Shown here piece after piece: positions 1-64,000 of a stretch of 64,000 nucleotides of DNA. The stretch comes from Minisyncoccota bacterium. GTDB lineage: Bacteria > Patescibacteriota > Microgenomatia > UBA1400 > PJMF01. A program made the translations under genes and the position numbers. Numbering within the stretch: position 1 is the first letter of the stretch; each line of letters opens with the position of its first letter. The notes beneath the pieces were generated by a model that ran no database searches, was not told the origin of the DNA, and was given only the letters and a program-made list of their open reading frames with translations. Location: positions 17,347 through 81,346 of the forward strand of contig PJMF01000016.1 of the NCBI GenBank assembly GCA_003173865.1. Reading direction: 5' to 3'.

Positions 1-35
1 CACGCATTAAACTTACTTTATGGTATCTCGTCATC

Positions 36-1031
36 TTGACGATTGTGAGTGTAATTTTCAGTTTAGCAATTTTTCGAGTTATATCTGTAGAGCTTGATCG
101 TTTTGAACATGGACAAAGAGTACGCTTAGAAATGCAGTTGAAATCGGGTGACTTGCGTTCGTCACAACAACGTCCCTTCGTTGATCCGTCATTTTTTGAT
201 GAGCTCCGTGAGAGAGTAGCCTTAATCTTAATAGGAATCAATGTTGGCATTGTGGTGGTAGCTGGAGGTTTAAGTTACTTTTTAGCTGGAAAGACACTAC
301 AACCCATTCAAGAAATGGTCGAAGATCAACGTCGATTCATCAGTGATGCATCACATGAATTTCGCACTCCATTGACCGCCTTGAAAAGTTCGATTGAAGT
401 GAACTTAAGGGATGAAAAACTTTCTCTTAAAGAGGCCCGAGAACTCTTGGAAAGTAATTTAGAAGAAGTCAATGAGTTACAAGTGTTATCAGATGCTCTT
501 CTGGAATTAACAAGTTACGAAAAACCCAATCATTCTTATCATCTTGAAAACATCTCTCTTTCTGACGCTATTGAGTGCGCGATGAAGAAAATGGTTCCGC
601 TGGCAAAACAGAAACACATTGAGTTGAAGAAAGAAGTTGACGAAGCCCAAATCACTGGAGATGAAAAATCGCTCTGTGAGTTATTTATTATCTTGATTGA
701 TAACGCGATCAAGTACAGCCCTGAGTATAGTGTGATTGAAGTTATCACTAAATCGAAAGACGGGCTGCTCACCATCTGGATTAAAGACCAAGGGATGGGA
801 ATTGAACAAAAAGATTTACCTCGTATTTTTGATCGTTTTTACCGCGCTGATAAATCACGTACGAAAGATAAAGTTGATGGGTACGGTTTAGGCTTAGCGA
901 TTGCGCAGCGAATTGTGGGACGACATCATGGCAGTATTCAAGTTGCTGAGACCAGTAACAAAGGCACCACCTTTCAGGTGAATTTACCTATATTAAATAA
1001 GGAAGGAGTTCATGGTTTCCGAGAGACTTGA
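36..1031 (+). CDS. sensor histidine kinase (HisKA + HATPase_c); probably 5'-partial because the reading frame is open back to the window edge and the track start is TTG
   Basis: H-box SDASHEFRTPLTAL, N-box DNAIKYS, G-boxes DQGMGI and GYGLGLAIAQRIV. A TM helix lies upstream of the HisKA domain. The stop overlaps the start of the next gene. Confidence 0.8.
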   Translation: MTIVSVIFSLAIFRVISVELDRFEHGQRVRLEMQLKSGDLRSSQQRPFVDPSFFDELRERVALILIGINVGIVVVAGGLSYFLAGKTLQPIQEMVEDQRRFISDASHEFRTPLTALKSSIEVNLRDEKLSLKEARELLESNLEEVNELQVLSDALLELTSYEKPNHSYHLENISLSDAIECAMKKMVPLAKQKHIELKKEVDEAQITGDEKSLCELFIILIDNAIKYSPEYSVIEVITKSKDGLLTIWIKDQGMGIEQKDLPRIFDRFYRADKSRTKDKVDGYGLGLAIAQRIVGRHHGSIQVAETSNKGTTFQVNLPILNKEGVHGFRET

Positions 1032-2334
1032 GAGCTGTAAGCTATTTCTCAGTTTTATTTTATACAATACTCAAATGAAGAAAAAAATATTGATCAGTCT
1101 GATTATTCTAGTGATTATTGGATTTGGTGCATATCGATTATTTGCAACGAATACCAAGAAAGTTCAGTATCAAACAGCTCAAGTTACAAAAGGTACTCTT
1201 CTCACGACAGTCAGTGAAAGTGGAAACGTGACTTCAGGAGGACAAGCAGGTATTGGTTCTCCGACCACCGGTATTATTCAAGATATTTATGTCAAAGATG
1301 GTGACCAAGTCAAACAAGGACAAAATTTATTTAAAGTGGTGAGCACTGCAACGGCGCAAGAAAAAGCAAGTGCTTTGGCCAGTTATTTGTCGGCAAAATC
1401 TGCACTAAACAATGCGAATGCTGCTCTTTTTTCGTTACAGTCAACGATGTTTAACAAGTGGCAGATATATATGAATACGGCAACGAACGCGACGTATCAA
1501 AATGCTGACTTGACCGCAAATACACAGAATAGAACTCAAACTCCCTTTGAAATTGCTCAAGATGATTGGCTCGCAACTGAGGCACAGTATAAAAATCAAC
1601 AGACTGTTATTTCGCAAGCTCAAGCCGCTGAAAATAATGCATTACTCGCGTATAAAGCAACCCAAACGGCCGTAGTTACTGCACCATTTAGTGGCACAGT
1701 GGCTAACTTAACAGTTCGGGCTGGTGATCAAATTACGGCGAGTGGCGGTAATTTAAGTAGTAATGTTTCTTCAACGACCGCAACAAATGCCGTTCTTTAT
1801 ATTGGAAGTTACTCAAAACCATACATTAAAGTTCAAGCAGGTGAAGTTGATGTGCCTCATATCCATGCGGGTCAAAAGGCCACGATTACCTTAGATGCGT
1901 TTCCAAATAAAACATTTGTAGGAAATGTTGATCAAGTAGATACCACTGGTGCAATTAGCTCAGGAGTCGTGACATATAATGTGTTCGTTTCAATCGTCGC
2001 TCCTGATCCAAGTATTTTGCCTGGTATGTCTGCGTCAGTCACTATTCAAACCAATCGCAAAGACGACGTGTTGTCAGTTCCTTCGAGTGCTATTCAAATA
2101 ACCAATGGTCAAACATCTGTCCAGGTCATGAAGAACGGAAAGGTTTCATCCGTAAATGTTACAACTGGTTTAGTTTCAGATACTGATACTGAAATTACTT
2201 CTGGTCTTTCTGAAGGTGACACGGTGGTAACTGGTACGGTGAATGCTGCTACGCAAGCAACTGGGACATCTCCCTTTGCACGTAGCCTCGGTGGTTTTGG
2301 AGGTGGTGGTGGAATCAGACGGGGAGGAGGCTAA
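1012..2334 (+). CDS. HlyD-family periplasmic adaptor (membrane fusion protein) of a MacAB-like efflux pump
   Basis: Strong SD (GGAAGGAG) 5 nt upstream of ATG 1012. N-terminal TM anchor, a coiled-coil/beta-barrel-like middle region typical of MFPs, and a Gly-rich C-terminus. Followed directly by an ABC ATPase and an FtsX permease. Confidence 0.8.
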   Translation: MVSERLESCKLFLSFILYNTQMKKKILISLIILVIIGFGAYRLFATNTKKVQYQTAQVTKGTLLTTVSESGNVTSGGQAGIGSPTTGIIQDIYVKDGDQVKQGQNLFKVVSTATAQEKASALASYLSAKSALNNANAALFSLQSTMFNKWQIYMNTATNATYQNADLTANTQNRTQTPFEIAQDDWLATEAQYKNQQTVISQAQAAENNALLAYKATQTAVVTAPFSGTVANLTVRAGDQITASGGNLSSNVSSTTATNAVLYIGSYSKPYIKVQAGEVDVPHIHAGQKATITLDAFPNKTFVGNVDQVDTTGAISSGVVTYNVFVSIVAPDPSILPGMSASVTIQTNRKDDVLSVPSSAIQITNGQTSVQVMKNGKVSSVNVTTGLVSDTDTEITSGLSEGDTVVTGTVNAATQATGTSPFARSLGGFGGGGGIRRGGG

Positions 2335-2342
2335 GCTTAGCC

Positions 2343-3071
2343 ATGAAATCAGATACTATTATTAGCGTATCGCATATTTCCAAGATTTATCGGTCCGAAG
2401 AAATGGAAACAATTGCACTTGATGATATTTCTTTCACGATTGAAAAAGGTGAGTTTGTAGCCATTATGGGTCCATCCGGATCTGGAAAATCAACGCTAAT
2501 GCATATTTTGGGTGCGCTCGATTTGCCAACAAGCGGTGAATACATTTTAGATGGCAAAAAAGTTTCCGAACTTTCAGATGATGATTTAGCAGATATTCGT
2601 AATCAAAAAATTGGTTTTATTTTTCAAGCGTTTAATTTGTTACCACGTACTACTACCATGGAAAATGTGATGCTCCCGATGGTCTATGCTAGTATTCCCA
2701 AAGCAGATCGAGAAGCGAGAGCCAAAAAATATTTAGAAATGGTCGGCCTTGGTCATCGCTTGCACCATACTTCAAATCAAATTTCTGGTGGGCAACAGCA
2801 ACGCGTCGCGATCGCGCGCGGTTTAGCGATGAATCCAGCAATTCTGCTTGCAGATGAACCAACTGGAAATATTGCCTCAAATCAAGCTGAAGAGATTATG
2901 GGTATCTTTCAACACTTAAACGATGAAGGTCACACAGTGGTGATGATTACACATGAACCAGATATTGCAGCTCATGCCAAACGCACAATTCATGTGCGCG
3001 ATGGCAAAGTTGTTTCTGATGAAAAAAATAAACGTCAACATAGAGCAAAGTATGAACAGGTAGAACAATAA
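2343..3071 (+). CDS. ABC transporter ATP-binding protein (MacB/LolD-type)
   Basis: Walker A GPSGSGKST, ABC signature LSGGQQQRVAIARAL, Walker B LLADEPTG, H-loop ITHE. SD GGAGG upstream. Confidence 0.9.
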   Translation: MKSDTIISVSHISKIYRSEEMETIALDDISFTIEKGEFVAIMGPSGSGKSTLMHILGALDLPTSGEYILDGKKVSELSDDDLADIRNQKIGFIFQAFNLLPRTTTMENVMLPMVYASIPKADREARAKKYLEMVGLGHRLHHTSNQISGGQQQRVAIARGLAMNPAILLADEPTGNIASNQAEEIMGIFQHLNDEGHTVVMITHEPDIAAHAKRTIHVRDGKVVSDEKNKRQHRAKYEQVEQ

Positions 3072-3074
3072 ACT

Positions 3075-4298
3075 ATGGATTTTTTTGAACTTTTTAACCA
3101 ATCTATCAAAGCACTTTCGCTCAATAAGTTGCGAACTGGTTTAGCGACGTTGGGTATCGTAATTGGTATTGGAAGTGTGATTACACTGGTGTCTTTGGGT
3201 GAAGCGAGCCAACAATCAATTCAAAATAATATTCAGTCGTTGGGTGCCAATCTGCTCACTGTGAGTCCGGGATCTCAACAACAAGGAGGAGTTCGAAGTG
3301 CTGCAGGGAGTAGTCAGACATTAACAAATGATGATGCCGCGGCAATTAAAAGTGCTCCTCAAATTACCACTGTCAGTGCAGTTTCACCCGAAATTGATCA
3401 ACGGGCTCAGGTTTCTGCAGGTCGCAATAACTCAAACATTCGCATTAACGGAGTAGTGTCTGCATATGCAAGCGTACATAAAGTGACAATGGATAGCGGT
3501 GTATTTATTTCTGACGAGGATAATACTGCTGGTCGGAAGGTAATTGTTCTTGGTCCCCAAGTTGCTTCTGATTTATTTCCTAATGGAGTAAGTTCCATTG
3601 GTCAATCGGTACGAATTAAAGGAACAGCGTTTCAAGTTATTGGTGTGACTGTCTCGAAGGGTGGTACAGGTTTCTTAAATCAAGATAACGTCGCATATAT
3701 TCCTTTAAGTACAGCGCAAAAACAGGTGTTCGGTCAATCATACTTAAGTGATATTTCATTAGAAGCTAAAACTTCTGACGTGATGACGCAAGCGCAGAAT
3801 GAAGTGGGATATTTACTGCTTGCGCGGCATAAACTCTCTGATCCCGCAAGAGCAGATTTTAGTATTTTGTCACAAGCGGATATTTTAAGTACGGCATCTT
3901 CGACGACTGGAACTTTTACAGCATTGCTCGCCGGTATTGCAGGTATTTCTTTACTCGTGGGTGGCATCGGCATTATGAACATCATGTTAATGTCCGTGAC
4001 TGAACGGACTCGTGAAATTGGTTTGCGTAAAGCACTGGGCGCGAAAAAGAAAACAATCATTACACAGTTTTTATTTGAGTCGATTATTTTGACGTTCACA
4101 GGTGGATTGATCGGAATTTTCCTCGGTATTATTGCGTCGTATATATACTCGTATATGACAGCATCGCTGTTTGTTCTCTCGTTTTCGTCAATTTTGATTG
4201 CATTTGTGGTGTCAGCCGCAATTGGCATTATTTTCGGATGGTATCCCGCTTCCAGAGCATCGAATTTGCAACCAATTGAAGCACTAAGATACGAGTAA
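3075..4298 (+). CDS. ABC transporter permease, MacB/FtsX family (MacB_PCD + FtsX)
   Basis: N-terminal TM, a large periplasmic domain, and a C-terminal FtsX 4-TM region (GIMNIMLMSVTERTREIGLRKALGA). Confidence 0.85.
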   Translation: MDFFELFNQSIKALSLNKLRTGLATLGIVIGIGSVITLVSLGEASQQSIQNNIQSLGANLLTVSPGSQQQGGVRSAAGSSQTLTNDDAAAIKSAPQITTVSAVSPEIDQRAQVSAGRNNSNIRINGVVSAYASVHKVTMDSGVFISDEDNTAGRKVIVLGPQVASDLFPNGVSSIGQSVRIKGTAFQVIGVTVSKGGTGFLNQDNVAYIPLSTAQKQVFGQSYLSDISLEAKTSDVMTQAQNEVGYLLLARHKLSDPARADFSILSQADILSTASSTTGTFTALLAGIAGISLLVGGIGIMNIMLMSVTERTREIGLRKALGAKKKTIITQFLFESIILTFTGGLIGIFLGIIASYIYSYMTASLFVLSFSSILIAFVVSAAIGIIFGWYPASRASNLQPIEALRYE

Positions 4299-4341
4299 TA
4301 TTTTATAAATTGTTTGCGCTCATGCGGCGCTGAAAGGTTTT

Positions 4342-4779
4342 ATGAAAAATCCTCTTCTCATCACAGTCATTGTTGCTGTGCTGGTAGGTGTGGGCGCTTT
4401 CTTTGGAGGAATGAAGTACCAAGAAAGCAAAGCCGCTGCGAATCCTGGTAATGGCCAGTTCATGCGTGGTGGCAATGGTGGCCCAGGTGGACGTCGAGGT
4501 CAAGGTGGTGGACGTGTGGTTGGTGAAATTGTTACTCAAGATGACAAATCCATCACCGTCAAAATGATGGATGGAAGCAGCAAAATCGTACTAATTTCTG
4601 GCACGACAAATATCAATAAAGCAGCTGCTGCAACTCAAGCAGATCTTAAAGTTGGTGAACGCGTAGGCGTCTTTGGGAGTGATAACTCTGATGGAAGTGT
4701 CACCGCCCAAACGATTCAGCTAAATCCCATGGAGCGCGGTCCCCAAGGTGGACAATCTCCTTCGCCTGCTGCGAAGTAA
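4342..4779 (+). CDS. secreted Gly-rich protein, DUF5666-like
   Basis: Signal/TM anchor, a GGNGGPGG linker, and repeated segments (ITVKMMDGSSKIVLIS..., LKVGERVGVF..SDGSVTAQTI) resembling the DUF5666 fold. Confidence 0.5.
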   Translation: MKNPLLITVIVAVLVGVGAFFGGMKYQESKAAANPGNGQFMRGGNGGPGGRRGQGGGRVVGEIVTQDDKSITVKMMDGSSKIVLISGTTNINKAAAATQADLKVGERVGVFGSDNSDGSVTAQTIQLNPMERGPQGGQSPSPAAK

Positions 4780-4800
4780 AGAGTAGCGTATAATTGGCTC

Positions 4801-5844
4801 ATGTTTCGAGTAAAATTACTGCTAGTTGCTGGAGTAGGTGTGCTATTCAGTGCGTTTTTAGTAATCGCATTTCGTCAGCAGCTGCAAAATGCTTTTTTTG
4901 CGAACCTAAGCCGATTTGGAACTGCTCAGCTTCATTTACAAGTTGTGCAAGATGTCCCTCTGACGGGGACTGCATCTCGTTTTGATTATCAAGCAGTGGA
5001 TGCCGAGCATCATCGTCTCTATATTGCTCATGAAAATGATGACCGAGTGACTGTCGTTGATACGCAAGAACGCAGAGTCATTGGCGACGTCACGGATATC
5101 GCGTATCCACACGGAGTAATTTTGATTCCACAACTCAAAAGAGTGTACGCAACCGCCGAAGGAACGAATGAAGTTGTCGTCTTTGATGCGGAAACATTAA
5201 AAATACTCAATCGAGTGGCAATCGGCAAAATTCCTGATGGTTTGACGTATGATCCAAACTCAAATCAGATTTTTGTTTCAACTGAAGGTGAAGACGCGGT
5301 TTCGGTAATGAATGTGGCAACGAATAAATTTGTGACCAGAATTCCAGTTGGTAAGCGGGTAGGGAATTCGCACTATGATGATGTCTCTAAACACGTTTTT
5401 ACAACAGTAGGAAATGAAAATGCATTGGTTGAGATAGATCCTGTGCACAATCAAATGATTGGAAAGTATGATATGACTGGATGCGACCATCCGCACGGAT
5501 TTGCGATTGCGTCGTTCAATCATACGGCGTATGTAACATGTGAACACAATAACGTGATGCTCGTCTTCGATTTAAACTCGAAAAAAATTCTTCAAAAAGA
5601 GTCGGTAGGTTTCACACCAGATGTAGTGGATTTCGATCCAGGAACCAAAAAACTTTACGTGGGTTCGGAGAGTGGTATCGTGGCGATTTTCGAAGCCAGC
5701 GATACAGGCGTGAAAAAGTTAGGGTGGAACTTTCTTGTCCGGCATGCACATTCAGTTGCAGTGAACCCGATGACTCATGAACTCTACGTGCCCGTAGATG
5801 ACTTGGATGGAAAGCCCGCGCTGAGAATTTTCAAACCGCTATAA
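4801..5844 (+). CDS. YVTN/YncE-like beta-propeller repeat protein, membrane anchored
   Basis: N-terminal TM helix. Repeated roughly 40 aa units with YxTxxGxxxVxVxD signatures (YATAEGTNEVVVFDAETLK, IFVSTEGEDAVSVMNVATNK). Confidence 0.65.
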   Translation: MFRVKLLLVAGVGVLFSAFLVIAFRQQLQNAFFANLSRFGTAQLHLQVVQDVPLTGTASRFDYQAVDAEHHRLYIAHENDDRVTVVDTQERRVIGDVTDIAYPHGVILIPQLKRVYATAEGTNEVVVFDAETLKILNRVAIGKIPDGLTYDPNSNQIFVSTEGEDAVSVMNVATNKFVTRIPVGKRVGNSHYDDVSKHVFTTVGNENALVEIDPVHNQMIGKYDMTGCDHPHGFAIASFNHTAYVTCEHNNVMLVFDLNSKKILQKESVGFTPDVVDFDPGTKKLYVGSESGIVAIFEASDTGVKKLGWNFLVRHAHSVAVNPMTHELYVPVDDLDGKPALRIFKPL

Positions 5845-5850
5845 AATCTA

Positions 5851-7086
5851 TTAATCAACAAAAGTCAAAGCAACCCCTTTTTTATTTGCGCGACCAGTAC
5901 GGCCAATACGATGGGTGTAGTCTTCAAATGTTTCAGGCAGATCGTAGTTGATGACGTGCGTGACTCTATCGATGTCTAAGCCACGGGACGCAACGTCTGT
6001 TGCCAGTAAAATGCTGACGCGATTGCGTTTAAAGTCATCGATGGCGCGTTGGCGTTGGCCTTGCGATTTGTTGCCGTGAATGACTGCTAGGCGGAAACCG
6101 CGTCTGTCTAATGCATCGGCTAATCTTTCTACGCCGCGTTTAGTGCGTAAGAAGATCAACACTTTTTCAAAACCTTCTTGTTTTAATAAATCTTGGAGCA
6201 CTGTGACTTTGTCGCGACCGGCAATTCGGACGACATCTTGGTCGACGTTGTCAGAAGTGGGGCGTGTTTTGACCGAGATTGAGATAGGATTATGTAAAAA
6301 GCTTTTCATCAAACGTTGTGCTTCATCTGGCAGAGTCGCTGAGAAAAACAACGATTGACGAGTCTTTGGAAGTAACGCAGTGATGTACTTGACTTCATGA
6401 ATAAAACCCATGTCAAGCATCTGGTCAACTTCATCAAGCACAATATTATTGTAGTGGGCAAAGTTCAACGCATGTTGACGTTCAAGATCGCGCAAACGAC
6501 CAGGAGTACCAATCACGAAGTTTGGTCGACGTCTCATTTTCTCAATTTGGCCAAACATGCCCATGCCACCAATACACACTGCAGCATGCATACTCATGTT
6601 TTGCGCAAAGTGACGAAATTCTTGTTCAATTTGAACAGCTAACTCGCGAGTCGGGCAGATAATCAAGACTCGTTGATTCCGATCAAGAAAAACTTTGTTA
6701 ATTAACGGAATCAAAAAAGCTGCTGTCTTACCAGTACCCGTATTTGCCACCCCAACCATATCTCTGCCTTCTAAAAGTTGTGGAATTGCTTGGTCCTGAA
6801 TAGGTGTGGGGGCCTTGTAGCCGTGAACGGCAATATTATGTTTCAGTTGGTCAACTAAATTGAAGTCGGCAAACATGTTTTTTGGTACGAAAATTTCTTG
6901 GGGAACATCAACTGCTCGGCGAATAAACAAACGTGAATCCAGTGGTCTTGGCTGGCGACGCATTGGTCGGTAGGCGTGATAGCCTCTGCCACGTGGTCCT
7001 TGCCCACCGCGGGAGGCGCCATACGAAGGTCGACTACCACCATGAGAAGATCGTTGAGAAAATGAACGAGATGACTGTTGCTGCAT
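5851..7086 (-). CDS. DEAD-box ATP-dependent RNA helicase with an N-terminal RG-rich tail
   Basis: Q-motif, Walker A ANTGTGKTAAF, motif II as DEVD (in LDEVDQMLDMGF), SAT, HRIGRTGRA. Arg/Gly-rich N-terminus. Confidence 0.9.
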   Translation of the reverse strand: MQQQSSRSFSQRSSHGGSRPSYGASRGGQGPRGRGYHAYRPMRRQPRPLDSRLFIRRAVDVPQEIFVPKNMFADFNLVDQLKHNIAVHGYKAPTPIQDQAIPQLLEGRDMVGVANTGTGKTAAFLIPLINKVFLDRNQRVLIICPTRELAVQIEQEFRHFAQNMSMHAAVCIGGMGMFGQIEKMRRRPNFVIGTPGRLRDLERQHALNFAHYNNIVLDEVDQMLDMGFIHEVKYITALLPKTRQSLFFSATLPDEAQRLMKSFLHNPISISVKTRPTSDNVDQDVVRIAGRDKVTVLQDLLKQEGFEKVLIFLRTKRGVERLADALDRRGFRLAVIHGNKSQGQRQRAIDDFKRNRVSILLATDVASRGLDIDRVTHVINYDLPETFEDYTHRIGRTGRANKKGVALTFVD

Positions 7087-7155
7087 GAATAACTTTATGT
7101 ACCGTCTTGAGGAAAAAGAAGAATGTCCCGACTCTCACCCGCAAACGTAACCTGA

Positions 7156-7184
7156 ATTATACTGTACCATCAAGCAAAAAGCAA
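7156..7184 (-). promoter_or_regulatory. candidate sigma70-type promoter for the DEAD-box helicase gene (TTGCTT-17-TATAAT on the minus strand)
   Basis: -10 TATAAT at 7156-7161 and -35 TTGCTT at 7179-7184 (minus-strand sense), about 65 nt upstream of the start codon at 7086. Confidence 0.35.
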
Positions 7185-7218
7185 AAGTTATTGGGTTGTT
7201 GGAGGAGGAGGTTTGTTA

Positions 7219-7303
7219 GGGATTGGCTAAAAGATTCTTCTAAAATAAAATGCGCCGCGAAAAGTGCTTTAGCCAATCCCCTGACTCCGTTTGAGGAGTC
7301 AGG
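7219..7303. promoter_or_regulatory. two adjacent strong stem-loops: a 13 bp perfect inverted repeat (GGGATTGGCTAAA ... TTTAGCCAATCCC) plus a 9 bp-stem hairpin (CCTGACTCC-GTTTGA-GGAGTCAGG)
   Basis: Seen directly in the sequence. Located between the small Cys-motif gene pair and the helicase promoter. No U-tract follows on either strand. Confidence 0.4.
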
Positions 7304-7342
7304 GAAGAGGTAATTACTATGAAATGGTTAATGATGTGCAGC

Positions 7343-7585
7343 CTAGCGGCTGCACTCGATTTTCTCCGAATTCCATACTCCGCCCTGAGCGAAGCAAAAA
7401 TCCGAAGCTTGCTTGTCTAGTACGCTGCGTTGTGTTGCAACACTTACTAATGTTGCCTGAACGGTTGATAGATCCTTTCTCTCGGGACTGAACGCTATGA
7501 CTAAAAAAAGGATGACATAGAGTATCAGCAGAAAACTTATGATCCAATTAGCGGAGGCATTCCATAACTTTTTCCAGTTGCTCAT
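7343..7585 (-). CDS. small membrane-anchored protein with a conserved C-terminal Cys motif, paralog 2 of a tandem pair
   Basis: 80 aa with an N-terminal TM helix. C-terminal ...FCFAQGGVWNSEKIECSR is shared with the upstream paralog. Its start lies 9 nt after the paralog's stop. Confidence 0.5.
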   Translation of the reverse strand: MSNWKKLWNASANWIISFLLILYVILFLVIAFSPERKDLSTVQATLVSVATQRSVLDKQASDFCFAQGGVWNSEKIECSR

Positions 7586-7594
7586 TTTTGGTTT

Positions 7595-7807
7595 CTACCT
7601 ATCGCACTCAAACTTCGTTGTATTCCATTTTCCACCCTCGGTGGCGCAAAATTCTTGCGCCTCTGTTGCAACGGCCATTGCCGTTGCCTTAATTCGAGGT
7701 AGCCCGGTTAAAAAATCCTGTGGCCGCAGTTTTGCGTCCACAACAATAAACAGACTAAGAAGAATGACCCAAAACAAAAGCATTAGGATCATCGGGTTGA
7801 AGAGCAT
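7595..7807 (-). CDS. small membrane-anchored protein with a conserved C-terminal Cys motif, paralog 1 of a tandem pair
   Basis: 70 aa with an N-terminal TM helix. C-terminal ...FCATEGGKWNTTKFECDR aligns with the 7343..7585 product (pattern A.VAT...FC..GG.WN..K.EC.R). Confidence 0.5.
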   Translation of the reverse strand: MLFNPMILMLLFWVILLSLFIVVDAKLRPQDFLTGLPRIKATAMAVATEAQEFCATEGGKWNTTKFECDR

Positions 7808-7871
7808 CTACTTGAAAACAAAGCCGCGGGGCATACCCACTTTTTTATTTTTAAGCAGAATTTCGCCCGAA

Positions 7872-7900
7872 AGTATATCAAAATGTGTCCCAATAGTCAA
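7872..7900 (-). promoter_or_regulatory. candidate promoter TTGACT-17-TATACT (minus strand) for the small Cys-motif gene pair
   Basis: -35 TTGACT (rc of 7895-7900) and -10 TATACT (rc of 7872-7877) with a 17 nt spacer, between the glnA stop and the first small gene. Confidence 0.4.
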
Positions 7901-7935
7901 TTTTTATAGGACGTAAGGAGGCCTACCAACTCGCC

Positions 7936-9369
7936 CTAAAACGAATTCCACAGCGCTTGATTAGTGACCTCATGGTGAAAGATCACTTCAGATATTTTAA
8001 CTGATGTACCAAGTTCTTTTGGACTTCGATCGGCGGCAGCTTGTTTGTAGGCCGCATATTTCTCTTTATTCGAACTGCCCAGAATTTTCTCAATAAACGG
8101 ACTGGCCTTAAAGAGTTTGAGAGCATCTGTGATAGTTCCTGGTAGGAAGCGCAAACGGTCACGTTTGTTTTCAGCTTTTTCGAGCTTTTGGCCCTCTAAA
8201 CCTGTACGCAGCAACGTATAAAGCCATAAATATGGATTTGCGTCCGGAGCCACTGAGCGCACCTCAATGCGGGCCGTTTTTTCATTACCCACCGGAATGC
8301 GAATCATTGATCCGCGATCAATTGGGGATACTTTAATTTGATTTGGTGCTTCAAAGTGTGGATCTAAGCGGCGATAGGCGTTTACGCTAGAATTTAAAAT
8401 CAAACAAATTTCCGGTGCGTGATTAAGCACTCGTGAAATAAAATCCCACGCCACAGAAGACAATCCTTCTTCACCTTTGGGATCGTAAAAAATACTTTTG
8501 CCATTTTTTGACAAAGAAAAATTCGTGTGCATACCGCTGCCGTTAATACCCATGATTGGTTTGGGCAAGAATGTGGCAGTCATGCCCATTTTGTTAGCGA
8601 CTTGGCGGCAAACTAATTTATATAACTGAATTTGGTCGCACGCGCGAATCACTTCAGTATAAGAAAAATTCATCTCAAACTGCGATGGTGCAACTTCAGG
8701 GTGATCTTTTTCGTTTTTGAAGCCCATGGCACGCTGTGCTTCGGCACAGGTGTCAATAAATTGGCGCAATTTGTCCATAGGAAGTGAGTGATAATACCCA
8801 CCTGAAGTGATCAATTGGAAACCAACCTTTTCATCGAAGTGCTGCTCTGCGTTGATGCCGTCAATCAAAAATCCTTCAATTTCGGCAGAAACATAAGGAG
8901 TAATACTTTGTTTTTTCTTCATTTGGGCGATATACATTTGCAACATACCGCGAAAGTCTGATTCATACTGTTTTTTATCGCGATCCATGATGTTTGCAAA
9001 CATCACCACTTTTCCCGGTCCAAACAGATCTGAAGGAAGCCACATCATGCTTGACCAATCAACGAAAAGACGGAGGTCGGATTCACTTTGCGCAGTAAAA
9101 CCGCGAATCGAAGAGCCATCAAACGTCAGATTGTCTGCAGATTCAAGTAAATATTTTTTGTCATAATCCAACATGTGGAAGCGGCCTTCAATATCAGTAA
9201 AGCAAAGTGTGACCGCTTTGATGCGTTTTTCTTTTTCTAAGTAGGTAGTATATTCTTGGCGCAGTTTTTCAGGATCTTCAGATAGACTTCTCTCTTTTGC
9301 CTTAAGATTCATTTCTTCAAGAGTATCGTAAGGGATTTCCAAGAAGTTGCGCAGAGAAGTGCTGTCCAT
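7936..9369 (-). CDS. glnA: glutamine synthetase
   Basis: GS catalytic-domain signature KPIMGINGSGMHTNFSL. 477 aa. SD AGGAAG upstream of the ATG. Confidence 0.9.
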   Translation of the reverse strand: MDSTSLRNFLEIPYDTLEEMNLKAKERSLSEDPEKLRQEYTTYLEKEKRIKAVTLCFTDIEGRFHMLDYDKKYLLESADNLTFDGSSIRGFTAQSESDLRLFVDWSSMMWLPSDLFGPGKVVMFANIMDRDKKQYESDFRGMLQMYIAQMKKKQSITPYVSAEIEGFLIDGINAEQHFDEKVGFQLITSGGYYHSLPMDKLRQFIDTCAEAQRAMGFKNEKDHPEVAPSQFEMNFSYTEVIRACDQIQLYKLVCRQVANKMGMTATFLPKPIMGINGSGMHTNFSLSKNGKSIFYDPKGEEGLSSVAWDFISRVLNHAPEICLILNSSVNAYRRLDPHFEAPNQIKVSPIDRGSMIRIPVGNEKTARIEVRSVAPDANPYLWLYTLLRTGLEGQKLEKAENKRDRLRFLPGTITDALKLFKASPFIEKILGSSNKEKYAAYKQAAADRSPKELGTSVKISEVIFHHEVTNQALWNSF

Positions 9370-9574
9370 ATGCTTCCTATATAATAATTTTTATTCGAAA
9401 TATATTAATTTATAAACAAAATATAGTAAATAAGTAAAATACTATCCCGATTTCAGTTGGTGGTGGTTAAGCAATTTGTGTTTGAACTGACACTGATATG
9501 AAATCCTCATATCTCCTCAAGATAAGTTCTTCAAGTTCTGAACACATTTCACAAATGGGCTTCATCCTGATAAC

Positions 9575-10675
9575 CTAAAATTTCAAAAAGTTGCCAAAGT
9601 TGGCGTACCACGCATTGGGGCTGGTTTTTGACTTAAAAGTGGTGGGTGCACTCACAAACGCTTGCCAGCTAAATACGGACCGAGGTTTCCAGAGGGCTGG
9701 GCGTTTGGGTTTGACTGGAGCAATGGCCGGAATGCCAACAGGCACGACTACCACGTTTTCTGTACTTGGTGTCGCCGGTAGATTCTCCTCCAACTCTAAC
9801 GCAAAAGAACTGACTAAAGGAGTGGGCAGGGGTTTCTTCAGGACAGGACCAGTGATAAACGGACTGATGATCATGGGAGGTGTCACATTGCTTGGACTAT
9901 TTCCAGTTTGGTCACTGTTTTGCCCGTTGTCGGAGTTTGTTTGATCCGAGCTGTCGCTATTGTCAGGTGAGTTGGTAGTTTGATCACTTGAACCGGCAGA
10001 GCTCACGCTCGTGTCGATTGAGCCGGTATCTGAACTGCTGGTGTCGGTCGAGGTCGCACTGGTATCAGGTGTGGACGCTGAGGGATTTGTCGGTTGAACG
10101 GTTGGCGAAGGGCCGGGTGTGTCTTGAGAGGGTTCAGAAGGGTTCGGTGTCGCTGTTGGCGTAGCTGAAATCAACGGTAAAGAGGTTGGTGTGCTACTAG
10201 AATAGGGTGTGGCAGTTGGTAATGTAGATGGTTTGGGCGTGTTGCTGGGTTTGGGTGTCCCCGTTGAAGTGGGTGCTGGTGTCGGCGCCGATGTGGGTGG
10301 TGAAGTAGGTTTCGGTGTGCTAGTGACAGTCGGTAATGTAGATGGTTTGGGGGTGTTGCTAGGTTTGGGTGTCCCCGTTGAAGTTGGTGCTGGCTTTGGC
10401 GCCGATGTGGGTGGTGAAGTAGGTTTCGGTGTGCTAGTGACAGTTGATAATGTAGAGGGTTGGGGTGTGCTGCTAGGTTTGGGTGTCCCCGTTGAAGTGG
10501 GTGCTGGTGTCGGCGCCGATGTGGGTGGTGAAGTAGGCGCTGGCGTCGAAGAATTTGAAGGGTTTGGAGTAGGTGAGGTTGTTGTTGACCCCAAGATGTG
10601 AGTGGAAAACGTGGTTTGTTGAGCCTGAACAATCAGCGAAGTCGCAAAAAAGAAAAATAAAACGAGGCTGCGCAT
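9575..10675 (-). CDS. secreted Pro/Thr/Ser-rich (mucin-like) repeat protein
   Basis: Signal peptide MRSLVLFFFFATSLIVQAQQ. Three roughly 38 aa PT-rich repeats (TSPPTSAPTPAPTSTGTPKPS.TP.PSTL.TVTSTPKP), then an S/D/T-rich tract and a non-repetitive C-terminal domain. Confidence 0.7.
   Translation of the reverse strand: MRSLVLFFFFATSLIVQAQQTTFSTHILGSTTTSPTPNPSNSSTPAPTSPPTSAPTPAPTSTGTPKPSSTPQPSTLSTVTSTPKPTSPPTSAPKPAPTSTGTPKPSNTPKPSTLPTVTSTPKPTSPPTSAPTPAPTSTGTPKPSNTPKPSTLPTATPYSSSTPTSLPLISATPTATPNPSEPSQDTPGPSPTVQPTNPSASTPDTSATSTDTSSSDTGSIDTSVSSAGSSDQTTNSPDNSDSSDQTNSDNGQNSDQTGNSPSNVTPPMIISPFITGPVLKKPLPTPLVSSFALELEENLPATPSTENVVVVPVGIPAIAPVKPKRPALWKPRSVFSWQAFVSAPTTFKSKTSPNAWYANFGNFLKF
10214..10555. 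repeat. 3 x ~114 bp near-identical direct tandem repeats inside the PT-rich protein CDS
   Basis: The nucleotide unit gtaatgtagatggtttggg..gtgttgct.ggtttgggtgtccccgttgaagt.ggtgctgg... repeats three times with a few substitutions. Confidence 0.8.
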
Positions 10676-10744
10676 AGATTGAAATTCATTATGATCATCA
10701 CAACAATATTTAGCAAGTTTCTAAATAATGCTGATTTGTTGATC

Positions 10745-10773
10745 AAACACAACAAAACCCCGCTTGGGCAGGG
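10745..10773 (-). terminator. intrinsic terminator (minus strand): CCCUGC-CCAA-GCGGGG followed by UUUUGUUGUGUUU
   Basis: Hairpin with a 6 bp stem (one G.U pair) followed by a U-rich tract, 30 nt downstream of the micropeptide stop codon. Confidence 0.5.
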
Positions 10774-10802
10774 CTCTGTTTCAACGCTAATAACACACCA
10801 AA

Positions 10803-10892
10803 TTACTTGTGTTTGCTGGTCATTTTTCCAGGTTTCATGGTTTTGGCTTTGGGCGTCACTTTTTTGGTGATGTTTTTTTTCACGGTTGCCAT
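10803..10892 (-). CDS. unannotated 29 aa Lys-rich micropeptide (MATVKKNITKKVTPKAKTMKPGKMTSKHK)
   Basis: Not in the ORF track because it is under 60 aa. A strong SD (GAGGGGGTGA) sits 6 nt upstream of the ATG. An intrinsic terminator follows. It lies 31 nt after the ABC exporter stop. Confidence 0.5.
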   Translation of the reverse strand: MATVKKNITKKVTPKAKTMKPGKMTSKHK

Positions 10893-10923
10893 AATATATC
10901 ACCCCCTCTGGTACGAGTATTCT

Positions 10924-12666
10924 CTAATACTCATGTAGTATAAGGTTATAAAAGTTTGACTTTTTGCGCAAGTCCATATGTTTGCCGGTGTCGACAATCT
11001 TGCCTTTGTCTACTACAACCACCAGGTCAGCTTCGCTGATGACATCTAAAACATTGGAAACAATAATGGTAGTTTTGCCTTTGGTGACTTTGCCAATACT
11101 CTCCCAAATTTGTTGCCGGGTCCTCAGGTCGAGTGCCGACATCGGCTCGTCAAAAATATAAATCTGGGCATCTTTCAAAAACGCCCGAGCCAGCATCAAG
11201 CGTTGGCGCTGACCACCGGACAAGTAATTACCGCCATCCCCTACTCGAAAGTGGTAGCCACGAGGCAATCGTTCGATGAATGCATCTGCGCAGGCGAGGC
11301 GCGCGGCGTGGCGAACGTCTTCTTCGGTGCTGTCAGGTCGGCCAAACGTAATAATGTTGTAAATTGTATCGTTAAATAAGTTGCTATCCTGGGGTACGAG
11401 AGAAATATTTTGGCGAATGGTTTGGATATCGTACTCTTGTAACTGGTGTTCTCCGAGCAGCATTTTTCCGCAGCTTGGTTCATCAATCAGGCGTGGAATC
11501 AGTGACACGATCGATGACTTGCCGGAGCCGCTGACGCCAACGATTACCGACAGCTTGCCAGCGGGAAACTTGACTGAAATATCGCGCAAGATAGGCAAGC
11601 CTTCTTTGCTCAAGAGATTAACGTGTTCGAAATCAATAGTGGTATCAGTAACTTCCGTTAAGACGCCCGTATTTTTGGTTTGTGACTTGGCTTCAAAAAA
11701 ATCATTCATCCGTTCGACCTTGACGGCGTTTTCTTTAAATGTGGACACAGCGTAAATAATCGACAAAATGGGATTCGTTAAGTCATCGAGGTAAAAAATA
11801 AAAATGATGAGGAGACCAGTAGAAAGCTCATTGTTCATCACCAAAGACAAACCATAGCCAATAATCAATGAGTAGCTGACAGCAATCACTGCGCCGATAA
11901 ATAAACCAAGCAGTAAATTAAGTTTCTCCAGCTTCAAGTCATTCTCTAGCGACAGCCTCATCTTTTGTTTAAACTCAGTAAGTTCAGTTTTTTCGCGGGA
12001 AAACGCCTGGATAATCCGCAACTGCGACAGCGCTTCTTGAATAAATGAAAACACTGCGCTGTTCCAGCGCTCTGAGCGTTGGGTAGTGCTCACGATCCGC
12101 TTGTTAAAAAAATACAACCCAAACACCAAAAATGGCATTGCCATCAGCGATAAAATTGTCAGGTCAACATTAATGAAAAATAAAATGGACGTCATCGCGA
12201 GCACAAACAGCAGCGACGTAAAAATCGGCAAGATTCCCTCTTCGATCAGCGTGCCGAGTGCTAAGACATCATTTCCTAAGCGGTAGATATAGTCGCCAAT
12301 TTCTTGTGTTCGGTAAAAGCCAATATTCAGCTTTTGCAAACTCTCAAAAGCTGTTTGCGAGAATTGATAAATAATCGCAGTCGTGACCTTTTTAACACTC
12401 AAGGAGTACATGTACTGGACGATGTGCGACATCAGCATCACAAAGAAAAATATAAACACCACGAAAAAGCCAAATGTCATTTTGTTATGGAAAAAATTTA
12501 CAAATGGAATAGGATCATCACCGAGTACGTTGTCAATCAGGTATTTAAACGGGAGCGGCGAGATTGCTTCAAACACAGTGGTCGCCATCATCAACACAAA
12601 GACCAAAAACAGACGAGGTATCTGTGGGCGAAGGTCTCTCAGCAGAACTCTATTAACAGTTTTCAT
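10924..12666 (-). CDS. ABC exporter, fused permease + ATPase (MsbA/type I exporter family)
   Basis: Six N-terminal TM helices. Walker A GVSGSGKSS, signature LSGGQRQRLMLARAF, Walker B IYIFDEPMSALD. Confidence 0.85.
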   Translation of the reverse strand: MKTVNRVLLRDLRPQIPRLFLVFVLMMATTVFEAISPLPFKYLIDNVLGDDPIPFVNFFHNKMTFGFFVVFIFFFVMLMSHIVQYMYSLSVKKVTTAIIYQFSQTAFESLQKLNIGFYRTQEIGDYIYRLGNDVLALGTLIEEGILPIFTSLLFVLAMTSILFFINVDLTILSLMAMPFLVFGLYFFNKRIVSTTQRSERWNSAVFSFIQEALSQLRIIQAFSREKTELTEFKQKMRLSLENDLKLEKLNLLLGLFIGAVIAVSYSLIIGYGLSLVMNNELSTGLLIIFIFYLDDLTNPILSIIYAVSTFKENAVKVERMNDFFEAKSQTKNTGVLTEVTDTTIDFEHVNLLSKEGLPILRDISVKFPAGKLSVIVGVSGSGKSSIVSLIPRLIDEPSCGKMLLGEHQLQEYDIQTIRQNISLVPQDSNLFNDTIYNIITFGRPDSTEEDVRHAARLACADAFIERLPRGYHFRVGDGGNYLSGGQRQRLMLARAFLKDAQIYIFDEPMSALDLRTRQQIWESIGKVTKGKTTIIVSNVLDVISEADLVVVVDKGKIVDTGKHMDLRKKSNFYNLILHEY

Positions 12667-12844
12667 GGGTCAGGACCGGTCTATATTTTAGCCTAAGCTT
12701 CACGCTAGGGTTTAGCTCCGCTGCAGCTTGGTTGGACAAACAAAAATTCTTCGTGTAAGAGCATACGGTGTCTACAAGGGCTTTGCAAGAGTACATTGAA
12801 GAATTGTTTGCGGGTAAAAGTGCGCCTCTAGTATAATAATCAGA

Positions 12845-14089
12845 ATGAAACTCCACATCGCGATGATCTCTTTTCACACGTGTCCTCTTGCGTCGCAAGA
12901 AGGCAAAGAAACAGGTGGAATGAATGTCTACGTGCTCGAGTTATCGAAAGAACTCGCGCATGAGGGTCACATAGTGGATATTTTTACTAGAAGTCAGGAT
13001 GTCGACAATCCAGAAATTGTAAATGTTACTGAAGGTCTGCGAGTGATCCATCTCAAAGCCGGTCCGCAGACAAATGTTTCCAAAAAACAACTGGGAAATT
13101 ATCTGCATGAGTTTGAAGAACAGATGGTTCAGTTTATCGATACTCACCACGTGCGGTATGACGTATTGCACTGCCACTATTATTACTCTGGTCTCATTGG
13201 TCTTGAGCTCCAAAAACGACTGCCAACTCCGCTGCCAATCGTGATGATGTTTCACACGTTAGCGCTAATGAAAAATTTAGTTGCACGAACTGAAGCAGAA
13301 AAAGAAAATAGTGAGCGGGTCGATGCAGAGTTTTTATTAACGAAGAAAGTTCAAAAAATTATTGTGCCAAGTGAAAACGAAATGAAGTATTACCAGTACT
13401 TGTATGGTGTGCAGCAAAATCGATTAGCTGTGATTCCACCAGGGGTGGATGTGCACCTTTTTCACCCAATGTCCAAAAAAACGGCAAAGCAAGTAATTGG
13501 TGCTGATGAAGATCACAAAATTATTTTATTTGTCGGCAGAATTGAACCATTGAAAGGAATTGATGGATTAATTTATTCGATGAAAATTCTGACGCAAAAA
13601 CATCCGAACTGTCAAATCTGTTTGTGGATCGTGGGCGGTGATATTTCGCAAAAACAAGATCGGTGGTCGGCTGAACTACAAAAAATTGAGGAACTCAGAA
13701 GTCTACTGCACATTCCGACCGTAGTGAAGTTAGTTGGTCAGCGGCCACAAATCGAACTGCCGTATTACTACAATAGTGCGGAAGTAGTGGTGATGCCGTC
13801 ACACTATGAATCTTTTGGTATGGCTGCAGCTGAAGCAATGGCGTGTGGAGTGCCGGTGATTACCACGAATGTAACAGGAATCTCCAGCTTATTTGATGAA
13901 CGGCACAAGTCACTGATTACTTCGGTGAATAATCCTTTACTGCTTGCATCACAAATTGAGCATGTGCTGATGAATACCAAAGCGCATGCCGATATAAGTG
14001 TCGAAGTGCAGAAAAAAATTCAAGATTTAGCATGGCCGGAAGTTGCCCAACAGATCGTGCATGTGTATCGTGAAGTGATAGACTTCTAA
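12845..14089 (+). CDS. GT4 retaining glycosyltransferase, MshA/BshA-like (also resembles sugar-phosphate synthases)
   Basis: N-terminus MISFHTCPL...GGMNVYVLELSKELAHEGHIVDIFTR closely parallels the MshA N-terminus (MIS.HTSPL..GGMNVY). C-terminal GT-B E..E motif region (VVMPSHYESFGMAAAEAMACGVPVI). Confidence 0.8.
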   Translation: MKLHIAMISFHTCPLASQEGKETGGMNVYVLELSKELAHEGHIVDIFTRSQDVDNPEIVNVTEGLRVIHLKAGPQTNVSKKQLGNYLHEFEEQMVQFIDTHHVRYDVLHCHYYYSGLIGLELQKRLPTPLPIVMMFHTLALMKNLVARTEAEKENSERVDAEFLLTKKVQKIIVPSENEMKYYQYLYGVQQNRLAVIPPGVDVHLFHPMSKKTAKQVIGADEDHKIILFVGRIEPLKGIDGLIYSMKILTQKHPNCQICLWIVGGDISQKQDRWSAELQKIEELRSLLHIPTVVKLVGQRPQIELPYYYNSAEVVVMPSHYESFGMAAAEAMACGVPVITTNVTGISSLFDERHKSLITSVNNPLLLASQIEHVLMNTKAHADISVEVQKKIQDLAWPEVAQQIVHVYREVIDF

Positions 14090-14091
14090 CT

Positions 14092-14580
14092 ATGTCACAG
14101 ATTTTTTATATTTTCCGTCACGCACAGTCTATTCCTCTTGGTGAGGAGTATGGATCACGTGTATTGACAGCAGAAGTTATCCCAGAATTTTTACCACCAA
14201 TTCGTCGGATGGCTGATTTTTTAAAAACAGTTCCAACTGATGTGCAGTACAGTTCAGAAGTTCTGCGATGTCGACAAACCGCGGCAATCGTCACTGAAAT
14301 GACCGGAAAGCACTTTACTTTTGATGCCAGATTGAATGAGTATAATCAGGAAACTTTTGAACATTTTACAGAAAGAGTCAGAAATTTTCTCGATGAAGTG
14401 CAGCGGGGCTCATCTAGTAGTATCTTAATTTGTACTCACGGTGCAGTCATCGCAGCTTTAAAAAATTTTTTACTGAAGAATGAGTTTACTAAAGAAGAAC
14501 TCCTGGATTATCCTGATTCTGGAATTTTGTTAGAAATTAAAAACGGACACATTACGAAAAAAGATTTTAATGTACAGTAG
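14092..14580 (+). CDS. histidine phosphatase superfamily protein (SixA/PGM-like)
   Basis: N-terminal RHx motif (IFRHAQS) and a downstream His (CTHGAV). Translationally coupled to the GT4 gene (3 nt gap). Confidence 0.7.
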   Translation: MSQIFYIFRHAQSIPLGEEYGSRVLTAEVIPEFLPPIRRMADFLKTVPTDVQYSSEVLRCRQTAAIVTEMTGKHFTFDARLNEYNQETFEHFTERVRNFLDEVQRGSSSSILICTHGAVIAALKNFLLKNEFTKEELLDYPDSGILLEIKNGHITKKDFNVQ

Positions 14581-15547
14581 TCAACGTTTGGTTTGGGTTG
14601 ATTTGATTAAAGTGATCGCAATTTTTTTGGTTGTGTTGCTTCATGCATCAGCGGCGCCTCTATATCTTTGGCCAAATATTTCTTTGTTGAGTTGGATGAC
14701 AGCGAATATATTTGACTCACTGAGCCGAGTATCCGTACCATTATTTGTGATGGCAAGTGGAGCTGTTTTACTTGGAAAAAAGGAAGATCTTCTGATTTTT
14801 TTTCAAAAAAGAATAATTAAAGTGGGGATACCTTGGTTGTTATGGACACTGATTTATATATTTTGGTACTTAATAAAAGATCAGGTTGTGATTACCACTT
14901 TTTCGCAGGCGAAATCTTTTTTTGCGACTACTGCACTGGGTGGTTTTTGGTTTTTAGTGATGTTGTTTGAGTTATATCTTTTGACGCCCGTTCTGAGGAT
15001 TATTGCGCAACATGCAAAAAGGAATGAAAAAATCTTTGCAGTTGGAATGTGGATGATCTTTTGTGTAGTTTTACATTGGCGTTATCCGATGCCTCTCGTG
15101 GTTGATTACATCGGATATTTCTTGCTTGGTTTTTGGATGAGAGACATTGTGTGGCAAAAAAAAATTATATGGGTAAGTGCATGCTGCTTTGGTGTCAGCT
15201 TCTTAGTCACGATTTTTGGGACCTGGTTTTTTACGTCTACTCATCACCAATTGAGTGATCCATTTTATGAATTTTTATCGCCCAATATAGTGATTATGTC
15301 ACTGAGTGGTTTTGTTTCTTTGCAGTACATAGGTCAAAAAATGAATGTCAGAAAGGGCTTCGTAACGGCCATCGCAAATCTTAGTTTTGGAATTTACTTG
15401 CTTCATGTCATCATTCTGGAAACACTACGAAGCAAGCTTCCAGCAGAATTTCCAGTTTTAGTTTTAGCTCTGGTTACTTATTTAATAAGCGGTGGAGCTA
15501 TTTTCCTTCTACAAAAAAGTAAGATTCTGCGTTTTTTGGCGCCATGA
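14570..15547 (+). CDS. acyltransferase family 3 (OatA-like membrane O-acyltransferase)
   Basis: Start overlaps the previous stop. WVDLIKVIAIFLVVLLH N-terminal motif. About 10 TM helices. Confidence 0.75.
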   Translation: MYSSQRLVWVDLIKVIAIFLVVLLHASAAPLYLWPNISLLSWMTANIFDSLSRVSVPLFVMASGAVLLGKKEDLLIFFQKRIIKVGIPWLLWTLIYIFWYLIKDQVVITTFSQAKSFFATTALGGFWFLVMLFELYLLTPVLRIIAQHAKRNEKIFAVGMWMIFCVVLHWRYPMPLVVDYIGYFLLGFWMRDIVWQKKIIWVSACCFGVSFLVTIFGTWFFTSTHHQLSDPFYEFLSPNIVIMSLSGFVSLQYIGQKMNVRKGFVTAIANLSFGIYLLHVIILETLRSKLPAEFPVLVLALVTYLISGGAIFLLQKSKILRFLAP

Positions 15548-15560
15548 GTTATAATGAGCC

Positions 15561-15947
15561 ATGGCTCAAAAACCGCTTGTCTTTGTCTGTGACGATGATC
15601 AAGGAATCGTTGATTTCACCAAAATCGTTTTGGAAGAAAAGGGCTGTGAAGTCATGATTTGTTTGAACTCGGATGCTGTGCTAAAAGGCATTAAAGAGCA
15701 CACTCCACAGCTGATTTTGCTCGATTTGTGGATGCCTTCTATTGGCGGGGCGGAAACGATTAAAAAGATTCGTCACCACTTCGGTAATCATCCAATTCCG
15801 ATCATTATTTTTTCCGCTAGTAAAGAAACCGAACAGGTTGCTTTATCACTCAAAGTATCTGATTTTTTAACAAAACCGTTTGATATTGAAGAGTTAGAAA
15901 AAATAGTGGAACGTCACCTACCTGGAAATTGGAAGCTCTCGGAATGA
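15561..15947 (+). CDS. single-domain response regulator (CheY-like REC)
   Basis: DD pair (FVCDDD), phospho-acceptor D in LLDLWMP, S/T in IIFSAS, K in TKPF. Confidence 0.85.
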   Translation: MAQKPLVFVCDDDQGIVDFTKIVLEEKGCEVMICLNSDAVLKGIKEHTPQLILLDLWMPSIGGAETIKKIRHHFGNHPIPIIIFSASKETEQVALSLKVSDFLTKPFDIEELEKIVERHLPGNWKLSE

Positions 15948-16846
15948 TTTTTTTTAGTTTTCCACTCAGTGATTACTTAACGATCTTTTTTTCGATTTTG
16001 ATCGAGGCGATTCCATTTGTGACTTTGGGAGTTATTGTTTCGAGTCTCTTAACTGCATTTGTAAAAGATGAATGGTTACTAAAGATGATTCCGAAACAGA
16101 AATTCTTAGGACATCTCGTGATTGCTTTTTTTGGTTGTGTATTTCCGGTATGCGAATGTGGAAATGTGCCCGTGGCACGGCGTTTAATTGAGAAAGGTTT
16201 ACCAGTTTCACAAGCAGTGACGTTCTTGCTGGCTGCTCCTGTGATTAATCCGATTGTGATTATTTCTACTTATATAGCTTTTCGTTTTGCGCCTGAAGTC
16301 GTTGTTTTGCGCGTAGCGATTTCTTTTGTTATTGCAATTGTAACGGGCTTAGTTGTTTCATTACACAAACATCCAGAAAATTTGTTAACTGAATCTGTGG
16401 CCGAAGCGTGTCATCATCATCATGAACCGCCAAAATTTTTGAATGAAAAAATATCTGTTTTCTTGGGTACAGTCCGTCACGAAGTTTTAGAAATGACAAC
16501 TGCACTCCTTCTCGGAGCCACGATCGCGGCAATTACCACCACTTTATCAAGAGAAACGATCGTTGCCATTGCTCAGACTCCTTTGCTCGCTACACTCGCG
16601 ATGATGATCCTCGCATTGGTGATGTCTATCTGTTCAACTGTCGATGCATTTGTGGCGCTTGGTTATTTAGGGCGTTTTCCAGTGAGTGCGTTGCTTGCTT
16701 TTCTAATTTTTGGACCAATGATTGATCTTCGCGTCATTAGTATGTTGAAAACAACGTTTCGTTGGAAATTTATTTTTATGATTGTAGTTTTAGTAAGTGA
16801 GATGATTATTATTTCGTCAATTGTGCTCAATTTTTTTGGAAGATAA
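15929..16846 (+). CDS. permease of the DUF318/ArsP-like family (CxC motif)
   Basis: Polytopic membrane protein with the motif FPVCECGNVPVARRL. Translationally coupled to the following gene. Confidence 0.65.
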   Translation: MEALGMIFFSFPLSDYLTIFFSILIEAIPFVTLGVIVSSLLTAFVKDEWLLKMIPKQKFLGHLVIAFFGCVFPVCECGNVPVARRLIEKGLPVSQAVTFLLAAPVINPIVIISTYIAFRFAPEVVVLRVAISFVIAIVTGLVVSLHKHPENLLTESVAEACHHHHEPPKFLNEKISVFLGTVRHEVLEMTTALLLGATIAAITTTLSRETIVAIAQTPLLATLAMMILALVMSICSTVDAFVALGYLGRFPVSALLAFLIFGPMIDLRVISMLKTTFRWKFIFMIVVLVSEMIIISSIVLNFFGR

Positions 16847-17600
16847 GAACATGGAAAAGCAATTCAATTTACAAATAGCTTTAGAGTCTCTAACTCTGAT
16901 TGGGATTGGCATATTTTTGATGTACCTAAAAGTGAGTAATGCATTGGGATACTATGTGCGGCCCGACTATCATCTCCTTACTTTTGGCGTCGGTATTTTT
17001 TTGGTAATTGTGGGAGTCTGTAGTTCTTTTTCGTCACTTTTATACTTCAAAAATCCCAAAAAAAGTTGGAGAATTTCTATTCCTAAAGTGTGTGCGCTCA
17101 TTATTATTATTTTTATTTTATTTGTTGGAGTTGTGACACCTCGTCGCGCCTTGTCAGCTCAGTTAGCCAGTTTGCGGGGAACGAATCAGAATCTCTTAGT
17201 GGGGACACATACGAATTCGGCAGCAAGCAGCGATCAAGGGAGTCCCTTACTTCAAGCAAATAAGAGTGAGTCATACACGATAGCTGATTGGATTAGACTT
17301 TTTTCTGTTGACCCGGAGCCCGATAACTATATTGGCAAGCCTGTGAGTGTGATTGGCTTTGTTCAAGTAAACCCCAATCAAACTTTTACAGTATCTCGCT
17401 TTGTCATTACGTGTTGTGCAGTCGACGCTACCCCAATTGGTTTAGTTGTTGATCAAAAAGTGAGTGAGTTACATAGTGATGATTGGGTGCACGTGACCGG
17501 AAAATTAAAAGTGGCAACTATAAATGATAAGCGTCAAGCAGTAATAGAACCGTCTGAAGTTCAAAAAATTTCACAACCTGCAGATCCTTATCTCTATTAA
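16821..17600 (+). CDS. TIGR03943-like membrane protein, the usual partner of DUF318 permeases
   Basis: N-terminal TM helices and a C-terminal soluble domain with a CC motif (FVITCCAVDATPIG). Gene order and overlap with the permease. Confidence 0.5.
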   Translation: MCSIFLEDKNMEKQFNLQIALESLTLIGIGIFLMYLKVSNALGYYVRPDYHLLTFGVGIFLVIVGVCSSFSSLLYFKNPKKSWRISIPKVCALIIIIFILFVGVVTPRRALSAQLASLRGTNQNLLVGTHTNSAASSDQGSPLLQANKSESYTIADWIRLFSVDPEPDNYIGKPVSVIGFVQVNPNQTFTVSRFVITCCAVDATPIGLVVDQKVSELHSDDWVHVTGKLKVATINDKRQAVIEPSEVQKISQPADPYLY

Positions 17601-17607
17601 ATATTCT

Positions 17608-18984
17608 ATGTTAAAAATTAATCTCTTTTTTTTCTTTTTGACTGTATGTTTTATTTTTTTGGCTCCTTTTGCAAAACCACGAATTACAACTGTCGAAGTG
17701 AAAGAGGGAACACTACACAACGCGGAAACACTTGATCAACAAATAAAAATTACTTTTTCTCGACCGATGGATGAAAAAAGTGTCGCACAAAATGTCGAAG
17801 TATCGCCCAAGTTTGAGTACAGTACAAGTTGGGCAAACAATACATTTTTTATGACACCAAAATTGCCCTTAGTATCTGGAGAACACTACCTTTTAACTGT
17901 CCACAAAAATGTCCAGGACATCTATCAGCGTGAACTTGCGCAAGATGAAAAAATTACATTTCAGACAAAAAACTACCAGTTTGTGTATTTGAATAGAGAC
18001 AATCAACTGACAGTAAGTGGTTTCGCTCAGTCTCCCCAAGTAATTACTGATAAGAAAAATATTAAAGAATATCAAGTTAACCGTAAAAAACACTCTATTG
18101 TTTATTTTGATCAACCTACAGACGAAGGTGAAACAAATATTTTTTCATACGATTTGTTAACACAACAGACCACGCAAATTCCCAACCAATTACATGCGCG
18201 TCTTTCGAATTTGCAAATAGACGGAACAGGGGAGCAGCTTTACTTTATTGCAGATATACCCCTTGATCATCCAGATCAAGACGTTAATGGCGACCCCACT
18301 ACGACGCAAGCAAAAGTATTTCATTATGATTTGATCACGCATCAACAGAGTGAGTCTGATTTATTACAAACCTTTCCAACGTTAGTGCGTTTTTGGATTA
18401 CTCCTGAAGGAAATACATTTATGGTCAATGATTTGAGTGGTGAACTGTTTCTGCGCGCAATTAGTGGCGGAAAAAGTGTCGCGTTAGGCAAATACTCTGA
18501 TTATCGCGATGGAGATTTCCGTGGGGATAAATTAATTTTTATTGATTCATCTCAAGAATACAACTATGTGCAAGGAATTATCCTTTATGATGGAAGTACA
18601 ACTCGCATGACAGACGTGAGCGAAATTGCAGCCACACCATTTTTGAGCCTTGATGGCACTTTGATTAGTTATAGTTTTGTGCCCAAAAACTCAGCAGAAA
18701 CTGCTGGGCAAGAAGGAGTTAAAGTGATAAATATTGCAAACAAAAAAACGCTTTTTGAGAAATATGATTCCCAGTACAGCTTTGAACTGAGTAAATTGTC
18801 TGCAGACAATAAATATCTTGCAGTAGAAGAATACAATAAAGACCAGCTGAATGATTTCGTGCATATTCGCAAATATGGAGAACCAAATAAACCAGACCAA
18901 GCAAAGATAATTTTCTTTGATGTACAATCTTGGCGACCACTGCCGATGAGTATTGAGGGCAAAGAATTTCGTTGGATTAATTAA
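17608..18984 (+). CDS. secreted hypothetical protein with an N-terminal Ig-like (SbsA/Big_5-like) domain and a beta-rich C-terminus
   Basis: Signal peptide and an RPMDEKS motif in an Ig-like segment. No catalytic motifs recognised. Confidence 0.45.
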   Translation: MLKINLFFFFLTVCFIFLAPFAKPRITTVEVKEGTLHNAETLDQQIKITFSRPMDEKSVAQNVEVSPKFEYSTSWANNTFFMTPKLPLVSGEHYLLTVHKNVQDIYQRELAQDEKITFQTKNYQFVYLNRDNQLTVSGFAQSPQVITDKKNIKEYQVNRKKHSIVYFDQPTDEGETNIFSYDLLTQQTTQIPNQLHARLSNLQIDGTGEQLYFIADIPLDHPDQDVNGDPTTTQAKVFHYDLITHQQSESDLLQTFPTLVRFWITPEGNTFMVNDLSGELFLRAISGGKSVALGKYSDYRDGDFRGDKLIFIDSSQEYNYVQGIILYDGSTTRMTDVSEIAATPFLSLDGTLISYSFVPKNSAETAGQEGVKVINIANKKTLFEKYDSQYSFELSKLSADNKYLAVEEYNKDQLNDFVHIRKYGEPNKPDQAKIIFFDVQSWRPLPMSIEGKEFRWIN

Positions 18985-19655
18985 GACTTCGGTGCGGTAC
19001 AAGATACTTTATTTTGATTATTAACTTGATAAGACGGCTGAATTTGCGGATCGGTTTGCATCATTTTCCACGCGATGAGTAGTAAAGCCACAAAACTCAT
19101 CACTGTGCCAAATAAGACTGGATGCGATTGAGTTGACATTTTCTGATTTTTTGGAAGAGGACAGTTTTTATCATTACACGCAGTATTCATATCTTTTAAA
19201 AGCAACCAGAGTGATATGAGCATGATCCCCAATGAAGCTGCCTTCAGTTCCAGACCTTGAAAAGGAAAAGAAGATAATCCCCCAGCAATACCAATTAATG
19301 AAAGTATTGTTGAGCCACAGATGGGACAAGCAGACGCAAAGACACCAATCACTGCGCCAATACTGCTCCCCGAATCTGTGGTACGAAGAGGTGAACCATA
19401 CACTTGCCAACGGTACACAAGTAATGCCGTATTTGCACCGAATACACCTGCAGTAATGAGTGTAATCACCAAGTAAGAAATCAGGTACGCTGGGTTACTA
19501 AAGGTATGATGAATCAATGTAAAAAGGTCTGAGTTCATTCTGAGAACAGCATAAAAAACTAACAGGAGAGCTGTGGCCGCAGTGAAACCAATCACGATAT
19601 AAAAGAGGCACGTAGCGAAGTCGATTTGAGGAGCATGACGTTTCATTTTTGCCAT
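18981..19655 (-). CDS. polytopic membrane protein with a CPxCG motif
   Basis: Five or six TM helices. ACPICG within a TM segment and a C-terminal CNDKNC. Last gene of the glucan-metabolism operon. Confidence 0.45.
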   Translation of the reverse strand: MAKMKRHAPQIDFATCLFYIVIGFTAATALLLVFYAVLRMNSDLFTLIHHTFSNPAYLISYLVITLITAGVFGANTALLVYRWQVYGSPLRTTDSGSSIGAVIGVFASACPICGSTILSLIGIAGGLSSFPFQGLELKAASLGIMLISLWLLLKDMNTACNDKNCPLPKNQKMSTQSHPVLFGTVMSFVALLLIAWKMMQTDPQIQPSYQVNNQNKVSCTAPKS

Positions 19656-19665
19656 AATTTGCTCA

Positions 19666-20589
19666 TTATAATTTCTCTAGTGCGATATTGACAGCACCAT
19701 AAACTGGTGACTTTTCCAGAAACTTAAACTCAAGTTGCGGATAGTGGTTTTTCAATTTTTGCTGGAGGGGATCAAAAACACTTGATTGTTTTAAAATGCT
19801 TCCTGCTGCAATAACATCCATATCTATTTGGTTGAGTTCCAGTTTGTTGACCACAGTGCTGATGATAAGAAACAACTCATCAACTGTTTCGTTTATAATT
19901 TTTTTTGCAGCTTCATCTCCGTGTTCGGCTGCTATCCCACAGATTTTGGCGAGCTCTGCAATTTGTGCTTTGGAAAGAATAGGATCATAAATTTTTTCTT
20001 TCAGCCTCACAAATGAATCTGTTTGAAAATGTTGTAAGAGAAGGGTCTCTAACTCTGTTTTGGCAGCTCGACCGTCATAACTACTTGTGGCGGCGCGAAG
20101 CACTTTGCGACCGATCTCATACCCTGAACCTTCATCGGCAAGTAAAAAATCCATTCCGCTAGTTTGTGCTGTTTGTCCTTTTTGATTTCGACCAAAACAA
20201 TTTGATCCAGTACCAGCAATCACTGCCACTGCATCGGGGTGACTCGCACCTGCTGCAAGCACAAGTTCGATGTCATTGATGACTGTGAAGTCCTTCACTT
20301 CAATTTGAGTGAGTTTTTTTGAGAAAAAGTCACGAGCAAAAATAACCTCATCAGGTGTATCAACGCCTGCTAAACCAAAAACTAATGCTTCACAACTTGA
20401 GTCGGGAACGAGCTGCGAAGTGACTTGTTCTACCGCAGCGAGAAAGTTTAGTCCAGCTGTCTCTTTATCAACCGCAGACAAATTAGTAGGACCAGAAACT
20501 CCTTGTGACAAAATATTTCCTTCTTCATCAGCACAAATAACTTCAGTTTTTGTACCTCCACCATCTAAACCAAGAACATACTTCAGCAT
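19666..20589 (-). CDS. BadF/BadG/BcrA/BcrD-type ATPase, probable N-acetylglucosamine/sugar kinase
   Basis: N-terminal LGLDGGGTKTEV (ASKHA fold phosphate-1 motif) and DEGSGYEIG. Confidence 0.75.
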   Translation of the reverse strand: MLKYVLGLDGGGTKTEVICADEEGNILSQGVSGPTNLSAVDKETAGLNFLAAVEQVTSQLVPDSSCEALVFGLAGVDTPDEVIFARDFFSKKLTQIEVKDFTVINDIELVLAAGASHPDAVAVIAGTGSNCFGRNQKGQTAQTSGMDFLLADEGSGYEIGRKVLRAATSSYDGRAAKTELETLLLQHFQTDSFVRLKEKIYDPILSKAQIAELAKICGIAAEHGDEAAKKIINETVDELFLIISTVVNKLELNQIDMDVIAAGSILKQSSVFDPLQQKLKNHYPQLEFKFLEKSPVYGAVNIALEKL

Positions 20590-20610
20590 AATTTTTTACT
20601 TTCTTCGGAC

Positions 20611-22614
20611 TTATGTAGCTTTTTCAATAGGACACTGAGGACAGAGATGAAGTTCTTCTAGTTTTTCAATATACATCATGATTGTTTCGACGTATACCGC
20701 ATGGCTCCAGACTAACGGAGTAGCAGACAAAGACTTTCCTGTATCTGGATGAAGTTGCTCAGGCAACACACCTGATTGATATGCATACTTTAATACCCAG
20801 TCCAGCGTTGCTTTGACATCTTTCAACTCTTTTTCGCCAGAGCCTTTTTTCTTTAGTTGTCGTTGCACTTCCCAAAGGGTGGTGATAATCCAGGGATTGG
20901 GTTGGTCTGTTTCGGCGAAGTACTTATCGCGTTCGTAACGCACGATACCACCAACTTTTCCATTATTTCGCAATCGATTTTGCACAGCCACTTCCGTTGC
21001 AACAAAAAGTGGATCTGTTTCATCCAAAATACCAAAGTACCACAAACCAAAGAGAGTACTCGCATCTACAGTTTCATCCAAGTTAAATTGACCATTTTCT
21101 AAAAATCCGATGCGCACAAAACTATTTAATTTATTACTAAATAAATATTTTTTCGTTGCCACTTGAATTTCTTTTGCGACGTCTCGGTAGTCACGCATGT
21201 GATTGCGTTTGCCTAACATTTCTGAAAAATTGGCAGCAGCAATCAGCGCTCCGTAAACAGATGCTGCGGTATAGGTTGATACGCCAATCTTTTCTTCCCA
21301 TAAATCATACGAATGAAGTGGTAAACCAGTTTCCTTATCGCGAAAAGCGACTAAGAAATTTGCCATTTTTTCAATACAGGGTTTGTAGTATGCTTCAATA
21401 AACTCAATATCTTTGGTGTATTGATAATGTTTCCACAAAGCGAATAAAACGGAAGCGGTTTCATCTTCTTGAATGGGCAACTGAAGAATTTTATCTTTCA
21501 GCCATTCTTTCTGTGCTGTGGTGGAGTGCCAGGTTGAACCTAAACTTTCATCACAACGAAAACGATGATGTAAGTAACCATCTGGGTGCAAAACATTTTG
21601 GCAAAACTTAAAAAATGGTTTCGTTGCTTCATCATAACCGGCACGATCAAGAGTCATCACGATGTACGCAGCATCACGCGGCCACATATATGAGTAGTCA
21701 TCTTTGCCATACTCCATCATTTCAGAGTCTGCAGATGCGATAATACTTCCTTCGTTATCAGTATGAGCGCGCAAAATAAATAATGATGTATCAAACATTT
21801 TTTTCTGTTCAGGTGAGAGCGTATCTGTGTGTAAATTCCGTTTATTAATCCATGCGTTCCAAAATTGCTCAGTTGAATAAATCATGTGAGAAGGTTGTTT
21901 TTCTAGAACGAGTTGATTTAAGCTATACGCTTCATCGAGTGATTTTCCCGCGCAGATCCAGTAAAAAAGTGTGTTTTTCACTTTACCGTCACACTTCAAA
22001 GAAAAGCGGACGACAGAATCAACTGATCCATGCTCGACGGCATTTTTAGTTAACTTACCATCTTCTGCATCACGGAATGTTCCTTCTTTCCCATCGTAAT
22101 CAAATAAACCAACAGAGTAATCATCGATGCCTACACCTTCGCTTGTTTGACCATTTACGATAAATACACGGCGCCCTTTGTAATGCACGACTGCTTGGTG
22201 AGTAGGATCGTAAAAACCGGTATTACGTTTTTGGTTTTCACTAATCATGAATTCTTGACCAAAAAATACCTTGACATCAATACATCCTTCGGAGTGATTG
22301 TAGACATCAATTTTACGCAGAAAAACATTTTTTTCGTTGTACACAATGTCTTCCATGACCAACGTGAGTTGTAATTTTTCGTTTTTGCAAATCAGTTGAC
22401 CAACCATCGTTTCTGGTTTGTAACCAATTGTGATATTCCACGAACCGTCATTGAGCCAAGAAAATGTGGTGTTTACCATCACGCCGATGCGATGTGTCTT
22501 GCCGACGACATGGTTTTCAAGGCCGACGTATGGATAGTACATATCGCGGACAAAGCCATATTTATCAAGCGAAACTAGCATTGATCCGTTACTTAAGATG
22601 AGTGCTCGTGACAT
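20611..22614 (-). CDS. glycoside hydrolase family 15 (glucoamylase/trehalase-like) with an N-terminal beta-sandwich domain
   Basis: N-terminal LSNGSMLVSLDKYGFVRDMYYPYVG typical of bacterial/archaeal GH15. Alpha/alpha-toroid region with WEEK..GVSTYT. Confidence 0.8.
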   Translation of the reverse strand: MSRALILSNGSMLVSLDKYGFVRDMYYPYVGLENHVVGKTHRIGVMVNTTFSWLNDGSWNITIGYKPETMVGQLICKNEKLQLTLVMEDIVYNEKNVFLRKIDVYNHSEGCIDVKVFFGQEFMISENQKRNTGFYDPTHQAVVHYKGRRVFIVNGQTSEGVGIDDYSVGLFDYDGKEGTFRDAEDGKLTKNAVEHGSVDSVVRFSLKCDGKVKNTLFYWICAGKSLDEAYSLNQLVLEKQPSHMIYSTEQFWNAWINKRNLHTDTLSPEQKKMFDTSLFILRAHTDNEGSIIASADSEMMEYGKDDYSYMWPRDAAYIVMTLDRAGYDEATKPFFKFCQNVLHPDGYLHHRFRCDESLGSTWHSTTAQKEWLKDKILQLPIQEDETASVLFALWKHYQYTKDIEFIEAYYKPCIEKMANFLVAFRDKETGLPLHSYDLWEEKIGVSTYTAASVYGALIAAANFSEMLGKRNHMRDYRDVAKEIQVATKKYLFSNKLNSFVRIGFLENGQFNLDETVDASTLFGLWYFGILDETDPLFVATEVAVQNRLRNNGKVGGIVRYERDKYFAETDQPNPWIITTLWEVQRQLKKKGSGEKELKDVKATLDWVLKYAYQSGVLPEQLHPDTGKSLSATPLVWSHAVYVETIMMYIEKLEELHLCPQCPIEKAT

Positions 22615-23837
22615 AATCTACTTTCCATGTCAGCGACGACGGCGCTGAATCTGTTGTACGCTTCAAATGGTGAGTCATAAGGACTGAAGTATTTATGAAC
22701 ATCACCATCGGCTGACCATTTCACACACATATAATAAAAGTGATCACTGGTTTGTAAACGACGCCAATCCTCAATTAATTTTTGATCGTTTGAAGATAAC
22801 ACTTTATCTTCGAGACTGTAAATGAGACGGAGTGTGTCATGTTGAAGTGAGTTTCCGCGCCAAGCTGTTAAGTCGCGATCTACATCTGCCCAGGAAATTG
22901 GTTCCGGGACATCGTAGGTAGGGTAAATGGTAGAGGGGTTAGGGGACAGGTGTTGTTGGTGCTGTAGAATTTCTAAGTAAGGCAATGCGGCAACGACGCT
23001 TGGTTTGACAAACGTTTGGTCCGGCCTTTTACTTGCTTCGTGTACGACGGTCTTGAAAAAATTAAAAATGCCAGTGTCTTCCCACTGATGTTCACCAAAT
23101 GTTTCAAAATCCATAAAAAGATTAATCAGCTCTCCTGGCAAAAAACTGTCAAGCCAATAAAGATATTTTTCTGCAGTGAGAGGATGCTCAAACCAATTTT
23201 TATCTGAAAAACGGAATGCAACGTCATCAGAAAGTTGAGCATGCTTCAGTAAAACAGGAATTGCTGGTTTACTGTGAGAAATAAAGAGTTGAGCACGAGA
23301 GCGACCGTGCAAGTATCTTTCAACACCTTCAGTCAGTATTCCAATAAAACCAAGTTTTGCGACTTTCGCTGCAATATCGTTTGAGTAAATCAGCTCAGTG
23401 TTACGAAAAACTTTGGGTGTCACCGAAAATAATTTTTGGATGAGTCTAGTGTGCTGACGGACCTGGCTCACAAACTCATCAAGAGAATAAAGACTTGATA
23501 GAGAGTGATAGTACGTTTCTGAGAGCAATTCTACTTGGCTAGTTGAGACAAGTTGTTGAATTAATTCAATGACTCTGGGTTCAAAAGCCAGTGCTTGTTC
23601 GAGAAAAATTCCTGAGCACGAGAGAGCAAAAATAAACTTCGGGACTTCTTGTGTTAACTCATAAAGTAATGACAACATGGGCACATATGATTTTTGCGCA
23701 ACTTTGCTAAAAATTGCTTGATTCGTATTTCTGTCGTCAACAAAATAATTTTTTTCACTTTCGGTTAAATCAAAAACAGAAAAATTTCGCAGACGATACG
23801 GCTGGTGAAGCTGGAAATAAAAACACAGTTGTGCCAT
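22593..23837 (-). CDS. glycoside hydrolase family 57-like protein
   Basis: N-terminal FYFQLHQPYR motif characteristic of GH57. A DFETFGEH segment is also present. Confidence 0.6.
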   Translation of the reverse strand: MAQLCFYFQLHQPYRLRNFSVFDLTESEKNYFVDDRNTNQAIFSKVAQKSYVPMLSLLYELTQEVPKFIFALSCSGIFLEQALAFEPRVIELIQQLVSTSQVELLSETYYHSLSSLYSLDEFVSQVRQHTRLIQKLFSVTPKVFRNTELIYSNDIAAKVAKLGFIGILTEGVERYLHGRSRAQLFISHSKPAIPVLLKHAQLSDDVAFRFSDKNWFEHPLTAEKYLYWLDSFLPGELINLFMDFETFGEHQWEDTGIFNFFKTVVHEASKRPDQTFVKPSVVAALPYLEILQHQQHLSPNPSTIYPTYDVPEPISWADVDRDLTAWRGNSLQHDTLRLIYSLEDKVLSSNDQKLIEDWRRLQTSDHFYYMCVKWSADGDVHKYFSPYDSPFEAYNRFSAVVADMESRLCHEHSS

Positions 23838-23839
23838 GA

Positions 23840-25093
23840 CTATTGTGCTCCAGTGATAAGATCATGGTAAACATTGCGAATACCTTGAGCGGATCTTTCC
23901 CACGTTGCTTCTTTTAAATTTTCGTTTTGACCACGCATCACTTGCTGACGGTAATCTTGATTTGTAATCAGTTTGACAATTTCATCGCGCATTTTATTGA
24001 TATCCCAGAAATCAACTTGGATGGAGTTAGACATAATTTCTCTCACACCAGAGTTTGTGGAAACGATGACCGGCGTATGCCGTTGAGCAGCTTCAAGTGC
24101 AACTAAGCCAAAAGGTTCTGACAGTGAGGGCATCACAAAAACATCCGCCCGATCAAGTAAAACTTCGCGTTGGCGATCACGGATAAAGCCAGTGAAAAGG
24201 ACAGAAGCAGAGAGATGCTGGTCGGCGTTTCTCAGAAGTAAGTAGTGGTATTGATCTCCGCTGCCCGCTACCACAAAAAGCGCTTCGGGAATTTTCTGCA
24301 GTACACTATTTGCGAGCTCAATAAAATACTCCGCGCCTTTTTGCGCAGTGAGACGCCCCATGAAAACGATCACTGGTCTATTTGCCGCAAAGTGAGAACT
24401 CAGCGATGGAGTAATAGGTGAAACTCCATTGTGAACGACTACAATTTTGCTTGGATCGACAAAGTATTTATCAATTAACATTTTTTTAGTGAAGTGGCTT
24501 ACTGCAATGACTTTGTTTGCTTGTTGCAAACCCATGTACTCTGTGTGTGCAATGTAGTGACTCCCGTGGCCACTGGGAATACGGTCAAACTCAGTAGAGT
24601 GGACGTGCGCAATAAATGGTTTTCCTAAGTTGGCTTGAATCTTCATTGCAGCTGGAAAAGACATCCAGTCATGGGCGTGTACAACGGAGTAATCATCAGA
24701 TAATTTTTTGCTCTCACTGAGCACTTTTTCCGCGTACTCATTTACTTGGTGTTCCATTTCGGATTGAGCAAGTGAAGAGAGTTCTATCGGGGAAGTTGAT
24801 GAAGAAAACTTAATTGGTGCAGAGTTCACTGAACTATATGTTGAAAATGGTGGTGCTGCGCGAAACTGTCCAGAATCATCACTTTGACAGTGAATGACTT
24901 TCATGTGAGTTACTGCTTGTGGATGCAGATATGGAAGGGTGAAGTAAATTTGTGTATTTTGTTGAGAAAGTGCTTCGGTCATACCTTGGCAGGCAATACC
25001 TAAGCCACCACTGTTATGTGGCGGATATTCCCAACCAATCATGAAGACGCGTTGTTGTATTCCGTCCATGACATTACCCAAAATATATGTCAC
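23840..25093 (-). CDS. glycogen-synthase-like GT-B glycosyltransferase (GT4/GT5)
   Basis: N-terminal WEYPPHNSGGLGIACQGMTEAL, paralleling the E.P..K.GGL motif of GlgA-type enzymes. C-terminal FVMPSLSEPFGLVALEAAQRHTPVIV. Confidence 0.75.
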   Translation of the reverse strand: MTYILGNVMDGIQQRVFMIGWEYPPHNSGGLGIACQGMTEALSQQNTQIYFTLPYLHPQAVTHMKVIHCQSDDSGQFRAAPPFSTYSSVNSAPIKFSSSTSPIELSSLAQSEMEHQVNEYAEKVLSESKKLSDDYSVVHAHDWMSFPAAMKIQANLGKPFIAHVHSTEFDRIPSGHGSHYIAHTEYMGLQQANKVIAVSHFTKKMLIDKYFVDPSKIVVVHNGVSPITPSLSSHFAANRPVIVFMGRLTAQKGAEYFIELANSVLQKIPEALFVVAGSGDQYHYLLLRNADQHLSASVLFTGFIRDRQREVLLDRADVFVMPSLSEPFGLVALEAAQRHTPVIVSTNSGVREIMSNSIQVDFWDINKMRDEIVKLITNQDYRQQVMRGQNENLKEATWERSAQGIRNVYHDLITGAQ

Positions 25094-25095
25094 TT

Positions 25096-25809
25096 TCAGT
25101 GTAGAATAATCGAGAGGATGAATGCAAGACTAAATCCCAAGAAACTACCGCCAATTACATCGCTGAGCCAATGTTCACCTAAACTGATTCTGGATAAAAA
25201 CATAATGAAATAGAACAAAAAGTATCCTGCACAAAAAAGCAGTTTTTTTTGTTGAGAAAATTGCTTCTTTTTACTTTGCAAAGTTACGAAACTCACAATT
25301 ACAAAAACGAATGCAGCTCTCATTGCGTGACCTGATGGATACGAGTTTCCAGTTTCGGCAAATGAGCTAGGAAAGAAAAAAGAAAAGGTGTTGCGAAAAA
25401 AAACCAATGGCGGCGAGGGATGGTGAAAAAATGTTTTTCCAAAAAGTTCGAATAGGTGACCAGCTCCATACAGGAAAAAAAGAAAAATGCGATGAACATT
25501 ATTTTTGAGTTTCCATAATGCAAAGAAAATGAGAAATACGGTAACCACTTCAAAACTGCCAATAAGACTCAGAAGAGAAAAAAATGGATCCACGCGTCGA
25601 GGAATGAGCTGTTGAAGATGTACAGTCATTTTGAGATCAATACTTGCGAGAAAATTCTTCCCAACTAAAAAACTACAGAGTATAAATGCGCAAAAAAAAG
25701 CTATCCCAACTAAGGCATAATGAAAAGACAATTGATCTCTCTTATGAATCATGATGATTCCTTTTGATGGATGTGCAGATAACCCAAAAGAGTTCCCGTC
25801 AGTGCCCAA
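25096..25809 (-). CDS. PAP2 family membrane phosphatase
   Basis: YPSGHAMRA (PAP2 motif 2) and a later SRISLGEHWLSDV (motif 3). Confidence 0.7.
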   Translation of the reverse strand: MGTDGNSFGLSAHPSKGIIMIHKRDQLSFHYALVGIAFFCAFILCSFLVGKNFLASIDLKMTVHLQQLIPRRVDPFFSLLSLIGSFEVVTVFLIFFALWKLKNNVHRIFLFFLYGAGHLFELFGKTFFHHPSPPLVFFRNTFSFFFPSSFAETGNSYPSGHAMRAAFVFVIVSFVTLQSKKKQFSQQKKLLFCAGYFLFYFIMFLSRISLGEHWLSDVIGGSFLGFSLAFILSIILH

Positions 25810-27179
25810 AAACTAAACGCAACTTTCGAAGCAGCAAACACATCAATTAAGACGGCATTCGCAAGTAAACCACTGATGATTCCAAGATACGCAATGCTGA
25901 ATGAATCATGTATTTTTTTCTTCGCAATCAGGACCGCACGGCCAATAATGGCAAAAAAAGCTACAAAACCAAGTACACCAGTCTCACCTAAAATGCGCAA
26001 ATAATTATTATCAACGCCATCGGCTTCGGCGAGATGATTAAAATCTCTTTTATTCAAAGTGGAAAATCCTGATCCCAGAAAGGGTTGACGCAAAAATCCT
26101 TTTATAGCTTGCGGCCAAAGTGACTCTAAGCGAATGCACAGCGAAATTTCTTTTTCTTTTGCGCAGCCAGAAAGTTGCTGAGGCTGTGCAGGTAGAGTTT
26201 CCGAAGGTAAACGATCTGCTTCATCGCGCGGAACGGGCAGTACATACTGAGAAATAATTGGCTGAGTTACATTTTGCGAGTTTCCGGAAAAAAACACTCC
26301 GCCCACTGCGTGTTCAAGTAAAGCTGAAAGATTGCTGCCAAAACTTACAAAAAATATTGTGGTAAGCACGCTGACAAAGGCGATGCGCAAAGCGAGCAGC
26401 TTGAATTTACTTTGTAACTTTCTTTCGCGCCAAAGAAATAAAAGGATGACCAGCCCAGTTGCGAGTAGATAACTCAGAAATGCACTGCGTAACCCACTGA
26501 CAATTAAGCTCCACAAAGCCATGCAGTAAATAACTGTCAAAATAACTTGATGTTTTCGTCGCGAAGCAGTAAAAAGTAAGACAGTTATGAGAGGTAAAAT
26601 TAAAACCATAAAAATTGCAAAATCATAATGTCCAGCAAAAGTTGATTGAACACGTGCATATGGACTCGCGAGTTCAAGTGGAATTCCAGAACTGAACTCC
26701 CAGTTCATCGTGGAGTAAACTGGCCAACGGAAGTATTTTTGACCTGCACCATACAGAGTAGTAGCGATCACTGCAACCAAGAAACACGAAATGAGAAACT
26801 GTGCATGTCCTTTTTTTTGAATTGCAGAATATGTAAAAAAGAACAATGAAAAATACTCCGTATATCTTAATAAATGAAGAAAGGCTTTTGCAATATGCAC
26901 TGGTAAAATGGGGATTGTTTTGATCAAGAAAAGTGCGGAGAGCAAGGAAAGTAAACCAATGAGAAGATAAGCACCGATAAAAATATTCAACGGAGTTTTG
27001 TAAGATATCTTTTTTCTTGCGAGCGCAATGAGCCAAATGATGCCAGTTACTCCAATGATCACATCCTCTACTCGAACGCGCACAATATAGCCTGGAATAG
27101 GCTGAAACAATGGAATTTTAGGCCACACGGGAATGAAGATAATCAAAAAACCGGTGAGGAAAAGCAGAAGTTTTTTCAT
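25749..27179 (-). CDS. O-antigen ligase/Wzy_C-like polytopic membrane protein
   Basis: About 10 to 12 TM helices with a large loop toward the C-terminal third. First gene of the long minus-strand operon. Confidence 0.5.
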   Translation of the reverse strand: MKKLLLFLTGFLIIFIPVWPKIPLFQPIPGYIVRVRVEDVIIGVTGIIWLIALARKKISYKTPLNIFIGAYLLIGLLSLLSALFLIKTIPILPVHIAKAFLHLLRYTEYFSLFFFTYSAIQKKGHAQFLISCFLVAVIATTLYGAGQKYFRWPVYSTMNWEFSSGIPLELASPYARVQSTFAGHYDFAIFMVLILPLITVLLFTASRRKHQVILTVIYCMALWSLIVSGLRSAFLSYLLATGLVILLFLWRERKLQSKFKLLALRIAFVSVLTTIFFVSFGSNLSALLEHAVGGVFFSGNSQNVTQPIISQYVLPVPRDEADRLPSETLPAQPQQLSGCAKEKEISLCIRLESLWPQAIKGFLRQPFLGSGFSTLNKRDFNHLAEADGVDNNYLRILGETGVLGFVAFFAIIGRAVLIAKKKIHDSFSIAYLGIISGLLANAVLIDVFAASKVAFSFWALTGTLLGYLHIHQKESS

Positions 27180-27200
27180 AAGCTATCCGGAGTTACGTGA

Positions 27201-27268
27201 TTTTCAAGAGACGATGATCGCACCAAAGTATCTGCAAGTGCTCACACAGCTCTCAAGTCTCTTGAAAA
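27201..27268. promoter_or_regulatory. 12 bp perfect inverted repeat (TTTTCAAGAGAC ... GTCTCTTGAAAA) in the divergent promoter region
   Basis: Arms at 27201-27212 and 27257-27268, 44 nt apart, between the divergent genes at 27179(-) and 27325(+). A putative TTGTAA-16-TATACT promoter for the + gene lies just downstream. Confidence 0.35.
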
Positions 27269-27324
27269 CCACGAACTCCTGCTAAGTTGTAAAGCGCATC
27301 AAGTATTATATACTCCAAGACGAG

Positions 27325-28608
27325 ATGAAAAAATCGCTCTTTCACACAGTAGAGTTTGGATTTCTCTTAGTCATGATGGTTCTTTTTATTTTTTTGCGCT
27401 CACTCCATTTTGCACAATTTCTTAATTTTTCAGCTGATCAAGCGACTTTTTCGCTCAAGGCACTAGAAATTTGGCGAAATAAATCACTTGTACTTATCGG
27501 TCCTACGTTTTCTTTAAATGCGTTTGGGCGTTACGCTTTTCAAGGACCGGCAATTTATTACGTACAACTTTTCTTTTTACTCATTGGGAATTTTGATCCA
27601 GTGAAAACGTCATTTTTCTTCATGCTGTTTGCCAGCGTCATGACTTGGCCGCTGTATTATGGAGTGAAGTGGTTAAGCGGGAAAAAGGTTGCGGCCTTCA
27701 TCGTGATGTGCTACGTAACACTACCATTTTTCATCGACTACAGCCGTTTTCTCTGGAATCCCAACTTTCAATTTGTTTTGTCGCCATTTTTAATTTTAGC
27801 AATGGGCTGGTGTGCTCAAAAAATGAGTGCGTTACGATTTTTTTTAGTAGCAGTTATTGCTGGATTTTTACTTCAGTTTCATTACCAATTTGTCTTGGTT
27901 TTATTGGGATTATTTTTTTATTATTTTGTACAAAAAAAGTTACAGTGGCGTTACATTTTGCTGTGGATATGTGGAGTGATGATTGGATTTTTTCCATTGA
28001 TTCTGTTTGAGCTTCGTCATCAATTTTATAATACGCAAACGATTTTTCTTTTGGTTACTTCTTTTTTCCATCACTTTGATACTCAATCGAAACTTCATTT
28101 TGCATTTGCGCCTCATTATGTTTTGAGTGTTTCCTTTTTTCTTTTAGTAAGTGTCTCAACGATGTTAAAAAAATATCTTTCAAGTTTGGTGATCACGACC
28201 AGTGCAGTCATTTTGATTACTCTCTCTTTACTCCGATATTTCCCAACTCCTACTCACGCATTTGGGATGGTTGATGACTGGAATTACTCAAATGAACAAA
28301 AAATTGCTCAAGTTATCCAGAGTGAAAATATCTCCAACTTTAACGTCGTGAACCTGATTTATGACACCGATGCAGCTGTGCAGCGATACTTGCTTGTGAT
28401 AAACAATCAAGAAAATAAACTCGGTGATTATCAACACGAGCATTTTCTTTTTGTTGTGTATGGAGACGATGAACTTACTAAAACTCAGGCGTACGAAGTA
28501 AAAACTTTTGCTCCGTACACTCTGAAAAAGAAGTGGCAAATAAATTCCAAGTATACTCTGGCTTTACTAGAACATGCTCCTTCATACGGCAAGATACTGT
28601 TTGAGTAG
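27325..28608 (+). CDS. polytopic membrane protein, possibly a GT-C (ArnT/PMT-like) glycosyltransferase
   Basis: At least 10 TM helices. Assignment is weak and based on topology only. Confidence 0.4.
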   Translation: MKKSLFHTVEFGFLLVMMVLFIFLRSLHFAQFLNFSADQATFSLKALEIWRNKSLVLIGPTFSLNAFGRYAFQGPAIYYVQLFFLLIGNFDPVKTSFFFMLFASVMTWPLYYGVKWLSGKKVAAFIVMCYVTLPFFIDYSRFLWNPNFQFVLSPFLILAMGWCAQKMSALRFFLVAVIAGFLLQFHYQFVLVLLGLFFYYFVQKKLQWRYILLWICGVMIGFFPLILFELRHQFYNTQTIFLLVTSFFHHFDTQSKLHFAFAPHYVLSVSFFLLVSVSTMLKKYLSSLVITTSAVILITLSLLRYFPTPTHAFGMVDDWNYSNEQKIAQVIQSENISNFNVVNLIYDTDAAVQRYLLVINNQENKLGDYQHEHFLFVVYGDDELTKTQAYEVKTFAPYTLKKKWQINSKYTLALLEHAPSYGKILFE

Positions 28609-29886
28609 TTCTGCAAAAAGCATGGGTACCTGCGCCATCACTTCCGGTGATTCGACATACGCAATTCGCATTTGTGTTTTTCCTGGATTTGGTTGCCCTT
28701 TTTCGACTGAGTAAAAGCCAGCCATTGGTGCTACTAATAATGTTGTTTCGACGCCATTTATATTCACTTTTCCTTTTTCCGCGCAGTACATCACAAAGTC
28801 TTTTGCATTAAAATCGGCTGGAACTAAATGTCTGACATCAATGACGGAGTAGAGTGCGGCATCGGGTTTAGAAATAATTAAATCGGGTAACTTTTTCTTC
28901 ATTTCGGTCAAAAAAGAAAACATCATTTTTTTATAGTACTCACGTTGCTGTGCGTACCATTTTTGTAAGTCTTCATGGCTCTCGTGAGCCAAAGCGCCAA
29001 ACACATACTGTCCCAAAACATTCGCACACAAACTTGCTGTGTTTTCAGCGACTCCTTGTTGATGAAAAAGCGCATTATCCGTAATCAATGCACCTGTGCG
29101 TAAACCACAACCATTCCACACCTTAGAAGCGGACTCGATACTGATGCGTCGACCAGTAATGCCGGGAACTGAAGCTTCAGTGACACCCCAGACACTGCTG
29201 ACTTGATCACCGGTGTAAAAAAGTTCGCGGTAGGCCTCGTCGCTCACAAGCCACAAATTATATTTCACACAGAGTTGGGCCAACTTCTCGATGGTGTGCT
29301 GCGGCATAAATTGGCCCGTTGGATTGTCATAAGGAATGATGAGCAATGCATTTGGTTTATGCTGCTGAATTACTTTTTCGATTTCCGATATATCGGGTAA
29401 CTCAAAGACGCCTTCGTCATCTAACTTACGACTGATGGAAACAGTTGGTCTGCCAACCCTCTCAGCAATAGATAAATAATTTGAGTATGCAGCATCAATT
29501 AAAAGGAGTGGCTGCTCTTGAGTTCCTGCAGGTCCACATACTCCCAAAATAACCAGTTCCATTGCTTGGCTCCCGCCATCCGTAACTTGACAATACAGAC
29601 CATCAGTTTGAAATCCACTGGAAACGATGATATTAAAAAAAGCTTTTTGAGTTTCTTCTTCACCCACAGTTGGTGAGTACTTTACGACACCATCCTTAAA
29701 AGGACTTTCCACACTGTTAAGTGAAAACATGCGCTTTTGAATTGCGGGATGAATTGGTAAAGAAACGTTTCCAATCGAGGTGTTGACTGCAGTGACTTTG
29801 TCTTTGCGTTTCATGAACGCAATACTTGATTGGCGTACTGCCGAAGGTTGGCGAGACTCGAATTGGCGAGAAAGTTGTGGTGACAT
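28582..29886 (-). CDS. PLP-dependent aminotransferase class I/II
   Basis: Fold-type I pattern with a candidate PLP lysine in SASKVWNGCGLRTGAL. 434 aa. Confidence 0.7.
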   Translation of the reverse strand: MSPQLSRQFESRQPSAVRQSSIAFMKRKDKVTAVNTSIGNVSLPIHPAIQKRMFSLNSVESPFKDGVVKYSPTVGEEETQKAFFNIIVSSGFQTDGLYCQVTDGGSQAMELVILGVCGPAGTQEQPLLLIDAAYSNYLSIAERVGRPTVSISRKLDDEGVFELPDISEIEKVIQQHKPNALLIIPYDNPTGQFMPQHTIEKLAQLCVKYNLWLVSDEAYRELFYTGDQVSSVWGVTEASVPGITGRRISIESASKVWNGCGLRTGALITDNALFHQQGVAENTASLCANVLGQYVFGALAHESHEDLQKWYAQQREYYKKMMFSFLTEMKKKLPDLIISKPDAALYSVIDVRHLVPADFNAKDFVMYCAEKGKVNINGVETTLLVAPMAGFYSVEKGQPNPGKTQMRIAYVESPEVMAQVPMLFAELLKQYLAV

Positions 29887-29955
29887 TGAAGTAGTATAAC
29901 TGAATTCTTACATTTTTTTTAAAGAAATGTGATTCTTCCTCTATAAATTCATGAC

Positions 29956-30375
29956 ATGTTCGTTAATTCTGAGTTAGAAAAAATAGATCAATTAATTGAA
30001 AGTCAAATACAAGTGTTATTTCAGACAGTGAGTGTTTTTCCTTTTGAATTTTTTCCGACCACTTTACTGATTGATAAAACAAAAGTTACTGTCAAATACA
30101 AAATTTTCTTTACGAGTTACCAACTAAAAAGTTTACTTATTCAGGATATTTCGAATATTGAAGTGAGCACGAGTTGGCTCTTTGCGACCCTAAAAATTCG
30201 CTCTCGTTTGCCATCGGAAAAAGTTATGTCAATAAAATATCTATGGAAAAGAGACGCACTAGAAGCACAAAAAATTATTCAAGGTCTTATGGTAGGAATT
30301 GAAGAACACATTGATGTATCAAGAATACCCTCCAACCAATTGCGCAAACGTGCTGAACAATTAGGTGGCACGTAA
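29956..30375 (+). CDS. small hypothetical protein, bacterial PH-domain-like (YdbS/YdbT-like)
   Basis: TM segments plus the motif TLLIDKTKVTVKY...IEVSTSWLFATLKI. Confidence 0.35.
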   Translation: MFVNSELEKIDQLIESQIQVLFQTVSVFPFEFFPTTLLIDKTKVTVKYKIFFTSYQLKSLLIQDISNIEVSTSWLFATLKIRSRLPSEKVMSIKYLWKRDALEAQKIIQGLMVGIEEHIDVSRIPSNQLRKRAEQLGGT

Positions 30376-30389
30376 GGTATACTTTTACC

Positions 30390-31304
30390 GTGTCAAAAAA
30401 GAAAAAAATTATTTTGGTTTGCGTGTGTGTCCTTGGAGCGATCTGCATTGGTGTCTTGTTCTTTTTTAGTCAAAAGCATTCCCCGCAATTTGATACACCC
30501 GCCCAAATAGCTGAAAAGTCAAAGAAATTTTATCCTGAGGAAACTCCTTCCCCAACTGCGACAAGTTCTGCCCAAACAAAAACTGCGTCGTCCTCAGCGC
30601 AGACTCAACTGAGTTTTGCAGATCAAAATAAACTCTATGGTCCCTGCGCAGTGGTTCCGACTCTTTTTTATCATCACATTCAGGATCTCGATCAAGCCAA
30701 AGCGGCTGGGCATGCCCAATTTACAGTAGGTCCGCAGTTTTTCCGCAAGCAAATGCAGTACTTAAAAGATCACCAATATACAGTCATTACGATGCAGTCA
30801 TTAATCGATTTTTTCGATCATGGGACAAAGTTAGCAAAAAAACCGGTGCTCATTACTGTTGACGATGGATATGATGATTTTGCAAACTTTGGAGTACCAA
30901 TTTTGCGTGAGTTTCAGTACCCTTCAACTTTATTTACACCAACTGGCTTGATTCAAAATCCGGGGTACTTGACTTGGGGAAAACTGAATGAGTTTGGGCA
31001 TGACAGCACAGTACTGGTTGCAAACCATACTTGGTCTCATCACAACATGCAAGCTGGTAATAACGTGGTAGAGCATGAAATCACGACAGCCGAGAAACAA
31101 CTAAAGGATCACGGTTTTGACTCACCAAAAGTCTTTGCGTATCCATATGGATTAGTTGGTGAGTACGCAAAAACCGTTCTTGCCCGTGAAGGTTACCTCC
31201 TCGCGTTTACAACCCAAAAAGGAGCCGTTCAATGCAAAAAACAACGTTTGATCTTACCACGTTTCCGCATTGGGAATACTCAACTCAGTGCATATGGGCT
31301 CTGA
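30390..31304 (+). CDS. polysaccharide deacetylase (CE4/NodB domain), membrane anchored
   Basis: Signal anchor and NodB motifs (LITVDDGYDD, HTWSHHN). N-terminal S/T-rich linker. Confidence 0.75.
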   Translation: MSKKKKIILVCVCVLGAICIGVLFFFSQKHSPQFDTPAQIAEKSKKFYPEETPSPTATSSAQTKTASSSAQTQLSFADQNKLYGPCAVVPTLFYHHIQDLDQAKAAGHAQFTVGPQFFRKQMQYLKDHQYTVITMQSLIDFFDHGTKLAKKPVLITVDDGYDDFANFGVPILREFQYPSTLFTPTGLIQNPGYLTWGKLNEFGHDSTVLVANHTWSHHNMQAGNNVVEHEITTAEKQLKDHGFDSPKVFAYPYGLVGEYAKTVLAREGYLLAFTTQKGAVQCKKQRLILPRFRIGNTQLSAYGL

Positions 31305-31322
31305 TTTGTTATACTGTTTGCT

Positions 31323-31979
31323 GTGATGAAATGTAATGTAGCTGTTATCTTTGTGTCTGTAGTTATTTTTCTTCTTTTAGGTATATCTGGCTATTTTATT
31401 TGGGTAGATCATTCGCACTTACACACCTTAGAGCTTCAACTCAAGGCGGTTGCCGCGGCGCAAGGGCCTGAAAGTTTTAGCACTCCGCTTCCTGCAATAC
31501 CTACTGTACCAAGCACCCAAGCAGCCGATTTAACTGCGCTTACCCAGCGAGTTACTGCTTTAGAACAAAAAGCAAGCCAAAAACCTCCAATGACAGAGAA
31601 AGTGGTGAAAGTTGCTTCTAACGTCAAGGAAGTGACGATTTTTCTGGGTAGTGGTGGAACAAATAACCGTGACTGGACAGATATTCCCTCAGCTCTAAGT
31701 ACAGTGAACTTGAATAACTACACTCATGTAAAGGCAATTTACTTTGAAGCCGCTCTGTCAATTATTGGTGGAGAAGCGCACGCACGCCTGGTAAATGCAT
31801 CCACAGGAGCCATTTATTTCAATAGTGAAGTGTGGAATAACACGAGTTCCTCTGTCTGGGAGACGAGTCAGCCCTTATTCCTTCCCACTGGGACGAGCCA
31901 ATATAGCGTGCAGTTGAAATCAACCAGTGGGGAACATGCTTCTCTGGACGGTTCTCGACTCCATATTTACCTCGAGTAA
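31323..31979 (+). CDS. membrane-anchored hypothetical protein
   Basis: N-terminal TM helix and a coiled-coil segment. No recognised domain. Confidence 0.4.
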   Translation: MMKCNVAVIFVSVVIFLLLGISGYFIWVDHSHLHTLELQLKAVAAAQGPESFSTPLPAIPTVPSTQAADLTALTQRVTALEQKASQKPPMTEKVVKVASNVKEVTIFLGSGGTNNRDWTDIPSALSTVNLNNYTHVKAIYFEAALSIIGGEAHARLVNASTGAIYFNSEVWNNTSSSVWETSQPLFLPTGTSQYSVQLKSTSGEHASLDGSRLHIYLE

Positions 31980-32034
31980 ATTGTGGTTTTGGCTTTGCTT
32001 ACTTGTTTCTTACGGGAGTCTTATTTTCCTTTGA

Positions 32035-33312
32035 TTGTCTAAAGATAAAAAAGACCTGGTGATAACAAATTACTCACCTCTTCTTCAGATGGATCGCAGT
32101 TTAACTATAGGATATAATCCTCAAGAAATGTCTGATAGTATTCTCGCTAGGGTGAGCAGGTTCTCCCTATATTTTCTGGACACTGTGAACGTAAAAGAGG
32201 TGTACAAAATTGTGGTGGAAAAAGGCACTGAACTTCTCAATGGAGTGGACGGTGGTGTGCTTTTGCAAAGAAATGGCATATTCGAGCTGGTCTATGGAAC
32301 AAGCGAAAGTATGCAAAAGACAAAAGCCCGTAAAAAAGGCTTTGCGTATCAAGCCTTTACTCAAAAAAAAACAATTGTGATGGTTGATCCTGAAAAGCAA
32401 GAAGAAGACTTTAGAAATGCTCATCCAAATCTGAAAGATATTGGTATTGTGTCAGCAGTATTTATTCCTCTTTCTTTTCAGAAAAAATCTATTGGTGTGC
32501 TCGTGATTCGTTTTGATAAAAAAATCAGTTTTACTCGCGCTGAGCTTGATGCACTCAACATTTTTGGAGCAATGGCCACACTCTCAATTCGGAAAGCGTT
32601 GCTCTATTCGGAAACCGTGAACGCCCTGAAAACGCGTGATTTATTTATGTCGACCGCGGCACACGAATTGAAAACGCCCATGACCGCAATTAGTGGGTAC
32701 GCACAGCTTTTAAATAATAAATTTCAAGATCCATCATCTTCTGAGTATCGATGGGTACATAACTTATCAAGTGAAGTTTTTCGGATGACCCAATTGATCA
32801 ATGAACTTCTGATTGCGAATCAAATTAAGTCAGGAAAATTTAAGTATACGTGGAAAGAAGTAGGTTTGCGGTCAGTATTAGATGAAACAATTAAAAATTT
32901 TACCAGAGAGTTTCCAGATCGGGTGATTACCTTTAAAGATAAACTTGATCAAGAAGATGACACCATTACTGCGGACAAAGATAAATTACTCCAAGTGTTT
33001 GATAATATTCTGGATAATGCTGCGAAGTTTTCATCCCAAGAAAAGCCGATTACTGTTTCCCTCTTTGCCGATGATCTGCACCTTGTTGTCGAGATTGATG
33101 ACCAAGGTGAAGGAATTCAAAAAACCGATCTCCCCCATGTCTTTGAAGAATTTTATAAATCGCAAAATGACCACTTTCACCAAGGGATGGGGTTAGGTTT
33201 GTACTTGGTGCGAATAATCATCTTGCATCACCATGGTACAATTAGAATTAATTCTAAAAAAAATAGAGGAACTAGAGTAACTATACAGTTGCCAAAACGA
33301 AATTATGAGTAA
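32035..33312 (+). CDS. sensor histidine kinase with an N-terminal GAF-like domain (cytoplasmic)
   Basis: H-box STAAHELKTPMTAISGY, N-box DNILDNAAKFS, G-boxes DQGEGI and GMGLGLYLVRII. No TM helices. Confidence 0.8.
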   Translation: MSKDKKDLVITNYSPLLQMDRSLTIGYNPQEMSDSILARVSRFSLYFLDTVNVKEVYKIVVEKGTELLNGVDGGVLLQRNGIFELVYGTSESMQKTKARKKGFAYQAFTQKKTIVMVDPEKQEEDFRNAHPNLKDIGIVSAVFIPLSFQKKSIGVLVIRFDKKISFTRAELDALNIFGAMATLSIRKALLYSETVNALKTRDLFMSTAAHELKTPMTAISGYAQLLNNKFQDPSSSEYRWVHNLSSEVFRMTQLINELLIANQIKSGKFKYTWKEVGLRSVLDETIKNFTREFPDRVITFKDKLDQEDDTITADKDKLLQVFDNILDNAAKFSSQEKPITVSLFADDLHLVVEIDDQGEGIQKTDLPHVFEEFYKSQNDHFHQGMGLGLYLVRIIILHHHGTIRINSKKNRGTRVTIQLPKRNYE

Positions 33313-34585
33313 TGAAAGATTTACAAAAACTCAAGAACAAAAACAAGGGATAGTTAATGATCTTCTTCCAATATTAAGTCGTATGAACTTTCTAGAGGGT
33401 GTCCAAGTTCTTGAGACGCTTCAACTATACCAACCAGAAATTACTGAAGTATTAAATACGCTTGCCGCAGAAATTGCGACTGAACTGTTATATCCTAATT
33501 TGGAAACAAAAAAAATGTTTTGGCTTGGTCTTTTTGGTGATTCTGGTTCTGGTAAAACCACATTTATTAGCCAATTTCTATTGGAATTGGAAGTAAGAGT
33601 AAAGTTTGCAGTTTATCAATTAGTTCATAATCAATTCGAAGATAAAGAAGTGAGTAATGAAATCCAAGCAAGAATTGTTGAAACTCTTATTGAACGATTT
33701 AATTATCTTTACGCTAGCTTTTCGGACGCTCTGAAAGCCCTTTATGATAAAGGAGAGATAAAAAGAGGAACAGAGTGGGGACACTTTACTCCTGAACAAT
33801 TTAATTCAGCAGGAGTTTTATTGGCCAAAGCTTTGCTTGAATCCTGGAAACAACTGCAAAAACAGGATGAGCCATTGGTTCTGTTGGGTATTGTTGATGT
33901 GTTTGCACTTGCGCGTGGAATTGGCGATCGTGTAATGGCGTACATGGTGAAAGATTGGCTGGGTAAACCTGAAACTATAATTTTCGGAATGATAGCCGAT
34001 CCAGATGTATGGTTAAGAGCTATTGAAGAACGAACAATTTTAGAAAATCCAGATTTTCGTGGCGAAAACTTACGTGACATTCTTGTTGAACTGGATGCAA
34101 TAGTCCATGGTAATGTTAATGCGCTTCCGCATGCAAGTGCAAATCCATATGCTCAGAGATTAGGTAGAGGATTTGCAGTAGAACAAATGAGTACTCTCCA
34201 TCCTTCAATATGGGAAAAATATACGGATCAACCACCTACAGCACAAGAAATACAAGAAATGAGGGCGGACATTAATTCTTCGGCTTACTATAAGTACTTG
34301 CCTATCTATATGCGGATCTTAATAAACGAATACTGGAATGGAAAATGGGTTGCTGCGGACTCTCCCGAGGCAGCATCTCAAGATCCGAGAAATTTAATCG
34401 TAAGAGAAGATGGAGCGGTATGGGTGGCTGGACAGAATCGTGTAGATCGCTCACTGATCATTCAAAATAGGCCAGTACGAGGACCTATAGATAAGTATCA
34501 TGATCTACTTACTGAAGATGGAATCCCTAAAAACGACGAGCATGCTTTTCCATTTTATGCTGTATCTTTAGACCTCATTCCTTAA
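33305..34585 (+). CDS. P-loop NTPase of unknown function (uridine-kinase/PRK-like Walker A) coupled to the GAF histidine kinase
   Basis: Start overlaps the kinase stop by 8 nt. Walker A LGLFGDSGSGKTTF. 426 aa with a large C-terminal region carrying no recognised motif. Confidence 0.55.
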   Translation: MSNERFTKTQEQKQGIVNDLLPILSRMNFLEGVQVLETLQLYQPEITEVLNTLAAEIATELLYPNLETKKMFWLGLFGDSGSGKTTFISQFLLELEVRVKFAVYQLVHNQFEDKEVSNEIQARIVETLIERFNYLYASFSDALKALYDKGEIKRGTEWGHFTPEQFNSAGVLLAKALLESWKQLQKQDEPLVLLGIVDVFALARGIGDRVMAYMVKDWLGKPETIIFGMIADPDVWLRAIEERTILENPDFRGENLRDILVELDAIVHGNVNALPHASANPYAQRLGRGFAVEQMSTLHPSIWEKYTDQPPTAQEIQEMRADINSSAYYKYLPIYMRILINEYWNGKWVAADSPEAASQDPRNLIVREDGAVWVAGQNRVDRSLIIQNRPVRGPIDKYHDLLTEDGIPKNDEHAFPFYAVSLDLIP

Positions 34586-35249
34586 TCACGTACCCAAATC
34601 CGCGCACGGAGTGAAGTAACTTTTTCTCGTGATCTTTGTCGATTTTTTTGCGCAGGTAACCCATATACACGTCGACGACGCGTGTTTCAATATCAGGAGA
34701 GTACAGCCAAATTCGATTCAAAATCATCTCACGAGTCAAGATTTGACCTTTATTATTCATTAAGTACTGCAGCAGCTTAAACTCTTGAGGAGTCAGCTGG
34801 ATAAGTTTCCCAGCTCGCTTCACTTCGAGTGTTTTGGTATTTAACTCAAGGTCATCAATCACAATGCGATGGTCACTTGCTTCTCTGCGTTTCATCCGCG
34901 CTTTAATGCGCGCAAGCAGCTCATCGGCGACAAAGGGCTTCGTTAAGTAGTCGTCTGCTCCAAGATTGAGACCTTGGACGATATCGGCAATGGTGTCTTT
35001 GGCAGATAAAATAATGACTGGTAAATCATGGTAGTTTTTACGAATTTCACTCACCACTGCCTCGCCGGTGAGTTTGGGTAAACCTAAATCCAGAATAACC
35101 AGATCTGGAATTGATTTTTGTAGTTGCTCGAGTGCCTCAATGCCGTCGCTCGCCAGTTGAGCTGAGTAACCGTTGTCGAGTAAAAGTTCTTTTAAGTATT
35201 TTTGAACACCTTGATCATCTTCGACGATCAAAATTGAGTGGATCATCAC
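34575..35249 (-). CDS. OmpR-family response regulator (REC + winged helix)
   Basis: DD pair (VEDDQG), D in ILDLGLP, K in TKPF. C-terminal trans_reg_C (VDVYMGYLRKKID, RGFGY). Confidence 0.9.
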   Translation of the reverse strand: MMIHSILIVEDDQGVQKYLKELLLDNGYSAQLASDGIEALEQLQKSIPDLVILDLGLPKLTGEAVVSEIRKNYHDLPVIILSAKDTIADIVQGLNLGADDYLTKPFVADELLARIKARMKRREASDHRIVIDDLELNTKTLEVKRAGKLIQLTPQEFKLLQYLMNNKGQILTREMILNRIWLYSPDIETRVVDVYMGYLRKKIDKDHEKKLLHSVRGFGYVIKE

Positions 35250-35360
35250 TAGATTTTACCAGTTTTGTGATAAAGCTCAATCGAGTGGAAGGATTGCTTA
35301 CCCTTTTCTTACATTTTGATATCCACTTTCCAATCATCTCTGCCCGAAGTAAGATGAAGC

Positions 35361-35906
35361 ATGGCCCAATTTCCTGACAAGTTCTACGCAGATCCACTCG
35401 GACTTGATCGGTATGTTGTTCAAGAGAAAGTACTCTATGAGTGGCGCGCCCCAAATAAAGTAAAGCGCATATATAGTCGCCAAGAATTAGCACAGTGGGC
35501 GGCGGGTGCCGTGCTCGTTGCCTTCATCTTGCTGCTGGCTCATGAAGTTTTTCTTATATTTGTGTTATTGGCATTTTTATTTTTCTTTGTGTTGTATGAA
35601 AAAAGTCCACCAATATTTTTTGAGTGTAAGGTGACCACGTTGGGCATCAAAATTGAGGAAAAATATTACTATTGGCCACAGATTTCGCAGTTTTGGTTTG
35701 AAGAACGGCAAGGCAAAGTACTTCTTTATCTCCGTATTATTTATCCGACAATTCAGTACTGCAAATTAATTATTCCTGAACTTGACCAAGACACTATAAA
35801 GACTACACTGGGAACGTATATTTTATACAAGGTGCCACAGTGGACACGACGTGATAAAGTACTTAAACAATTGACTCAACAGGTACCATTTGAGTTTGGA
35901 TTTTAA
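35361..35906 (+). CDS. hypothetical membrane protein
   Basis: Two central TM helices. No recognised motifs. Confidence 0.4.
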   Translation: MAQFPDKFYADPLGLDRYVVQEKVLYEWRAPNKVKRIYSRQELAQWAAGAVLVAFILLLAHEVFLIFVLLAFLFFFVLYEKSPPIFFECKVTTLGIKIEEKYYYWPQISQFWFEERQGKVLLYLRIIYPTIQYCKLIIPELDQDTIKTTLGTYILYKVPQWTRRDKVLKQLTQQVPFEFGF

Positions 35907-35908
35907 CT

Positions 35909-36934
35909 ATGTCACTTCTTCAACATCATCAAGTTATCATCGTCGGGGCCGGGCCCGGTGGTATTTCGGTAGCCTCAGCGCTCCAGGATCGAGGAGTACA
36001 AGATGTACTCATTATTGATGAAGGTGAAGTAGGCCAATCTTGGCTCGATTATCCAAAAGAAACCCATTTACTTTCGGAAAGTTCCTTGAAAAACGATGAT
36101 AACGTGATTGCGGACGTGAGTACCACAGAAGTTTTTCCACATATTGGCCATCCAAGTCATGAGGTATATCAAAAGTATCTCGCGTATGTAGTAAGTAAGA
36201 GGAAGTTAGCTGTGCAAACGAATACAAAAATTTTGCGAGTTTACTTTGATCAAAGTAATAAAAATTTTGTGCTCGAAGGGAAAGAAGATACTTTTTTTAC
36301 TTGCAAGATGTTAGTATGGGCAGCGGGGATGTACGCGACACCAAATGAGCAGCTGGAAACGGAAGGCTGTTTCATCCACTACGCTCACATGCCCTACATG
36401 GATAGCATTACTTCAGATGAAGTCATGGTCGTGGGCAGTGCGAACGGAGCAAGTGGAGTGGTGTTAGAACTTGCAAAACCAGGCCGTTTAGTCACGATGG
36501 TAACTTCGCATCCTTACGAAGTGCCACACCCAATTGATTGCTTATGGAAAGAACAAATGCAGTTCATTAAGGATTTGCAAAATCAAGGTTTAGTGAAAAT
36601 TGTCGAAAACTTTCGGGTAAAAAGTATTTATGGTCAAGAAGGTCACTACATTTTAGAGTCGGAAGATGGCCAAAAACTGCACGCAAAAAAGAAACCGATT
36701 ATTTGCACAGGTTTTCTGCCGAATGTTGAACCAATTAAAGACTTAGTGGATCAAAAATGTATGGATCACGATACCTATCTAGAGTTGGATGAGTTTCATC
36801 AATCCACCCGACAGCCCGGTCTCTTCGTCGCTGGTGTGATTGGGAAGTTTACGCACGACGAAGGAATGATCTCTAAGTTTCGGGAGTTTGGAAAAGTGAT
36901 CGCAACCAAAGTAAGTAGTCAAGTAAATTCTTAG
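35909..36934 (+). CDS. FAD/NAD(P)-binding oxidoreductase (two Rossmann dinucleotide-binding motifs; YpdA/thioredoxin-reductase-like)
   Basis: GAGPGG at the N-terminus (FAD) and GSANGASG in the middle (NAD(P)H). About 340 aa. Confidence 0.65.
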   Translation: MSLLQHHQVIIVGAGPGGISVASALQDRGVQDVLIIDEGEVGQSWLDYPKETHLLSESSLKNDDNVIADVSTTEVFPHIGHPSHEVYQKYLAYVVSKRKLAVQTNTKILRVYFDQSNKNFVLEGKEDTFFTCKMLVWAAGMYATPNEQLETEGCFIHYAHMPYMDSITSDEVMVVGSANGASGVVLELAKPGRLVTMVTSHPYEVPHPIDCLWKEQMQFIKDLQNQGLVKIVENFRVKSIYGQEGHYILESEDGQKLHAKKKPIICTGFLPNVEPIKDLVDQKCMDHDTYLELDEFHQSTRQPGLFVAGVIGKFTHDEGMISKFREFGKVIATKVSSQVNS

Positions 36935-36967
36935 CTTTTTCTCAGTTATTCCCATTTTGTTATCCAT

Positions 36968-39391
36968 TTGTGTGATAATATCCACATGAGTTTGTCCTTA
37001 CAAGAATTCCCCGGTTTATCGATAGACGAAGTGGCTCAGCGTAAAGCTGGTCATCTGCAAAATGCTTCAATCATGCACTCGAGTAGAAGCTATCTGCAAA
37101 TCCTCATTACGAATGTTTTTAATCTCTATAGTATTACTTTATTTATTGCCCTGATTATTTTAACAATTCTGGGTGGTTCACAAGATGCGTTGTTTGCGGG
37201 GGTGCTGCTCTCGATTAATATTGCGATAGGTTTATTCCAAGAAGTACGTGCAAAACAACAACTTGATGCACTGGCAGCGCTGCAAGTGCGACAAGTCCAT
37301 GTCCGTCGTGCTGGAAAGTTAGTAACAATTGATATCGAGGATGTAGTCCAAGATGACTTGATCGAACTTTATCCTGGTGATCCTTTAATCGTAGATGGCA
37401 CGTTGCTTTTTTCTGATCATCTCGAGCTTGATGAATCTTCTTTAACTGGTGAATCTGAGTACGTCGCGAAGAAAAAAGATGATCATGTGTTGTCAGGGGC
37501 ATACTGTGTGACAGGCCAAGGAGTGATGCGGGCAGAAAAAGTAGGGACTCATAGTCATATTGGTCAGCTTCATGAGCAAGCAAAAGAGTTCATCGTGCGG
37601 CGTACGCCGGTAGAGATGTGGCTCAGCATGATATTCAAAGTACTTATGGTTATGATGATTATTTTAGGTCCACTCACGATTCTTTCTGGATTATCAGCTG
37701 GCTTGCCATTGACTGATGTGATTGAGAACATGATTAATCTCGTCAGTAGCTTGGTACCACAAGGATTAATTGTGAGCGTCATGATTTCGTTTGCATATGG
37801 TGCGATTCGCATTAGCCGCAAAAAAACTTTGGTGCAGCGAATTAATGCCGTGGAGTCGATGGGGCACGTGACGGTGCTGTGTATGGATAAGACAGGAACT
37901 TTGACAAAAAATCAACTGCATTTAGAAAAAATCATTCCCCTTGGAAATGCTACAAAAGAAAAAATCGAAGCGCATTTGAGCCAGTTTCTTGCTGCAGTTT
38001 CATCTAAAAACTCTACAGCTGAGGTACTCGCAGCTGCATTGAAAGCCCCAACAACTGAAAAAAGTAAAGTTGCGGAAGTACCATTTAGTTCTGCACGTAA
38101 ATGGAGTGGCATAGCATTTTCTGAGCAACAGAATTTTTTCTTAGGAGCTCCCGAAATTTTGCTCAGTGATGCTGAACACATGCAAGAAGTTGAAATGTAT
38201 GCAAAAAAAGGGATGCGAGTTCTGGTTTTTGCTTCATCAAAAGAGTCGGTGCGTGAAGGTCAAAAACAACCTCCCACACACTTAACGCCTTTAGCATTGA
38301 TTGTGCTGAGTGATCAGTTGCGTGCAGACATCACAAAAACACTCAAACATTTCTGTGAGAGTGGTGTTGGTATGAAGATTATTTCGGGAGATGCAGCAGA
38401 TACGGTTCGCGCAGTGGCTGAGATGGCAAAGATGGATAATATTCAAGTCACCACTCAAGATGAGCTTGAAAAATTGTCCGAACATGACTTTGAAGAAACG
38501 GTATTTCAGTCAAATGTTTTTGCTCGCATCACTCCGTCCATGAAACGCCGCATTATTCAATGCCTCAATGACCAAGGGTTTTATACAGCTATGGTTGGCG
38601 ATGGGGTGAACGATGTTGCTGCGCTCAAAGCAGCTGATGTGGCTATTGCGATGAATGATGGTGCACAAATTACTAAGGATGTTGCAGATCTAGTTCTTTT
38701 GGAAAATGCATTCGCAGTTTTACCAGATGCAATGGTCGAAGGACATGAGATTACTCAAAGATTATATGCAGTTGCAAAAATTTTCTTTATTAAGGTGGTG
38801 TATTTGTCAGTCTTCTTTTTGCTTATCGGTTTTACTGGTTTTTCTTTTCCGTTATCGCTGCGCCAATCGACGTGGATTGCATTTATTACTGTCGGGGTGC
38901 CAACTGCTTTGATTGCGCTGAGATTTTTAAATCCGCTTCACAGCAAATCTTTTGCCCGCGAAGTAGTGCAGTATAGTTTTTTTGGTGGTGTAGTTGCGGG
39001 ATTGGTTATGACTGTAATGCCTATCGTGCTCGCGCAGTTTGCAATGAGTGATGTGACATTAAGTCGTACTGTGGTCACCATGTTTGCGTGTTTCTTTGGG
39101 ACGTATGTTTTGTTTGATATTCATGGTTTCCAAATACGTCATCCGCGCACATTTTTAGAAAATTGGTCTTCAGCTTTGATTATTTTATTTTTAGGTGTAA
39201 TTGGAATTTTAGTTCCGCTCAATGCGCAAATTACTTTTGACTTTTTGCCGCTGAGTTGGGATCAGTGGCTGATGACGATTGTGTTGAGTATTATAACGAT
39301 TTTCTTTTTTAAGTACGTGTTAAAACGTTTTGATTTACAGCGAGTGTTGCATATTTTAGCGGGCAATATTTCGAGGACGAGGAGGAGGTAA
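36968..39391 (+). CDS. P-type cation-transporting ATPase (type II/III-like)
   Basis: DKTGTLT phosphorylation motif, TGES, MVGDGVNDVAALKAADVAIAM hinge. 10 predicted TM helices. Confidence 0.9.
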   Translation: MCDNIHMSLSLQEFPGLSIDEVAQRKAGHLQNASIMHSSRSYLQILITNVFNLYSITLFIALIILTILGGSQDALFAGVLLSINIAIGLFQEVRAKQQLDALAALQVRQVHVRRAGKLVTIDIEDVVQDDLIELYPGDPLIVDGTLLFSDHLELDESSLTGESEYVAKKKDDHVLSGAYCVTGQGVMRAEKVGTHSHIGQLHEQAKEFIVRRTPVEMWLSMIFKVLMVMMIILGPLTILSGLSAGLPLTDVIENMINLVSSLVPQGLIVSVMISFAYGAIRISRKKTLVQRINAVESMGHVTVLCMDKTGTLTKNQLHLEKIIPLGNATKEKIEAHLSQFLAAVSSKNSTAEVLAAALKAPTTEKSKVAEVPFSSARKWSGIAFSEQQNFFLGAPEILLSDAEHMQEVEMYAKKGMRVLVFASSKESVREGQKQPPTHLTPLALIVLSDQLRADITKTLKHFCESGVGMKIISGDAADTVRAVAEMAKMDNIQVTTQDELEKLSEHDFEETVFQSNVFARITPSMKRRIIQCLNDQGFYTAMVGDGVNDVAALKAADVAIAMNDGAQITKDVADLVLLENAFAVLPDAMVEGHEITQRLYAVAKIFFIKVVYLSVFFLLIGFTGFSFPLSLRQSTWIAFITVGVPTALIALRFLNPLHSKSFAREVVQYSFFGGVVAGLVMTVMPIVLAQFAMSDVTLSRTVVTMFACFFGTYVLFDIHGFQIRHPRTFLENWSSALIILFLGVIGILVPLNAQITFDFLPLSWDQWLMTIVLSIITIFFFKYVLKRFDLQRVLHILAGNISRTRRR

Positions 39392-46469: not shown

Positions 46470-48361
46470 TTTATAATCCACCCATGTCAACTCTTACTCC
46501 AAATCAACTTCGTCAAAAGTATTTGGATTTCTTTGCCCAAAAAGTGAGCAGTCGTCACGCTATCGTTCCTTCTTCATCATTAGTGCCTGAAAATGATCCC
46601 ACGACACTTTTCACTGGATCGGGGATGCAACCGATGATGCCGTACTTACTTGGGGCAGCTCATCCGAAAGGTGCTTGTTTAGTAGATTCGCAAAAGTGCT
46701 TTCGCTCTCAAGATATTGAAGAAGTTGGTGATAATCGGCACACGACCTTCTTTGAGATGTTAGGGAATTGGTCACTCGGTGATTACTTTAAAAAAGAGCA
46801 ACTGAAGTGGTTTTTTCAATTTTTAACAGAAGAAATTCATTTAGATCCCAAACGAATTTATGTCACAGTCTTTCGTGGTTTATCGGATTTAAATATTCCG
46901 CGTGACGAAGAAGCTGCGCAGATTTGGGTAAAACTGTTTGCGGAAAAAGGAATTGATGCGCCTATCGTTGATTTTCCAGAAAAAAACGGATTACAAAATG
47001 GACGAATTTTTTATTACGATGAAAAGAAAAATTGGTGGTCACGGGTTGGTGCTCCCCAAAACATGCCAGAGGGAGAACCGGGCGGACCCGACAGTGAAGT
47101 TTTTTTTGATTTTGGGGCTGAGCTGCGCCTTCACGAAGAATCCATTTTTAAAGATGAGCCATGTCACGTCAATTGTGACTGTGGACGCTTTGTTGAGATT
47201 GGCAACAATGTATTCATGACGTACGTGCGAACTGCAGCAGGCTTTGAAGTGCTCAAGCAAAAAAATATTGATTTTGGTGGAGGTTTTGAGCGGATTTTAG
47301 CGGCAACTAGTGATCAAGCAGATGTGTTTGAGACAGCGCTTTTTTGGCCAATTATTTCTGATTTGGAAAAAAGCAGTGGTAAAAAATATGAAAAAAATAT
47401 GCACTCGATGCAGGTCATTGCCGACCATATTCGAGCGGCAACTTTTTTGATTGTCGATGGGGTGTTACCTTCCAACAAAGGACAAGGCTACGTCCTGCGC
47501 CGCTTGCTTCGCCGCGCGGCGCTCAAATCTCACCTTCTCGGCGTTGACTTCGTTACATTCATCCCTGAACTCACGGCAGTTGTCCTCGATATGTACGATG
47601 GCATTCACAACATCTTGAAGAATGATCAACAGGGTCAAGTATTTACCGTCGTTGAAGATGAAGTGAAACGATTTCAAAAAACGCTTGCAGCAGGATTAAA
47701 AATTGTTGAACACAGTCAAAACGTTGATGGCAAAATTGCCTTTGATCTCTATCAAACGTATGGATTTCCGCTCGAGTTGACCACCGAAATTGTGCAGCAA
47801 AAAGGGATTGAGATAGATATTGAAACTTTTCACAAAGAATTTCAAAAACACAAAGATCTTTCTCGAAGTGCTTCAGCAGGTGTATTTAAAGGGGGACTTG
47901 CTGATCACTCAGTGAAGACAACGAAGTATCACACCGCGACCCATCTACTGCACGCGGCGCTGCGGCAAATTTTAGGCACACATGTGCAGCAAAAAGGTTC
48001 GAATATTACCGGTGAAAGAATGCGTTTTGATTTTACGCATCACGCGGCGCTCACAGATGAGGAAAAAACCAAAGTTGAACACCAAATCAATGACTGGATT
48101 GCAGCAAAGTTGCCTGTTACCATGCAGAAATTGAAAAAAGAAGATGCACTTAATTCTGGTGCAATTGCATTTTTTATTGAGAAATATCCTGACGAAGTCA
48201 CGGTGTATACAATCGGAAAAGATGCACAAAAAGATTGGGTCTCTAAAGAATTTTGCGGAGGTCCGCACGTCCAAAATACCGGTGAGATTGGCCCCATCAA
48301 AATCACTAAAGAGCAGTCTGCGTCCGCAGGTATTCGCAGAATTTACGTGGAGTTGGCGTAG
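46466..48361 (+). CDS. alaS: alanine--tRNA ligase, short form (catalytic + tRNA-recognition + editing domains, no C-Ala domain); probable start at ATG 46484
   Basis: FTGSGMQPM, NWSLGDY, editing-domain HTATHLLHAAL and CGGPHV motifs. 631 aa by track start, versus about 870 aa for canonical AlaRS. Confidence 0.9.
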   Translation: MVYNPPMSTLTPNQLRQKYLDFFAQKVSSRHAIVPSSSLVPENDPTTLFTGSGMQPMMPYLLGAAHPKGACLVDSQKCFRSQDIEEVGDNRHTTFFEMLGNWSLGDYFKKEQLKWFFQFLTEEIHLDPKRIYVTVFRGLSDLNIPRDEEAAQIWVKLFAEKGIDAPIVDFPEKNGLQNGRIFYYDEKKNWWSRVGAPQNMPEGEPGGPDSEVFFDFGAELRLHEESIFKDEPCHVNCDCGRFVEIGNNVFMTYVRTAAGFEVLKQKNIDFGGGFERILAATSDQADVFETALFWPIISDLEKSSGKKYEKNMHSMQVIADHIRAATFLIVDGVLPSNKGQGYVLRRLLRRAALKSHLLGVDFVTFIPELTAVVLDMYDGIHNILKNDQQGQVFTVVEDEVKRFQKTLAAGLKIVEHSQNVDGKIAFDLYQTYGFPLELTTEIVQQKGIEIDIETFHKEFQKHKDLSRSASAGVFKGGLADHSVKTTKYHTATHLLHAALRQILGTHVQQKGSNITGERMRFDFTHHAALTDEEKTKVEHQINDWIAAKLPVTMQKLKKEDALNSGAIAFFIEKYPDEVTVYTIGKDAQKDWVSKEFCGGPHVQNTGEIGPIKITKEQSASAGIRRIYVELA

Positions 48362-48430
48362 CCCCTTGTACGTACCTCTTGAGTCCTCACTTCCCAAACT
48401 CTTTCAATTTTGCTTTAATGAAGTACTGAG

Positions 48431-50521
48431 ATGAATTCATTATTTTTTGCGATCCAAATTAGTGATGATCAAGTAGAAGCTGCGCTATGGAAAGTGGAGG
48501 AAGGCAAAACTCATATCGTGAGTTTTTCTCAACCTCACCATTGGCGGGATGAACAATCTTGTGTCACGGCAGTTGATCAAAGTCTTCAGGAACTGGGAAA
48601 AGAATCCGAACATGTGAAAGAAAGCTTGTTCGCCTTGAATGGAGATTGGGTTGATCCAGAGGGTATTATCGCTGCAAAAAAACATTTGTTCCAACAAATT
48701 ACCAAAGAGCTGACATTAGAACCAATTGGTTTTGTAGTGATGACTGAGGCTCTTGCAGAGTATATTAATGATAAATCACCTCAATTAAATGCGTTTTTAG
48801 TACAGGCAGGGACGCAAAATTTAGTTGTCACATTGGTTCGAGCGGGAGAAGTTATTCAAACTGTTAAAGTTGGCAAGTCGGAAAAGAGTGTCTCAGATTT
48901 GACTGAAGCGTTTGCCCACATCAAAGAAAAACTTTTTCCTTCTAAAATTATTCTTTTTTCACCCGTTCTTTCTCAAGAAGAACTGACCGAAGTCCAGCAA
49001 CAGTTGTTTAGTCATGACTGGGTCGGAAGTTATCCTTTTTTGCATCAACCGGTCATCGAAGTTTTTGAAGAGAAGTCACTTCTCGAAGTTGTAGTGGAGA
49101 CCGGCGGAAAAGCAGTTGCTCAGTCGCGTGGTTTACTCAAAAAAATGGAAACTGCAGTTCCTATTGCGAAACCAACTCCTCCAGTGACTGCTCAACCTGA
49201 AACAAATGCCAACGTGATGCCAATCTCTGCAGGAGAGTTTGGTTTTCATCAACCAGAACCTGTTAAAGAAGTTGCTGCGCCCGCAGCGAAATCTATGCCA
49301 TCTGACCATCACCAGCAAACGAAAGAAATCCTTCACTTCGCAAAAAAGCCGTTTTGGAAGGCGCATTTACCTTTTATTTTGCTAGGTTTTTTGATTGGTT
49401 TAATAGCACTAGCCGCAATAACTTTTTTCGCAGCGCAAAAAATAATGACAGCCGTAGTAAGTGTCAAACTTGCGTCGCAGACAGTTTCTCAAGATGTTCA
49501 GTTAACACTTGATGCAAAAACTGCCAGTAGTGACCCTACCAAACTGATTCTCAAAGCAGACCTTGCCAGTCAACTAGAGGAAGGTGATCAATCAGCAGAT
49601 ACTACCGGAACGAAAACAATTGGAGATAAAGCAAAGGGAAGTATTACTATTTACAGCTATACAGTGGGTTCAAAGACTTTTGCCGCTGGGACTAAATTGA
49701 GTGCGGGGAATGTAAGTTTTATTCTTGATAAGGACACAACAGTTGCTTCAGCAAGTACGAGTTTAGATTCGTCAAATAATATGGTCATTAAGCCAGGCAC
49801 TGGCGATGGAACGATTACGGCAAGTGCGATTGGTTCAGATTCAAACATTGCGTCCGGAACGGATTTAACAGTAGAGAGTTTCGCGAAAACAGTGTACTCA
49901 GCGAAAACGACTTCTGCGATTACGGGGGGTTCGAGTCGAGATATTCAAGCTGTTTCGCAAAAAGATAAAGATACACTTTTAGCTTCTTTGAAAAAGATGC
50001 TTGTGGATAAGGCAGCCAAGGACTTGAAAGCCCAAAGTGTGACTGGACTCTATGCAGTCCCAACGAATCGAGTGAAGATCGATAGTGCTGTGTATAGCGC
50101 CGACGTTGGGAAAGAAACGAATACAATTTCACTTTATCTCAAACTAGAAGCGGAAGCGTTGACCTACAAAGCATCTGAGTTAAAGTCATTTGCCGATCAA
50201 ATTTTGAGTCAAAAGTTGCCAAGTGGGTATGCTTTAAGTGGCAACGATCCACAAATTCTTTCTTCACCATCCCTCACTTCAACTTCATCGGCGCAGATTG
50301 TGTTACAAAGTAGTTTTTCTTCAATTGCCAGACCAGTTGTTGATGTGAATCAATGGAGATCGGCCATTGTGGGGAGATCTGAGCAACAGGCACTTTCGTT
50401 GTTGCAGTCAGATAATGCTATTAAATCCGTTGCGATTACTTTGAAGCCATTTCCGTTTTCTTTGCTGTTTCACAACTTGCCGAAAGTGGGCGACAAAATC
50501 ACTTTTGAAGTAGATAAATAG
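48431..50521 (+). CDS. large hypothetical membrane protein (cytoplasmic N-terminal domain, one TM, S/T-rich extracellular domain); sortase-associated
   Basis: TM helix at about residue 300 (LPFILLGFLIGLIALAAITFF). No LPXTG signal. Immediately followed by a sortase gene. Confidence 0.45.
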   Translation: MNSLFFAIQISDDQVEAALWKVEEGKTHIVSFSQPHHWRDEQSCVTAVDQSLQELGKESEHVKESLFALNGDWVDPEGIIAAKKHLFQQITKELTLEPIGFVVMTEALAEYINDKSPQLNAFLVQAGTQNLVVTLVRAGEVIQTVKVGKSEKSVSDLTEAFAHIKEKLFPSKIILFSPVLSQEELTEVQQQLFSHDWVGSYPFLHQPVIEVFEEKSLLEVVVETGGKAVAQSRGLLKKMETAVPIAKPTPPVTAQPETNANVMPISAGEFGFHQPEPVKEVAAPAAKSMPSDHHQQTKEILHFAKKPFWKAHLPFILLGFLIGLIALAAITFFAAQKIMTAVVSVKLASQTVSQDVQLTLDAKTASSDPTKLILKADLASQLEEGDQSADTTGTKTIGDKAKGSITIYSYTVGSKTFAAGTKLSAGNVSFILDKDTTVASASTSLDSSNNMVIKPGTGDGTITASAIGSDSNIASGTDLTVESFAKTVYSAKTTSAITGGSSRDIQAVSQKDKDTLLASLKKMLVDKAAKDLKAQSVTGLYAVPTNRVKIDSAVYSADVGKETNTISLYLKLEAEALTYKASELKSFADQILSQKLPSGYALSGNDPQILSSPSLTSTSSAQIVLQSSFSSIARPVVDVNQWRSAIVGRSEQQALSLLQSDNAIKSVAITLKPFPFSLLFHNLPKVGDKITFEVDK

Positions 50522-50528
50522 GTTTCAG

Positions 50529-51461
50529 ATGTTTAACAAAAAAAAGAAAAAACAAGCTAAACCAGTAGCGAAGGCCAAGTTAGTTGAGTTATACCGCCAA
50601 GCAGTTCGTTCCGAAATTCCATTAGAAGTAGTGGATCGAAAGGTCAATGCGTACTTCACGAAAATGAGTTCAGTTGAGTATGTTCAGGAAGAGGTCGATC
50701 ATGAACAACTGCTCCAAAGCACCAAGCTCCCCTTTTCTAAACGACTTTTTTTTACGTTGACACCATTAATATGTTTGATCTTGGGAGTGACTTTAGTGGG
50801 AAGTGCCGCTGTTCCAATTGCTTCATATTATTTATTTACAGTTCCAGCTTTCTCACAAAATAACTTAAATGAGGTCGTGCCCAAAATTATTGTGCAAGCC
50901 AAAGAAGCACCCCCACTTGCAAGTAATGACTTAGAGCAACCTACGATTATCAATCGTGAACTTGATTACACCAATTTATCAAACTGGTTTCCGACTCTTT
51001 CTATTCCCGAAGTTGATGAAAGCAAATCTCCTGAGTACATTATCGATATTCCTAGTTTAGATATTCAAAATGCCCGCGTAAAGTTGGGTGGCTCTAATCT
51101 CGATAAAAGTCTTATTCAGTATCCGGGGACTGCTATGCCTGGACAAGTTGGTGAGCCGGTCATCTTTGGTCACTCCATTTTGAGACAGTTTTATAATCCG
51201 AGTGAAAAAAATCCACGTCGCTATATTTCTATTTTTAGTAAAATTATGACTCTTTCTAAAGGAGATAAAATCTATATTACGTTTGATAACGTCAAGTATA
51301 CTTATGTAGTGAAGCAGAAGAGGGTCGTTAAACCAGAGGATACTTCAATTCTTGAACAAGTATATAATAGCCGTGGCCTCAGGTTAATTACATGTACACC
51401 TGAAGGAACGACTTTAGAACGTGGCATCGTTGATGCCGAAATTGTTGCAAACAATGAATAA
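50529..51461 (+). CDS. sortase (transpeptidase), membrane anchored
   Basis: TM helix, catalytic His in VIFGHS, catalytic Cys in LRLITCTP, conserved Arg in LERGIV. Confidence 0.8.
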   Translation: MFNKKKKKQAKPVAKAKLVELYRQAVRSEIPLEVVDRKVNAYFTKMSSVEYVQEEVDHEQLLQSTKLPFSKRLFFTLTPLICLILGVTLVGSAAVPIASYYLFTVPAFSQNNLNEVVPKIIVQAKEAPPLASNDLEQPTIINRELDYTNLSNWFPTLSIPEVDESKSPEYIIDIPSLDIQNARVKLGGSNLDKSLIQYPGTAMPGQVGEPVIFGHSILRQFYNPSEKNPRRYISIFSKIMTLSKGDKIYITFDNVKYTYVVKQKRVVKPEDTSILEQVYNSRGLRLITCTPEGTTLERGIVDAEIVANNE

Positions 51462-51837
51462 TATTATTTTAGCTATTGATTATGGCACTGAGAGACTCGG
51501 TATAGCTGTCTCGCGAGGAAGTTTGGCTGAACCGCTTAAAATTGTGTTAAACGATGCACAATTATTTCATGAGTTAAAAAAAATTTTTGACGCAGAGCTG
51601 CCCACTAAAGTTATTATTGGTCTATCCGAAAATATCATGGCTGAAAAAACAAAAAAATTTGTCGCTGAGTTGAAAAAAAACATCATGATACCCGTAGAGT
51701 TTGCAGACGAAACACTTACGTCCAAAATAGTACATGAAAAGTTGCTCACTAGCGGTGCGTCACAACGTAAACGACGCCAACCAATCGATCACCTAGCTGC
51801 CGCTGAATTTTTACAAGAATATTTGGATAATCAGTGA
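51421..51837 (+). CDS. ruvX: Holliday junction resolvase-like YqgF/RuvX (likely start at MNNIILAIDYGT, about 51456)
   Basis: N-terminal ILAIDYGTERLGIAVS is diagnostic of YqgF. Confidence 0.8.
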   Translation: MASLMPKLLQTMNNIILAIDYGTERLGIAVSRGSLAEPLKIVLNDAQLFHELKKIFDAELPTKVIIGLSENIMAEKTKKFVAELKKNIMIPVEFADETLTSKIVHEKLLTSGASQRKRRQPIDHLAAAEFLQEYLDNQ

Positions 51838-52313
51838 GTGGCAAATTGAAACTGCCGTTCTAAAACTTCAATTCGTTCTTCATGATTTTCGATTCTTTGT
51901 TGAGAAATTACTGCAGCAGAAACTTCTGACTTTAGAAGTCTTACTTCGGATGTAAGATTACTAATGTCACTTTTAAGATCTTGGCTGACTGATTCAATAT
52001 GGTCGAATAATCTCTGTTCGGATCGGAGGACACTTTCTTTTGTGGCAAATGTTTTTTTGATTCTTTTCTCTAGTCTTTCTTCTGAAGCAATTAAATCTTC
52101 TTTGGTCGCAAATTTTTCGATATCTTTTTTAGTTGCAAACTGCTCAAGATCTTCCTTTGTCGCAAATCGCTCTAGGTCGTCTTTTGTTGCGAACCTCGCT
52201 AAGTCCTCTTTTGTAGCAGATCTTTCAAAATCTTCCTTGGTCGCAAATGTTGAGAGATCATTTTTTATGATGAATGTTTTTTCGAGGTACTGCATATCAC
52301 TTTTTGAAAGCAT
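51831..52313 (-). CDS. coiled-coil protein with seven tandem 10 aa repeats (x-FATKEDLE-x)
   Basis: TFATKEDFERSATKEDLARFATKDDLERFATKEDLEQFATKKDIEKFATKEDL, then heptad-like coiled coil. Corresponding 30 nt DNA repeats. Confidence 0.55.
   Translation of the reverse strand: MLSKSDMQYLEKTFIIKNDLSTFATKEDFERSATKEDLARFATKDDLERFATKEDLEQFATKKDIEKFATKEDLIASEERLEKRIKKTFATKESVLRSEQRLFDHIESVSQDLKSDISNLTSEVRLLKSEVSAAVISQQRIENHEERIEVLERQFQFATH
52060..52255. repeat. roughly 30 bp tandem repeats (about 6 to 7 copies) encoding the FATKEDLE repeats
   Basis: Repeating ...tcttc(c)tttggtcgcaaat... units visible in the sequence. Confidence 0.7.
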
Positions 52314-52468
52314 ACGACTCCTTCCTGTTCTTCAAAGAAACTTGAGGAAATAATGAATATTACGGGGGATTGTACTGCTCAATTATGACACGAACCGTAA
52401 CAAAAACGCAATTGCTTTTTTTGTCTATTTTCTTAGCCTAGTGTATACTTTTCAAACTCATTTTATTT

Positions 52469-53449
52469 ATGAAAACTGTATTAAAATTTTTTACCGGACT
52501 TTTTATCCTTTTGGTTGTGATTGGTGTTGCAAGCTTTTTCTACTTTTCAACTTTGACTCAGCCGGTTAACCCAGAGAATTTAAGTAAGATCAGTTTTGAA
52601 ATCCCTAAAGGCCAATCAGTTTCTGCCATTGGTCAACGTTTAGAAACGGCTGGCATCATTCGCAGCGGTTTTCTTTTTCGGGTGAGGGTGTGGCAAAAAG
52701 ATTTAGGTCAAAGGATCCAAGCAGGTACCTTTTTACTTTCACCATCAATGAGTATGGACCAAGTGATGCATGAGCTTACTACCGGTACCAACGATATGTG
52801 GGTGACAATTCCCGAGGGTTGGCGCCGCGAAGAAATTGCTGATATGTTAGCAAGCCAAGAGTTTGATGCGTTCAAAAAAGACGAGTTTTTAACCTTAACC
52901 AAAAATGATGAGGGGTATCTTTTTCCCGATACTTACTTGATTCCTCGTGCAGCTACAACCGAGTCTATTCGCAACATGCTCAAAGATAACTTCGAGAAGA
53001 AAGTCACAACTGTGTTGGCAAAGGATATTGCAGAGTCAGGACACTCATTGTCGGATGTTATTACATTGGCTTCGCTGGTTCAGCGCGAAGCACGTCAACC
53101 TGAAACGATGAAAATGGTAGCCGGCATCCTGTGGAATCGCGTGAACATTGGAATGGCCCTCAATGTGGATGCAACGCTCCAATATATTCATGGGTATGAT
53201 CGAGTGGAAAAGTCGTGGTGGAGTGATCCGACTGCAGATTTAAAAGAAAGTACCTCTCACTACAATACATATAAATACCCAGGCTTACCTCCAGGGCCGA
53301 TTGGCAATCCAGGTCTCAATGCAATTACTGCTGCCCTTCATCCTCGAGACACAAATTATATGTTCTATGTAACTGATCGGCTGGGAACCATGCACTATGC
53401 TCAAACGTTGGAAGAACACAACCGTTTTGTGCAGCAGTATCTGCGTTAG
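52469..53449 (+). CDS. mltG: endolytic murein transglycosylase MltG (YceG-like)
   Basis: N-terminal TM anchor and YceG-family architecture (…LIPEGW…, …FYVTD…). 326 aa. Confidence 0.75.
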   Translation: MKTVLKFFTGLFILLVVIGVASFFYFSTLTQPVNPENLSKISFEIPKGQSVSAIGQRLETAGIIRSGFLFRVRVWQKDLGQRIQAGTFLLSPSMSMDQVMHELTTGTNDMWVTIPEGWRREEIADMLASQEFDAFKKDEFLTLTKNDEGYLFPDTYLIPRAATTESIRNMLKDNFEKKVTTVLAKDIAESGHSLSDVITLASLVQREARQPETMKMVAGILWNRVNIGMALNVDATLQYIHGYDRVEKSWWSDPTADLKESTSHYNTYKYPGLPPGPIGNPGLNAITAALHPRDTNYMFYVTDRLGTMHYAQTLEEHNRFVQQYLR

Positions 53450-53619
53450 TAGAGTTGGCAAAGCTAGCAAAGTCTCAAAGTTGCAAACTTTCCATCTTGC
53501 ATTATGTCTTGCTGGTTGATACAATCACGTTCACGAAATCAGCCAAGAGTTGGTGAAAAATAGAAAGCTTTTCTTGTCAATTACAGTTTCTTTTTGACTA
53601 ACAGAGCAAAGTTAAAGGA

Positions 53620-53646
53620 TGTCTCTTCTCGAGACAGCCTTTTTTT
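53620..53646 (+). terminator. intrinsic terminator: TGTCTC-TTCTC-GAGACA followed by GCCTTTTTTTGG
   Basis: Perfect 6 bp stem with a 5 nt loop and a T7 tract, about 170 nt downstream of mltG and about 80 nt upstream of rpoB. Confidence 0.5.
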
Positions 53647-53727
53647 GGTTTCGGTTTGATTCTTGATTAATAATTAACAAAACTTAATAAAATCGTACAC
53701 TCCGTTTGCCTACGGAAAGGAGCCTTC

Positions 53728-56700
53728 ATGTCGCAGAAAGCACTCCAAAATACTACTCGCAAGTATTGGGGAAAAACAGGTGTTACTCTTCCAGAGCTTG
53801 ACCTTACTAAAGTTCAGCGCGAAAGTTATCAAGAATTTCTTGAAGAAGGTATCCGTGTGGCTTTGGACGAAATTAATGGCACCAACGGCATCGAAGACTT
53901 TACGGGTAAAAACTGGAGTTTGAAGTTTGGTGAGTACCATTTTGGTAAGCCAAAATATACCCCTTCCCAGGCTAAGAAGAAAGCTGTTTCTTACGACATT
54001 CCTATTCGTGTGAGTGCGACATTGACCAACAAACGTACGGGTGAAGAACAAACGCAAGAAGTTTTTCTTGGTGACATTCCTAAAATGACTGCCGCAGGCA
54101 CCTTTATTATTAATGGTATTGAGCGGGCCGTGGTGACGCAGTTAGTTCGTTCACCAGGCATCTTTTTCTCTGGAGATTTTGATCCAGCAGTGGGAAAGAT
54201 GCTGTATCAAGCAGAGCTTCGACCTTTGCGTGGATCTTGGATTGAAGTGAATGTTGGTAAACGCGATGTAATCACTGTCAAAATTGATCGTCGTCGCAAA
54301 ATGCCCGTTACAGTGCTGTTACGTGCAATGGGCTACAGCACTGATGAAGACATCTTGAAACTTTTTGAAGATGCCGACTTGAAAAATACAGATTATATTC
54401 GCAATACCTTGCAAAAAGATACAACGAAGAATCAGGCAGAAGCGTTAATTGAGCTGTACGAAAAAATGCGTCCTGGTGAACCAGCAGTTTTGGATAACGC
54501 GAAACAAATGTTGCATCAGATGTTTTTTGACCCCCGCCGATATGATTTAGCAGAAGTCGGTCGTTACAAAATGAATCGTCGCTTGAAGATTGACGTTGAT
54601 CAAAAGACGACCGTCTTGACCCCTGAAGATATCGTGGCTGCAGTACGTTACTTGATTAAGCTCCAAAATGGTAAAGGCAAAGTTGATGACATTGATCACT
54701 TGAGTAATCGCCGTGTTCGCCGCGTCGGTGAACTTGTGCAAGCCAATGCATTCCGTATTGGTTTAATTAGGTTGGAGCGATCAATCCGTGAAAAAATGTC
54801 ATTAACCAAAACTGATGAGGTGTTGAGTCCAGCAGCGTTAGTCAATGCCCGACCATTAATTGCAACCATCTCAGAATTTTTCCGTCGCAACCGTTTGTCA
54901 ACAATCTTAGACCAAACCAATCCGTTATCTGAAATTGATAATTTGCGTCGTCTCTCAGTAATGGGAAGTGGTGGTGTAACTCGCGAGCGCGCATCATTTT
55001 CTATGCGTGACATTAATGCCTCACAGTATTCGAGAATTGATCCGGTCCGTTCTCCTGAAGGTCCAAACATTGGTTTGGTGACCTACTTGGCACTCTATGC
55101 TCGAGTGAACCACTTTGGTTTCTTAGAAGCTCCGTATCGCAAAGTTGAAAACAAAAATGACAAAATGATGATCTCCGATGAGATTACGTACTTGTCTGCC
55201 GATGACGAAGAAGATGCAAAAATCACACATGCTGGCGTTGAAACCAGCGATAAAAACGAGATTACTCAAGAATGGGTCGCTATTCGCTACATGAATGACT
55301 TTATGGAGGGCCCTGTTACTGACGTCGAGTATATTGATGTTATTCCACGTCAAGTGATTGGTACATCCGCTTCTTTGATTCCTTTTATTGCTCATGACGA
55401 AGCAAACCGTGCGCTGATGGGTACGCACATGCAGTGTCAAGCAGTGCCACTATTGAAGCCACAATCTCCAGTAGTCGGAACTGGTATGGAGTCATTTGTT
55501 GCCACCGCAATGAATCGCACCGTTGCTGCTCGTCACGCGGGTGTCGTGAAGTCAGTTGATGCAAATAAAGTAGTTGTCGAAATTGATAAAAAAGAAAAAG
55601 ATAGTGCGAAGGTACTGCAAAAAACAAGTGAAGATGAAAAAATCGAAATTTCTGGTGATACCGAAACTTACTTTGTCGAGAAGTTTTTCCGCACATCACA
55701 AAGTACCTGTTACTCTCAAAAGCCTATCGTAACGGTTGGTCAAAAAGTGCAACGCGGCGATATCTTGATTGATGGTCCGTCAACTGAACAAGGAGAACTT
55801 GCTTTAGGCACGAACTTATTAATTGCCTACACTTCATTTGAAGGTTTGGGGTATGAAGACGCTATTGTGATCTCTGATCGTGTGGTGAAAGAAGATTTGT
55901 TGACCTCAATTCATATTAGTGAGTACCGTTCAGCAGTCATGGACACCAAACTTGGACCTGAGGAATTGACCAATGATATTCCAAATGTTTCTGAAGCATT
56001 TTTAGGAAACTTAACTCCAGATGGTATTATCCGCATCGGTTCGGTGGTTTCTTCAGGAGATATCTTAGTCGGTAAAATTGCACCAAAAGGTGAAACAGAG
56101 CTCACTCCAGAAGAACGCTTACTGCGTGCCATCTTTGGTGAGAAGTCACGGGAAGTGCGTGATACATCTCTGAGAATGCCTCATGGTGAAAGTGGTATCG
56201 TGATTGATGTCCAAATTCTTGATCGAGAGCTTGGTGATGAGCTCGATCCAGGAACCATCAAAGAAGTTATGGTGCGTGTCGCTCAAGTCCGCAAGATTAC
56301 AGTTGGTGATAAAGTCGCCGGACGACACGGAAATAAAGGGGTCATCTCGAAAATTGTGCCAATTTCGGACATGCCTCACTTGGAAGACGGTACGCCGGTG
56401 GACATTATTATTTCGCCGTTATCAGTTTTGGCTCGTATGAACCTTGGTCAATTACTTGAGGCTCATCTTGGTTGGGCAGCACAAAAGCTTGGTTATAAGG
56501 TTGCCATTCCAGCCTTTGAAAAAGTCAACGAAACTCAAATCTGGTCAGAACTTGAGCGCGCCAAGTTGCCAGTGACTGGAAAAGTTCGTTTAGTCGATGG
56601 CCGCACTGGTGAAAACTTTAGTGAAGACACCGTGGTTGGTATTGGCTACATCTTGAAGTTGAGTCACATGGTGGAAGACAAGACACATGCTCGCTCAACT

Positions 56701-64000: not shown

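Follow-up and report, generated by a model that had tools for sequence, protein, structure and literature searches.

Two small genes arranged in tandem on the minus strand downstream of glnA, within a stretch of DNA analysed over its whole length of 64 kb (the window), are true paralogues, and each product probably consists, on AlphaFold2 models, of a single-pass membrane anchor followed by a domain of about 45 residues in which a helix, a Gly-Gly (GG) turn and a hairpin succeed one another. The two proteins, encoded by ORF A and ORF B, end in a two-cysteine motif that also occurs in a family of mini-proteins, all hypothetical, some of which are encoded directly behind genes for toxins with a C-terminal SAA domain. 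This linkage of the family to toxins is useful in itself, and the link of the window pair to the family is not secure. We propose tentatively, at somewhat short of even confidence, that A and B are surface-anchored mini-proteins forming an orphan immunity-like pair directed against a toxin of the Lipocone/SAA type.

A paralogous gene pair downstream of glnA

An earlier note on this DNA had described two ORFs, 9 nt apart on the minus strand and immediately downstream of glnA; their lengths, coordinates, spacing and strand were as claimed, as was their position, with glnA upstream and ending 128 nt before the ORF A start codon. The two ORFs lie in one reading frame, with just a TAG and three codons between them. 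The elements of the locus and its neighbours are:

7221..7304, minus strand: two strong hairpins from RNA folding (about 7304-7279 and 7278-7221)
7333..7357, minus strand: hairpin of ten pairs with one bulge, spanning the ORF B stop codon
7343..7585, minus strand: ORF B, 80 amino acids
7595..7807, minus strand: ORF A, 70 amino acids
7807..7859, minus strand: predicted 5'-UTR hairpin, its base touching the start codon of ORF A at the first nucleotide
7872..7900, minus strand: sigma-70-type promoter-like site, TTGACT-17-TATACT, matching the consensus at 10 of 12 positions
7936..9369, minus strand: glnA (Pfam Gln-synt_C, E = 1e-76)
Neighbours on one side (Pfam): HlyD/ABC/MacB exporter; DUF5666 protein; beta-propeller protein; DEAD-box helicase
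Neighbours from glnA on (Pfam): Pro/Thr-rich repeat protein; ABC exporter without a C39 peptidase; GT4 glycosyltransferase

The C-terminal alignment of A and B asserted in the earlier note holds under alignment statistics, with a BLASTP E value of 9e-11 and a Smith-Waterman score for the C-terminal parts of 86 against 19.9 +/- 4.1 in 5,000 shuffles (maximum 44; z ~16). Different codons encode 11 of the 27 identical aligned residues, and the Nei-Gojobori method gave dN/dS ~0.3 with dS ~1.3-1.7, near saturation; the ratio for this paralogue pair is a sign of purifying selection. Together, the differing codons and the low ratio argue that the similarity has been kept at the protein level and is not the residue of a recent DNA duplication. 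Across all six frames of the window, C-x3-GG-x-WN-x2-K-x-EC occurs only in ORF A and ORF B. Scored by codon log-odds after training on 27 long window ORFs, the proposed frame ranked above the other five for both; ORF A (0.07) lay above the 99th percentile of off-frame windows and ORF B (-0.14) close to the 95th, and both fell below typical genes (0.29 +/- 0.09). Given the paralogy, the dN/dS of ~0.3 and the best-of-six codon frame, chance ORFs are an unlikely explanation, and we consider A and B very probably real genes.

The promoter claimed for the pair fared less evenly. The TTGACT-17-TATACT site is present, lies 3' of the glnA stop codon and has a TG ahead of its -10 box, but promoter-like sites in the region are no more frequent than in shuffled sequence (2 observed against 1.7 expected), so the match alone is weak evidence; on its consensus match, a promoter at 7900..7872 ahead of ORF A is plausible. 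Within the 5'-UTR hairpin a terminator scan flagged a short G+C stem and the T-run after it (7840-7826), and the fold of the 5' UTR is weak (z-score only -2.0 over 151 nt). At the other end, the hairpin at the ORF B stop codon reads GUGCAGCC GCUA GGCUGCAC, a palindrome also flagged as terminator-like on the plus strand, and the two further hairpins, which lack a following U-tract, sit in the gap separating ORF B from the DEAD-box helicase gene. The fold z-score of 7200-7360 is -6.9, and no shuffle equalled the native fold. The three strong hairpins from the ORF B stop codon onward probably mark the transcript end, and ORF A and ORF B are probably carried on one transcript. Neither ORF is preceded by a Shine-Dalgarno sequence. 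The same is true of most window genes, several of which have a -10-like box directly ahead of the start codon; the absence before A and B is normal for this genome. Rfam gave no match over 6900-8100, and no tRNA gene was found in the 64-kb window.

Among 185,579 species genomes, the closest relatives of the glnA product come from Candidatus Levybacteria and Daviesbacteria metagenome-assembled genomes (MAGs), at 73-77% identity, which places the window in a Patescibacteria (CPR) genome of the Microgenomates group. None of the 80 loci around glnA relatives contained a match to the motif or profile, and the genes downstream of glnA differ between the two closest relative loci; because gene order past glnA varies in this way, the proximity of A and B to glnA is not conserved.

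Predicted architecture and the search for direct relatives

The N-terminal hydrophobic segments of both proteins look like permanent transmembrane (TM) anchors: their best 19-residue windows have a mean Kyte-Doolittle hydrophobicity (KD) of 2.9 (A) and 3.0 (B), and AlphaFold2 models each as a TM helix, which bears out the anchors described in the earlier note. The conserved C-terminal module with two cysteines was likewise recovered in both ORFs, which end in [DE]-F-C-x3-G-G-x-W-N-x2-K-x-E-C-x-R followed by the stop codon. Between anchor and module runs a spacer of 31 residues from the TM helix to the first cysteine (Cys-1), identical in length in A and B, and the linker carries a conserved AT...VAT segment.

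For ORF A, with A and B as the only input, AlphaFold2 predicted a TM helix at about 5-26, a helix at 36-56 that contains Cys54, a GG turn, and a hairpin of strands 60-62 and 67-69 with Cys68 in the second strand (pLDDT 79-84 at the end). For ORF B, with an alignment that included the wider family described below, the prediction was two lysines (KK) followed by a TM helix at about 4-32, helices at 39-50 and 52-66 with Cys64 in the latter, a GG turn and a hairpin of strands 70-72 and 77-79 with Cys78 (pLDDT 92-95 over the last 20 residues). The layout was the same with or without outside sequences. In the models Cys-1 occupies the last turn of the helix, the second cysteine (Cys-2) the second strand, and GG the turn between, so that, were the domain to face outward, the two cysteines would form a disulfide stapling the hairpin to the helix. 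The orientation of B is suggested by the KK ahead of its TM helix, which points to an N-in/C-out topology. ORF A has no Lys or Arg before its TM helix and three within the 15 residues after it, a charge bias that under the positive-inside rule would leave its cysteine domain on the cytoplasmic side of the membrane, an unlikely place for a disulfide. The topology of A is therefore uncertain, which genuinely weakens the case for a disulfide.

The earlier claim that A and B are not assignable to a known family holds for the curated libraries, with no family match in Pfam, NCBIfam, PHROGs, PADLOC or PDB sequences. Sub-threshold noise was confined to MVL (E = 0.18) and to AmaP (E = 0.013, over the TM helix). 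The MVL match (PF12151) spans 15 residues at 12.3 bits against a cut-off of 25 bits, presumably in a Cys-free part of the MVL lectin, and we do not count it as a relative; nor do we count DUF333 (PF03891), which carries a C-x3-GG motif and which was not among the matches at E values up to 10. A word-indexed search of 5.8 billion clusters returned nothing with B alone or with the A+B alignment, and an exhaustive HMMER search of 1.84 billion representative proteins with an A+B profile found no relative, its sole match being a repetitive hydrophobic protein that covers the TM columns only and is spurious. The sensitivity of that search is bounded by the pair itself: phmmer scores A against B at 27 bits, or E ~0.3 at the 1.84-billion-protein database size, so relatives as distant as the paralogue would be undetectable in it. 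At the DNA level, an exact look-up of glnA led to a single 2.6-kb Logan contig, whose sequence stops within ORF A. Scans of metagenomes and viruses with back-translated peptides gave no match, tblastn against phages and plasmids gave none for A or B, and no orthologue of either was found in any collection searched. The exact A and B sequences were also absent from the gene-call index queried, and the pair illustrates how small ORFs go unnoticed, left out of gene calls and missed by protein searches alike.

A mini-protein family beside SAA toxin genes

A degenerate DNA pattern built on the motif (TGY-N9-GGN-GGN-N3-TGG-AAY-N6-AAR-N3-GAR-TGY, 39 bits) matched metagenome contigs 11 times, against ~2-4 matches expected by chance on our own estimate under uniform base composition; it was not found in viral contigs. 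About 4 of the 11 look like chance, with in-frame stops or ORFs of only ~30 codons. At least 4 belong to one family in which the motif comes right after an N-terminal TM helix; this arrangement is seen in L083, L086 and L091, and L085, L087 and L092 are truncated or secreted versions. A profile made from these motif stretches and the C-termini of A and B was searched against the 5.8-billion-cluster collection and retrieved 51 proteins of 31-85 aa (P0002-P0052), all hypothetical and none with a Pfam domain. At least 40 of them, of 47-85 aa, combine a TM helix with IDSCLDxGGRWNYxxxC, and the family consensus is a Lys/Arg-rich start, a TM helix, ~11 residues and then f-x-I-D-S-C-L-D-[KL]-G-G-[RS]-W-N-Y-E-x3-C-E. 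Named sources include Algoriphagus namhaensis (hypothetical protein P0010) and a Polyangiaceae MAG. No Pfam, NCBIfam or PDB entry corresponds to a family of a TM helix plus C-x3-GG-x-WN-x5-C, and its core motif was not found in the literature; the family is thus undescribed in the libraries and literature searched.

Genomic contexts were examined for nine family members. In 4 of the 9 the mini-gene either begins no more than 12 nt from the end of a gene encoding a protein with a C-terminal Pfam SAA domain or overlaps that end (hmmscan E values of upstream proteins 1.6e-20, 1.3e-23 and 1.2e-30):

P0045 (L098): behind an Rhs-repeat protein ending in SAA
P0015: behind an Rhs-repeat protein ending in SAA
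P0049 (L094/L095): behind a PG_binding_1 + SAA protein
P0040 (L099/L100): behind a PG_binding_1 + SAA protein

At L098 the SAA domain comes after the Rhs core with its DPxGL motif, in the classic C-terminal position of a toxin with its immunity gene next. No SAA gene adjoins the mini-gene in the remaining five contexts, where the neighbours are a lipoprotein, a response regulator, a MORN-like protein, an HTH/HEPN neighbourhood and a 2OG-Fe oxygenase. Polymorphic toxin systems commonly include orphan immunity genes. Genes for GOGAT, NAD synthase and agmatine deiminase occur near three family members, as glnA does beside the window pair; a link to nitrogen metabolism is disfavoured by the toxin linkage and by neighbours that are not conserved. 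The prokaryotic SAA domain (prok-SAA) has been described as a Lipocone-superfamily toxin tip of polymorphic toxins and is predicted to cleave the head groups of lipids such as isoprenoid carriers (Burroughs et al., eLife 2025, PMC12419801). The core motif is absent from the text and the 37 supplementary files of that study, and we found no paper on orphan immunity genes in Patescibacteria.

Whether A and B belong to this family turns on evidence that is partly circular, because the seeds were picked for the window's own motif. With that proviso, a 43-member profile built without window sequences scored B at 16.8 bits (E = 3.6e-4) and A at 15.8 bits (E = 7e-4), ranking them first and second among window ORFs of at least 25 aa (next best E = 0.31), and hhalign of A+B against the family gave 82.5% probability (P = 1e-5) over 20 columns. 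A and B have the invariant residues and spacing of C-x3-GG-x-WN-x5-C, an agreement that is partly by construction. Agreement outside the search pattern comprises an acidic residue at -2 from Cys-1 (Asp in the family, Glu in A, Asp in B), an N-terminal TM helix, small size and a motif at the C-terminal end. Against this, A and B have AT and FA, respectively, in place of the Leu-Asp found after Cys-1 in 90% or more of family members, the Glu after Cys-2 is replaced by Asp in A and Ser in B, both proteins stop 2 residues past Cys-2, their TM-to-Cys-1 spacer of 31 residues is longer than the family median of 11, and the exhaustive A+B profile search did not recover the family at E <= 0.001. Divergence of this order does occur within bona fide family loci: L094 encodes two divergent mini-paralogues in tandem, as in the window, and one of them, DSCLDNGSAWDEKLGEC, scores only 23 bits. 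On this motif-level comparison we judge homology of A and B to the family modestly favoured, and the pair resembles a diverged branch of it with a long linker.

Candidate function, rival readings and known systems

If A and B act as an orphan immunity-like pair, they would be transcribed from the promoter at 7900, with termination at the 3' hairpins, and inserted into the membrane with the C-terminus outside, where the two cysteines would be oxidized. By extension from the motif-level family link, the helix-GG-hairpin module would then bind an extracytoplasmic partner; by analogy with the family, that partner may be a Lipocone/SAA-type toxin domain arriving from outside, which would be blocked at the membrane, the site of its lipid substrate. 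A binder at the membrane surface is the function that we favour, and A and B possibly bind and neutralize a toxin in this manner. The gene upstream of them is glnA, and no SAA-like or other toxin gene occurs in the 64-kb window, so any protection they confer would be stand-alone. The narrower proposal, that they are orphan members of an exceptionally small immunity family with a ~20-residue core directed specifically against prok-SAA Lipocone toxins, we consider unlikely on present evidence.

The rival to which we give most weight, a serious one that we nonetheless rate as less than probable, is that A and B, though real small membrane proteins, have a lineage-specific role unrelated to toxins, for example as accessory or regulatory subunits of a membrane complex, and that the motif reflects chance or convergence on a helix-hairpin staple. 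The evidence that the genes are real applies equally here, and the toxin-free window, the pair's own promoter-like site, the long linker with an AT...VAT segment missing from the wider family, the lost Leu-Asp, HMM scores of only ~16 bits and the empty exhaustive profile search all sit comfortably with it. It accounts less well for seven core residues at identical spacing, the common acidic residue at -2, the repetition of an N-terminal TM helix and a C-terminal motif in proteins under 90 aa, and the same tandem layout at L094. That the ORFs are instead unexpressed, either remnants of an intergenic duplication or one decayed gene split by an in-frame TAG, would explain why no orthologue turned up and the exact proteins are not on record, why codon scores fall below those of typical genes and why the two ORFs share a frame with only TAG and three codons between them. 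We nevertheless regard it as quite unlikely, because dN/dS is ~0.3 with saturated synonymous divergence, the motif is conserved, the intended frame is the best of six, and a coherent fold was predicted from the two sequences alone; a fused A-B protein would moreover split its homologous domains across the membrane, which makes a single ancestral gene an unlikely origin.

The earlier note had read the pair as a duplicated mini-protein family, bacteriocin-like, pilin-like or signalling; the pair, the anchor, the two-Cys module and the lack of a curated family stand, and the three analogies are not supported. A pilin-like class III signal is absent, as neither N-terminus shows G-F/M...E5 when the sequences are read. 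A secreted-peptide precursor of the bacteriocin or signalling kind, with the hydrophobic N-terminus as a cleaved leader, would suit the small size, the two-Cys C-terminal module, the tandem copies and the ABC exporters encoded within a few kb, but it is very unlikely. The only GG in either protein lies within the Cys loop near the C-terminus, so there is no double-glycine leader; the exporter at 10924-12666 consists of ABC_membrane and ABC_tran domains without Peptidase_C39; no modification enzyme or immunity gene is adjacent; and no curated family matches. A hydrophobic stretch of at least 19 residues with a mean KD of ~3 fits a TM anchor, AlphaFold2 predicts one long helix continuous with that anchor, and signal-peptidase sites, assessed by inspection only, are implausible: there is no site of the A-x-A type, A lacks n-region charge and reads VVD|A at its TM boundary, and B reads AFS|P there, with Pro at +1 after its only A-x-S. 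Still less probable, to the point of being remote, is a pair of type I toxin-like membrane peptides controlled by an antisense RNA overlapping the 3' end of ORF B. Small, hydrophobic, duplicated ORFs, a structured 5' UTR and very strong 3' hairpins are in keeping with such a system, and a plus-strand promoter-like site (7223-7251) and a terminator-like palindrome with a T-run (7336-7355) could bound an antisense RNA of ~100 nt. That promoter, however, matches at 9 of 12 positions with a site count no higher than in shuffles, and Rfam is empty here. Type I toxins are also usually shorter than 60 aa and free of a conserved folded Cys domain, which makes the domain of A and B atypical.

Should the orphan immunity-like reading be true, it would give some 50 mini-proteins now labelled hypothetical a role open to testing, that of the smallest candidate module of immunity to SAA-like (Lipocone) toxins, a class akin to animal serum amyloid A and Wnt whose targets and inhibitors are mostly predicted. 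It would also be a first hint of defences against Lipocone toxins in CPR/Patescibacteria. On the narrower proposal, such ultra-small and probably episymbiotic cells would be targets of toxins from neighbours or hosts that hit lipid carriers or head groups, and would carry stand-alone protection against them. If the motif link is convergence, A and B are an ordinary pair of lineage-specific small membrane proteins.

Compared with the family of a TM helix plus C-x3-GG-x-WN-x5-C, A and B are alike in falling within the 47-85 aa size range and in their single TM helix, motif spacing and acidic residue at -2, and differ in their 31-residue helical linker and in having no adjacent toxin. The published prok-SAA-linked immunity candidate has one helix, four strands and four absolutely conserved cysteines (PMC12419801), whereas A and B have two cysteines and a predicted helix with a two-strand hairpin. 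In principle the predicted module also resembles the defensin-like CS-alpha-beta peptides. In those peptides a disulfide links a helix to a beta-hairpin, as it would in A and B if the cysteines pair. With the immunity proteins of polymorphic toxins, the pair would have in common small size, a membrane anchor, action from outside and fast evolution, and its putative family relatives occupy the immunity slot behind prok-SAA domains. A and B fit no described family, and the kind of protein that they would represent is a familiar one, that of the small membrane-anchored immunity-like proteins of polymorphic toxin systems.

RNA features, reading frame and start regions around ORF A and ORF B

The tandem mini-protein genes of the window, ORF A (7595-7807, minus strand, 70 aa) and ORF B (7343-7585, minus strand, 80 aa), share one reading frame with a 10-codon upstream ORF (VGMPRGFVFK, 7808-7840), whose TAG lies immediately 5' of the ORF A start codon; the TAG that ends ORF A is in turn three codons ahead of the ORF B start (7586-7597). 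Three very stable hairpins (7221-7357; fold z-score -6.9) occupy the stretch from ORF B to the DEAD-box helicase gene; no U-tract follows any of them on the minus strand, and Rfam returned no match for this hairpin/antisense region. The plus strand carries two features that could delimit an RNA of ~100 nt antisense to the ORF B 3' end:

7223-7251, plus strand, promoter-like site
7336-7355, plus strand, palindrome with T-run

Many window genes have a TATAAT/TATACT-like box ~5-12 nt from the start codon (start regions of 4801, 12845, 18981 on the minus strand, 27325, 28582 on the minus strand, 30390 and 31323) and few have a Shine-Dalgarno sequence, which together suggest that leaderless or near-leaderless mRNAs are frequent in this genome.

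Other genes of the window

The minus strand at 9575-10675 encodes a 366-aa protein with a start resembling a signal peptide and long near-tandem repeats rich in Pro/Thr/Ser (TSTGTPKPS.TPKPSTLPTVTSTPKPTSPPTSAPTPAP); it has no Pfam match, and a surface protein of mucin-like type is the probable identity. The GT4 glycosyltransferase at 12845-14089 (plus strand) also matches, above cut-off, GT4-conflict (PF20706, E 1.3e-21), a family whose annotation places it in conflict systems. Products 65-75% identical to that of the window's glnA occur in many CPR lineages and also in MAGs that carry the labels Gammaproteobacteria, Pseudomonadales or Nitrospira (loci L003, L008, L028, L030, L042 and L043), and this distribution points either to mis-binned CPR contigs or to a glutamine synthetase type that has spread horizontally.

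A mini-protein family behind SAA toxin genes

Unannotated mini-proteins of 47-85 aa with a TM helix and the motif IDSCLDxGGRWNYxxxC, linked to ORF A and ORF B at motif level, are encoded directly 3' of genes ending in the Pfam SAA domain (prok-SAA of the Lipocone superfamily), in which the toxin domain is fused to Rhs repeats or PG_binding_1. Such gene pairs lie in these loci from outside the window:

L098, 1455-4150
L099, 3439-4234
L094, 3227-4255
L095
L100

These mini-proteins look like candidate immunity proteins against prok-SAA Lipocone toxins and like a family not described before; their motif was not found in the text and supplements of Burroughs et al. (eLife 2025, PMC12419801).

The motif also occurs in other protein contexts. 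A TM helix with CLDKGGSWN...C forms the N-terminal part of ~185-200 aa proteins on low-GC metagenome contigs (L086 274-921, minus strand; L091 2164-2745, plus strand), which have an additional C-terminal domain of ~150 residues with weak, below-cut-off matches to FG-GAP or DUF5640. Basic proteins of 77-85 aa that lack a TM helix (MAFKM...KQK...; L092 1-141, P0007 and P0012) likewise contain CAEKGGTWNAEKGEC.

In L094, a second, divergent mini-paralogue of 69 aa (3810-4019; DSCLDNGSAWDEKLGEC) lies between the SAA toxin gene and the gene of family member P0049, overlapping both, and this tandem immunity-like pair is similar to the tandem ORF A/ORF B pair of the window.

Follow-up and report, generated by a model that had tools for sequence, protein, structure and literature searches.

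Gene organization of the locus

The 64-kb window (the whole stretch of DNA that was analysed) encodes an ABC half-transporter of 580 aa that is followed by a short lysine-rich open reading frame (ORF), an intrinsic terminator and a gene for a Pro/Thr-rich (PT-rich) protein (Table 1). A 29-aa ORF between the exporter and the PT-rich protein had been proposed in the initial annotation and all of the features described for it are present, on the minus strand. It begins 31 nt beyond the TAG stop codon of the exporter (10926-10924), and its product contains ten Lys and no Asp or Glu, which corresponds to a net charge of +10, a pI of about 11 and a GRAVY value of -1.08.

Table 1. Coordinates of the genes and sequence elements of the exporter/micro-gene locus in the window.
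Feature	Position	Strand	Evidence or remarks
ABC half-transporter, 580 aa	10924-12666	minus	ORF; Pfam PF00664 ABC_membrane and PF00005 ABC_tran
9-bp hairpin AUGAGUAUU-AGAG-AAUACUCGU over the exporter stop codon	10913-10934	minus	Sequence and fold
Extended Shine-Dalgarno sequence AGAGGGGGTGAT	10898-10909	minus	Core ends 9 nt ahead of the ATG
Micro-gene, peptide MATVKKNITKKVTPKAKTMKPGKMTSKHK	10803-10892	minus	ATG at 10892, stop TAA at 10805-10803
Intrinsic terminator of the exporter/micro-gene transcript	10741-10780	minus	Terminator scan and fold
Promoter-like site TTGCTA-17-CATAAT for the PT-rich gene	10688-10716	minus	Consensus match only
Pro/Thr-rich protein	9575-10675	minus	N-terminal signal-like segment; next gene after the micro-gene

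The expression signals of the micro-gene set it apart from its surroundings. Its Shine-Dalgarno (SD) sequence had been described as strong against the weak SDs of most other genes, and the calculated SD:anti-SD duplex of -18.3 kcal/mol is indeed the strongest among 56 window genes, for which the runner-up reaches -13.2 and the median is about -3.5 kcal/mol. An SD is essentially absent at the start of the exporter gene (anti-SD duplex of -3.5 kcal/mol), and this difference from the near-perfect SD of the micro-gene predicts that each exporter is accompanied by many copies of the peptide. The hairpin and U-tract reported after the ORF represent the top-ranked terminator-like site within 9400-13000. 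This element combines a 13-bp stem (core CCCUGC-CCAA-GCGGGG) with a U-rich tail, its stem-loop spans 10780-10751(-) and the centroid hairpin has a free energy of -19.7 kcal/mol; the 71-nt segment has an MFE of -22.5 kcal/mol (z = -3.3), and none of 200 shuffles was as stable. Since the scan of 9400-13000 detected no terminator between the exporter and the micro-gene, the two are considered co-transcribed, as had been suggested earlier, and with the strong terminator after it the micro-gene closes a two-gene transcript with the order exporter, micro-gene, terminator.

An ORF of this kind is not expected by chance. In a Markov simulation that counted ATG ORFs of 20-50 aa with at least 30% K+R, no D/E and a 6-nt SD core, 0.01 occurrences were expected per 64-kb window versus the one observed, and no second micro-ORF of this type is present in the window. 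Its 29-aa product is absent from a collection of 15 billion proteins and was therefore not called in the source record. Genes of fewer than 30 codons are systematically missed, and the micro-gene is one instance. The 29 codons thus constitute a genuine protein-coding micro-gene, conserved in relatives as described below, and not a chance ORF.

The exporter and its relatives

According to Pfam, the exporter is composed of a six-TM ABC_membrane domain and an ABC_tran ATPase and nothing else; a C39 peptidase domain is absent from its 580 aa. Comparison with PDB sequences identified Sav1866 as the nearest solved bacterial structure, matched over the full length with an E-value of 9.5e-86, with TmrAB as a mid-ranking match (3e-65) and a weaker match to MsbA (1e-60), while eukaryotic ABCB proteins reached values down to 1e-113. 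The earlier designation as 'MsbA-type' is thus only loosely right: the ABC_membrane/ABC_tran half-transporter stands and the particular closeness to MsbA does not, so that the protein is best classified as a generic ABCB/Sav1866-like half-transporter. In architecture and length it is similar to the Sav1866/ABCB type IV multidrug and lipid half-transporters, which include MsbA. Patescibacteria are generally regarded as lacking LPS.

Homologues of the exporter form more than 100 clusters in Patescibacteria, at 42-59% identity. A search of genome contigs with the exporter retrieved no relatives above 30% identity; synteny was analysed mainly on contigs encoding exporter homologues, and the metagenome matches listed comprised at least two full-length close loci (L042 and L043) and a third, incomplete one (L044).

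Conservation of the micro-gene beside the exporter

The initial annotation had made the case for the micro-gene depend on its conservation in syntenic regions of relatives, and in 11 of 13 independent lineages the orthologous exporter is followed by a tiny ORF for a polycationic peptide. In these lineages, which all belong to the Patescibacteria (CPR) and whose exporters share about 44-59% identity, one or two ORFs of 21-40 aa are found directly downstream, starting 15-36 nt past the exporter stop codon; in two lineages the micro-ORF comes after an inserted beta-lactamase-like gene. No micro-gene was found near the exporters of the remaining two lineages, L132 (49% identity) and L043 (43%). 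The encoded peptides fall into two types: type A is Lys-rich and follows the pattern MA(T/A)KK...PGK, while type B carries a GRVRV motif. In some loci the type A gene has its own promoter-like site, relatives also show terminators, and in one locus type A lies on the opposite strand yet still adjoins the exporter.

The translation signal is conserved as well. An SD block GG(A/G)GGTG is invariant across 10 aligned lineages, and the micro-gene SD duplexes of the relatives have a median of -17 kcal/mol versus -2.4 kcal/mol for 49 ordinary genes (Mann-Whitney p = 4e-7). In the locus L128, a perfect SD also precedes the gene for a small membrane protein that is not basic. The remaining flanking genes vary from locus to locus: relatives encode polysaccharide deacetylase, YdjC and beta-lactamase-like proteins that are not conserved between loci, and an NHL gene lies downstream on the opposite strand, in convergent orientation, in L123 and L126. 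As the other neighbours differ, the conserved unit consists of the exporter and the micro-gene. Comparable ORFs were not found around distant ABC transporters in about 700 kb of loci, and the exporter is a member of a Patescibacteria-specific clade that is set apart by the attached micro-gene. Taken together, the same pairing in relatives points to an undescribed exporter-plus-peptide module, in which the micro-gene provides the strongest translation signal of its neighbourhood and is the sole conserved partner of an exporter family spread across Patescibacteria. Gene finders overlook most of the micro-genes; in one relative, a spurious ORF of 131 aa was called where two of them are located.

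Properties of the encoded peptides

The peptide of the window belongs to type A and its clearest orthologues are those of L122 (MATTKKTVKKMVIKKAAVKAPGKTVKKIMKTR) and L123 (MAAKKSTKKAVKKAAPKGIKLPGKKVISKKR). Across the family, the net charge ranges from +9 to +13 with zero or one acidic residue and the GRAVY value from -0.4 to -2.2; a hydrophobic segment is lacking, and Trp and other aromatic residues are missing from almost all peptides. The sequences are poorly conserved and can hardly be aligned where the exporters share 55-59% identity. Neither a signal peptide h-region nor a double-glycine motif is present in the 29-aa peptide. An amphipathic arrangement was not detected, as the helical hydrophobic moment does not exceed that of shuffled sequences (fraction of shuffles equal to or above the real value, 0.03 to 0.78); the same test yields values of at most 0.013 for magainin, cecropin and LL-37. 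Two system types are disfavoured by these properties: a PCAT/double-glycine system is rejected, given an exporter without C39 domain and a peptide without GG leader, and a classical amphipathic pore-forming antimicrobial peptide or bacteriocin is at odds with the hydrophilicity and the absence of amphipathicity above shuffles.

Database comparisons assigned the peptides to no described family. Scanning five peptides with Pfam and NCBIfam returned only a meaningless Cupiennin match (E = 0.11), PDB sequence searches were empty at E <= 10 for single sequences and the profile, and under the same threshold neither produced a match to a ribosomal protein model in NCBIfam, Pfam or PDB. The 40-aa type B peptide shares no words with any database protein. 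A profile built from three type A peptides retrieved only its own two members among 1.84 billion representatives, a search in which a low-complexity profile of 30 positions cannot reach significance. For the L122 orthologue, AlphaFold2 returned a low-confidence helix-PG-helix model (pLDDT 69, pTM 0.25) that provides no evidence of a fold. In the literature, nothing specific was found on small basic proteins of CPR bacteria or on exporters of cationic peptides.

Possible functions of the micro-peptides

The initial annotation had suggested an exported antimicrobial, a peptide that binds cell surfaces or a small protein that binds nucleic acids. The best explanation, to which a probability of roughly 40% is assigned, is that the micro-peptides are leaderless, largely disordered polycations that are produced in excess and serve as cargo of the adjoining exporter; it is the linkage of the genes that favours export. 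The peptides would be made in the cytoplasm and then pumped out intact by the ABC homodimer, along a route that does without signal peptide, double-glycine leader or peptidase domain. Export would also shield the ribosomes and DNA of the producer from the polycations. Outside, the peptides might bind by charge to polyanionic targets, i.e. envelope polymers of the producer or a host, membranes or nucleic acids. TAP, TAPL and TmrAB are type IV ABC exporters that move unmodified, leaderless, hydrophilic peptides of tens of residues; by analogy, they make the proposed export mechanism physically plausible, although these transporters have no genetically linked dedicated cargo.

Known peptide secretion systems offer a partial parallel. 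Leaderless cationic peptides can be secreted by ABC transporters that also give immunity, e.g. LmrB/LsbB and aureocin A70 (PMC6131525). The micro-peptides share with such class IId leaderless bacteriocins (AurA-D of aureocin A70, 30-31 aa; LsbB/LmrB) that they are small, unmodified and cationic and have no leader, and the loci share the arrangement of one to several fast-evolving peptide genes beside an ABC transporter. The presence of one or two copies and of two peptide types next to a single exporter resembles multi-peptide bacteriocin loci. The resemblance ends at composition, since leaderless bacteriocins have GRAVY values of about -0.1 to +0.7 and charges of +4 to +7 (PMC6131525), in contrast to -0.4 to -2.2 and +9 to +13 for the micro-peptides, and are hydrophobic or amphipathic and often Trp-rich, whereas the micro-peptides mostly lack Trp and are not amphipathic. 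The hosts also differ, being Patescibacteria instead of Bacillota. Several further observations speak against export: immunity or accessory genes are not recognisable in the loci analysed here; bacteriocin loci do not usually have the peptide gene behind the exporter gene; L132 and L043 bear the exporter without a micro-gene nearby; comparison with the structure database shows nothing peptide-specific in the exporter sequence; and the composition of the peptides resembles that of the tiny ribosomal proteins bL37, bS22 and bTHX. To our knowledge, bacteria offer no other case in which a purely hydrophilic polycation of ribosomal origin would be exported.

Exported micro-peptides would represent a new type of secreted polycation and the cargo of an orphan exporter family. 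A broader and more doubtful proposal is that a Sav1866-like half-transporter and the leaderless, disordered polycations of types A and B (21-40 aa, +9 to +13) form a widespread, unannotated two-component secretion module of Patescibacteria (CPR). Such peptides would constitute a new class of ribosomally synthesised, secreted effectors that act by charge rather than by amphipathic pore formation, with which these ultra-small bacteria, dependent on hosts, could bind or permeabilise the envelope of partner cells or capture extracellular nucleic acids.

As the main, though tentative, alternative, the micro-gene may encode a cytoplasmic nucleic-acid-binding protein, either a tiny ribosomal or ribosome-associated protein comparable to bL37, bS22 and bTHX or a nucleoid condenser, with the exporter linkage reflecting co-regulation, as for rpmF-plsX or rpmH-yidC, rather than cargo. 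The length, K/R content, net charge and GRAVY of the peptides fit these ribosomal proteins and not the bacteriocins: bL37, bS22 and bTHX have 21-34 aa and 35-60% Lys/Arg, are very hydrophilic and are highly expressed, the latter being predicted for the micro-gene. Several small ribosomal protein genes are conserved beside genes of membrane biogenesis, which is counted in favour of this explanation, as are the lack of a membrane-active signature in the amphipathicity test and the strong expression signals of relatives, with promoter-like sites of their own and terminators. A lone near-perfect SD in SD-poor genomes also parallels Flavobacteriia, where rpsU has an exceptional SD in an SD-poor genome (PMC13000453, PMC9976891); in Flavobacterium johnsoniae, a strong SD is confined to rpsU (bS21), which is autoregulated through the availability of the anti-SD (PMC13000453, PMC9976891, PMC7797042). 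A ribosomal micro-protein might similarly control access to the anti-SD and use its own SD for autoregulation, and its gene would then join rpsU as another that is alone in having a strong SD within an SD-poor lineage, although the perfect SD of the non-basic membrane protein in L128 implies that a strong SD is not unique to proteins gating the anti-SD. The nucleoid variant envisages a condenser for ultra-small cells similar to protamine or the H1 tail. Chlamydia Hc1/Hc2 and Coxiella ScvA are Lys/Ala/Pro-rich, acid-free, disordered polycations in which, as in the micro-peptides, composition is conserved more than sequence; however, homology to them was not detected, they are mostly of greater size and no linked exporter is known for them. 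In either variant, the protein would be a lineage-specific part of the reduced translation or nucleoid machinery of CPR bacteria. Against both stand the far poorer conservation of the peptides in comparison to the exporter and the occurrence in one or two copies, with two unrelated types and one strand flip, which is atypical of ribosomal proteins. The missing match to ribosomal protein families or ribosome chains in NCBIfam, Pfam and PDB is a further difference, linkage to an exporter is not known for bL37, bS22, bTHX or rpsU/bS21, and co-regulation leaves unexplained why adjacency is kept even where the micro-gene is transcribed separately.

Export as cargo is also to be weighed against two less probable explanations. 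That the polycation is an accessory or partner of the exporter acting at the membrane or envelope is improbable. Binding of the polycation to the ATPase domains or to anionic lipid head groups might modulate transport; alternatively, the peptide might neutralise an anionic glycolipid or glycopolymer that a Sav1866/PglK-like transporter flips, or act as its chaperone. This would agree with the conserved operon linkage, with neighbours that are often envelope or glycan enzymes (a GT4 glycosyltransferase and an acyltransferase_3 identified by Pfam in the window; the deacetylase, YdjC and beta-lactamase-like genes of relatives) and with nearby PT-rich or NHL-repeat proteins, presumed to be surface proteins. 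These envelope-related neighbours vary between loci, however, and the small proteins known to regulate transporters are hydrophobic membrane peptides, unlike the micro-peptides with their lack of a hydrophobic segment. The extreme translational excess over the exporter that is predicted from the SDs speaks against a stoichiometric subunit, a role that is rejected on these grossly unequal signals together with the missing hydrophobic segment. Very unlikely is an ORF without a functional protein product, one that is incidental to an A-rich 3' UTR, a small RNA or a terminator region or that is itself a Lys-sensing leader peptide or attenuator of the downstream gene. The transcript segment 10740-10960(-) does fold more stably than shuffles (z = -3.8), the ORF contains many AAA Lys codons and the terminator follows it directly, as in attenuators. 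Nevertheless, 11 lineages retain the SD, the ATG, 21-40 open codons and a basic composition free of acidic residues despite nucleotide divergence, the low chance expectation argues likewise, and Rfam returned nothing near threshold, either for the window at gathering thresholds or for 10600-11000 at relaxed ones. As the downstream gene is unrelated or convergent in relatives, the terminator cannot attenuate a conserved target; a leader peptide is therefore rejected, also in view of the promoter-like site of the next gene in the window.

Further features of the locus

The promoter-like site ahead of the PT-rich gene marks the 3' boundary of the exporter/micro-gene module. The PT-rich gene contains a tandem repeat of 2.9 x 114 nt at 10209-10537, and its product has no Pfam match. 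PT-rich ORFs of similar composition follow the micro-gene in two relatives, L041 and L122, although the BLASTP comparison of these neighbours is not significant (E = 0.19), and the PT-rich protein is best regarded as context, not demonstrably as part of the module. The hairpin over the exporter stop codon is present in both the MFE and the centroid fold of 10740-10960(-). It is not a terminator, because no U-tract follows it, and is possibly an element of mRNA processing or stability.

Micro-gene locus and translation signals

The initial annotation had described a small gene with its own Shine-Dalgarno (SD) sequence and terminator after the exporter, and all of the described features were found on the minus strand (see table). 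The window peptide, with a net charge of +10 and a GRAVY of -1.08, contains 10 Lys and neither Asp nor Glu. In simulated 64-kb windows, ORFs with an ATG start, 20-50 aa, at least 30% K+R, no acidic residue and a 6-nt SD core are expected 0.01 times per window; one was observed, the micro-gene. The terminator stem-loop (centroid hairpin -19.7 kcal/mol; MFE of the 71-nt segment -22.5) has z = -3.3, with 0/200 shuffles as stable. Additionally, a 221-nt transcript segment of exporter 3' end and micro-gene folds with z = -3.8, its coding region pairing with the 3' UTR; this fold, or the hairpin over the exporter stop, may serve in processing or stabilising the mRNA.

At -18.3 kcal/mol, the SD:anti-SD duplex of the micro-gene is the strongest of 56 window genes (runner-up -13.2, median about -3.5, exporter start -3.5 kcal/mol), which bears out the claimed contrast with weak SDs elsewhere and amounts to a large gap in translation signals between exporter and peptide. 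Many window genes carry a TATAAT-like box 6-14 nt 5' of the ATG, so that the organism seems to rely little on SDs and the micro-gene SD stands out; sequence features suggest that leaderless or SD-independent initiation is widespread in the source genome. Most window genes are essentially devoid of an SD (e.g. starts 12845(+), 4801(+), 15561(+) and 19655(-)), as are the r-protein genes at 62009-63393. Among relatives, the micro-gene duplex has a median of -17 kcal/mol, and the 49 ordinary genes compared with it have one of -2.4 (p = 4e-7). The GG(A/G)GGTG block of the micro-gene SD is invariant across the ten-lineage alignment, with diverged flanks. The only perfect SD among these ordinary genes (AAAGGAGGTGA, -17.8 kcal/mol) precedes an 80-aa Met-rich protein of locus L128 that has a single TM helix and matches nothing in Pfam.

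Features of the window locus and of relatives' loci (L-handles; exporter homologues as P-handles, percentage identity in brackets)
Locus	Feature	Position	Strand	Basis or remark
Window	Exporter ORF, 580 aa	10924-12666	-	Pfam ABC_membrane + ABC_tran; TAG stop 10926-10924
Window	9-bp hairpin across exporter stop, no U-tract, just 5' of micro-gene SD	10913-10934	-	Sequence + fold
Window	Extended SD AGAGGGGGTGAT	10909-10898	-	Sequence
Window	Micro-gene MATVKKNITKKVTPKAKTMKPGKMTSKHK, 29 codons	ATG at 10892, TAA stop 10805-10803	-	ORF
Window	Terminator-like 13-bp G+C-rich stem-loop, U-rich tail	10780-10741	-	Top terminator-like site in 9400-13000
Window	Promoter-like site, 5' of PT-rich protein gene	10716-10688	-	Consensus match
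Window	PT-rich (Pro/Thr-rich) protein gene	9575-10675	-	ORF
Window	114-nt tandem repeat in PT-rich gene	10209-10537	-	2.9 copies, 91% matches
L041 (P0002, 59%)	MPAKKKAVKRKATVKRRTPARSRAR, then MAGTPVRRPGKTVKAPVRKAVRSSAKRKGK, then PT-rich protein	PT-rich 2141-2863		
L038 (P0003, 58%)	MAKKVAKKRTPARRPAKKAAKKR, then MPAKKKKTAAKKKTKKAKKRK			Own terminator on each
L038	Public 131-aa call	5745-6140		Also L039, L040
L122 (P0004, 55%)	MATTKKTVKKMVIKKAAVKAPGKTVKKIMKTR, then PT-rich protein	PT-rich from about 5020		
L123 (P0006, 55%)	MMGKSNSRPDSKPRPVTPKPPQGFGRVRVSTPKKGK, then MAAKKSTKKAVKKAAPKGIKLPGKKVISKKR	Type B 4785-4895; NHL-like 5198-7639		
L125 (P0007, 55%)	MANKKGGSSAPKLGRVRVSSSAPKAPKPKK, then MAVKRTVAKKAVKRVVKKKRPGAR	Type B 4814-4906; NHL-like 485-2824		MAVKRTVAKKAVKRVVKKKRPGAR on opposite strand
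L126 (P0009, 53%)	40-aa GRVRV peptide, then MATKKTVSKKTTAKKPAAKPLVKRPAKKKNFLGW	Type B 4780-4902; NHL-like 5195-7732		
L128 (P0020, 51%)	35-aa GRVRV peptide, then MAIKRTVKTAPKKKPSVAKKSVIHTPARRKKR	Type B 4789-4896; NHL-like 451-2919		
L128	80-aa Met-rich protein	6146-6388		
L042 (51%)	MALTKRPASRPKAVAKKLVKKVGKRK			
L129 (P0069, 46%)	Beta-lactamase-like gene, then MAAKKKAVKPKAKPKAIKRPGKR	Beta-lactamase2/PBP-like 4794-5798		
L131 (P0108, 44%)	Beta-lactamase-like gene, then MPSKKRKAAPKAKAKKTMKKKKR	Beta-lactamase2/PBP-like 4797-5804		
L132 (P0058, 49%)	310-nt spacer after exporter, no micro-gene	4774-5082		Levybacteria; Fic-domain gene next
L132	Beta-lactamase2/PBP-like protein	6516-7487		

Conservation across relatives

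The DNA around exporter homologues was retrieved and the sequence 3' of each exporter stop was read. Conservation in syntenic regions, the lack of which the initial annotation had named as a ground for rejection, holds in 11 of 13 lineages, window included. The micro-gene was not found near the exporter in L132 or L043 (43%), nor were comparable ORFs found around distant ABC transporters in about 700 kb of loci. Exporter and micro-gene are co-oriented with a 15-36 nt gap; a terminator lies 3' of the micro-gene and none was found between the two. Since the other neighbours vary between loci (YdjC, polysaccharide deacetylase, NHL-repeat protein, 5-FTHF cyclo-ligase, Fic and others), exporter and micro-gene form a conserved unit.

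Copy number varies between loci, and two peptide types occur. Type A, Lys-rich with MA(T/A)KK...PGK, adjoins the exporter even with its own promoter-like site or on the other strand. Type B (30-40 aa, Ser/Pro/Arg-rich), whose only common feature is the GRVRV motif, lies between exporter stop and type A in four relatives, has SDs as perfect as those of type A and is absent from the window. Judged from these sequences, the micro-genes are a real gene family. The 131-aa call in L038 occupies another frame and spans two separate micro-genes, both of which have an SD and a terminator of their own; the call looks spurious and exemplifies how annotation hides the family.

Composition of the peptides

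Sequence conservation is weak, with MA-(T)-KK...K-PGK common to the window, L122 and L123 peptides. All 17 peptides have a net charge of +9 to +13, 0-1 acidic residues, pI 11-12, GRAVY of -0.4 to -2.2 and 1-7 prolines, and none contains a hydrophobic segment. The helical hydrophobic moment is not above shuffles (0.195 of shuffles reach or exceed the window peptide; at most 0.013 for magainin, cecropin and LL-37), and AlphaFold2 returned a low-confidence helix-PG-helix model for the L122 orthologue (pLDDT 69). It thus seems that the peptides are selected for charge and hydrophilicity rather than for a fold or amphipathicity.

The curated libraries covered, Pfam, NCBIfam and PDB, gave no match, and hence no detectable homologue of the micro-gene. 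The window peptide is not in a 15-billion-protein collection, which contains three relatives' peptides, all unnamed; among 1.84 billion representatives, a profile found nothing beyond its own query members, and literature searches found no description of the family.

Exporter and possible roles of the peptide

The exporter family is large in CPR (best 120 listed clusters at 42-59% identity). The taxon names attached to homologues of both the exporter and ribosomal protein S12 (Patescibacteria, Levybacteria, Woesebacteria, Pacebacteria or Doudnabacteria) place the window in a CPR/Patescibacteria genome, probably on the Microgenomates side. The exporter's closest solved structures are eukaryotic ABCB proteins, and Sav1866 is the closest bacterial one (9.5e-86). 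With MsbA scoring just 1e-60, and a C39 peptidase domain absent from the 580-aa exporter, the term 'MsbA-type' will do as a fold label but not as a closer assignment. The L132 homologue carries LSLGQ in place of LSGGQ in its signature motif.

By kind, the micro-gene represents a peptide-exporter module or a tiny basic protein. The initial interpretation stands for a real, conserved, exporter-linked gene; for the place of the peptide it divides into two readings, exported or intracellular. A conserved unit of transporter and abundant tiny peptide is most simply read as an exporter and its cargo, a tentative reading (probability about 0.4) in which the ABC homodimer would expel the leaderless polycation whole, and export would also protect the producer; no immunity gene was seen. 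TAP-, TAPL- and TmrAB-type ABCB proteins translocate hydrophilic peptides. To our knowledge, secreted, purely hydrophilic ribosomal polycations have no precedent in bacteria. Leaderless bacteriocins with an ABC exporter, such as LsbB with LmrB and aureocin A70, are a precedent for the pairing (PMC6131525), although the micro-gene peptides are not hydrophobic or amphipathic as bacteriocins are.

The main rival, a cytoplasmic ribosome- or nucleic-acid-binding micro-protein, is somewhat less likely. Peptide composition is indistinguishable from that of bL37, bS22 and bTHX, whose sequences are presumed here. An outstanding strong-SD gene in SD-poor genomes also recalls Flavobacteriia, where rpsU (bS21) is the sole strong-SD gene and is autoregulated via anti-SD availability (PMC13000453, PMC9976891, PMC7797042). 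However, the peptides diverge fast, vary in copy number and strand, comprise two types and match no model; a perfect SD also precedes the unrelated small membrane protein in L128, and the linkage to the exporter would be left without explanation. A role as accessory to the exporter, or as its envelope-polyanion partner, is improbable. A non-coding element or attenuator was rejected as very improbable, the main ground being the conservation of frame, SD and composition; moreover, downstream genes are unconserved or convergent.

Neighbouring genes

The PT-rich protein has an N-terminal signal-peptide-like segment; proteins of like composition lie 3' of the micro-gene in L041 and L122, with no significant BLASTP similarity to it. 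In subclades, a protein of ~780-845 aa with faint NHL-repeat matches and a Beta-lactamase2/PBP-like protein recur beside the exporter, which hints at an envelope-related context.

Follow-up and report, generated by a model that had tools for sequence, protein, structure and literature searches.

What do three closely packed plus-strand open reading frames (ORFs) at 12845-15547 of the window, the 64-kb stretch of DNA analysed here, make together, and does the product of the second act on that of the first? The ORF list and Pfam matches confirm the three-gene operon described in an earlier note on this DNA, composed of a GT4 glycosyltransferase, a histidine phosphatase (HP) and an acyltransferase-3 (AT3), with all of the family assignments upheld (Table 1). 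A spacer of 2 nt separates the GT4 stop codon from the HP ATG and the third gene overlaps the second, as had been claimed, by 11 nt. The reading favored here, with a probability of about 0.5, is that the three genes form one operon, probably transcribed without a leader, whose products make up a soluble synthase-then-phosphatase pathway to a GlcNAc- or GlcN-glycoside.

Table 1. Features of the operon and its flanks (positions within the window).
Feature	Position	Strand	Description
GT4 glycosyltransferase	12845-14089	+	414 aa; predicted cytoplasmic retaining GT-B enzyme
Histidine phosphatase (HP)	14092-14580	+	162 aa; branch-1, minimal size
Acyltransferase-3 (AT3)	14570-15547	+	325 aa; predicted AT3-only integral-membrane protein
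Exact TATAAT, -10-like	12832-12837	+	7 nt ahead of the GT4 ATG
Second exact TATAAT	15550-15555	+	3 nt past the AT3 stop, 5 nt ahead of the response regulator ATG
Receiver-only response regulator gene	15561-15947	+	Response_reg 83 bits (Pfam)

The N-terminus previously given for the GT4, MISFHTCPL, is real sequence but begins at Met7, with the ORF opening 6 codons upstream (MKLHIAMISFHT). As the motif M-K-x-(x)-I-A-M-I-S is kept at the N-terminus of the GT4 orthologs, the upstream ATG is taken as the true start, which leaves the public gene call (P0001, 408 aa) short by 6 residues. The exact TATAAT reported ahead of this gene is present, though closer to the ATG than the distance of about 9 nt proposed, and from its placement probably serves as promoter for a transcript with no leader or almost none. 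There is no Shine-Dalgarno sequence ahead of the GT4 ATG and a consensus scan upstream found no -35 element. Over the window as a whole, TATAAT occurs about as often as expected (28 versus 27.4), and matches of at least 5/6 to TATAAT ending 5-10 nt before a start occur at 10 of the 58 window genes, compared with 0.9 ± 0.9 at random positions. An exact TATAAT ends 6-11 nt before the start in eight Patescibacteria-type loci, the window and seven orthologous loci with the same placement (L010, L014, L016, L023, L101, L103, and L105), while in a ninth locus (L171) it ends 6 nt before the start. The placement kept in orthologous loci and the excess of such sites near starts back the suggestion of a leaderless transcript, and the locus represents further comparative evidence for leaderless transcription in the Patescibacteria. 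The second TATAAT likely marks the 3' boundary of the operon; read-through from AT3 into the response regulator gene is possible, as no terminator is predicted between them.

The GT4 falls in an uncharacterised clade with many members in the Patescibacteria (Microgenomates-type) and the Chloroflexota (Anaerolineae). It matches the Pfam families Glycos_transf_1 (1.5e-34, 119.4 bits) and Glyco_transf_4 (9e-27, 94.6 bits), possesses the two Rossmann-like domains, E-x7-E motif, and catalytic His, Arg, and Lys of a retaining GT-B enzyme, and has no transmembrane segment. MshA is the best match in both NCBIfam and the PDB, with CgMshA at 201 bits and TeSPS next among the solved relatives at 179 bits. 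Against the TIGR03449 model for MshA the GT4 reaches 304.6 bits, under the equivalog cutoff of 462.5, and was rejected as an MshA ortholog. MshA-likeness is not inferable from overall similarity, because a proven sucrose-phosphate synthase (SPS) attains a similar score on this model (TeSPS, 287.7 bits; members of the GT4 clade, 302–333; CgMshA, 718.3). Thousands of metagenomic proteins have been labelled automatically as 'D-inositol-3-phosphate glycosyltransferase' by a score within reach of a true SPS. Overall identity is about 32% to MshA and 31% to TeSPS, with the N-terminal acceptor-binding domain nearer MshA (37.5% in a gapless alignment, versus 29.6% to TeSPS) and the C-terminal donor-binding domain slightly nearer TeSPS (33%, versus 26% to MshA). 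The phylogenetic placement suggested as a check assigns the clade to the MshA side at the SPS split, but only weakly (bootstrap 0.16–0.31). Three other identities were rejected: SPS (TIGR02472, 107.4 bits versus a cutoff of 576, with Q51, R253, and P332 absent), BshA (TIGR03999, 91.2 bits versus 273.7), and the GPI GlcNAc transferase PIG-A, whose N-terminal domain (PF08288) is not among the nine Pfam families matched at E ≤ 0.01.

Across 120 relatives there is little or no variation in the catalytic and UDP-binding residues H137, R232, K237, E322, and E330, and the catalytic residues align with TeSPS H158, R249, E331, and E339, of which the H158A and E331A mutants are inactive. The acceptor-binding residues, which the earlier note had marked for inspection, are likewise conserved: K80, Y112, T138, and R158 are kept in 119–120 of the 120 relatives and, along with the GGMN acceptor loop (G24-G25-M26-N27; together kept in 116–120 of 120), align with MshA. 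The CgMshA counterparts K78, Y110, T134, and R154 reportedly bind the acceptor phosphate (Vetting et al. 2008). In TeSPS the counterparts of K80 and R158 are R105 and R178, both shown to bind the phosphate group of sucrose-6-P, and in CgMshA they are K78 and R154. Membership of an MshA/SPS group acting on phosphorylated acceptors, as first suggested, is upheld by these residues. Within that group, positions 26, 138, 236, and 323 read MTLS in the GT4, MTFS in MshA, and QSRP or QSKP in SPS; in a set of 150 representatives the positions switch together cleanly between the two states, the SPS-type being present in nine and never within the GT4 clade. Judged from the alignment, the GT4 carries the MshA-type residue, not the SPS-type, at every discriminating active-site position, and this four-residue signature separates MshA from SPS better than the TIGR03449 score. 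The description of the enzyme as MshA/BshA-like stands for its MshA-type active-site residues and not for its overall similarity or for BshA.

The HP matches His_Phos_1 (PF00300; 2.5e-16, 60.3 bits versus a cutoff of 21.7) and its catalytic set (R9, H10, R59, E83, and H116) shows no exception across 24 members of the family. There is no sequence match in the PDB at E ≤ 0.01. An AF2 model (pLDDT 96) gives Foldseek matches down to E 4e-10 with the small-molecule histidine phosphatases RosC, CobC, PspA, GpgP Rv2419c, and PhoE, at 15–19% identity; the Rv2419c structures (4pza, 4pz9, and 4qih) rank 22nd or lower, with 16–19% identity, and the HP is no closer in fold to Rv2419c than to the other four. 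SixA was rejected (TIGR00249, 21.5 bits versus a cutoff of 74.5; 44th in the fold search).

Co-conservation of the phosphatase gene with the GT4, on which the earlier note had let its proposal depend, is evident, as of 42 distinct loci spanning the Patescibacteria and Anaerolineae, 34 have the HP as the next gene after the GT4, at -13 to +85 nt. The HP is the sole conserved neighbor, with nothing else in the neighborhood kept, and is found in all four of the closest relatives of the window; more divergent HP homologs occur without a GT4 (P0166, P0177, and P0187). Coupling of the two enzymes as synthase and phosphatase is likely, and based on sequence and model the HP is predicted to dephosphorylate a glycoside-phosphate made by the GT4.

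The commonest third partner in the relatives is a PIG-L deacetylase, located immediately after the HP or GT4 in eight of the 42 loci, as well as in P0002, and present in the closest relatives of the window (L089, L156, and P0002). The full order GT4, phosphatase, PIG-L is seen in these three and in L010, L026, and L093. The operon PIG-L proteins score 117–120 bits and fit BshB1 best (118–131 bits, cutoff 182.5), with MshB at 42–54 bits. By tblastn, no PIG-L was found in the 64-kb window, and none of the approximately 40 window ORFs scanned recognisably encodes MshC, MshD, a MIPS-type inositol-phosphate synthase, or a cysteine ligase.

The AT3 is restricted to the sub-clade of the window (the window, L171, L156, and P0006), with an independent AT3 in L010. 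The same GT4-HP-AT3 operon occurs in L171 with 64, 47, and 40% identity, respectively (AT3 E 7e-66). The Acyl_transf_3 domain (PF01757; 3.4e-33, 115.5 bits versus a cutoff of 31) spans residues 8–304 of the 325 aa with no other domain matched, and the protein has at least seven hydrophobic segments and K14-X10-H25, an AT3 motif of the K-X10-H type that has been described previously (PMC12423673). An OatA-type identity was rejected based on the lack of a C-terminal SGNH or GDSL match in Pfam, and the 'OatA-like' label is dropped with the missing SGNH domain. The AT3 is predicted to be an O-acyltransferase whose substrate is the glycoside itself or a glycan built from it; that it works on the product of the GT4-HP pathway is a tentative proposal, somewhat short of an even chance.

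From these components we infer a donor, an acceptor, an order of steps, and an AT3 substrate. The GT4 would use UDP-GlcNAc, the most likely hexosamine donor, to glycosylate a hydroxyl group on a small acceptor that carries phosphate, either a cyclitol phosphate or a sugar phosphate. The PIG-L in eight relatives points to a GlcNAc donor, which is an even call, while an inositol-phosphate acceptor is rather doubtful, with D-myo-inositol-3-phosphate the best single guess. PfkB kinases adjoin the GT4 in L020, L022, L025, and L103, and a BadF-type kinase in P0005, and could supply the phosphorylated acceptor. The HP, translationally coupled to the GT4, would strip the acceptor phosphate from the product and render synthesis irreversible, the step that would correspond to MshA2 in mycothiol, sucrose-phosphate phosphatase (SPP) in sucrose, and GpgP in glucosylglycerate synthesis. 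In the lineage of the window, the AT3 may then use acyl-CoA to O-acylate this glycoside, now neutral, or a glycan of the cell surface in which it is contained, while in the sister genomes a BshB1/MshB-like PIG-L inserted after the phosphatase would convert GlcNAc-X to GlcN-X.

This scheme resembles the early steps of mycothiol synthesis (the GT4 MshA, which uses UDP-GlcNAc and 1L-myo-inositol-1-phosphate, the phosphatase MshA2, and the PIG-L/LmbE deacetylase MshB), with the same families in the same order and a GT4 that shares both the MshA-type residue at the four MshA/SPS positions and the acceptor-phosphate residues. It differs in its hosts (Patescibacteria and Anaerolineae, as opposed to Actinobacteria), in an operon-encoded phosphatase, in that no MshC or MshD was found among the window ORFs scanned, in a deacetylase nearer BshB1 than MshB in the relatives and absent from the window, and in an AT3 without counterpart. 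Bacillithiol synthesis (BshA and BshB) likewise proceeds from a GT4 to a PIG-L, and the deacetylases of the relatives fit BshB1 best, but BshA takes unphosphorylated L-malate and needs no phosphatase. The operons of L156 and L010 hold the same three superfamilies in the same order as the GPI-anchor steps (PIG-A, PIG-L, and PIG-W/GWT1), and PIG-W, which acylates inositol, is in the same transmembrane acyltransferase superfamily as AT3 (PMC12423673). Unlike the GPI steps, the AT3 here is PF01757 and not GWT1, a phosphatase step is present, and the window lacks PIG-L and a GT4 with a PIGA domain; further, the GPI acceptor is a lipid (PI). It is unlikely that the GT4-HP(-PIG-L) set is a mycothiol/bacillithiol-like pathway of the Patescibacteria and Anaerolineae that supplies a GlcN-cyclitol (or GlcN-acid) core to a new low-molecular-weight thiol, a compatible solute, or a GPI-like acylated anchor. 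For the MshA2 step in Actinobacteria, the literature found names no gene, only 'a phosphatase (MshA2)'. The operon provides a concrete candidate phosphatase partner for an MshA-type enzyme and, if the assignment is true, the 160-aa HP would be the first gene-assigned enzyme for an MshA2-type dephosphorylation.

Alternatively, the operon may serve the cell envelope, with the GT4 acting on an acceptor that contains phosphate and is either bound to a lipid or polymeric (a wall polymer of polyol phosphate, phosphatidylinositol, or an intermediate on polyprenyl phosphate), the AT3 acylating the resulting glycan outside the cell, and the HP either unrelated (a phosphohistidine phosphatase like SixA, tied to nearby response regulators, or a housekeeping enzyme) or trimming lipid phosphates. 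The glycans that AT3 enzymes acylate are mostly extracytoplasmic (PMC9558356), and envelope genes recur among the neighbors, including LCP (L171), PMT_2 (L083, P0002, and P0005), and CE4 deacetylases (L011 and L103), as well as PMT_2 (27325-28608) and Wzy_C/PAP2 in the window itself. Receiver-only response regulators adjoin the GT4 in the window, L011, L020, L022, L025, and L103, the HP is SixA-sized, and one HP homolog sits after PAP2 and a lipid kinase. A GT4 can also adjoin a histidine-phosphatase-fold gene without a known pathway link, as the true mshA in Corynebacterium adjoins gpmA, a housekeeping phosphoglycerate mutase, and such pairs can be incidental. However, the adjacency of HP and GT4, often with overlapping ORFs, persists in two phyla while all other neighbors change, and the HP does not track the regulators, as loci with upstream response regulators mostly lack it. 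Combined with the SixA score, the unmatched PIGA domain, and a GT4 that has no membrane segment and keeps the residues that bind a soluble phosphomonoester acceptor in MshA/SPS, this makes an envelope role improbable.

A pathway in which the GT4 glycosylates 3-phosphoglycerate or a phospho-acid like it and the HP works in the manner of mycobacterial GpgP, giving an (N-acetyl)glucosaminyl- or glucosyl-glycerate that after PIG-L would be like the GlcN-malate core of bacillithiol, is quite improbable. The GpgS and MpgS enzymes known belong to GT81, GT55, or GT78, with none from GT4 (CAZy). In the mycobacterial MGLP system (GpgS/GpgP, Rv1208/Rv2419c), a glycoside-phosphate is similarly dephosphorylated by a histidine-phosphatase-fold enzyme and the product later acylated, and the glycogen-synthase-like GT and GH57 near the operon in the window parallel Rv3032 and Rv3031 of the MGLP locus. 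There, however, GpgS is a GT81, GpgP is about 220 aa, and synthase and phosphatase lie apart in M. tuberculosis. The precedent of GpgP for dephosphorylating a glycosyl-phospho-acid (PMC3240985) is among the structural matches of the HP, phosphoglycerates are the ancestral substrates of its superfamily, every cell that runs glycolysis has 3-PGA at hand, which does not hold for inositol phosphate, and the operon deacetylases favor BshB1, a GlcNAc-malate deacetylase. Against this, the GpgP fold match is no better than that of a dozen other histidine phosphatases, and the N-domain aligns without gaps to MshA and keeps M26 and N27 of its acceptor loop.

In the SPS/SPP system (Thermosynechococcus Tll1590, PDB 6KIH), a GT4 with the same catalytic His/Glu and two acceptor-phosphate-binding basic residues acts on a sugar phosphate ahead of a dedicated phosphatase, which is of the HAD type as opposed to the histidine-phosphatase fold here. 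An SPS-like pair using UDP/ADP-glucose and fructose-6-phosphate or another hexose phosphate, with the HP in place of the HAD-type SPP and a neutral disaccharide as compatible solute or carbon store, has in its favor the closeness of TeSPS in PDB rank, MshA-model score, and C-domain, the PGI two genes upstream in L171, the PfkB/BadF kinases, an adjacent or nearby alpha-glucan cluster (glycogen-synthase-like GT, GH57, and GH15), and SPS-type relatives that, through fusion with a HAD phosphatase or an SIS isomerase domain, follow the same logic in the wider family, but is very improbable given the TIGR02472 score, the SPS signature in all of those fusions, the lack of a role for AT3 or for the GlcNAc-type deacetylase of eight operons in sucrose or another glucose disaccharide pathway, and the replacement of the TeSPS contacts Q51 (fructose OH), R253 (UDP phosphate), and P332 (stacking on glucose) by M26, L236, and S323, with M, L, and S in 116–120 of the 120 clade members.

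Whichever glycoside is made, the gene pair is kept in a Levyibacteriota chromosome of 762 kb (L014), and as tiny candidate-phyla genomes retain it, the GT4-HP product is probably important to its hosts.

The glycosyltransferase (GT4), histidine phosphatase (HP) and acyltransferase-3 (AT3) genes that the earlier note had read as one operon have unambiguous Pfam family assignments and are tightly spaced, with 2 nt between the GT4 stop and the HP start and an 11-nt overlap of the HP and AT3 ORFs. The GT4-HP pair, accompanied in some loci by a PIG-L deacetylase or an AT3, is a new form of the known synthase and phosphatase logic in poorly known phyla. The response regulator downstream has its own TATAAT directly after the AT3 stop, which makes it most likely that the predicted operon consists of exactly these three genes.

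Features of the window discussed in the text, with strand and basis or remark where available
Feature	Position	Strand	Basis or remark
GT4 glycosyltransferase, 414 aa	12845-14089	+	ORF scan, Pfam
Histidine phosphatase (HP), 162 aa	14092-14580	+	ORF scan, Pfam
Acyltransferase-3 (AT3), 325 aa	14570-15547	+	ORF scan, Pfam
Exact TATAAT	12832-12837	+	7 nt upstream of GT4 ATG
Exact TATAAT	15550-15555	+	directly after AT3 stop, before response regulator start 15561
Receiver-only response regulator	15561-15947		downstream of AT3
ArsP_1 permease (205 bits) and TIGR03943/DUF1980 putative permease subunit (156 bits, above cutoff)	15929-17600		
Glycogen-synthase-like GT4/GT5, GH57, GH15 and BadF/GlcNAc-kinase-like ATPase cluster	19666-25093	-	profile matches
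366-aa protein with signal-peptide-like N-terminus	9575-10675	-	no Pfam match
Pyr_redox_3 flavoprotein	35909-36934		

The GT4 ORF opens at the ATG at 12845 with the sequence MKLHIAMISFHT. Because this N-terminus is shared by the orthologs (M-K-x-(x)-I-A-M-I-S) and by the structurally solved MshA of Corynebacterium (CgMshA; MRVAMISMHT), 12845 is the real start and not Met7, the position (12863) at which the public gene call P0001 (408 aa) begins with six conserved N-terminal residues missing. Gene callers that expect a Shine-Dalgarno (SD) sequence may set a wrong start for leaderless genes of this lineage systematically. Two other ORFs in the window were ‘not on record’ under longest-ORF starts.

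No SD sequence lies upstream of the GT4 ATG, and a consensus scan found no -35 box for its TATAAT, which is exact, as had been noted before, and sits slightly closer to the start than the 9 nt estimated then. In this window (G+C ~41%) TATAAT is not enriched overall (28 found versus 27.4 expected), while matches of at least 5/6 ending 5–10 nt before a start occur at 10 of 58 genes, the response regulator among them, compared to 0.9 ± 0.9 at random positions; further such sites include 4789-4801 and 19655-19670 (- strand). SD-like motifs precede only 10 of the 58 genes. An exact TATAAT ending 6–11 nt before the GT4 start is also present in eight orthologous loci (L010, L014, L016, L023, L101, L103, L105 and L171), and in the orthologs from Chloroflexota its place is taken by a ribosome-binding site, GGGAGA. 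Predicted leaderless transcription of the operon, first raised in the earlier note, is well supported by comparison, and promoters of this type look like a genome-wide trait. An Rfam search of the window returned no matches.

Overall similarity places the GT4 only in the group formed by MshA and sucrose-phosphate synthase (SPS). The best NCBIfam model is MshA (TIGR03449) at 304.6 bits, below the cutoff of 462.5, followed at a far lower level by the SPS N-domain (107 bits) and BshA (91 bits). As controls, true CgMshA scores 718 on the MshA model and the Thermosynechococcus enzyme TeSPS (Tll1590), whose SPS activity has been demonstrated and whose co-crystal structure is solved (PMC7264703), reaches 287.7. 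True MshA orthology was rejected, given a score below the cutoff and an equally high one for this SPS control. Identity is likewise undivided across the full length (31.6% to CgMshA, 31.4% to TeSPS), with the acceptor-binding N-domain closer to MshA (37.5% versus 29.6% for SPS) and the donor-binding C-domain closer to SPS (33.2% versus 25.7% for MshA). No membrane segment was found in the GT4. Searched exhaustively at E<1e-30, 1.84 billion cluster representatives yielded 765 relatives, and every one of the best 150 outscores both characterised enzymes, indicating a large unexplored sequence space around the GT4, for which no literature was found. A distant Chloroflexia tier (35–41% identity) scores 360–390 bits on the MshA model.

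Individual residues say more about the type of the GT4 than overall similarity does. The roles of MshA residues are given as background, together with those shown in the TeSPS paper (PMC7264703). The catalytic and UDP-binding residues H137, R232, K237, E322 and E330 are invariant among 120 relatives, and the catalytic set aligns with H158, R249, E331 and E339 of TeSPS, where H158A and E331A are dead mutants (PMC7264703). Further, K80 and R158 align with CgMshA K78 and R154 and with TeSPS R105 and R178, the two residues that hold the sucrose-6-P phosphate (PMC7264703). The conserved acceptor-binding residues sought by the earlier note are present, with K80, Y112, T138 and R158 kept in 119–120 of the 120 relatives.

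At four positions that discriminate MshA from SPS, the window GT4 and its clade are all in the MshA state: M26 (MshA M24; SPS Q51, hydrogen-bonded to fructose), T138 (T134; S159), L236 (F235; R253, contacting the UDP phosphate) and S323 (S317; P332, stacking on glucose). The two states co-vary cleanly amongst the best 150 representatives, with ~130 carrying M-T-[LIVF]-S and nine carrying Q-[A/S]-R-P, and an SPS was rejected on these signature residues. The MshA-like label is upheld by these residues and not by the model score. One split of the best neighbor-joining tree sets every SPS-signature sequence apart from all others, including true MshA and the window GT4; this places the GT4 only weakly on the MshA side, with bootstrap values of only 0.16–0.31, and deep support in the trees was weak. 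Collectively, we assign the GT4 to a new clade of MshA-type enzymes and do not regard it as an MshA ortholog; it is predicted to bind a phosphorylated acceptor. Several SPS-signature relatives are fused to other domains, including a HAD (GmhB/PNK3P-like) phosphatase (P0329) and an SIS_2 sugar-phosphate isomerase (P0271), and P0323 has a 200-aa C-terminal extension without a Pfam match; all of the fusion proteins being SPS-type, the HAD and SIS fusions were rejected as direct evidence on the clade of the window.

The HP is the only consistent partner of the GT4. Species-representative genomes and metagenomes provided 57 loci with a GT4 at least 50% identical, 46 of them distinct; 42 of these extend far enough downstream to be evaluated, and 34 of those have HP directly downstream of GT4 (-13 to +85 nt). 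The logic proposed earlier, a synthase with its phosphatase and a leaderless transcript, is largely right, and the family labels given then are imprecise. The four closest relatives with precomputed annotation that were examined all carry HP as well. When 861 neighbouring ORFs were clustered all against all, no further gene proved conserved across the clade. Complete genomes with the pair include CP066685.1. Named relatives of both genes come from Levyibacteriota and Gottesmanbacteria and, apart from these, from Anaerolineae, which makes a patescibacterium of the Microgenomates type the most likely host. The pair is common to the two phyla at 55–61% GT4 identity with differing flanks, a pattern that we read as selection for adjacency. 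Patescibacteria and Chloroflexota (Anaerolineae, Aggregatilineales) orthologs (L001-L030, L089-L106), with GT4 55–61% and HP 42–51% identical, interleave in similarity ranking, which suggests horizontal transfer of the pair. No HP was found beside the GT4 of the distant Chloroflexia tier, and three more divergent HP homologs occur away from GT4, one adjoining an MFS transporter, one adjoining a PAP2 and lipid-kinase pair, and one alone.

HP belongs to a compact family of 68 database clusters, almost all of them 160–165 aa long, with R9, H10, R59, E83 and H116 invariant across 24 members. A confident AlphaFold model (pLDDT 96) matches small-molecule branch-1 histidine phosphatases at 15–19% identity, including the riboflavin-pathway phosphatase RosC, CobC, PspA, GpgP Rv2419c, PhoE and SixA.

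GT4, HP and PIG-L match the order of mycothiol enzymes, MshA, MshA2 and MshB. The mycothiol literature found describes MshA2 only as ‘a phosphatase’, with no statement either way on its gene. In Corynebacterium deserti (L169 5001-8993) and C. diphtheriae (L170 5001-8935), a His_Phos_1 gene begins 19 and 59 nt, respectively, behind the true mshA, and a histidine kinase and an OmpR-type response regulator come next, an order that echoes the GT4-HP-...-response regulator of the window. The phosphatases are not orthologous; the corynebacterial neighbour is a bona fide dPGM GpmA (462–468 bits, cutoff 366), which shares no more than superfamily motifs with the window HP, and was rejected as a candidate MshA2. 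This striking parallel may be a coincidence, and it shows that GT4-phosphatase adjacency alone is not proof.

The remaining partners vary. A PIG-L/LmbE deacetylase follows HP in six loci (L010, L026, L089, L093, L156 and P0002) and directly follows GT4 in three (L011, L023 and L103), a component missed by the earlier note. These proteins score 117–120 bits, with BshB1 the best NCBIfam model at 118–131 (cutoff 182.5) and MshB at 42–54. The characterised members of this family are, to our knowledge, all de-N-acetylases of GlcNAc glycosides, and the case for a UDP-GlcNAc donor is built mainly on the presence of the gene in the relatives' operons. No PIG-L gene was found across the 64 kb of the window. 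The ORFs that follow PIG-L in L156 and L089 are mutually non-homologous and absent from the window, and were rejected as a conserved fourth member.

Most of the clade lacks AT3, but the gene recurs in the sub-clade to which the window belongs. The GT4-HP-AT3 operon is repeated in L171 (GT4 64% identical), with an AT3 40% identical to that of the window (E 7e-66) and LCP and PGI genes upstream. L156 (GT4 70% identical over a fragment) has the order GT4-HP-PIG-L-unknown-AT3, and in P0006 an AT3 gene lies three genes upstream; the AT3 of L010 (AT3-FkbM methyltransferase-GT4-HP-PIG-L) is unrelated. The window AT3 is polytopic, and its first helix contains K14-X10-H25, in keeping with the Arg/Lys and His conserved in TMH1 of the superfamily (PMC12423673). 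It has no SGNH domain and is not, as first labelled, OatA-like.

In the proposed mechanism, GT4 would transfer GlcNAc from UDP-GlcNAc to a small phosphorylated acceptor, giving a GlcNAc-alpha-glycoside phosphate from which HP would remove the phosphate; PIG-L, where present, would expose the amine, and in the window's lineage AT3 would O-acylate the product or a glycan containing it. AT3-only enzymes act on surface glycans and also on small secreted glycosides (PMC9558356). Inositol phosphate is the favoured acceptor, based on the MshA-like N-domain, and 3-phosphoglycerate or hexose phosphates are possible instead. A cell-wall role for the GT4 loci is kept alive by envelope genes near several of them (LCP, PMT_2, CE4 deacetylases, Wzy_C, PAP2). 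PfkB sugar-kinase genes adjoin GT4 in four loci (L020, L022, L025 and L103), and a BadF-type kinase gene overlaps the GT4 start in P0005; that such kinases supply the phosphorylated acceptor is speculation, and a comparison of PfkB with inositol kinases gave no informative match. The pathway would be of greater interest if the product is a thiol precursor or HP an MshA2-type enzyme. For the window flavoprotein, YpdA, a putative bacillithiol-disulfide reductase, is the best NCBIfam model, but with a score of only 91 bits (cutoff 340) the protein was rejected as evidence of a thiol system.

The alpha-glucan-type cluster, with an oligosaccharide-amylase-like GH15 (353 bits, below cutoff), sits 5 kb from the operon. 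The contig of P0005, whose GT4 is 63% identical, has these four genes immediately ahead of GT4-HP and in the same direction, in one gene string where the kinase overlaps the GT4 start, and a functional link to the pair is possible.

Receiver-only response regulators also occur upstream of GT4 in five Patescibacteria loci (L011, L020, L022, L025 and L103), and HP is missing from most loci with this arrangement. Gottesmanbacteria-type loci (L011, L020, L022 and L025) have in common, on the - strand and ~2 kb upstream of GT4, a protein with a NAGPA (phosphodiester glycosidase) domain, and L020 and L022 have a class-1 FBPase ~5 kb downstream. Just downstream of the window's response regulator, the ArsP_1 and TIGR03943 genes overlap, and their best weak match is to a Cu/Zn efflux family. 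The 366-aa protein has long Pro/Thr/Ser-rich tandem repeats (TPKPS..PTSAPTPAPTSTG), which induce spurious ORFs on both strands, and is probably a mucin-like surface protein.

What the first reader, a model, noticed from the sequence alone, without database searches (positions are those of the whole stretch)
18981..27268. Eight-kilobase minus-strand operon combining alpha-glucan metabolism with membrane glycoconjugate genes
The gene order is Wzy/O-antigen-ligase-like, PAP2 phosphatase, glycogen-synthase-like GT, GH57, GH15, BadF-type sugar kinase and a CPxCG membrane protein. Intergenic gaps are only 0 to 20 nt and several genes overlap. GH57 plus a GlgA-like GT plus GH15 is the archaeal-style glycogen or trehalose toolkit, and its presence is typical of reduced-genome, CPR-like bacteria. 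Coupling it to a Wzy-like polymerase and a PAP2 lipid phosphatase suggests the glucan may be lipid-linked or exported rather than purely cytoplasmic storage. A 12 bp perfect inverted repeat (27201-27212 and 27257-27268) in the divergent promoter is a candidate operator.
Basis: partly seen in the sequence, partly recalled or inferred. Interest (0 to 1): 0.5.

Follow-up and report, generated by a model that had tools for sequence, protein, structure and literature searches.

The report
CPR glycogen module beside envelope genes
A widely conserved four-gene set for building and consuming an internal glycogen-like sugar store in a tiny 'candidate phyla radiation' bacterium sits in one gene string with unrelated cell-envelope genes. 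That link is not conserved, so this looks like an ordinary storage module and not a new surface-glucan pathway.

Summary
Seven tightly packed minus-strand genes (18981-27179) encode Wzy_C, PAP2, a GlgA/GlgM-like GT4, GH57, GH15, a BadF-type sugar kinase and a CPxCG membrane protein, and an inverted repeat lies upstream.

GT4-GH57-GH15-kinase is a conserved cytoplasmic alpha-glucan module. The GT4-GH57 pair is adjacent, usually with 0-9 nt gaps or 4-nt overlaps, in about 30 Patescibacteria and DPANN loci. Elsewhere the module is followed by PGI, by G6PD/6PGD/6PGL/ROK kinase, or by GAPDH/PGK. All four proteins lack transmembrane or signal-like segments.

Wzy, PAP2 and CPxCG are not part of the module. 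They are absent from its flanks in more than 40 loci. In the closest relative (69-80% identity, broadly syntenic) Wzy is divergent from the GT, so co-transcription here reflects a local rearrangement. No flippase or initiating transferase lies nearby.

The GH57 matches the fingerprint of the 414-aa 'alpha-amylase' subfamily. A recent review suspects that subfamily of being a missing branching enzyme.

The repeat is really a ~23-bp stem and is non-random, but it is unconserved and unexplained.

Verdict: a new member of a known, biochemically uncharacterised module. Low to moderate interest.

The parts
23840..25069 (-). GT4 glycosyltransferase, GlgA/GlgM-like (putative alpha-1,4-glucan synthase). 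The ATG start at 25069 is the one used by the public gene call; an alternative GTG lies at 25093.
   Evidence: Pfam Glycos_transf_1, Glyco_transf_4 and Glyco_transf_5. Best PDB matches are GlgM 6TVP (4e-17) and Pyrococcus GlgA (1e-12). The EX7E motif (EPFGLVALE) and an N-terminal GGLG are present. The identical 409-aa protein P0121 exists, and homologues are named 'glycogen synthase' by JGI. No TM segment.
22593..23837 (-). GH57 enzyme of the ~414-aa 'alpha-amylase' subfamily. It acts on alpha-glucan as a hydrolase or transferase, possibly as a branching enzyme.
   Evidence: Pfam GH57, 202 bits. E148 and D243 are invariant in 32 and in 38 homologues. E148 aligns with the TLGT nucleophile region WLTE. 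The AF2 model has pLDDT 84.7, and the top Foldseek hits are all GH57. The fingerprints Q-x-HQP, R at the start of CSR-3, T in CSR-4 and YY at the end of CSR-5 match PMC6037648.
20611..22614 (-). GH15 glucoamylase-type exo-hydrolase (oligosaccharide-amylase-like).
   Evidence: Pfam GH15, 104 bits. TIGR01577 matches full length at 353 bits, below its 820 cutoff. It follows GH57 directly in 15 loci with gaps of -8 to 28 nt. No TM segment.
19666..20589 (-). BadF/BadG-type ASKHA sugar kinase, the inferred glucose (hexose) kinase of the module.
   Evidence: Pfam BcrAD_BadFG, 130 bits. PDB matches: MurK 8ZO3 (1e-44) and S. tokodaii hexokinase 2E2N (5e-20). It is conserved directly after GH15 in L001, L003, L004, L005, L044, L047 and the P0123 contig. 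A ROK kinase takes this role in L040.
25749..27179 (-). Wzy_C-family (O-antigen ligase / polymerase / O-oligosaccharyltransferase-like) membrane protein with ~10 TM-like segments. An envelope gene, not part of the conserved glucan module.
   Evidence: Pfam Wzy_C, 53 bits. TM count. Homologues lie next to the module only in L044/L045 (58% identity, opposite strand) and L004 (36% identity, convergent, 3 kb downstream).
25096..25752 (-). PAP2 membrane phosphatase, probably a lipid or undecaprenyl-diphosphate phosphatase. Its ATG overlaps the Wzy stop codon (ATGA).
   Evidence: Pfam PAP2, 62 bits. The PSGH and SRx5Hx3D motifs are present, and the Arg of KX6RP is replaced. Best PDB match is B. subtilis YodM/PgpB at 1e-7. 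A 44%-identical homologue lies next to Wzy in L044/L045.
18981..19655 (-). CPxCG membrane protein with 5 TM-like segments. It is lineage-specific, its function is unknown, and it is not part of the conserved module.
   Evidence: No Pfam or NCBIfam hit. Only 4 homologues were found. It is absent from L044 and all other module loci. In L048 its homologue sits two genes upstream of a MauE gene, not next to a kinase.
27189..27281 (.). Long inverted repeat / hairpin (~23-bp stem, 44-nt loop) in the 145-nt divergent intergenic region. It ends 10 nt upstream of the Wzy start codon.
   Evidence: No Rfam match. Unique in the window and in the 47 loci held. No counterpart in L044.
27325..28608 (+). Divergent neighbour: a PMT_2 (GT-C fold) membrane glycosyltransferase. 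Together with Wzy_C and PAP2 it forms an envelope-glycosylation gene group.
   Evidence: Pfam PMT_2, 27 bits. 7 TM-like segments. Absent from L044.

Best explanation
The 8.2-kb gene string is a composite of two unrelated units.

The core (19666-25069) is a conserved cytoplasmic alpha-glucan (glycogen-like) turnover module of Patescibacteria. The proposed steps are:
1. A GlgA/GlgM-like GT4 elongates alpha-1,4-glucan from an NDP-glucose.
2. A GH57 of the short 'alpha-amylase' subfamily, whose gene is translationally coupled to the GT gene, remodels the chains by endo-cleavage or transfer, possibly branching.
3. A GH15 glucoamylase-type enzyme releases glucose.
4. A BadF-type kinase phosphorylates the glucose for glycolysis or the pentose-phosphate pathway.

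The flanking membrane-protein genes are a separate matter. Wzy_C plus PAP2 lie upstream and CPxCG lies downstream. Wzy_C and PAP2 are envelope genes, plausibly a glycan ligase or polymerase with a lipid-pyrophosphate phosphatase. They came to lie co-directionally with the module through a lineage-specific rearrangement. They may be co-transcribed in this genome but do not act on the glucan.

What is shown: the domain families, catalytic residues, fold, gene order, conservation pattern and lack of export signals. What is inferred: substrates, donor nucleotide, the branching-versus-amylase role, and co-transcription.
For: Conservation of the module:
- Among 36 GTDB species loci anchored on GH57, the GT lies directly upstream in nearly all, GH15 follows in about half, and the BadF kinase follows in the closest clade.
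- The GT-to-GH57 junction is 9 nt or less, or a 4-nt overlap, in 19 of 27 loci.

Downstream partners elsewhere are cytoplasmic sugar catabolism:
- PGI in L004
- GAPDH-PGK-PfkB-DeoC in L038
- G6PD-6PGD-6PGL-ROK in L040

Upstream partners elsewhere are housekeeping or unrelated genes: Fpg-TruB in L001, L046 and L047, and an iron permease or thioredoxin in L004 and L005.

The GT, GH57, GH15 and kinase have no TM-like or signal-like segment.

The closest relative, L044, is syntenic over ~19 kb. It has PAP2(+) Wzy(-) | GT(+), so Wzy is divergent there, and it lacks CPxCG and PMT2.

A Wzy homologue of 56% identity (L037) is followed by UvrD. phmmer found no PAP2, PMT2 or CPxCG homologue in the 43 loci held at that point.

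Literature:
- GT4+GH57 clusters occur in archaea, and a Sulfolobus GH57 mutant has lowered glycogen (PMC11046441).
Against: - In this genome the packing is operon-like: an ATGA overlap between Wzy and PAP2, only 2-26 nt between PAP2 and the GT, and no terminator-like site between them.
- Wzy and PAP2 are neighbours of the GT in the one closely related genome as well, despite rearrangement. L004 has Wzy/PMT_2/GT2 genes 1.5-5 kb downstream. A loose association in this lineage therefore cannot be excluded.
- No NDP-glucose pyrophosphorylase, phosphoglucomutase, GlgB or GlgP is present in the 64-kb window, so self-sufficient synthesis is unproven.
- The kinase's best structural relative is a MurNAc/GlcNAc kinase, not a glucokinase.
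- No enzyme of this GT4 clade or this GH57 clade has been characterised.
Confidence: 0.75

Rival explanations
1. The seven genes form one functional pathway in which the alpha-glucan made by the GT is assembled on or transferred to a lipid carrier, polymerised or ligated by the Wzy_C protein outside the membrane, with PAP2 recycling the carrier. The product would be a surface or exported glucan.
For: - The genes are co-directional, with an ATGA overlap and 2-26 nt gaps.
- Wzy and PAP2 stay next to the GT in the closest relative, L044.
- L004 has Wzy/PMT_2/GT2 genes near the module.
- From my own knowledge: mycobacterial capsular alpha-glucan is made by cytoplasmic GlgA/GlgM-type enzymes and exported by an unknown route.
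Against: - The Wzy orientation is not conserved; it is divergent in L044/L045.
- Wzy and PAP2 are absent from the module's flanks in more than 40 other loci.
- No Wzx-type flippase and no initiating phosphoglycosyl transferase occurs in the annotated window.
- The GT, GH57, GH15 and kinase are soluble and lack signal sequences.
- The recurring partners of the module are glycolysis and PPP enzymes.
Confidence: 0.08
2. A catabolic-only reading. GH57, GH15 and the kinase digest alpha-glucan or maltodextrin scavenged from a host or the environment, as most metagenome papers annotate GH57. The GT4 would make something other than a storage glucan, for example a glycolipid, a compatible solute or a wall glycan.
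For: - Published MAG surveys read GH57 and GH15 in CPR and DPANN as starch or amylose degradation (PMC9868632, PMC8421398 and PMC11606122).
- CPR are episymbionts with reduced biosynthesis.
- No NDP-glucose-forming enzyme is in the window.
- Some sources name GT homologues 'glycosyltransferase involved in cell wall biosynthesis'.
Against: - GH57 and GH15 have no signal peptide, and no sugar transporter is in the module.
- The GT is the most tightly linked partner of GH57: 4-nt overlaps, conserved even where GH15 is absent.
- The GT's nearest characterised relatives are GlgM and GlgA.
- In Sulfolobus, loss of the GH57 lowers glycogen instead of raising it (PMC11046441).
Confidence: 0.12
3. The product is not glycogen but a short, modified alpha-1,4-oligoglucan comparable to mycobacterial methylglucose lipopolysaccharide, which is made by a GT4 (Rv3032), a GH57 (Rv3031) and a methyltransferase (Rv3030).
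For: - A SAM-methyltransferase gene overlaps the kinase stop codon in L001, L003 and L047 and follows GH15 in L046.
- The GT's best PDB relative is a mycobacterial GT4, GlgM.
- The mycobacterial cluster composition is recalled from my own knowledge and was not tested here.
Against: - The methyltransferase is absent from the window and from L044, and it is confined to one clade.
- The methyltransferase near the module in L040 did not match that of L001 in the tblastn search (E <= 1e-3).
- GH15 and a hexose kinase fit bulk glucose release better.
Confidence: 0.04
4. On the inverted repeat only: it is a protein-binding operator pair that controls the divergent Wzy and PMT_2 promoters.
For: - The arms flank a weak sigma-70-like promoter for the minus strand. 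Its -35 (27256-27251) abuts the right arm and its -10 is at 27232-27227. The right end of the extended stem (27281) lies just upstream of a plus-strand -35 at 27287.
- The full stem is far beyond chance.
Against: - The promoter-like hits are no more frequent than in shuffles.
- The arms are 61 bp apart centre to centre.
- The motif occurs nowhere else in the window or in the 47 loci held.
- No regulator gene is adjacent.
- No counterpart is found in the intergenic region upstream of Wzy in L044 or in the stretch upstream of its PAP2.
- It sits at a synteny breakpoint, so it could equally be a 5'-UTR hairpin that sequesters the region next to the Wzy ribosome-binding site, or the remnant of a rearrangement or miniature mobile element.
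Confidence: 0.25

Closest known systems
Archaeal glycogen gene clusters (Sulfolobus acidocaldarius glycogen synthase / GH57 amylase / GH15 glucoamylase / GH133; Picrophilus torridus GT4 + GH57 + GH133), as reviewed in PMC11046441
   Same: The enzyme set is the same: a GT-B glucan synthase, a GH57 'amylase' and a GH15 glucoamylase, clustered, cytoplasmic, and without GlgC, GlgB or GlgP in the cluster. The open question about the GH57 role is also the same.
   Different: The host here is bacterial (Patescibacteria). The synthase is a GT4, not a GT5. A BadF-type kinase takes the place of a GH133 debranching enzyme. Sequence relatedness to the Sulfolobus proteins was not tested here because their sequences were not retrievable.
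GH57 'alpha-amylase' subfamily (Methanocaldococcus jannaschii type; average length 414 aa) as defined by sequence fingerprints in PMC6037648
   Same: Length is 414 aa. The catalytic Glu (CSR-3) and Asp (CSR-4) are present. Arg replaces the Trp that begins CSR-3 in other GH57 subfamilies. Thr occupies logo position 23. CSR-5 ends in Tyr-Tyr. The residue before x-HQP is Gln.
   Different: Only one member of that subfamily has been characterised, and only for hydrolysis. No solved structure exists: the nearest PDB entries are TLGT, the branching enzymes and the amylopullulanases, at 10-15% identity and TM 0.6-0.67.
Mycobacterial GlgM (alpha-maltose-1-phosphate synthase, GT4; PDB 6TVP) and Pyrococcus abyssi GlgA (GT5)
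   Same: These are the best solved relatives of the GT (65 and 51 bits). They share the GT-B fold families, the EX7E motif and a Gly-rich N-terminal loop.
   Different: The match covers mainly residues 135-409. The TIGR02149 score is 99 bits against a cutoff of 302, so the GT is not a member of the GlgM equivalog. No GlgE partner is present.
Wzy-dependent or WaaL/PglL-type envelope glycan assembly with an undecaprenyl-diphosphate phosphatase (PAP2 type, e.g. PgpB/YodM)
   Same: A Wzy_C-domain polytopic membrane protein is translationally coupled to a PAP2 phosphatase. A GT-C (PMT_2) gene is divergent.
   Different: No flippase, initiating transferase or chain-length regulator is nearby. The Wzy_C score is modest at 53 bits, and no solved relative was found. 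The PAP2 C1 motif lacks the conserved Arg.

Membership tests
GH57 | Pfam/CAZy-type sequence match to the family | tested here: met
   PF03065 at 201.6 bits (cutoff 21.2), covering residues 6-280.
GH57 | Catalytic nucleophile Glu (CSR-3) and proton donor Asp (CSR-4) | tested here: met
   E148 (FRNTEL) and D243 (FMDFETFGEH) are invariant in 32 and in 38 homologues. E148 aligns with the WLTER region of TLGT.
GH57 | (beta/alpha)7 barrel followed by a helical bundle | tested here: met
   The AF2 model has pLDDT 84.7 and pTM 0.89. The top 21 Foldseek PDB hits are all GH57 enzymes, with probability 1.00 and TMq 0.57-0.67.
GH57 alpha-amylase subfamily (Janecek fingerprints) | Arg (or Glu), not Trp, at the start of CSR-3; Thr at logo position 23; Tyr-Tyr at the end of CSR-5; average length ~414 aa | tested here: met
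   R145, T246, Y368-Y369 and a length of 414 aa, compared with the description in PMC6037648. The comparison is with the published text, not with the logo files.
GH57 glycogen branching enzyme | Sequence and length of the characterised GBEs (~520-550 aa; Trp at CSR-3; Leu at position 23) | tested here: not met
   A profile search of PDB gives TT1467, PhGBE and AmyC only at E 0.06-0.7. The fingerprints differ. Branching activity itself was not testable.
Glycogen synthase (GlgA-type GT-B, GT4/GT5) | GT-B fold domains with EX7E and N-terminal Gly-rich motifs, and closest characterised relatives that are glucan synthases | tested here: met
   PF00534, PF13439 and PF08323. EPFGLVALE and GGLG motifs. 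GlgM and GlgA are the top PDB matches.
Glycogen synthase (GlgA-type GT-B, GT4/GT5) | Curated equivalog score (TIGR02095 glgA; TIGR02149 glgA_Coryne) | tested here: not met
   71 bits against a cutoff of 328, and 99 bits against a cutoff of 302.
Glycogen synthase (GlgA-type GT-B, GT4/GT5) | Processive alpha-1,4 elongation from ADP- or UDP-glucose | not testable with these tools
   Requires an enzyme assay.
GH15 glucoamylase / oligosaccharide amylase | Family match and full-length architecture | tested here: met
   PF00723 at 104 bits. TIGR01577 aligns residues 12-647 to model positions 1-612 of 616 at 353 bits, below the 820 equivalog cutoff.
BadF/BadG ASKHA sugar kinase | Family match, N-terminal DGGGTK phosphate loop, and kinase relatives | tested here: met
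   PF01869 at 130 bits. The LDGGGTKT motif is present. MurK matches at 1e-44 and StHK hexokinase at 5e-20. Sugar specificity was not testable.
Wzy-dependent / O-antigen-ligase-type glycan pathway acting on the glucan | Wzy_C-domain polytopic membrane protein | tested here: met
   PF04932 at 53 bits (cutoff 31.7) and ~10 TM-like segments.
Wzy-dependent / O-antigen-ligase-type glycan pathway acting on the glucan | Companion flippase (Wzx) and initiating phosphoglycosyl transferase in the locus | tested here: not met
   None was found among the window ORFs scanned against Pfam (most of those of 100 aa or more up to 53.4 kb).
Wzy-dependent / O-antigen-ligase-type glycan pathway acting on the glucan | Conserved linkage of Wzy/PAP2 with the GT-GH57 module | tested here: not met
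   Linkage is present only in L044/L045, where the orientation is divergent. It is absent in more than 40 other loci.
PAP2 lipid phosphatase | Three-motif signature KX6RP / PSGH / SRX5HX3D | tested here: inconclusive
   PSGH and SRISLGEHWLSD are present. The C1 motif has K-x6-SP, so the Arg is missing, and the L045 homologue lacks it too. Pfam PAP2 scores 62 bits.
Single operon (seven genes) | Co-directional genes with short gaps and no internal terminator | tested here: met
   Gaps range from -22 to 26 nt. No terminator-like site lies at any junction.
Single operon (seven genes) | One transcript | not testable with these tools
   Needs RNA-seq or RT-PCR across the PAP2-GT and kinase-CPxCG junctions.

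The most novel reading that the evidence does not exclude
In this particular Patescibacteria lineage (the window and L044) the otherwise cytoplasmic GT4-GH57-GH15 glucan module has been recruited next to a Wzy_C/PAP2 pair. Part of the alpha-glucan would be handed to the envelope as a surface or lipid-linked glucan, a route to capsular alpha-glucan not described in any organism.

A second, more probable but less exotic reading (about 0.3): the translationally coupled GT4 plus short GH57 'alpha-amylase' is a minimal synthase and branching-enzyme pair. That would be the 'missing branching enzyme' of prokaryotes that lack GlgB.
Probability: 0.07. Interest if true: 0.6.

Novelty: new member of a known kind. 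Interest (0 to 1): 0.25.

Why it matters
This finding corrects a tempting over-reading. In gene-dense CPR genomes, co-directional and even overlapping genes need not share a function, and comparative context separates a real module from its neighbours.

The module itself is very widespread: at least 8000 GH57 and at least 6700 GT homologues, spread across CPR bacteria and DPANN archaea. It is routinely annotated as 'starch degradation'. Yet its tightest and most conserved link is between a synthase and the GH57.

That pattern supports the idea that these ultra-small cells make their own storage glucan. It also supports the suggestion that the short GH57 works on the anabolic side, possibly in branching. 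One recombinant enzyme pair would be enough to test this.

Tried and rejected
- **Exact-sequence look-ups.** Look-ups of the window's GH57 and of P0121 (the exact GT) found no contig, so the rest of the source genome (an 85-kb NCBI contig) could not be inspected for glgC, glgB or glgP.
- **PDB search with the GH57.** The single-sequence search found nothing. A profile was needed.
- **First structure job.** It was redone with database proteins.
- **Wzy-anchored metagenome scan.** It gave only one locus, L037. That locus showed UvrD downstream of Wzy, not PAP2 or the GT.
- **Methyltransferase (MGLP-like) idea.** The methyltransferase is confined to one clade and is absent from the window, so the idea is kept only as a low-probability rival.
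- **Promoter and terminator scans.** They found fewer sites than shuffled controls, so they say nothing about transcription units.
- **Rfam.** No match for the hairpin or anywhere else in the window. No tRNAs were found.
- **The IR motif as a repeated operator.** No further copies exist in the window beyond chance or in the loci.
- **CPxCG as part of the module.** Rejected: it has only 4 homologues and none is next to a kinase.
- **PAP2 as a glucose-6-phosphatase analogue.** There is only a weak G6PC1 hit at E 3e-4, and PAP2 is not conserved with the module, so this was not pursued.

Full report
**Observation**

The window has about 40% G+C. Between 18981 and 27179 it carries seven co-directional minus-strand ORFs.

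| Coordinates | Family | Score |
|---|---|---|
| 25749-27179 | Wzy_C | 53 bits |
| 25096-25752 | PAP2 | 62 bits |
| 23840-25069/25093 | GT-B glycosyltransferase: Glycos_transf_1, Glyco_transf_4, N-terminal starch-synthase domain Glyco_transf_5 | 103 / 73 / 43 bits |
| 22593-23837 | GH57 | 202 bits |
| 20611-22614 | GH15 (TIGR01577 'oligosaccharide amylase', full length) | 104 bits (353 bits, below the equivalog cutoff) |
| 19666-20589 | BadF/BadG-type kinase | 130 bits |
| 18981-19655 | Family-less membrane protein with 5 TM-like segments and a CPICG motif | none |

The junctions are -4 nt (ATGA), 26 nt (2 nt with the alternative GTG), 2 nt, -22 nt, 21 nt and 10 nt.

**Whose genome**

A GH57-anchored scan of one genome per GTDB species returned 36 loci. 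All come from Patescibacteria (CPR) bacteria and DPANN archaea (Woesearchaeota, Nanoarchaeota, Pacearchaeota), plus some MAGs with obviously placeholder names. The window is therefore a Patescibacteria contig. The identical GT protein (P0121) is on record from an 85-kb NCBI contig, but its DNA could not be retrieved.

**What is conserved**

tblastn of the window's proteins against these loci shows three levels of conservation:
- A GT homologue lies directly upstream of GH57 in nearly every locus long enough to show it.
- GH15 lies directly downstream in about half, mostly bacterial ones.
- The BadF kinase follows GH15 in the closest clade (L001, L003, L004, L005).

The GT-to-GH57 junction is a 4-nt overlap or a gap of at most 9 nt in 19 of 27 loci. 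The GH57-to-GH15 gaps run from -8 to 28 nt.

The window's Wzy, PAP2, PMT_2 and CPxCG proteins behave differently. In the 43 loci held at that point they found no homologue by tblastn or phmmer, with two exceptions. One is a 36%-identical Wzy in L004, which lies about 3 kb downstream of the kinase on the opposite strand. The other is L037, which was itself fetched with the Wzy query.

**What accompanies the module elsewhere**

Gene tables with Pfam families give these contexts:
- Fpg-TruB-GT-GH57-GH15-(BadF)-methyltransferase in L001, L046 and L047.
- GT-GH57-GH15-BadF-PGI, then convergent PMT-Wzy_C-GT2, in L004.
- GT-GH57-x-ParA-x-GH15-GAPDH-PGK-PfkB-GH15-DeoC in L038.
- GT-GH57-x-GH15-G6PD-6PGD-6PGL-ROK kinase in L040.
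- GT-GH57-x-GH15 in L042.

The recurring functional partners are a hexose kinase (BadF or ROK, a non-orthologous replacement) and the entry enzymes of glycolysis or the pentose-phosphate pathway. The GT, GH57, GH15 and kinase of the window have no hydrophobic segment or signal-like N-terminus. Together this points to a cytoplasmic cycle: make an alpha-glucan, then turn it back into glucose-6-phosphate.

**The closest relative settles the coupling question**

A search with the GT found nothing closer than 69% identity in 5.8 billion proteins, apart from the protein itself. The 69% hit, P0122, lies on a 60.8-kb JGI contig (L044, with a shorter copy L045). That contig is syntenic with the window over about 19 kb. 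Shared genes are the E1-E2 ATPase, Pyr_redox, two unnamed genes and the polysaccharide deacetylase on one side, and Big_5, DUF1980, ArsP_1 and Acyl_transf_3 on the other.

L044 does have PAP2 (44% identity) and Wzy (58% identity) next to the GT. The arrangement, however, is PAP2(+) Wzy(-) | GT(+). Wzy is transcribed away from the GT across a 170-bp intergenic region, and PAP2 is separated from the GT by the antisense Wzy gene. L044 has neither the CPxCG gene nor PMT_2 nor the aminotransferase.

The neighbourhood is thus inherited within this small lineage, but the co-directional 'operon' arrangement in the window results from local rearrangement. From the other side, a 56%-identical Wzy homologue (L037) is followed by UvrD.

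The window also lacks a Wzx flippase and an initiating phosphoglycosyl transferase. I therefore conclude that the Wzy/PAP2-to-glucan coupling is not supported. Wzy_C and PAP2 do stay together in both genomes. That fits their being a small envelope unit of their own, with a glycan ligase, polymerase or O-oligosaccharyltransferase releasing a lipid pyrophosphate that PAP2 dephosphorylates. This last point is inference from general knowledge of these families.

**The enzymes**

*GH57.* No PDB sequence matches the single protein. A profile of 32 homologues reaches Thermococcus litoralis 4-alpha-glucanotransferase (1e-8), and E148 falls on its nucleophile motif. The branching enzymes and AmyC appear only at E 0.06-0.7. 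E148 and D243 are invariant. An AlphaFold model (pLDDT 84.7, pTM 0.89) matches only GH57 structures at the top of a Foldseek PDB search: TLGT, TT1467, PhGBE, AmyC and the amylopullulanases, at TMq 0.57-0.67 and 10-15% identity.

The published subfamily fingerprints (PMC6037648) define the 'alpha-amylase' subfamily by four features:
- an average length of 414 aa;
- Arg instead of Trp at the start of CSR-3;
- Thr at logo position 23;
- Tyr-Tyr at the end of CSR-5.

The window protein is 414 aa and has R145-N-T-E148, T246 and Y368-Y369, so it belongs to that subfamily. Only one member of the subfamily has been characterised. A 2024 review (PMC11046441) makes three relevant points. This subfamily is kept in all archaea that lack a classical branching enzyme. 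A Sulfolobus acidocaldarius GH57 mutant has less glycogen, not more. GT4 genes clustered with GH57 may be uncharacterised glycogen synthases.

*GT.* Its best solved relatives are mycobacterial GlgM (GT4) and Pyrococcus GlgA. It has the EX7E motif and a Gly-rich N-terminal loop. It scores far below the curated glgA equivalog cutoffs.

*Kinase.* It is closest to the MurNAc/GlcNAc kinase MurK (1e-44) and to the broad-specificity hexokinase of Sulfolobus tokodaii (5e-20). Glucose as its substrate is inferred from context only.

[quoted passage not shown] Most MAG papers read GH57 simply as starch degradation.

**The inverted repeat**

The 12-bp perfect repeat is real, but on its own it is not unusual: 0.52 such spaced repeats are expected per shuffled window, and 42% of shuffles contain at least one. 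It is, however, the core of a much longer structure. The arms are 17 nt with one mismatch. As RNA, the stem runs for about 23 bp (27189-27212 / 27257-27281) with a 44-nt loop, at dG -49.7 kcal/mol and z = -3.9, and no shuffle out of 200 folds as well.

It ends 10 nt before the Wzy start codon. It has no Rfam match. It is unique in the window and in the 47 loci held. It has no counterpart upstream of Wzy in L044. It lies exactly where synteny with L044 breaks.

It could be an operator pair, a leader hairpin, or a scar or miniature element left by the rearrangement. I cannot decide among these, and I give the operator reading about 0.25.

**Verdict**

The stretch is a composite. It holds an ordinary, very widespread but biochemically uncharacterised CPR/DPANN alpha-glucan module (GT4, GH57 'alpha-amylase', GH15, hexose kinase), placed by rearrangement in line with lineage-specific envelope genes. 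The exported or lipid-linked glucan idea does not.

Novelty: a new member of a known kind. Interest: 0.25. The most useful lead is the universal, translationally coupled GT4-GH57 pairing. It argues that the short GH57 acts on the synthetic side, and it makes the 'missing branching enzyme' hypothesis directly testable with two recombinant proteins.

Noticed in passing
L040:9372-9752, L042:9251-9589, L038:9286-9597 and 10344-10658; also L007, L009-L011, L015, L017, L020-L022, L024, L026, L027, L030: One or two small ORFs (~100-125 aa; weak DUF5752 match, 24 bits in the best case, otherwise no Pfam family) sit immediately after GH57 in many DPANN and CPR loci. They lie between GH57 and GH15 where GH15 is present. 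The window and its closest clade lack them. They are an unrecognised conserved component of the GT4-GH57 module.
   Followed up: partly
L001:14154-14795, L003 ~14141-14776, L047:14375-15019, L046:13581-14225: A SAM-dependent methyltransferase gene overlaps the stop codon of the BadF kinase (or follows GH15) in one Patescibacteria clade. The GT4 + GH57 + methyltransferase combination recalls the mycobacterial methylglucose-lipopolysaccharide cluster (recalled from memory). It is absent from the window.
   Followed up: partly
window 12845-15547 (+): A second GT4 (414 aa) with a Glyco_transf_5-like N-terminus and a weak Glycogen_syn hit. It is followed by a short His_Phos_1 phosphatase (162 aa) and an Acyl_transf_3 membrane acyltransferase. 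This may be a separate glycoside or solute synthesis unit.
   Followed up: no
window 7219-7240 / 7259-7280: The only other spaced inverted repeat with a perfect 12-nt core in the window (22-nt arms, 82% complementary, 18-nt spacer). It lies just upstream of the start of the minus-strand DEAD-box helicase gene (5851-7086), in the gap before the next plus-strand ORF (7539).
   Followed up: no
window 18981-19655 (-); L048:757-1530: The CPxCG membrane protein is very rare: 4 homologues in the 5.8-billion-protein collection, one of them 91% identical on a 1.1-kb contig. In L048 its homologue sits two genes upstream of a MauE-family gene, which hints at a thiol-redox membrane role.
   Followed up: partly
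window 15929-18984 (+) and L044:14795-17879: ArsP_1 permease, DUF1980 and a Big_5 surface protein form a conserved three-gene string in both the window and its closest relative. This string is convergent on the glucan module.
   Followed up: no
window 25096-25752 (-): Besides B. subtilis YodM/PgpB (1e-7), the PAP2 protein weakly matches human glucose-6-phosphatase G6PC1 over most of its length (E 3e-4). The Arg of the KX6RP motif is missing in both it and its L045 homologue.
   Followed up: no
L040:53-5800: A Cas12a (Cpf1)-Cas4-Cas1-Cas2 locus lies just upstream of the glucan module on a contig whose GH57 cluster is annotated as Candidatus Yonathbacteria. A second contig with the same module (L041) has different genes in that position.
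   Followed up: no
alignment A1 (GH57 of L001-L036): In a rough NJ tree the Woesebacteria/Patescibacteria sequences L006 and L008 nest among Woesearchaeota sequences. Bacterial and archaeal GH57s are about equally distant from the window (44-50% identity). This suggests inter-domain transfer of the GT4-GH57 pair between CPR and DPANN.
   Followed up: partly
window 44883-45527 (+): A 214-aa protein combines an HTH_25 DNA-binding domain with a Glucodextran_B-type domain (37 bits). This is an unusual pairing of unknown meaning.
   Followed up: no

Follow-up and report, generated by a model that had tools for sequence, protein, structure and literature searches.

Two-component systems are usually regarded as pairs of a kinase and a regulator. 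To our knowledge, well-documented auxiliary proteins of such systems are few, and none has a P-loop-kinase fold. In KdpD, an N-terminal ATP-binding domain (PF02702) modulates the kinase. The conservons of Actinomycetota combine in one operon the sensor kinase-like CvnA, the roadblock protein CvnB, CvnC, and the Ras-like GTPase CvnD, a P-loop NTPase that is thought to modulate signaling (PMC13343842). These operons offer a precedent for adding an NTPase to a kinase system as an extra component.

Here, we compare these systems and several families of P-loop kinases with a locus in a 64,000-nucleotide stretch of a Minisyncoccota contig (the window). The locus consists of a sensor kinase gene, the gene of a P-loop protein (X), and a regulator gene, with the following features.

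31996 to 32024, minus strand: three putative tandem regulator half-sites (ATAAGAC-N4-GTAAGAA-N4-GTAAGCA), directly 5' of the kinase gene, in inverted orientation
32035 to 33312, plus strand: soluble GAF-HisKA-HATPase_c sensor histidine kinase (open reading frame and domain searches); alternative start ATG at 32089
33305 to 33312, plus strand: 8-nt overlap of the kinase stop with the ATG of X (sequence)
33305 to 34585, plus strand: X, a 426-aa P-loop protein (open reading frame) of an unnamed, fast-evolving family located directly 3' of the kinase in CPR bacteria
33536 to 33559, plus strand: Walker A, G78-D-S-G-S-G-K84-T85 (read from the sequence)
33878 to 33904, plus strand: predicted beta-3 with the Walker-B-like Asp198, then the "RDxG" loop, which is RGIG in the window (model and family alignment)
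34001 to 34045, plus strand: helix after beta-4 bearing Arg243, putatively equivalent to a LID arginine (model and alignment)
34283 to 34438, plus strand: insert at about residues 327 to 378, shared only with the P0002 fragment and containing an RCC1-blade-like stretch, REDGAVWVAGQN
34451 to 34468, plus strand: predicted beta-5 ending in Asn388 (model and alignment)
34575 to 34585, no strand: 11-nt tail-to-tail overlap of X and the regulator (sequence)
34575 to 35249, minus strand: OmpR-family response regulator (open reading frame and domain searches)
35295 to 35312, minus strand: putative regulator box GTAAGAAaaggGTAAGCA, 63 nt upstream of the regulator start codon, then TTGAGC-17-TAAAAT

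The coordinates, strands, and lengths of these reading frames agree with those given in an earlier sequence-only reading, and the 8-nt overlap and the convergent OmpR-type regulator on the other strand are as described there. From its TTG start, the kinase has 425 aa, and the NCBI call, which starts at the ATG, has 407 aa (P0006). A Pfam search placed the GAF domain at residues 52 to 184, ahead of HisKA and HATPase_c; the N terminus has no hydrophobic segment, and the protein is soluble. The 426-aa product of X, which starts with ATG, is identical in public gene calls (P0001). The junction of the two genes reads ...aaattATGAGTAAtg..., with the kinase stop TAA at 33310 to 33312, and no Shine-Dalgarno (SD)-like sequence precedes the start of X. 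The regulator has Response_reg and Trans_reg_C domains, and the same 11-nt tail overlap with X recurs in L013, L014, L020, and L029 and on the P0002 contig. Overlapping genes are frequent across this compact genome, so the 8-nt overlap is by itself weak evidence. The module has redox and ion-homeostasis genes as neighbors (Pyr_redox_3, DsbD-thioredoxin, and P-type ATPase), which are syntenic in relatives.

Of 46 related loci, 18 have the direct repeat GTAAGAA-N4-GTAAGAA, in the forward orientation, ahead of the kinase gene (mean of 0.13 in shuffled sequences). It was also present in 24 of 34 related regulator promoters, most commonly at position -64. Because the regulator gene and the kinase-X operon share these repeats, the module looks autoregulated, and the conserved boxes are a testable putative operator for the regulator.

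As a single protein, X had no match above the curated cutoffs in Pfam, NCBIfam, PADLOC, PHROGs, or PDB sequence searches, in agreement with the earlier observation that it holds no known motif besides Walker A (LGLFGDSGSGKTTF, residues 74 to 87). All weak profile matches were confined to the P-loop, and neither profile nor structure searches placed X in a characterized family, a result that would have spoken against the earlier reading. A PDB match to phage g3p (E = 0.089) was treated as chance. An exhaustive phmmer search of 1.8 billion representatives returned a single homologous fragment of 95 aa (P0002), along with RCC1-blade matches in giant proteins, which we judge to be short-motif resemblance. 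A word-indexed search returned only X itself, and masking the P-loop and adding P0002 to the query yielded no further homologues. Patterns back-translated from the X alignment had no match in GTDB genomes or JGI metagenomes, and a GTDB scan with the kinase as the query gave distant kinases only. Outside the kinase context, no homologue was found among the 1.8 billion representatives or in plasmid and phage searches. We found nothing on the family in the literature, and its members are annotated only as "hypothetical protein."

The family became visible in a synteny-guided search at orthologous kinase loci from CPR/Microgenomates. A gene of 305 to 490 aa lies directly behind the kinase in 21 of about 38 distinct loci. 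In 20 of the 21, the two genes overlap or abut at the kinase stop; 13 pairs share 4 nt (ATGA), two share 8 nt, and two share 11 or 14 nt. The P0007 contig likewise carries a 392-aa gene without a Pfam match that overlaps the kinase by 4 nt. Adjacency of a kinase and a P-loop gene in relatives, on which the earlier reading depended, is thus borne out, nearly always with overlapping stop and start. Among 983 open reading frames, every match to the family HMM at E <= 1e-3 was the frame downstream of the kinase, including five outside the training set. An HMM built without the window protein recovered it at E = 1.3e-8 over residues 14 to 255, and the best of 2,000 shuffled sequences reached E = 0.55. 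Together with a Walker A lysine present in 21 of 21 positional orthologues, this recovery indicates that the feature is more than chance. Median pairwise identity was 16% among the X proteins, compared with 45% among the kinases and 72% among the regulators, a divergence in X that makes ordinary homology searches miss the family. A P-loop fused to the kinase in relatives of 555 aa was ruled out, as these have a duplicated GAF domain instead.

The family was found only directly behind the kinase. In L043, L040, L017, and L051, the regulator is located elsewhere, and X still follows the kinase. At about 17 of the 38 kinase loci (~45%), X is missing, having been lost repeatedly, so X is dispensable and the two-component system works without it. 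This dispensability fits X being an operon passenger, that is, an enzyme or ATPase target gene of the two-component system with no signaling role. Gene overlaps are common in the genome, the module sits amid the syntenic genes noted above, and the operon bears the putative regulator boxes. A target gene would, however, be expected elsewhere too, whereas X has no homologue in another context, remains behind the kinase where the regulator has moved, and diverges to an extreme degree relative to the neighboring enzymes. We consider a passenger role unlikely.

A single-sequence AF2 model of X was useless (pLDDT of 39.7). A model from a 10-sequence alignment had a mean pLDDT of 58.5, with residues 262 to 351 below 50, and found no Foldseek match at E <= 1e-3. 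In this model, a strand (residues 70 to 78) precedes the Walker A lysine, and the five-strand parallel core can be superposed on solved P-loop kinases; X is predicted to have a P-loop kinase fold of the kinase-GTPase division. Arg243, in the helix following strand 224 to 231, would correspond in position to the P-loop kinase LID arginine. When the family alignment was run as a profile against the PDB, all matches (Hsp104/ClpB, ABC transporters, and APS kinase) were driven by Walker A.

The sequence-only reading had called X uridine-kinase/PRK-like. The GxSGSGKST-type Walker A held up, but membership in that family did not. Like the phosphoribulokinase (PRK)/uridine kinase/pantothenate kinase-like P-loop kinases compared here (D-glycerate-3-kinase 7xpc, YGR205w 1odf, YFH7 2gaa, PanK 3avo, and uridine kinase 3asy), X has a GxSGSGK[ST]T-type Walker A after a hydrophobic strand and, in the prediction, a five-stranded core with a strand-helix element and a conserved Arg past beta-4. 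Unlike these kinases, it has about 135 additional residues between the LID-like helix and beta-5, has motifs peculiar to its family (WG.FT..EF, RDxG, and N388), and is always found behind a histidine kinase. No profile of the uridine kinase/phosphoribulokinase family matched X above its curated threshold: PF00485 (PRK) was absent from the match lists of all 16 members tested at E <= 0.1, and NCBIfam PRK07429 matched only 22 residues (68 to 89; E = 0.078; 12 bits against a cutoff of 236). Clp1/Grc3 and other polynucleotide or tRNA P-loop kinases (4ohv, 8puw, T4 PNK, PSTK, and Kti12) were 9 to 16% identical to X, which has no Clp1 N- or C-terminal domain, RNA-processing gene context, or sequence-profile match.

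The putative nucleotide-site residues of X (Lys84, acidic 198, Arg243, and Asn388) are kept, and the rest of the protein diverges. Lys84 is present in 21 of 21 members, Gly83 and Arg243 in 20, Asn388 in 19, and an acidic residue at position 198 in 14. Walker A varies within the family (for example, GESLSGKT, GLEKDGKT, and GASGAGKE), and its Mg-coordinating Ser/Thr is replaced in six members. Those with GKE, GKG, GKK, GKR, or GKN are probably limited to nucleotide binding or serve as scaffolds. The window protein, which lacks the Asp of the RDxG motif, has a canonical GDSGSGKTT (residues 78 to 86) and is probably catalytically competent. The degraded residues raise the question of whether X, its catalysis lost, is now a pseudo-enzyme or scaffold whose sole role is to bind the kinase, or a gene drifting toward loss. 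Its very fast divergence, its repeated loss, the noncanonical residue that follows the Walker lysine in six of the 21 members, and the loss of the acidic Walker-B residue in seven would all fit. Against this stand reading frames that remain intact, at 305 to 490 aa, across lineages whose kinases are only ~40% identical, the retention of K84, R243, and N388 in 19 to 21 of the 21 members, and the fully canonical Walker A in the window, and we regard this explanation as improbable.

X could instead be a genuine small-molecule kinase whose phosphorylated product either is or removes the GAF ligand. The result would be a private messenger loop, which a co-encoded phosphatase would reverse in some genomes. 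The same slot holds a His_Phos_1 gene at L039 (26.8 bits) and at L040 (21.6 bits), where it separates the kinase from X and has an overlap at each junction. This pairing echoes 6-phosphofructo-2-kinase/fructose-2,6-bisphosphatase (PFK-2/FBPase-2; 1bif and 5hr5), to which X has no sequence similarity beyond the fold and in which, unlike here, kinase and phosphatase are not separate genes. An unannotated gene, "Y," with an N-terminal "DLHG" motif, lies 3' of X in four loci, and the conserved WG.FT..EF loop is predicted to lie where P-loop kinases bind their acceptor. Phosphatase partners are, however, confined to 2 (plus these 4) of the 21 loci and are absent from the window, Y has no detectable family, and no acceptor-site residues can be assigned in X. 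A median identity of 16% and a degraded Walker A would also be atypical of an enzyme whose substrate is fixed. We find this reading doubtful. A bolder form of it, in which X synthesizes, as the ligand for the GAF domain of its partner kinase, a private phosphorylated messenger, is made in a fixed ratio with the kinase, and has its messenger destroyed in some genomes by the co-encoded histidine phosphatase or Y, we hold to be decidedly unlikely. If true, the two-component circuit would be self-contained and gated by a metabolite, an arrangement so far encountered only in CPR/Microgenomates.

Fast evolution and presence in only some loci would also fit a rapidly diversifying conflict or defense NTPase (STAND-like or toxin-like) in a variable slot, and the slot between kinase and regulator does take other genes too. 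X gave subthreshold matches to NB-ARC, nSTAND families, PADLOC mad8 (E = 6.6e-4), and Zeta_toxin, all of them P-loop confined and below the cutoffs. We rejected STAND/NB-ARC membership, as X did not combine an NB-ARC or NACHT match above threshold with an ASCE-type fold. There are no effector domains or mobile-element features at X, no match in phages or plasmids, and the strict coupling to the kinase speaks against an independently mobile cassette. Given the negative or subthreshold results of the PADLOC, PHROGs, plasmid, and phage searches, we set the defense and mobile-element readings aside; a defense role, already disfavored, is very improbable.

Like the conservons, the locus joins a sensor-histidine-kinase-type protein and a P-loop NTPase in an operon. 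CvnD is a small Ras-like GTPase that needs its roadblock and DUF742 partners, whereas X has 305 to 490 aa and a predicted kinase-like fold and lacks the strand-terminal DxxG and the NKxD; the family's RDxG loop lies several residues past the Walker-B strand. Conservons occur in Actinomycetota, whereas X occurs in CPR bacteria, and Pfam found no Ras, roadblock, or DUF742 domains in X or its neighbors, so we rejected conservon membership. As in KdpD, a Walker-A-containing module is linked to a GAF-HisKA-HATPase kinase core, and one relative of the window kinase is labeled "KdpD" by JGI. Unlike the KdpD domain, X is a separate polypeptide encoded 3' of the kinase, with no Usp or transmembrane region, and PF02702 matches neither X nor any of 16 members.

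Because X is encoded behind, and overlapping, the sensor-kinase gene here and in at least 20 related CPR bacteria, all of them uncultured, it is a likely candidate for an undescribed third component. We tentatively favor, at close to an even chance, the explanation that X is a cytoplasmic, NTP-binding auxiliary component with a P-loop-kinase fold in the GAF-kinase/OmpR-regulator system, in line with the earlier proposal of a "signaling accessory." The start of X lies on the kinase stop, usually without its own ribosome-binding site (no SD-like 4-mer 5' of the start in 15 of 21 loci), which suggests that its translation is coupled to that of the kinase by termination-reinitiation; the two may thus be cotranslated, as had been supposed. 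As an auxiliary component, X would bind the kinase and, through binding of ATP or another NTP or through phosphotransfer, would shift its autokinase/phosphatase balance toward the regulator, providing a second, nucleotide- or metabolite-dependent input beside the signal read by GAF.

Across CPR bacteria, the X family is tied to a single orthologous group of soluble GAF kinases, and its recovery illustrates that synteny-guided profile building can dissolve apparent ORFans. If X modulates the kinase, it would represent a new class of nucleotide-dependent input into histidine-kinase signaling. Since CPR bacteria, with their tiny genomes, rely on hosts for nucleotides, X might link signaling to nucleotide or energy status.

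The 426-aa P-loop protein of the window, called X here together with its positional orthologues in related CPR loci, is encoded between a histidine kinase and a convergent response regulator:

32035..33312, + strand: kinase ORF of 425 aa with a TTG start (ORF table)
32089, + strand: internal ATG at which the public (NCBI) kinase call, P0006 (407 aa), begins
33305..34585, + strand: X ORF of 426 aa, ATG start at 33305
34575..35249, - strand: OmpR-type regulator (Pfam Response_reg and Trans_reg_C), convergent with X

The kinase carries the Pfam domains GAF, HisKA, and HATPase_c and is a soluble sensor kinase, because a hydrophobic N-terminus is not present. Its start is ambiguous (longest ORF from TTG 32035 versus public call from ATG 32089); the distance from putative regulator boxes at 31996-32024 would be 11 nt to the TTG and 65 nt to the ATG. 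The kinase TAA stop (33310-33312) is located within '...ATGAGTAA...', and with the X ATG at 33305 the overlap is therefore 8 nt. At its 3' end, X shares its final 11 nt (34575-34585) with the 3' end of the regulator gene. The ORF table and these junctions bear out the gene layout described in the sequence-only reading. The same 11-nt tail-to-tail overlap with the regulator occurs in six related loci (L005, L011, L013, L014, L020, and L029). The partner varies, being X in some loci and, at X-less loci, the kinase, and the convergent genes leave no space for a terminator between them. Several X proteins end in 'IP' because the reverse complement of the conserved regulator C-terminal codons ('...IKE' and stop) reads '...IP' and stop.

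X is an apparent orphan, yet it is not one. Pfam, NCBIfam, PADLOC, PHROGs, and a PDB sequence search gave no family assignment. All weak matches there fell on the P-loop and below the cutoff, in agreement with the earlier claim that Walker A (GDSGSGKTT, residues 78-86) is the only known motif. That X is a conflict NTPase is a disfavored reading to which we assign very little probability. Among 5.8 billion clusters, word-indexed searching retrieved X alone, and pattern scans with X drew a blank in GTDB genomes and JGI metagenomes. When 1.84 billion representatives were scanned exhaustively with phmmer, the single true relative was the public entry P0002, a fragment of 95 aa with 53% identity to X residues 335-424 that lies at the end of a 951-bp contig; a convergent gene follows it, again with an 11-nt overlap. 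The other three matches were giant RCC1-repeat proteins, matching only the blade-like stretch 'REDGAVWVAGQN'. Window X and P0002 alone share an insert at 34283-34438 (residues ~327-378) that looks like the point where, in giant repeat proteins of 1800-6700 aa, an Ig-like domain meets the first RCC1 blade; library-wide E-values go as low as 4e-8, but over only ~65 residues at 31-37% identity.

Relatives of the kinase revealed the family. Many are found in CPR bacteria (Daviesbacteria, Levybacteria, Blackburnbacteria, and Parcubacteria) at 36-49% identity. In the two closest, the kinase stop lies in a 4-nt overlap with a gene of 392 or 452 aa that has no Pfam match, and the convergent regulator comes next; in a third, kinase and regulator are directly convergent. 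One Parcubacteria-labelled kinase subgroup (~555 aa; P0008-P0012; L012:5001-6686) has a tandem GAF duplication. A metagenome scan with the kinase alignment yielded 60 further loci, which were analyzed by ORF, tblastn, and HMM. Of the distinct loci that extend 1 kb or more beyond the kinase, 21 have a same-strand ORF of 305-490 aa immediately behind it and ~17 lack one. The adjacency is conserved in relatives. The X start overlaps the kinase stop by 4 nt (ATGA) in 13 loci, by 8 nt in 2 (the window among them), and by 11 or 14 nt in 2; it follows after a gap of 3 to 5 nt in 3 loci and behind an intervening histidine-phosphatase gene in 1 (L040). X stays behind the kinase where the regulator is upstream or missing from the locus (L043, L040, L017, and L051). 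We consider it improbable that X is simply an operon passenger.

BLASTP links among these ORFs were weak but significant (window X-L014, 2e-7 over residues 74-298; L014-L019, 5e-7; L019-L020, 1e-27; L020-L033, 3e-32; L016-L031, 2e-13). The window and loci contain 983 ORFs of 80 aa or more. When all of these were searched with a family HMM built from 16 X ORFs, the sole matches were ORFs lying behind the kinase, among them 5 ORFs outside the training set (E=1e-12 to 2e-6). Built without window X, the HMM still found it (E=1.3e-8, residues 14-255); the runners-up in the window, which are ABC ATPases, had E=0.095 and 0.26, and no shuffle out of 2000 did better than 0.55. Public records annotate family members as 'hypothetical protein', and Pfam, NCBIfam, and the searched literature contained neither the family nor its kinase linkage. 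Across 153 locus pairs, the median pairwise identity was 72% for the regulator, 45% for the kinase, and 16% for X. X-bearing and X-less loci are interspersed in the kinase tree (neighbors include L004/L005, L016/L009, and L039/L034), which fits an old gene that was repeatedly lost.

Other genes also occupy the slot between kinase and regulator:

L039:7200-8018, - strand: His_Phos_1 (histidine-phosphatase superfamily) gene, sharing the slot with X
L040:6131-6781, + strand: His_Phos_1 gene separating kinase from X and overlapping its neighbors by 4 nt and 11 nt
L015:3377-4303, L021:7167-8048, L024:2465-3292, and L035:7234-8097, all + strand: 'Y' family genes, each located between X and the convergent regulator
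L016:7318-8760, - strand: sigma-54-type response regulator (Response_reg, Sigma54_activat, and HTH_8) between X and the OmpR-type regulator

The co-occurrence of His_Phos_1 and X recalls the kinase/phosphatase pairing of PFK-2/FBPase-2. This analogy, together with the phosphatase partners present at some loci, speaks for a rival, less likely reading in which X would be a small-molecule kinase producing the GAF ligand. The Y proteins (275-308 aa) share an N-terminal 'hhhhDLHG', 'ICSA', and an acidic 'D/E-N/D-D' near the C-terminus and have no Pfam or PDB profile match; a HAD-like phosphatase is our guess. In X-less loci, small slot genes lie on the regulator strand (L050:1573-2097, L054:904-1428, and L059:6157-7014, all -); one encodes 174 aa with a weak match to a cyanophycin-synthase-like N-terminal domain, and another encodes 285 aa of no family.

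A single-sequence AF2 model of X had a pLDDT of 39.7; with a 10-member alignment, pTM was 0.60 and pLDDT 70-87 over residues ~40-250. The predicted order is beta-1 (70-78), the P-loop and its helix, beta-2 (132-138), beta-3 with D198 (192-200), beta-4 (224-231), a helix bearing R243, a poorly predicted helical region of ~135 residues, and beta-5 with N388 (383-388). A kinase-type P-loop fold is reasonably supported. Foldseek returned proteins of this sort, none of them at E<=1e-3, and profile and structure searches placed X in no characterized family; the proposed uridine-kinase/PRK assignment found no support in NCBIfam and family profile searches. Conservation among the 21 members is highest at K84 (21/21), G83 and R243 (20/21 each), and N388 (19/21), followed by G207 and A279 (17/21 each), D322 (16/21), the Asp in an 'RDxG' loop (15/21, window X being an exception), and an acidic residue at the end of the Walker-B-like strand (14/21). 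Only 15/21 have Ser/Thr directly behind the Walker lysine (E, K, G, G, R, and N in the others), so catalysis may not be family-wide; X as a pseudo-enzyme scaffold is a further, less likely rival. Window X has the canonical residue.

A candidate operator recurs in the window:

35295-35312, - strand: putative operator GTAAGAA-N4-GTAAGAA, a direct repeat of 11-bp period, 63 nt upstream of the regulator start and followed by a TTGAGC-17-TAAAAT promoter
31996-32024, - strand: three half-sites, inverted, just 5' of the kinase gene
29905-29922, - strand: weaker copy upstream of an aminotransferase gene (28582..29886)

In the window, 6 matches were counted where 0.78 would be expected, and 100 shuffles never gave as many. 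Among relatives in loci L004-L059, the repeat precedes regulator genes in 24/34, with -64, just before a -35/-10 promoter, as the commonest position, and kinase genes in 18/46 (shuffle mean, ~0.1). It has the pattern of an OmpR/PhoB-type operator and looks like the regulator's own, and this pattern suggests that both transcription units, X included, are autoregulated. An SD-like sequence is missing at 15/21 X starts, consistent with translation by termination-reinitiation coupling, with the caveat that overlapping genes are common in this genome. After the regulator come a ~185-aa membrane protein, a Pyr_redox_3 flavoprotein, a P-type ATPase, and a DsbD-thioredoxin fusion; the same arrangement in relatives hints at a tie to an envelope redox or ion regulon. 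The window (GC ~41%, short PRK01584-type AlaRS, rpoB-rpoC overlap of 4 nt) appears to derive from a sparsely sampled CPR/Patescibacteria lineage. All but one of its proteins found in the collection, rpoB and rpoC included, are singletons at 90% identity, and no close relative turned up among GTDB representative genomes.

X is best likened, by analogy, to the known 'third components' of kinase systems. The N-terminal domain of KdpD, which binds ATP, is one of the nearest NTPase precedents. The other is the conservon GTPase CvnD of actinobacteria (PMC13343842). In membership tests, X grouped with none of the conservon GTPases (CvnD), KdpD N-terminal domains, PRK/uridine kinases, or STAND proteins. 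What is observed is its conserved coupling, exclusive context, fold class, retained nucleotide-site residues, and operator boxes. The reading with the best support, at somewhat short of even odds, is that X is an auxiliary component of kinase fold that binds NTP and is co-produced with the sensor kinase. As such, it would bind the kinase, use a nucleotide, and shift the kinase/phosphatase balance. Evidence from the genomes is strong, and the function of X is putative.
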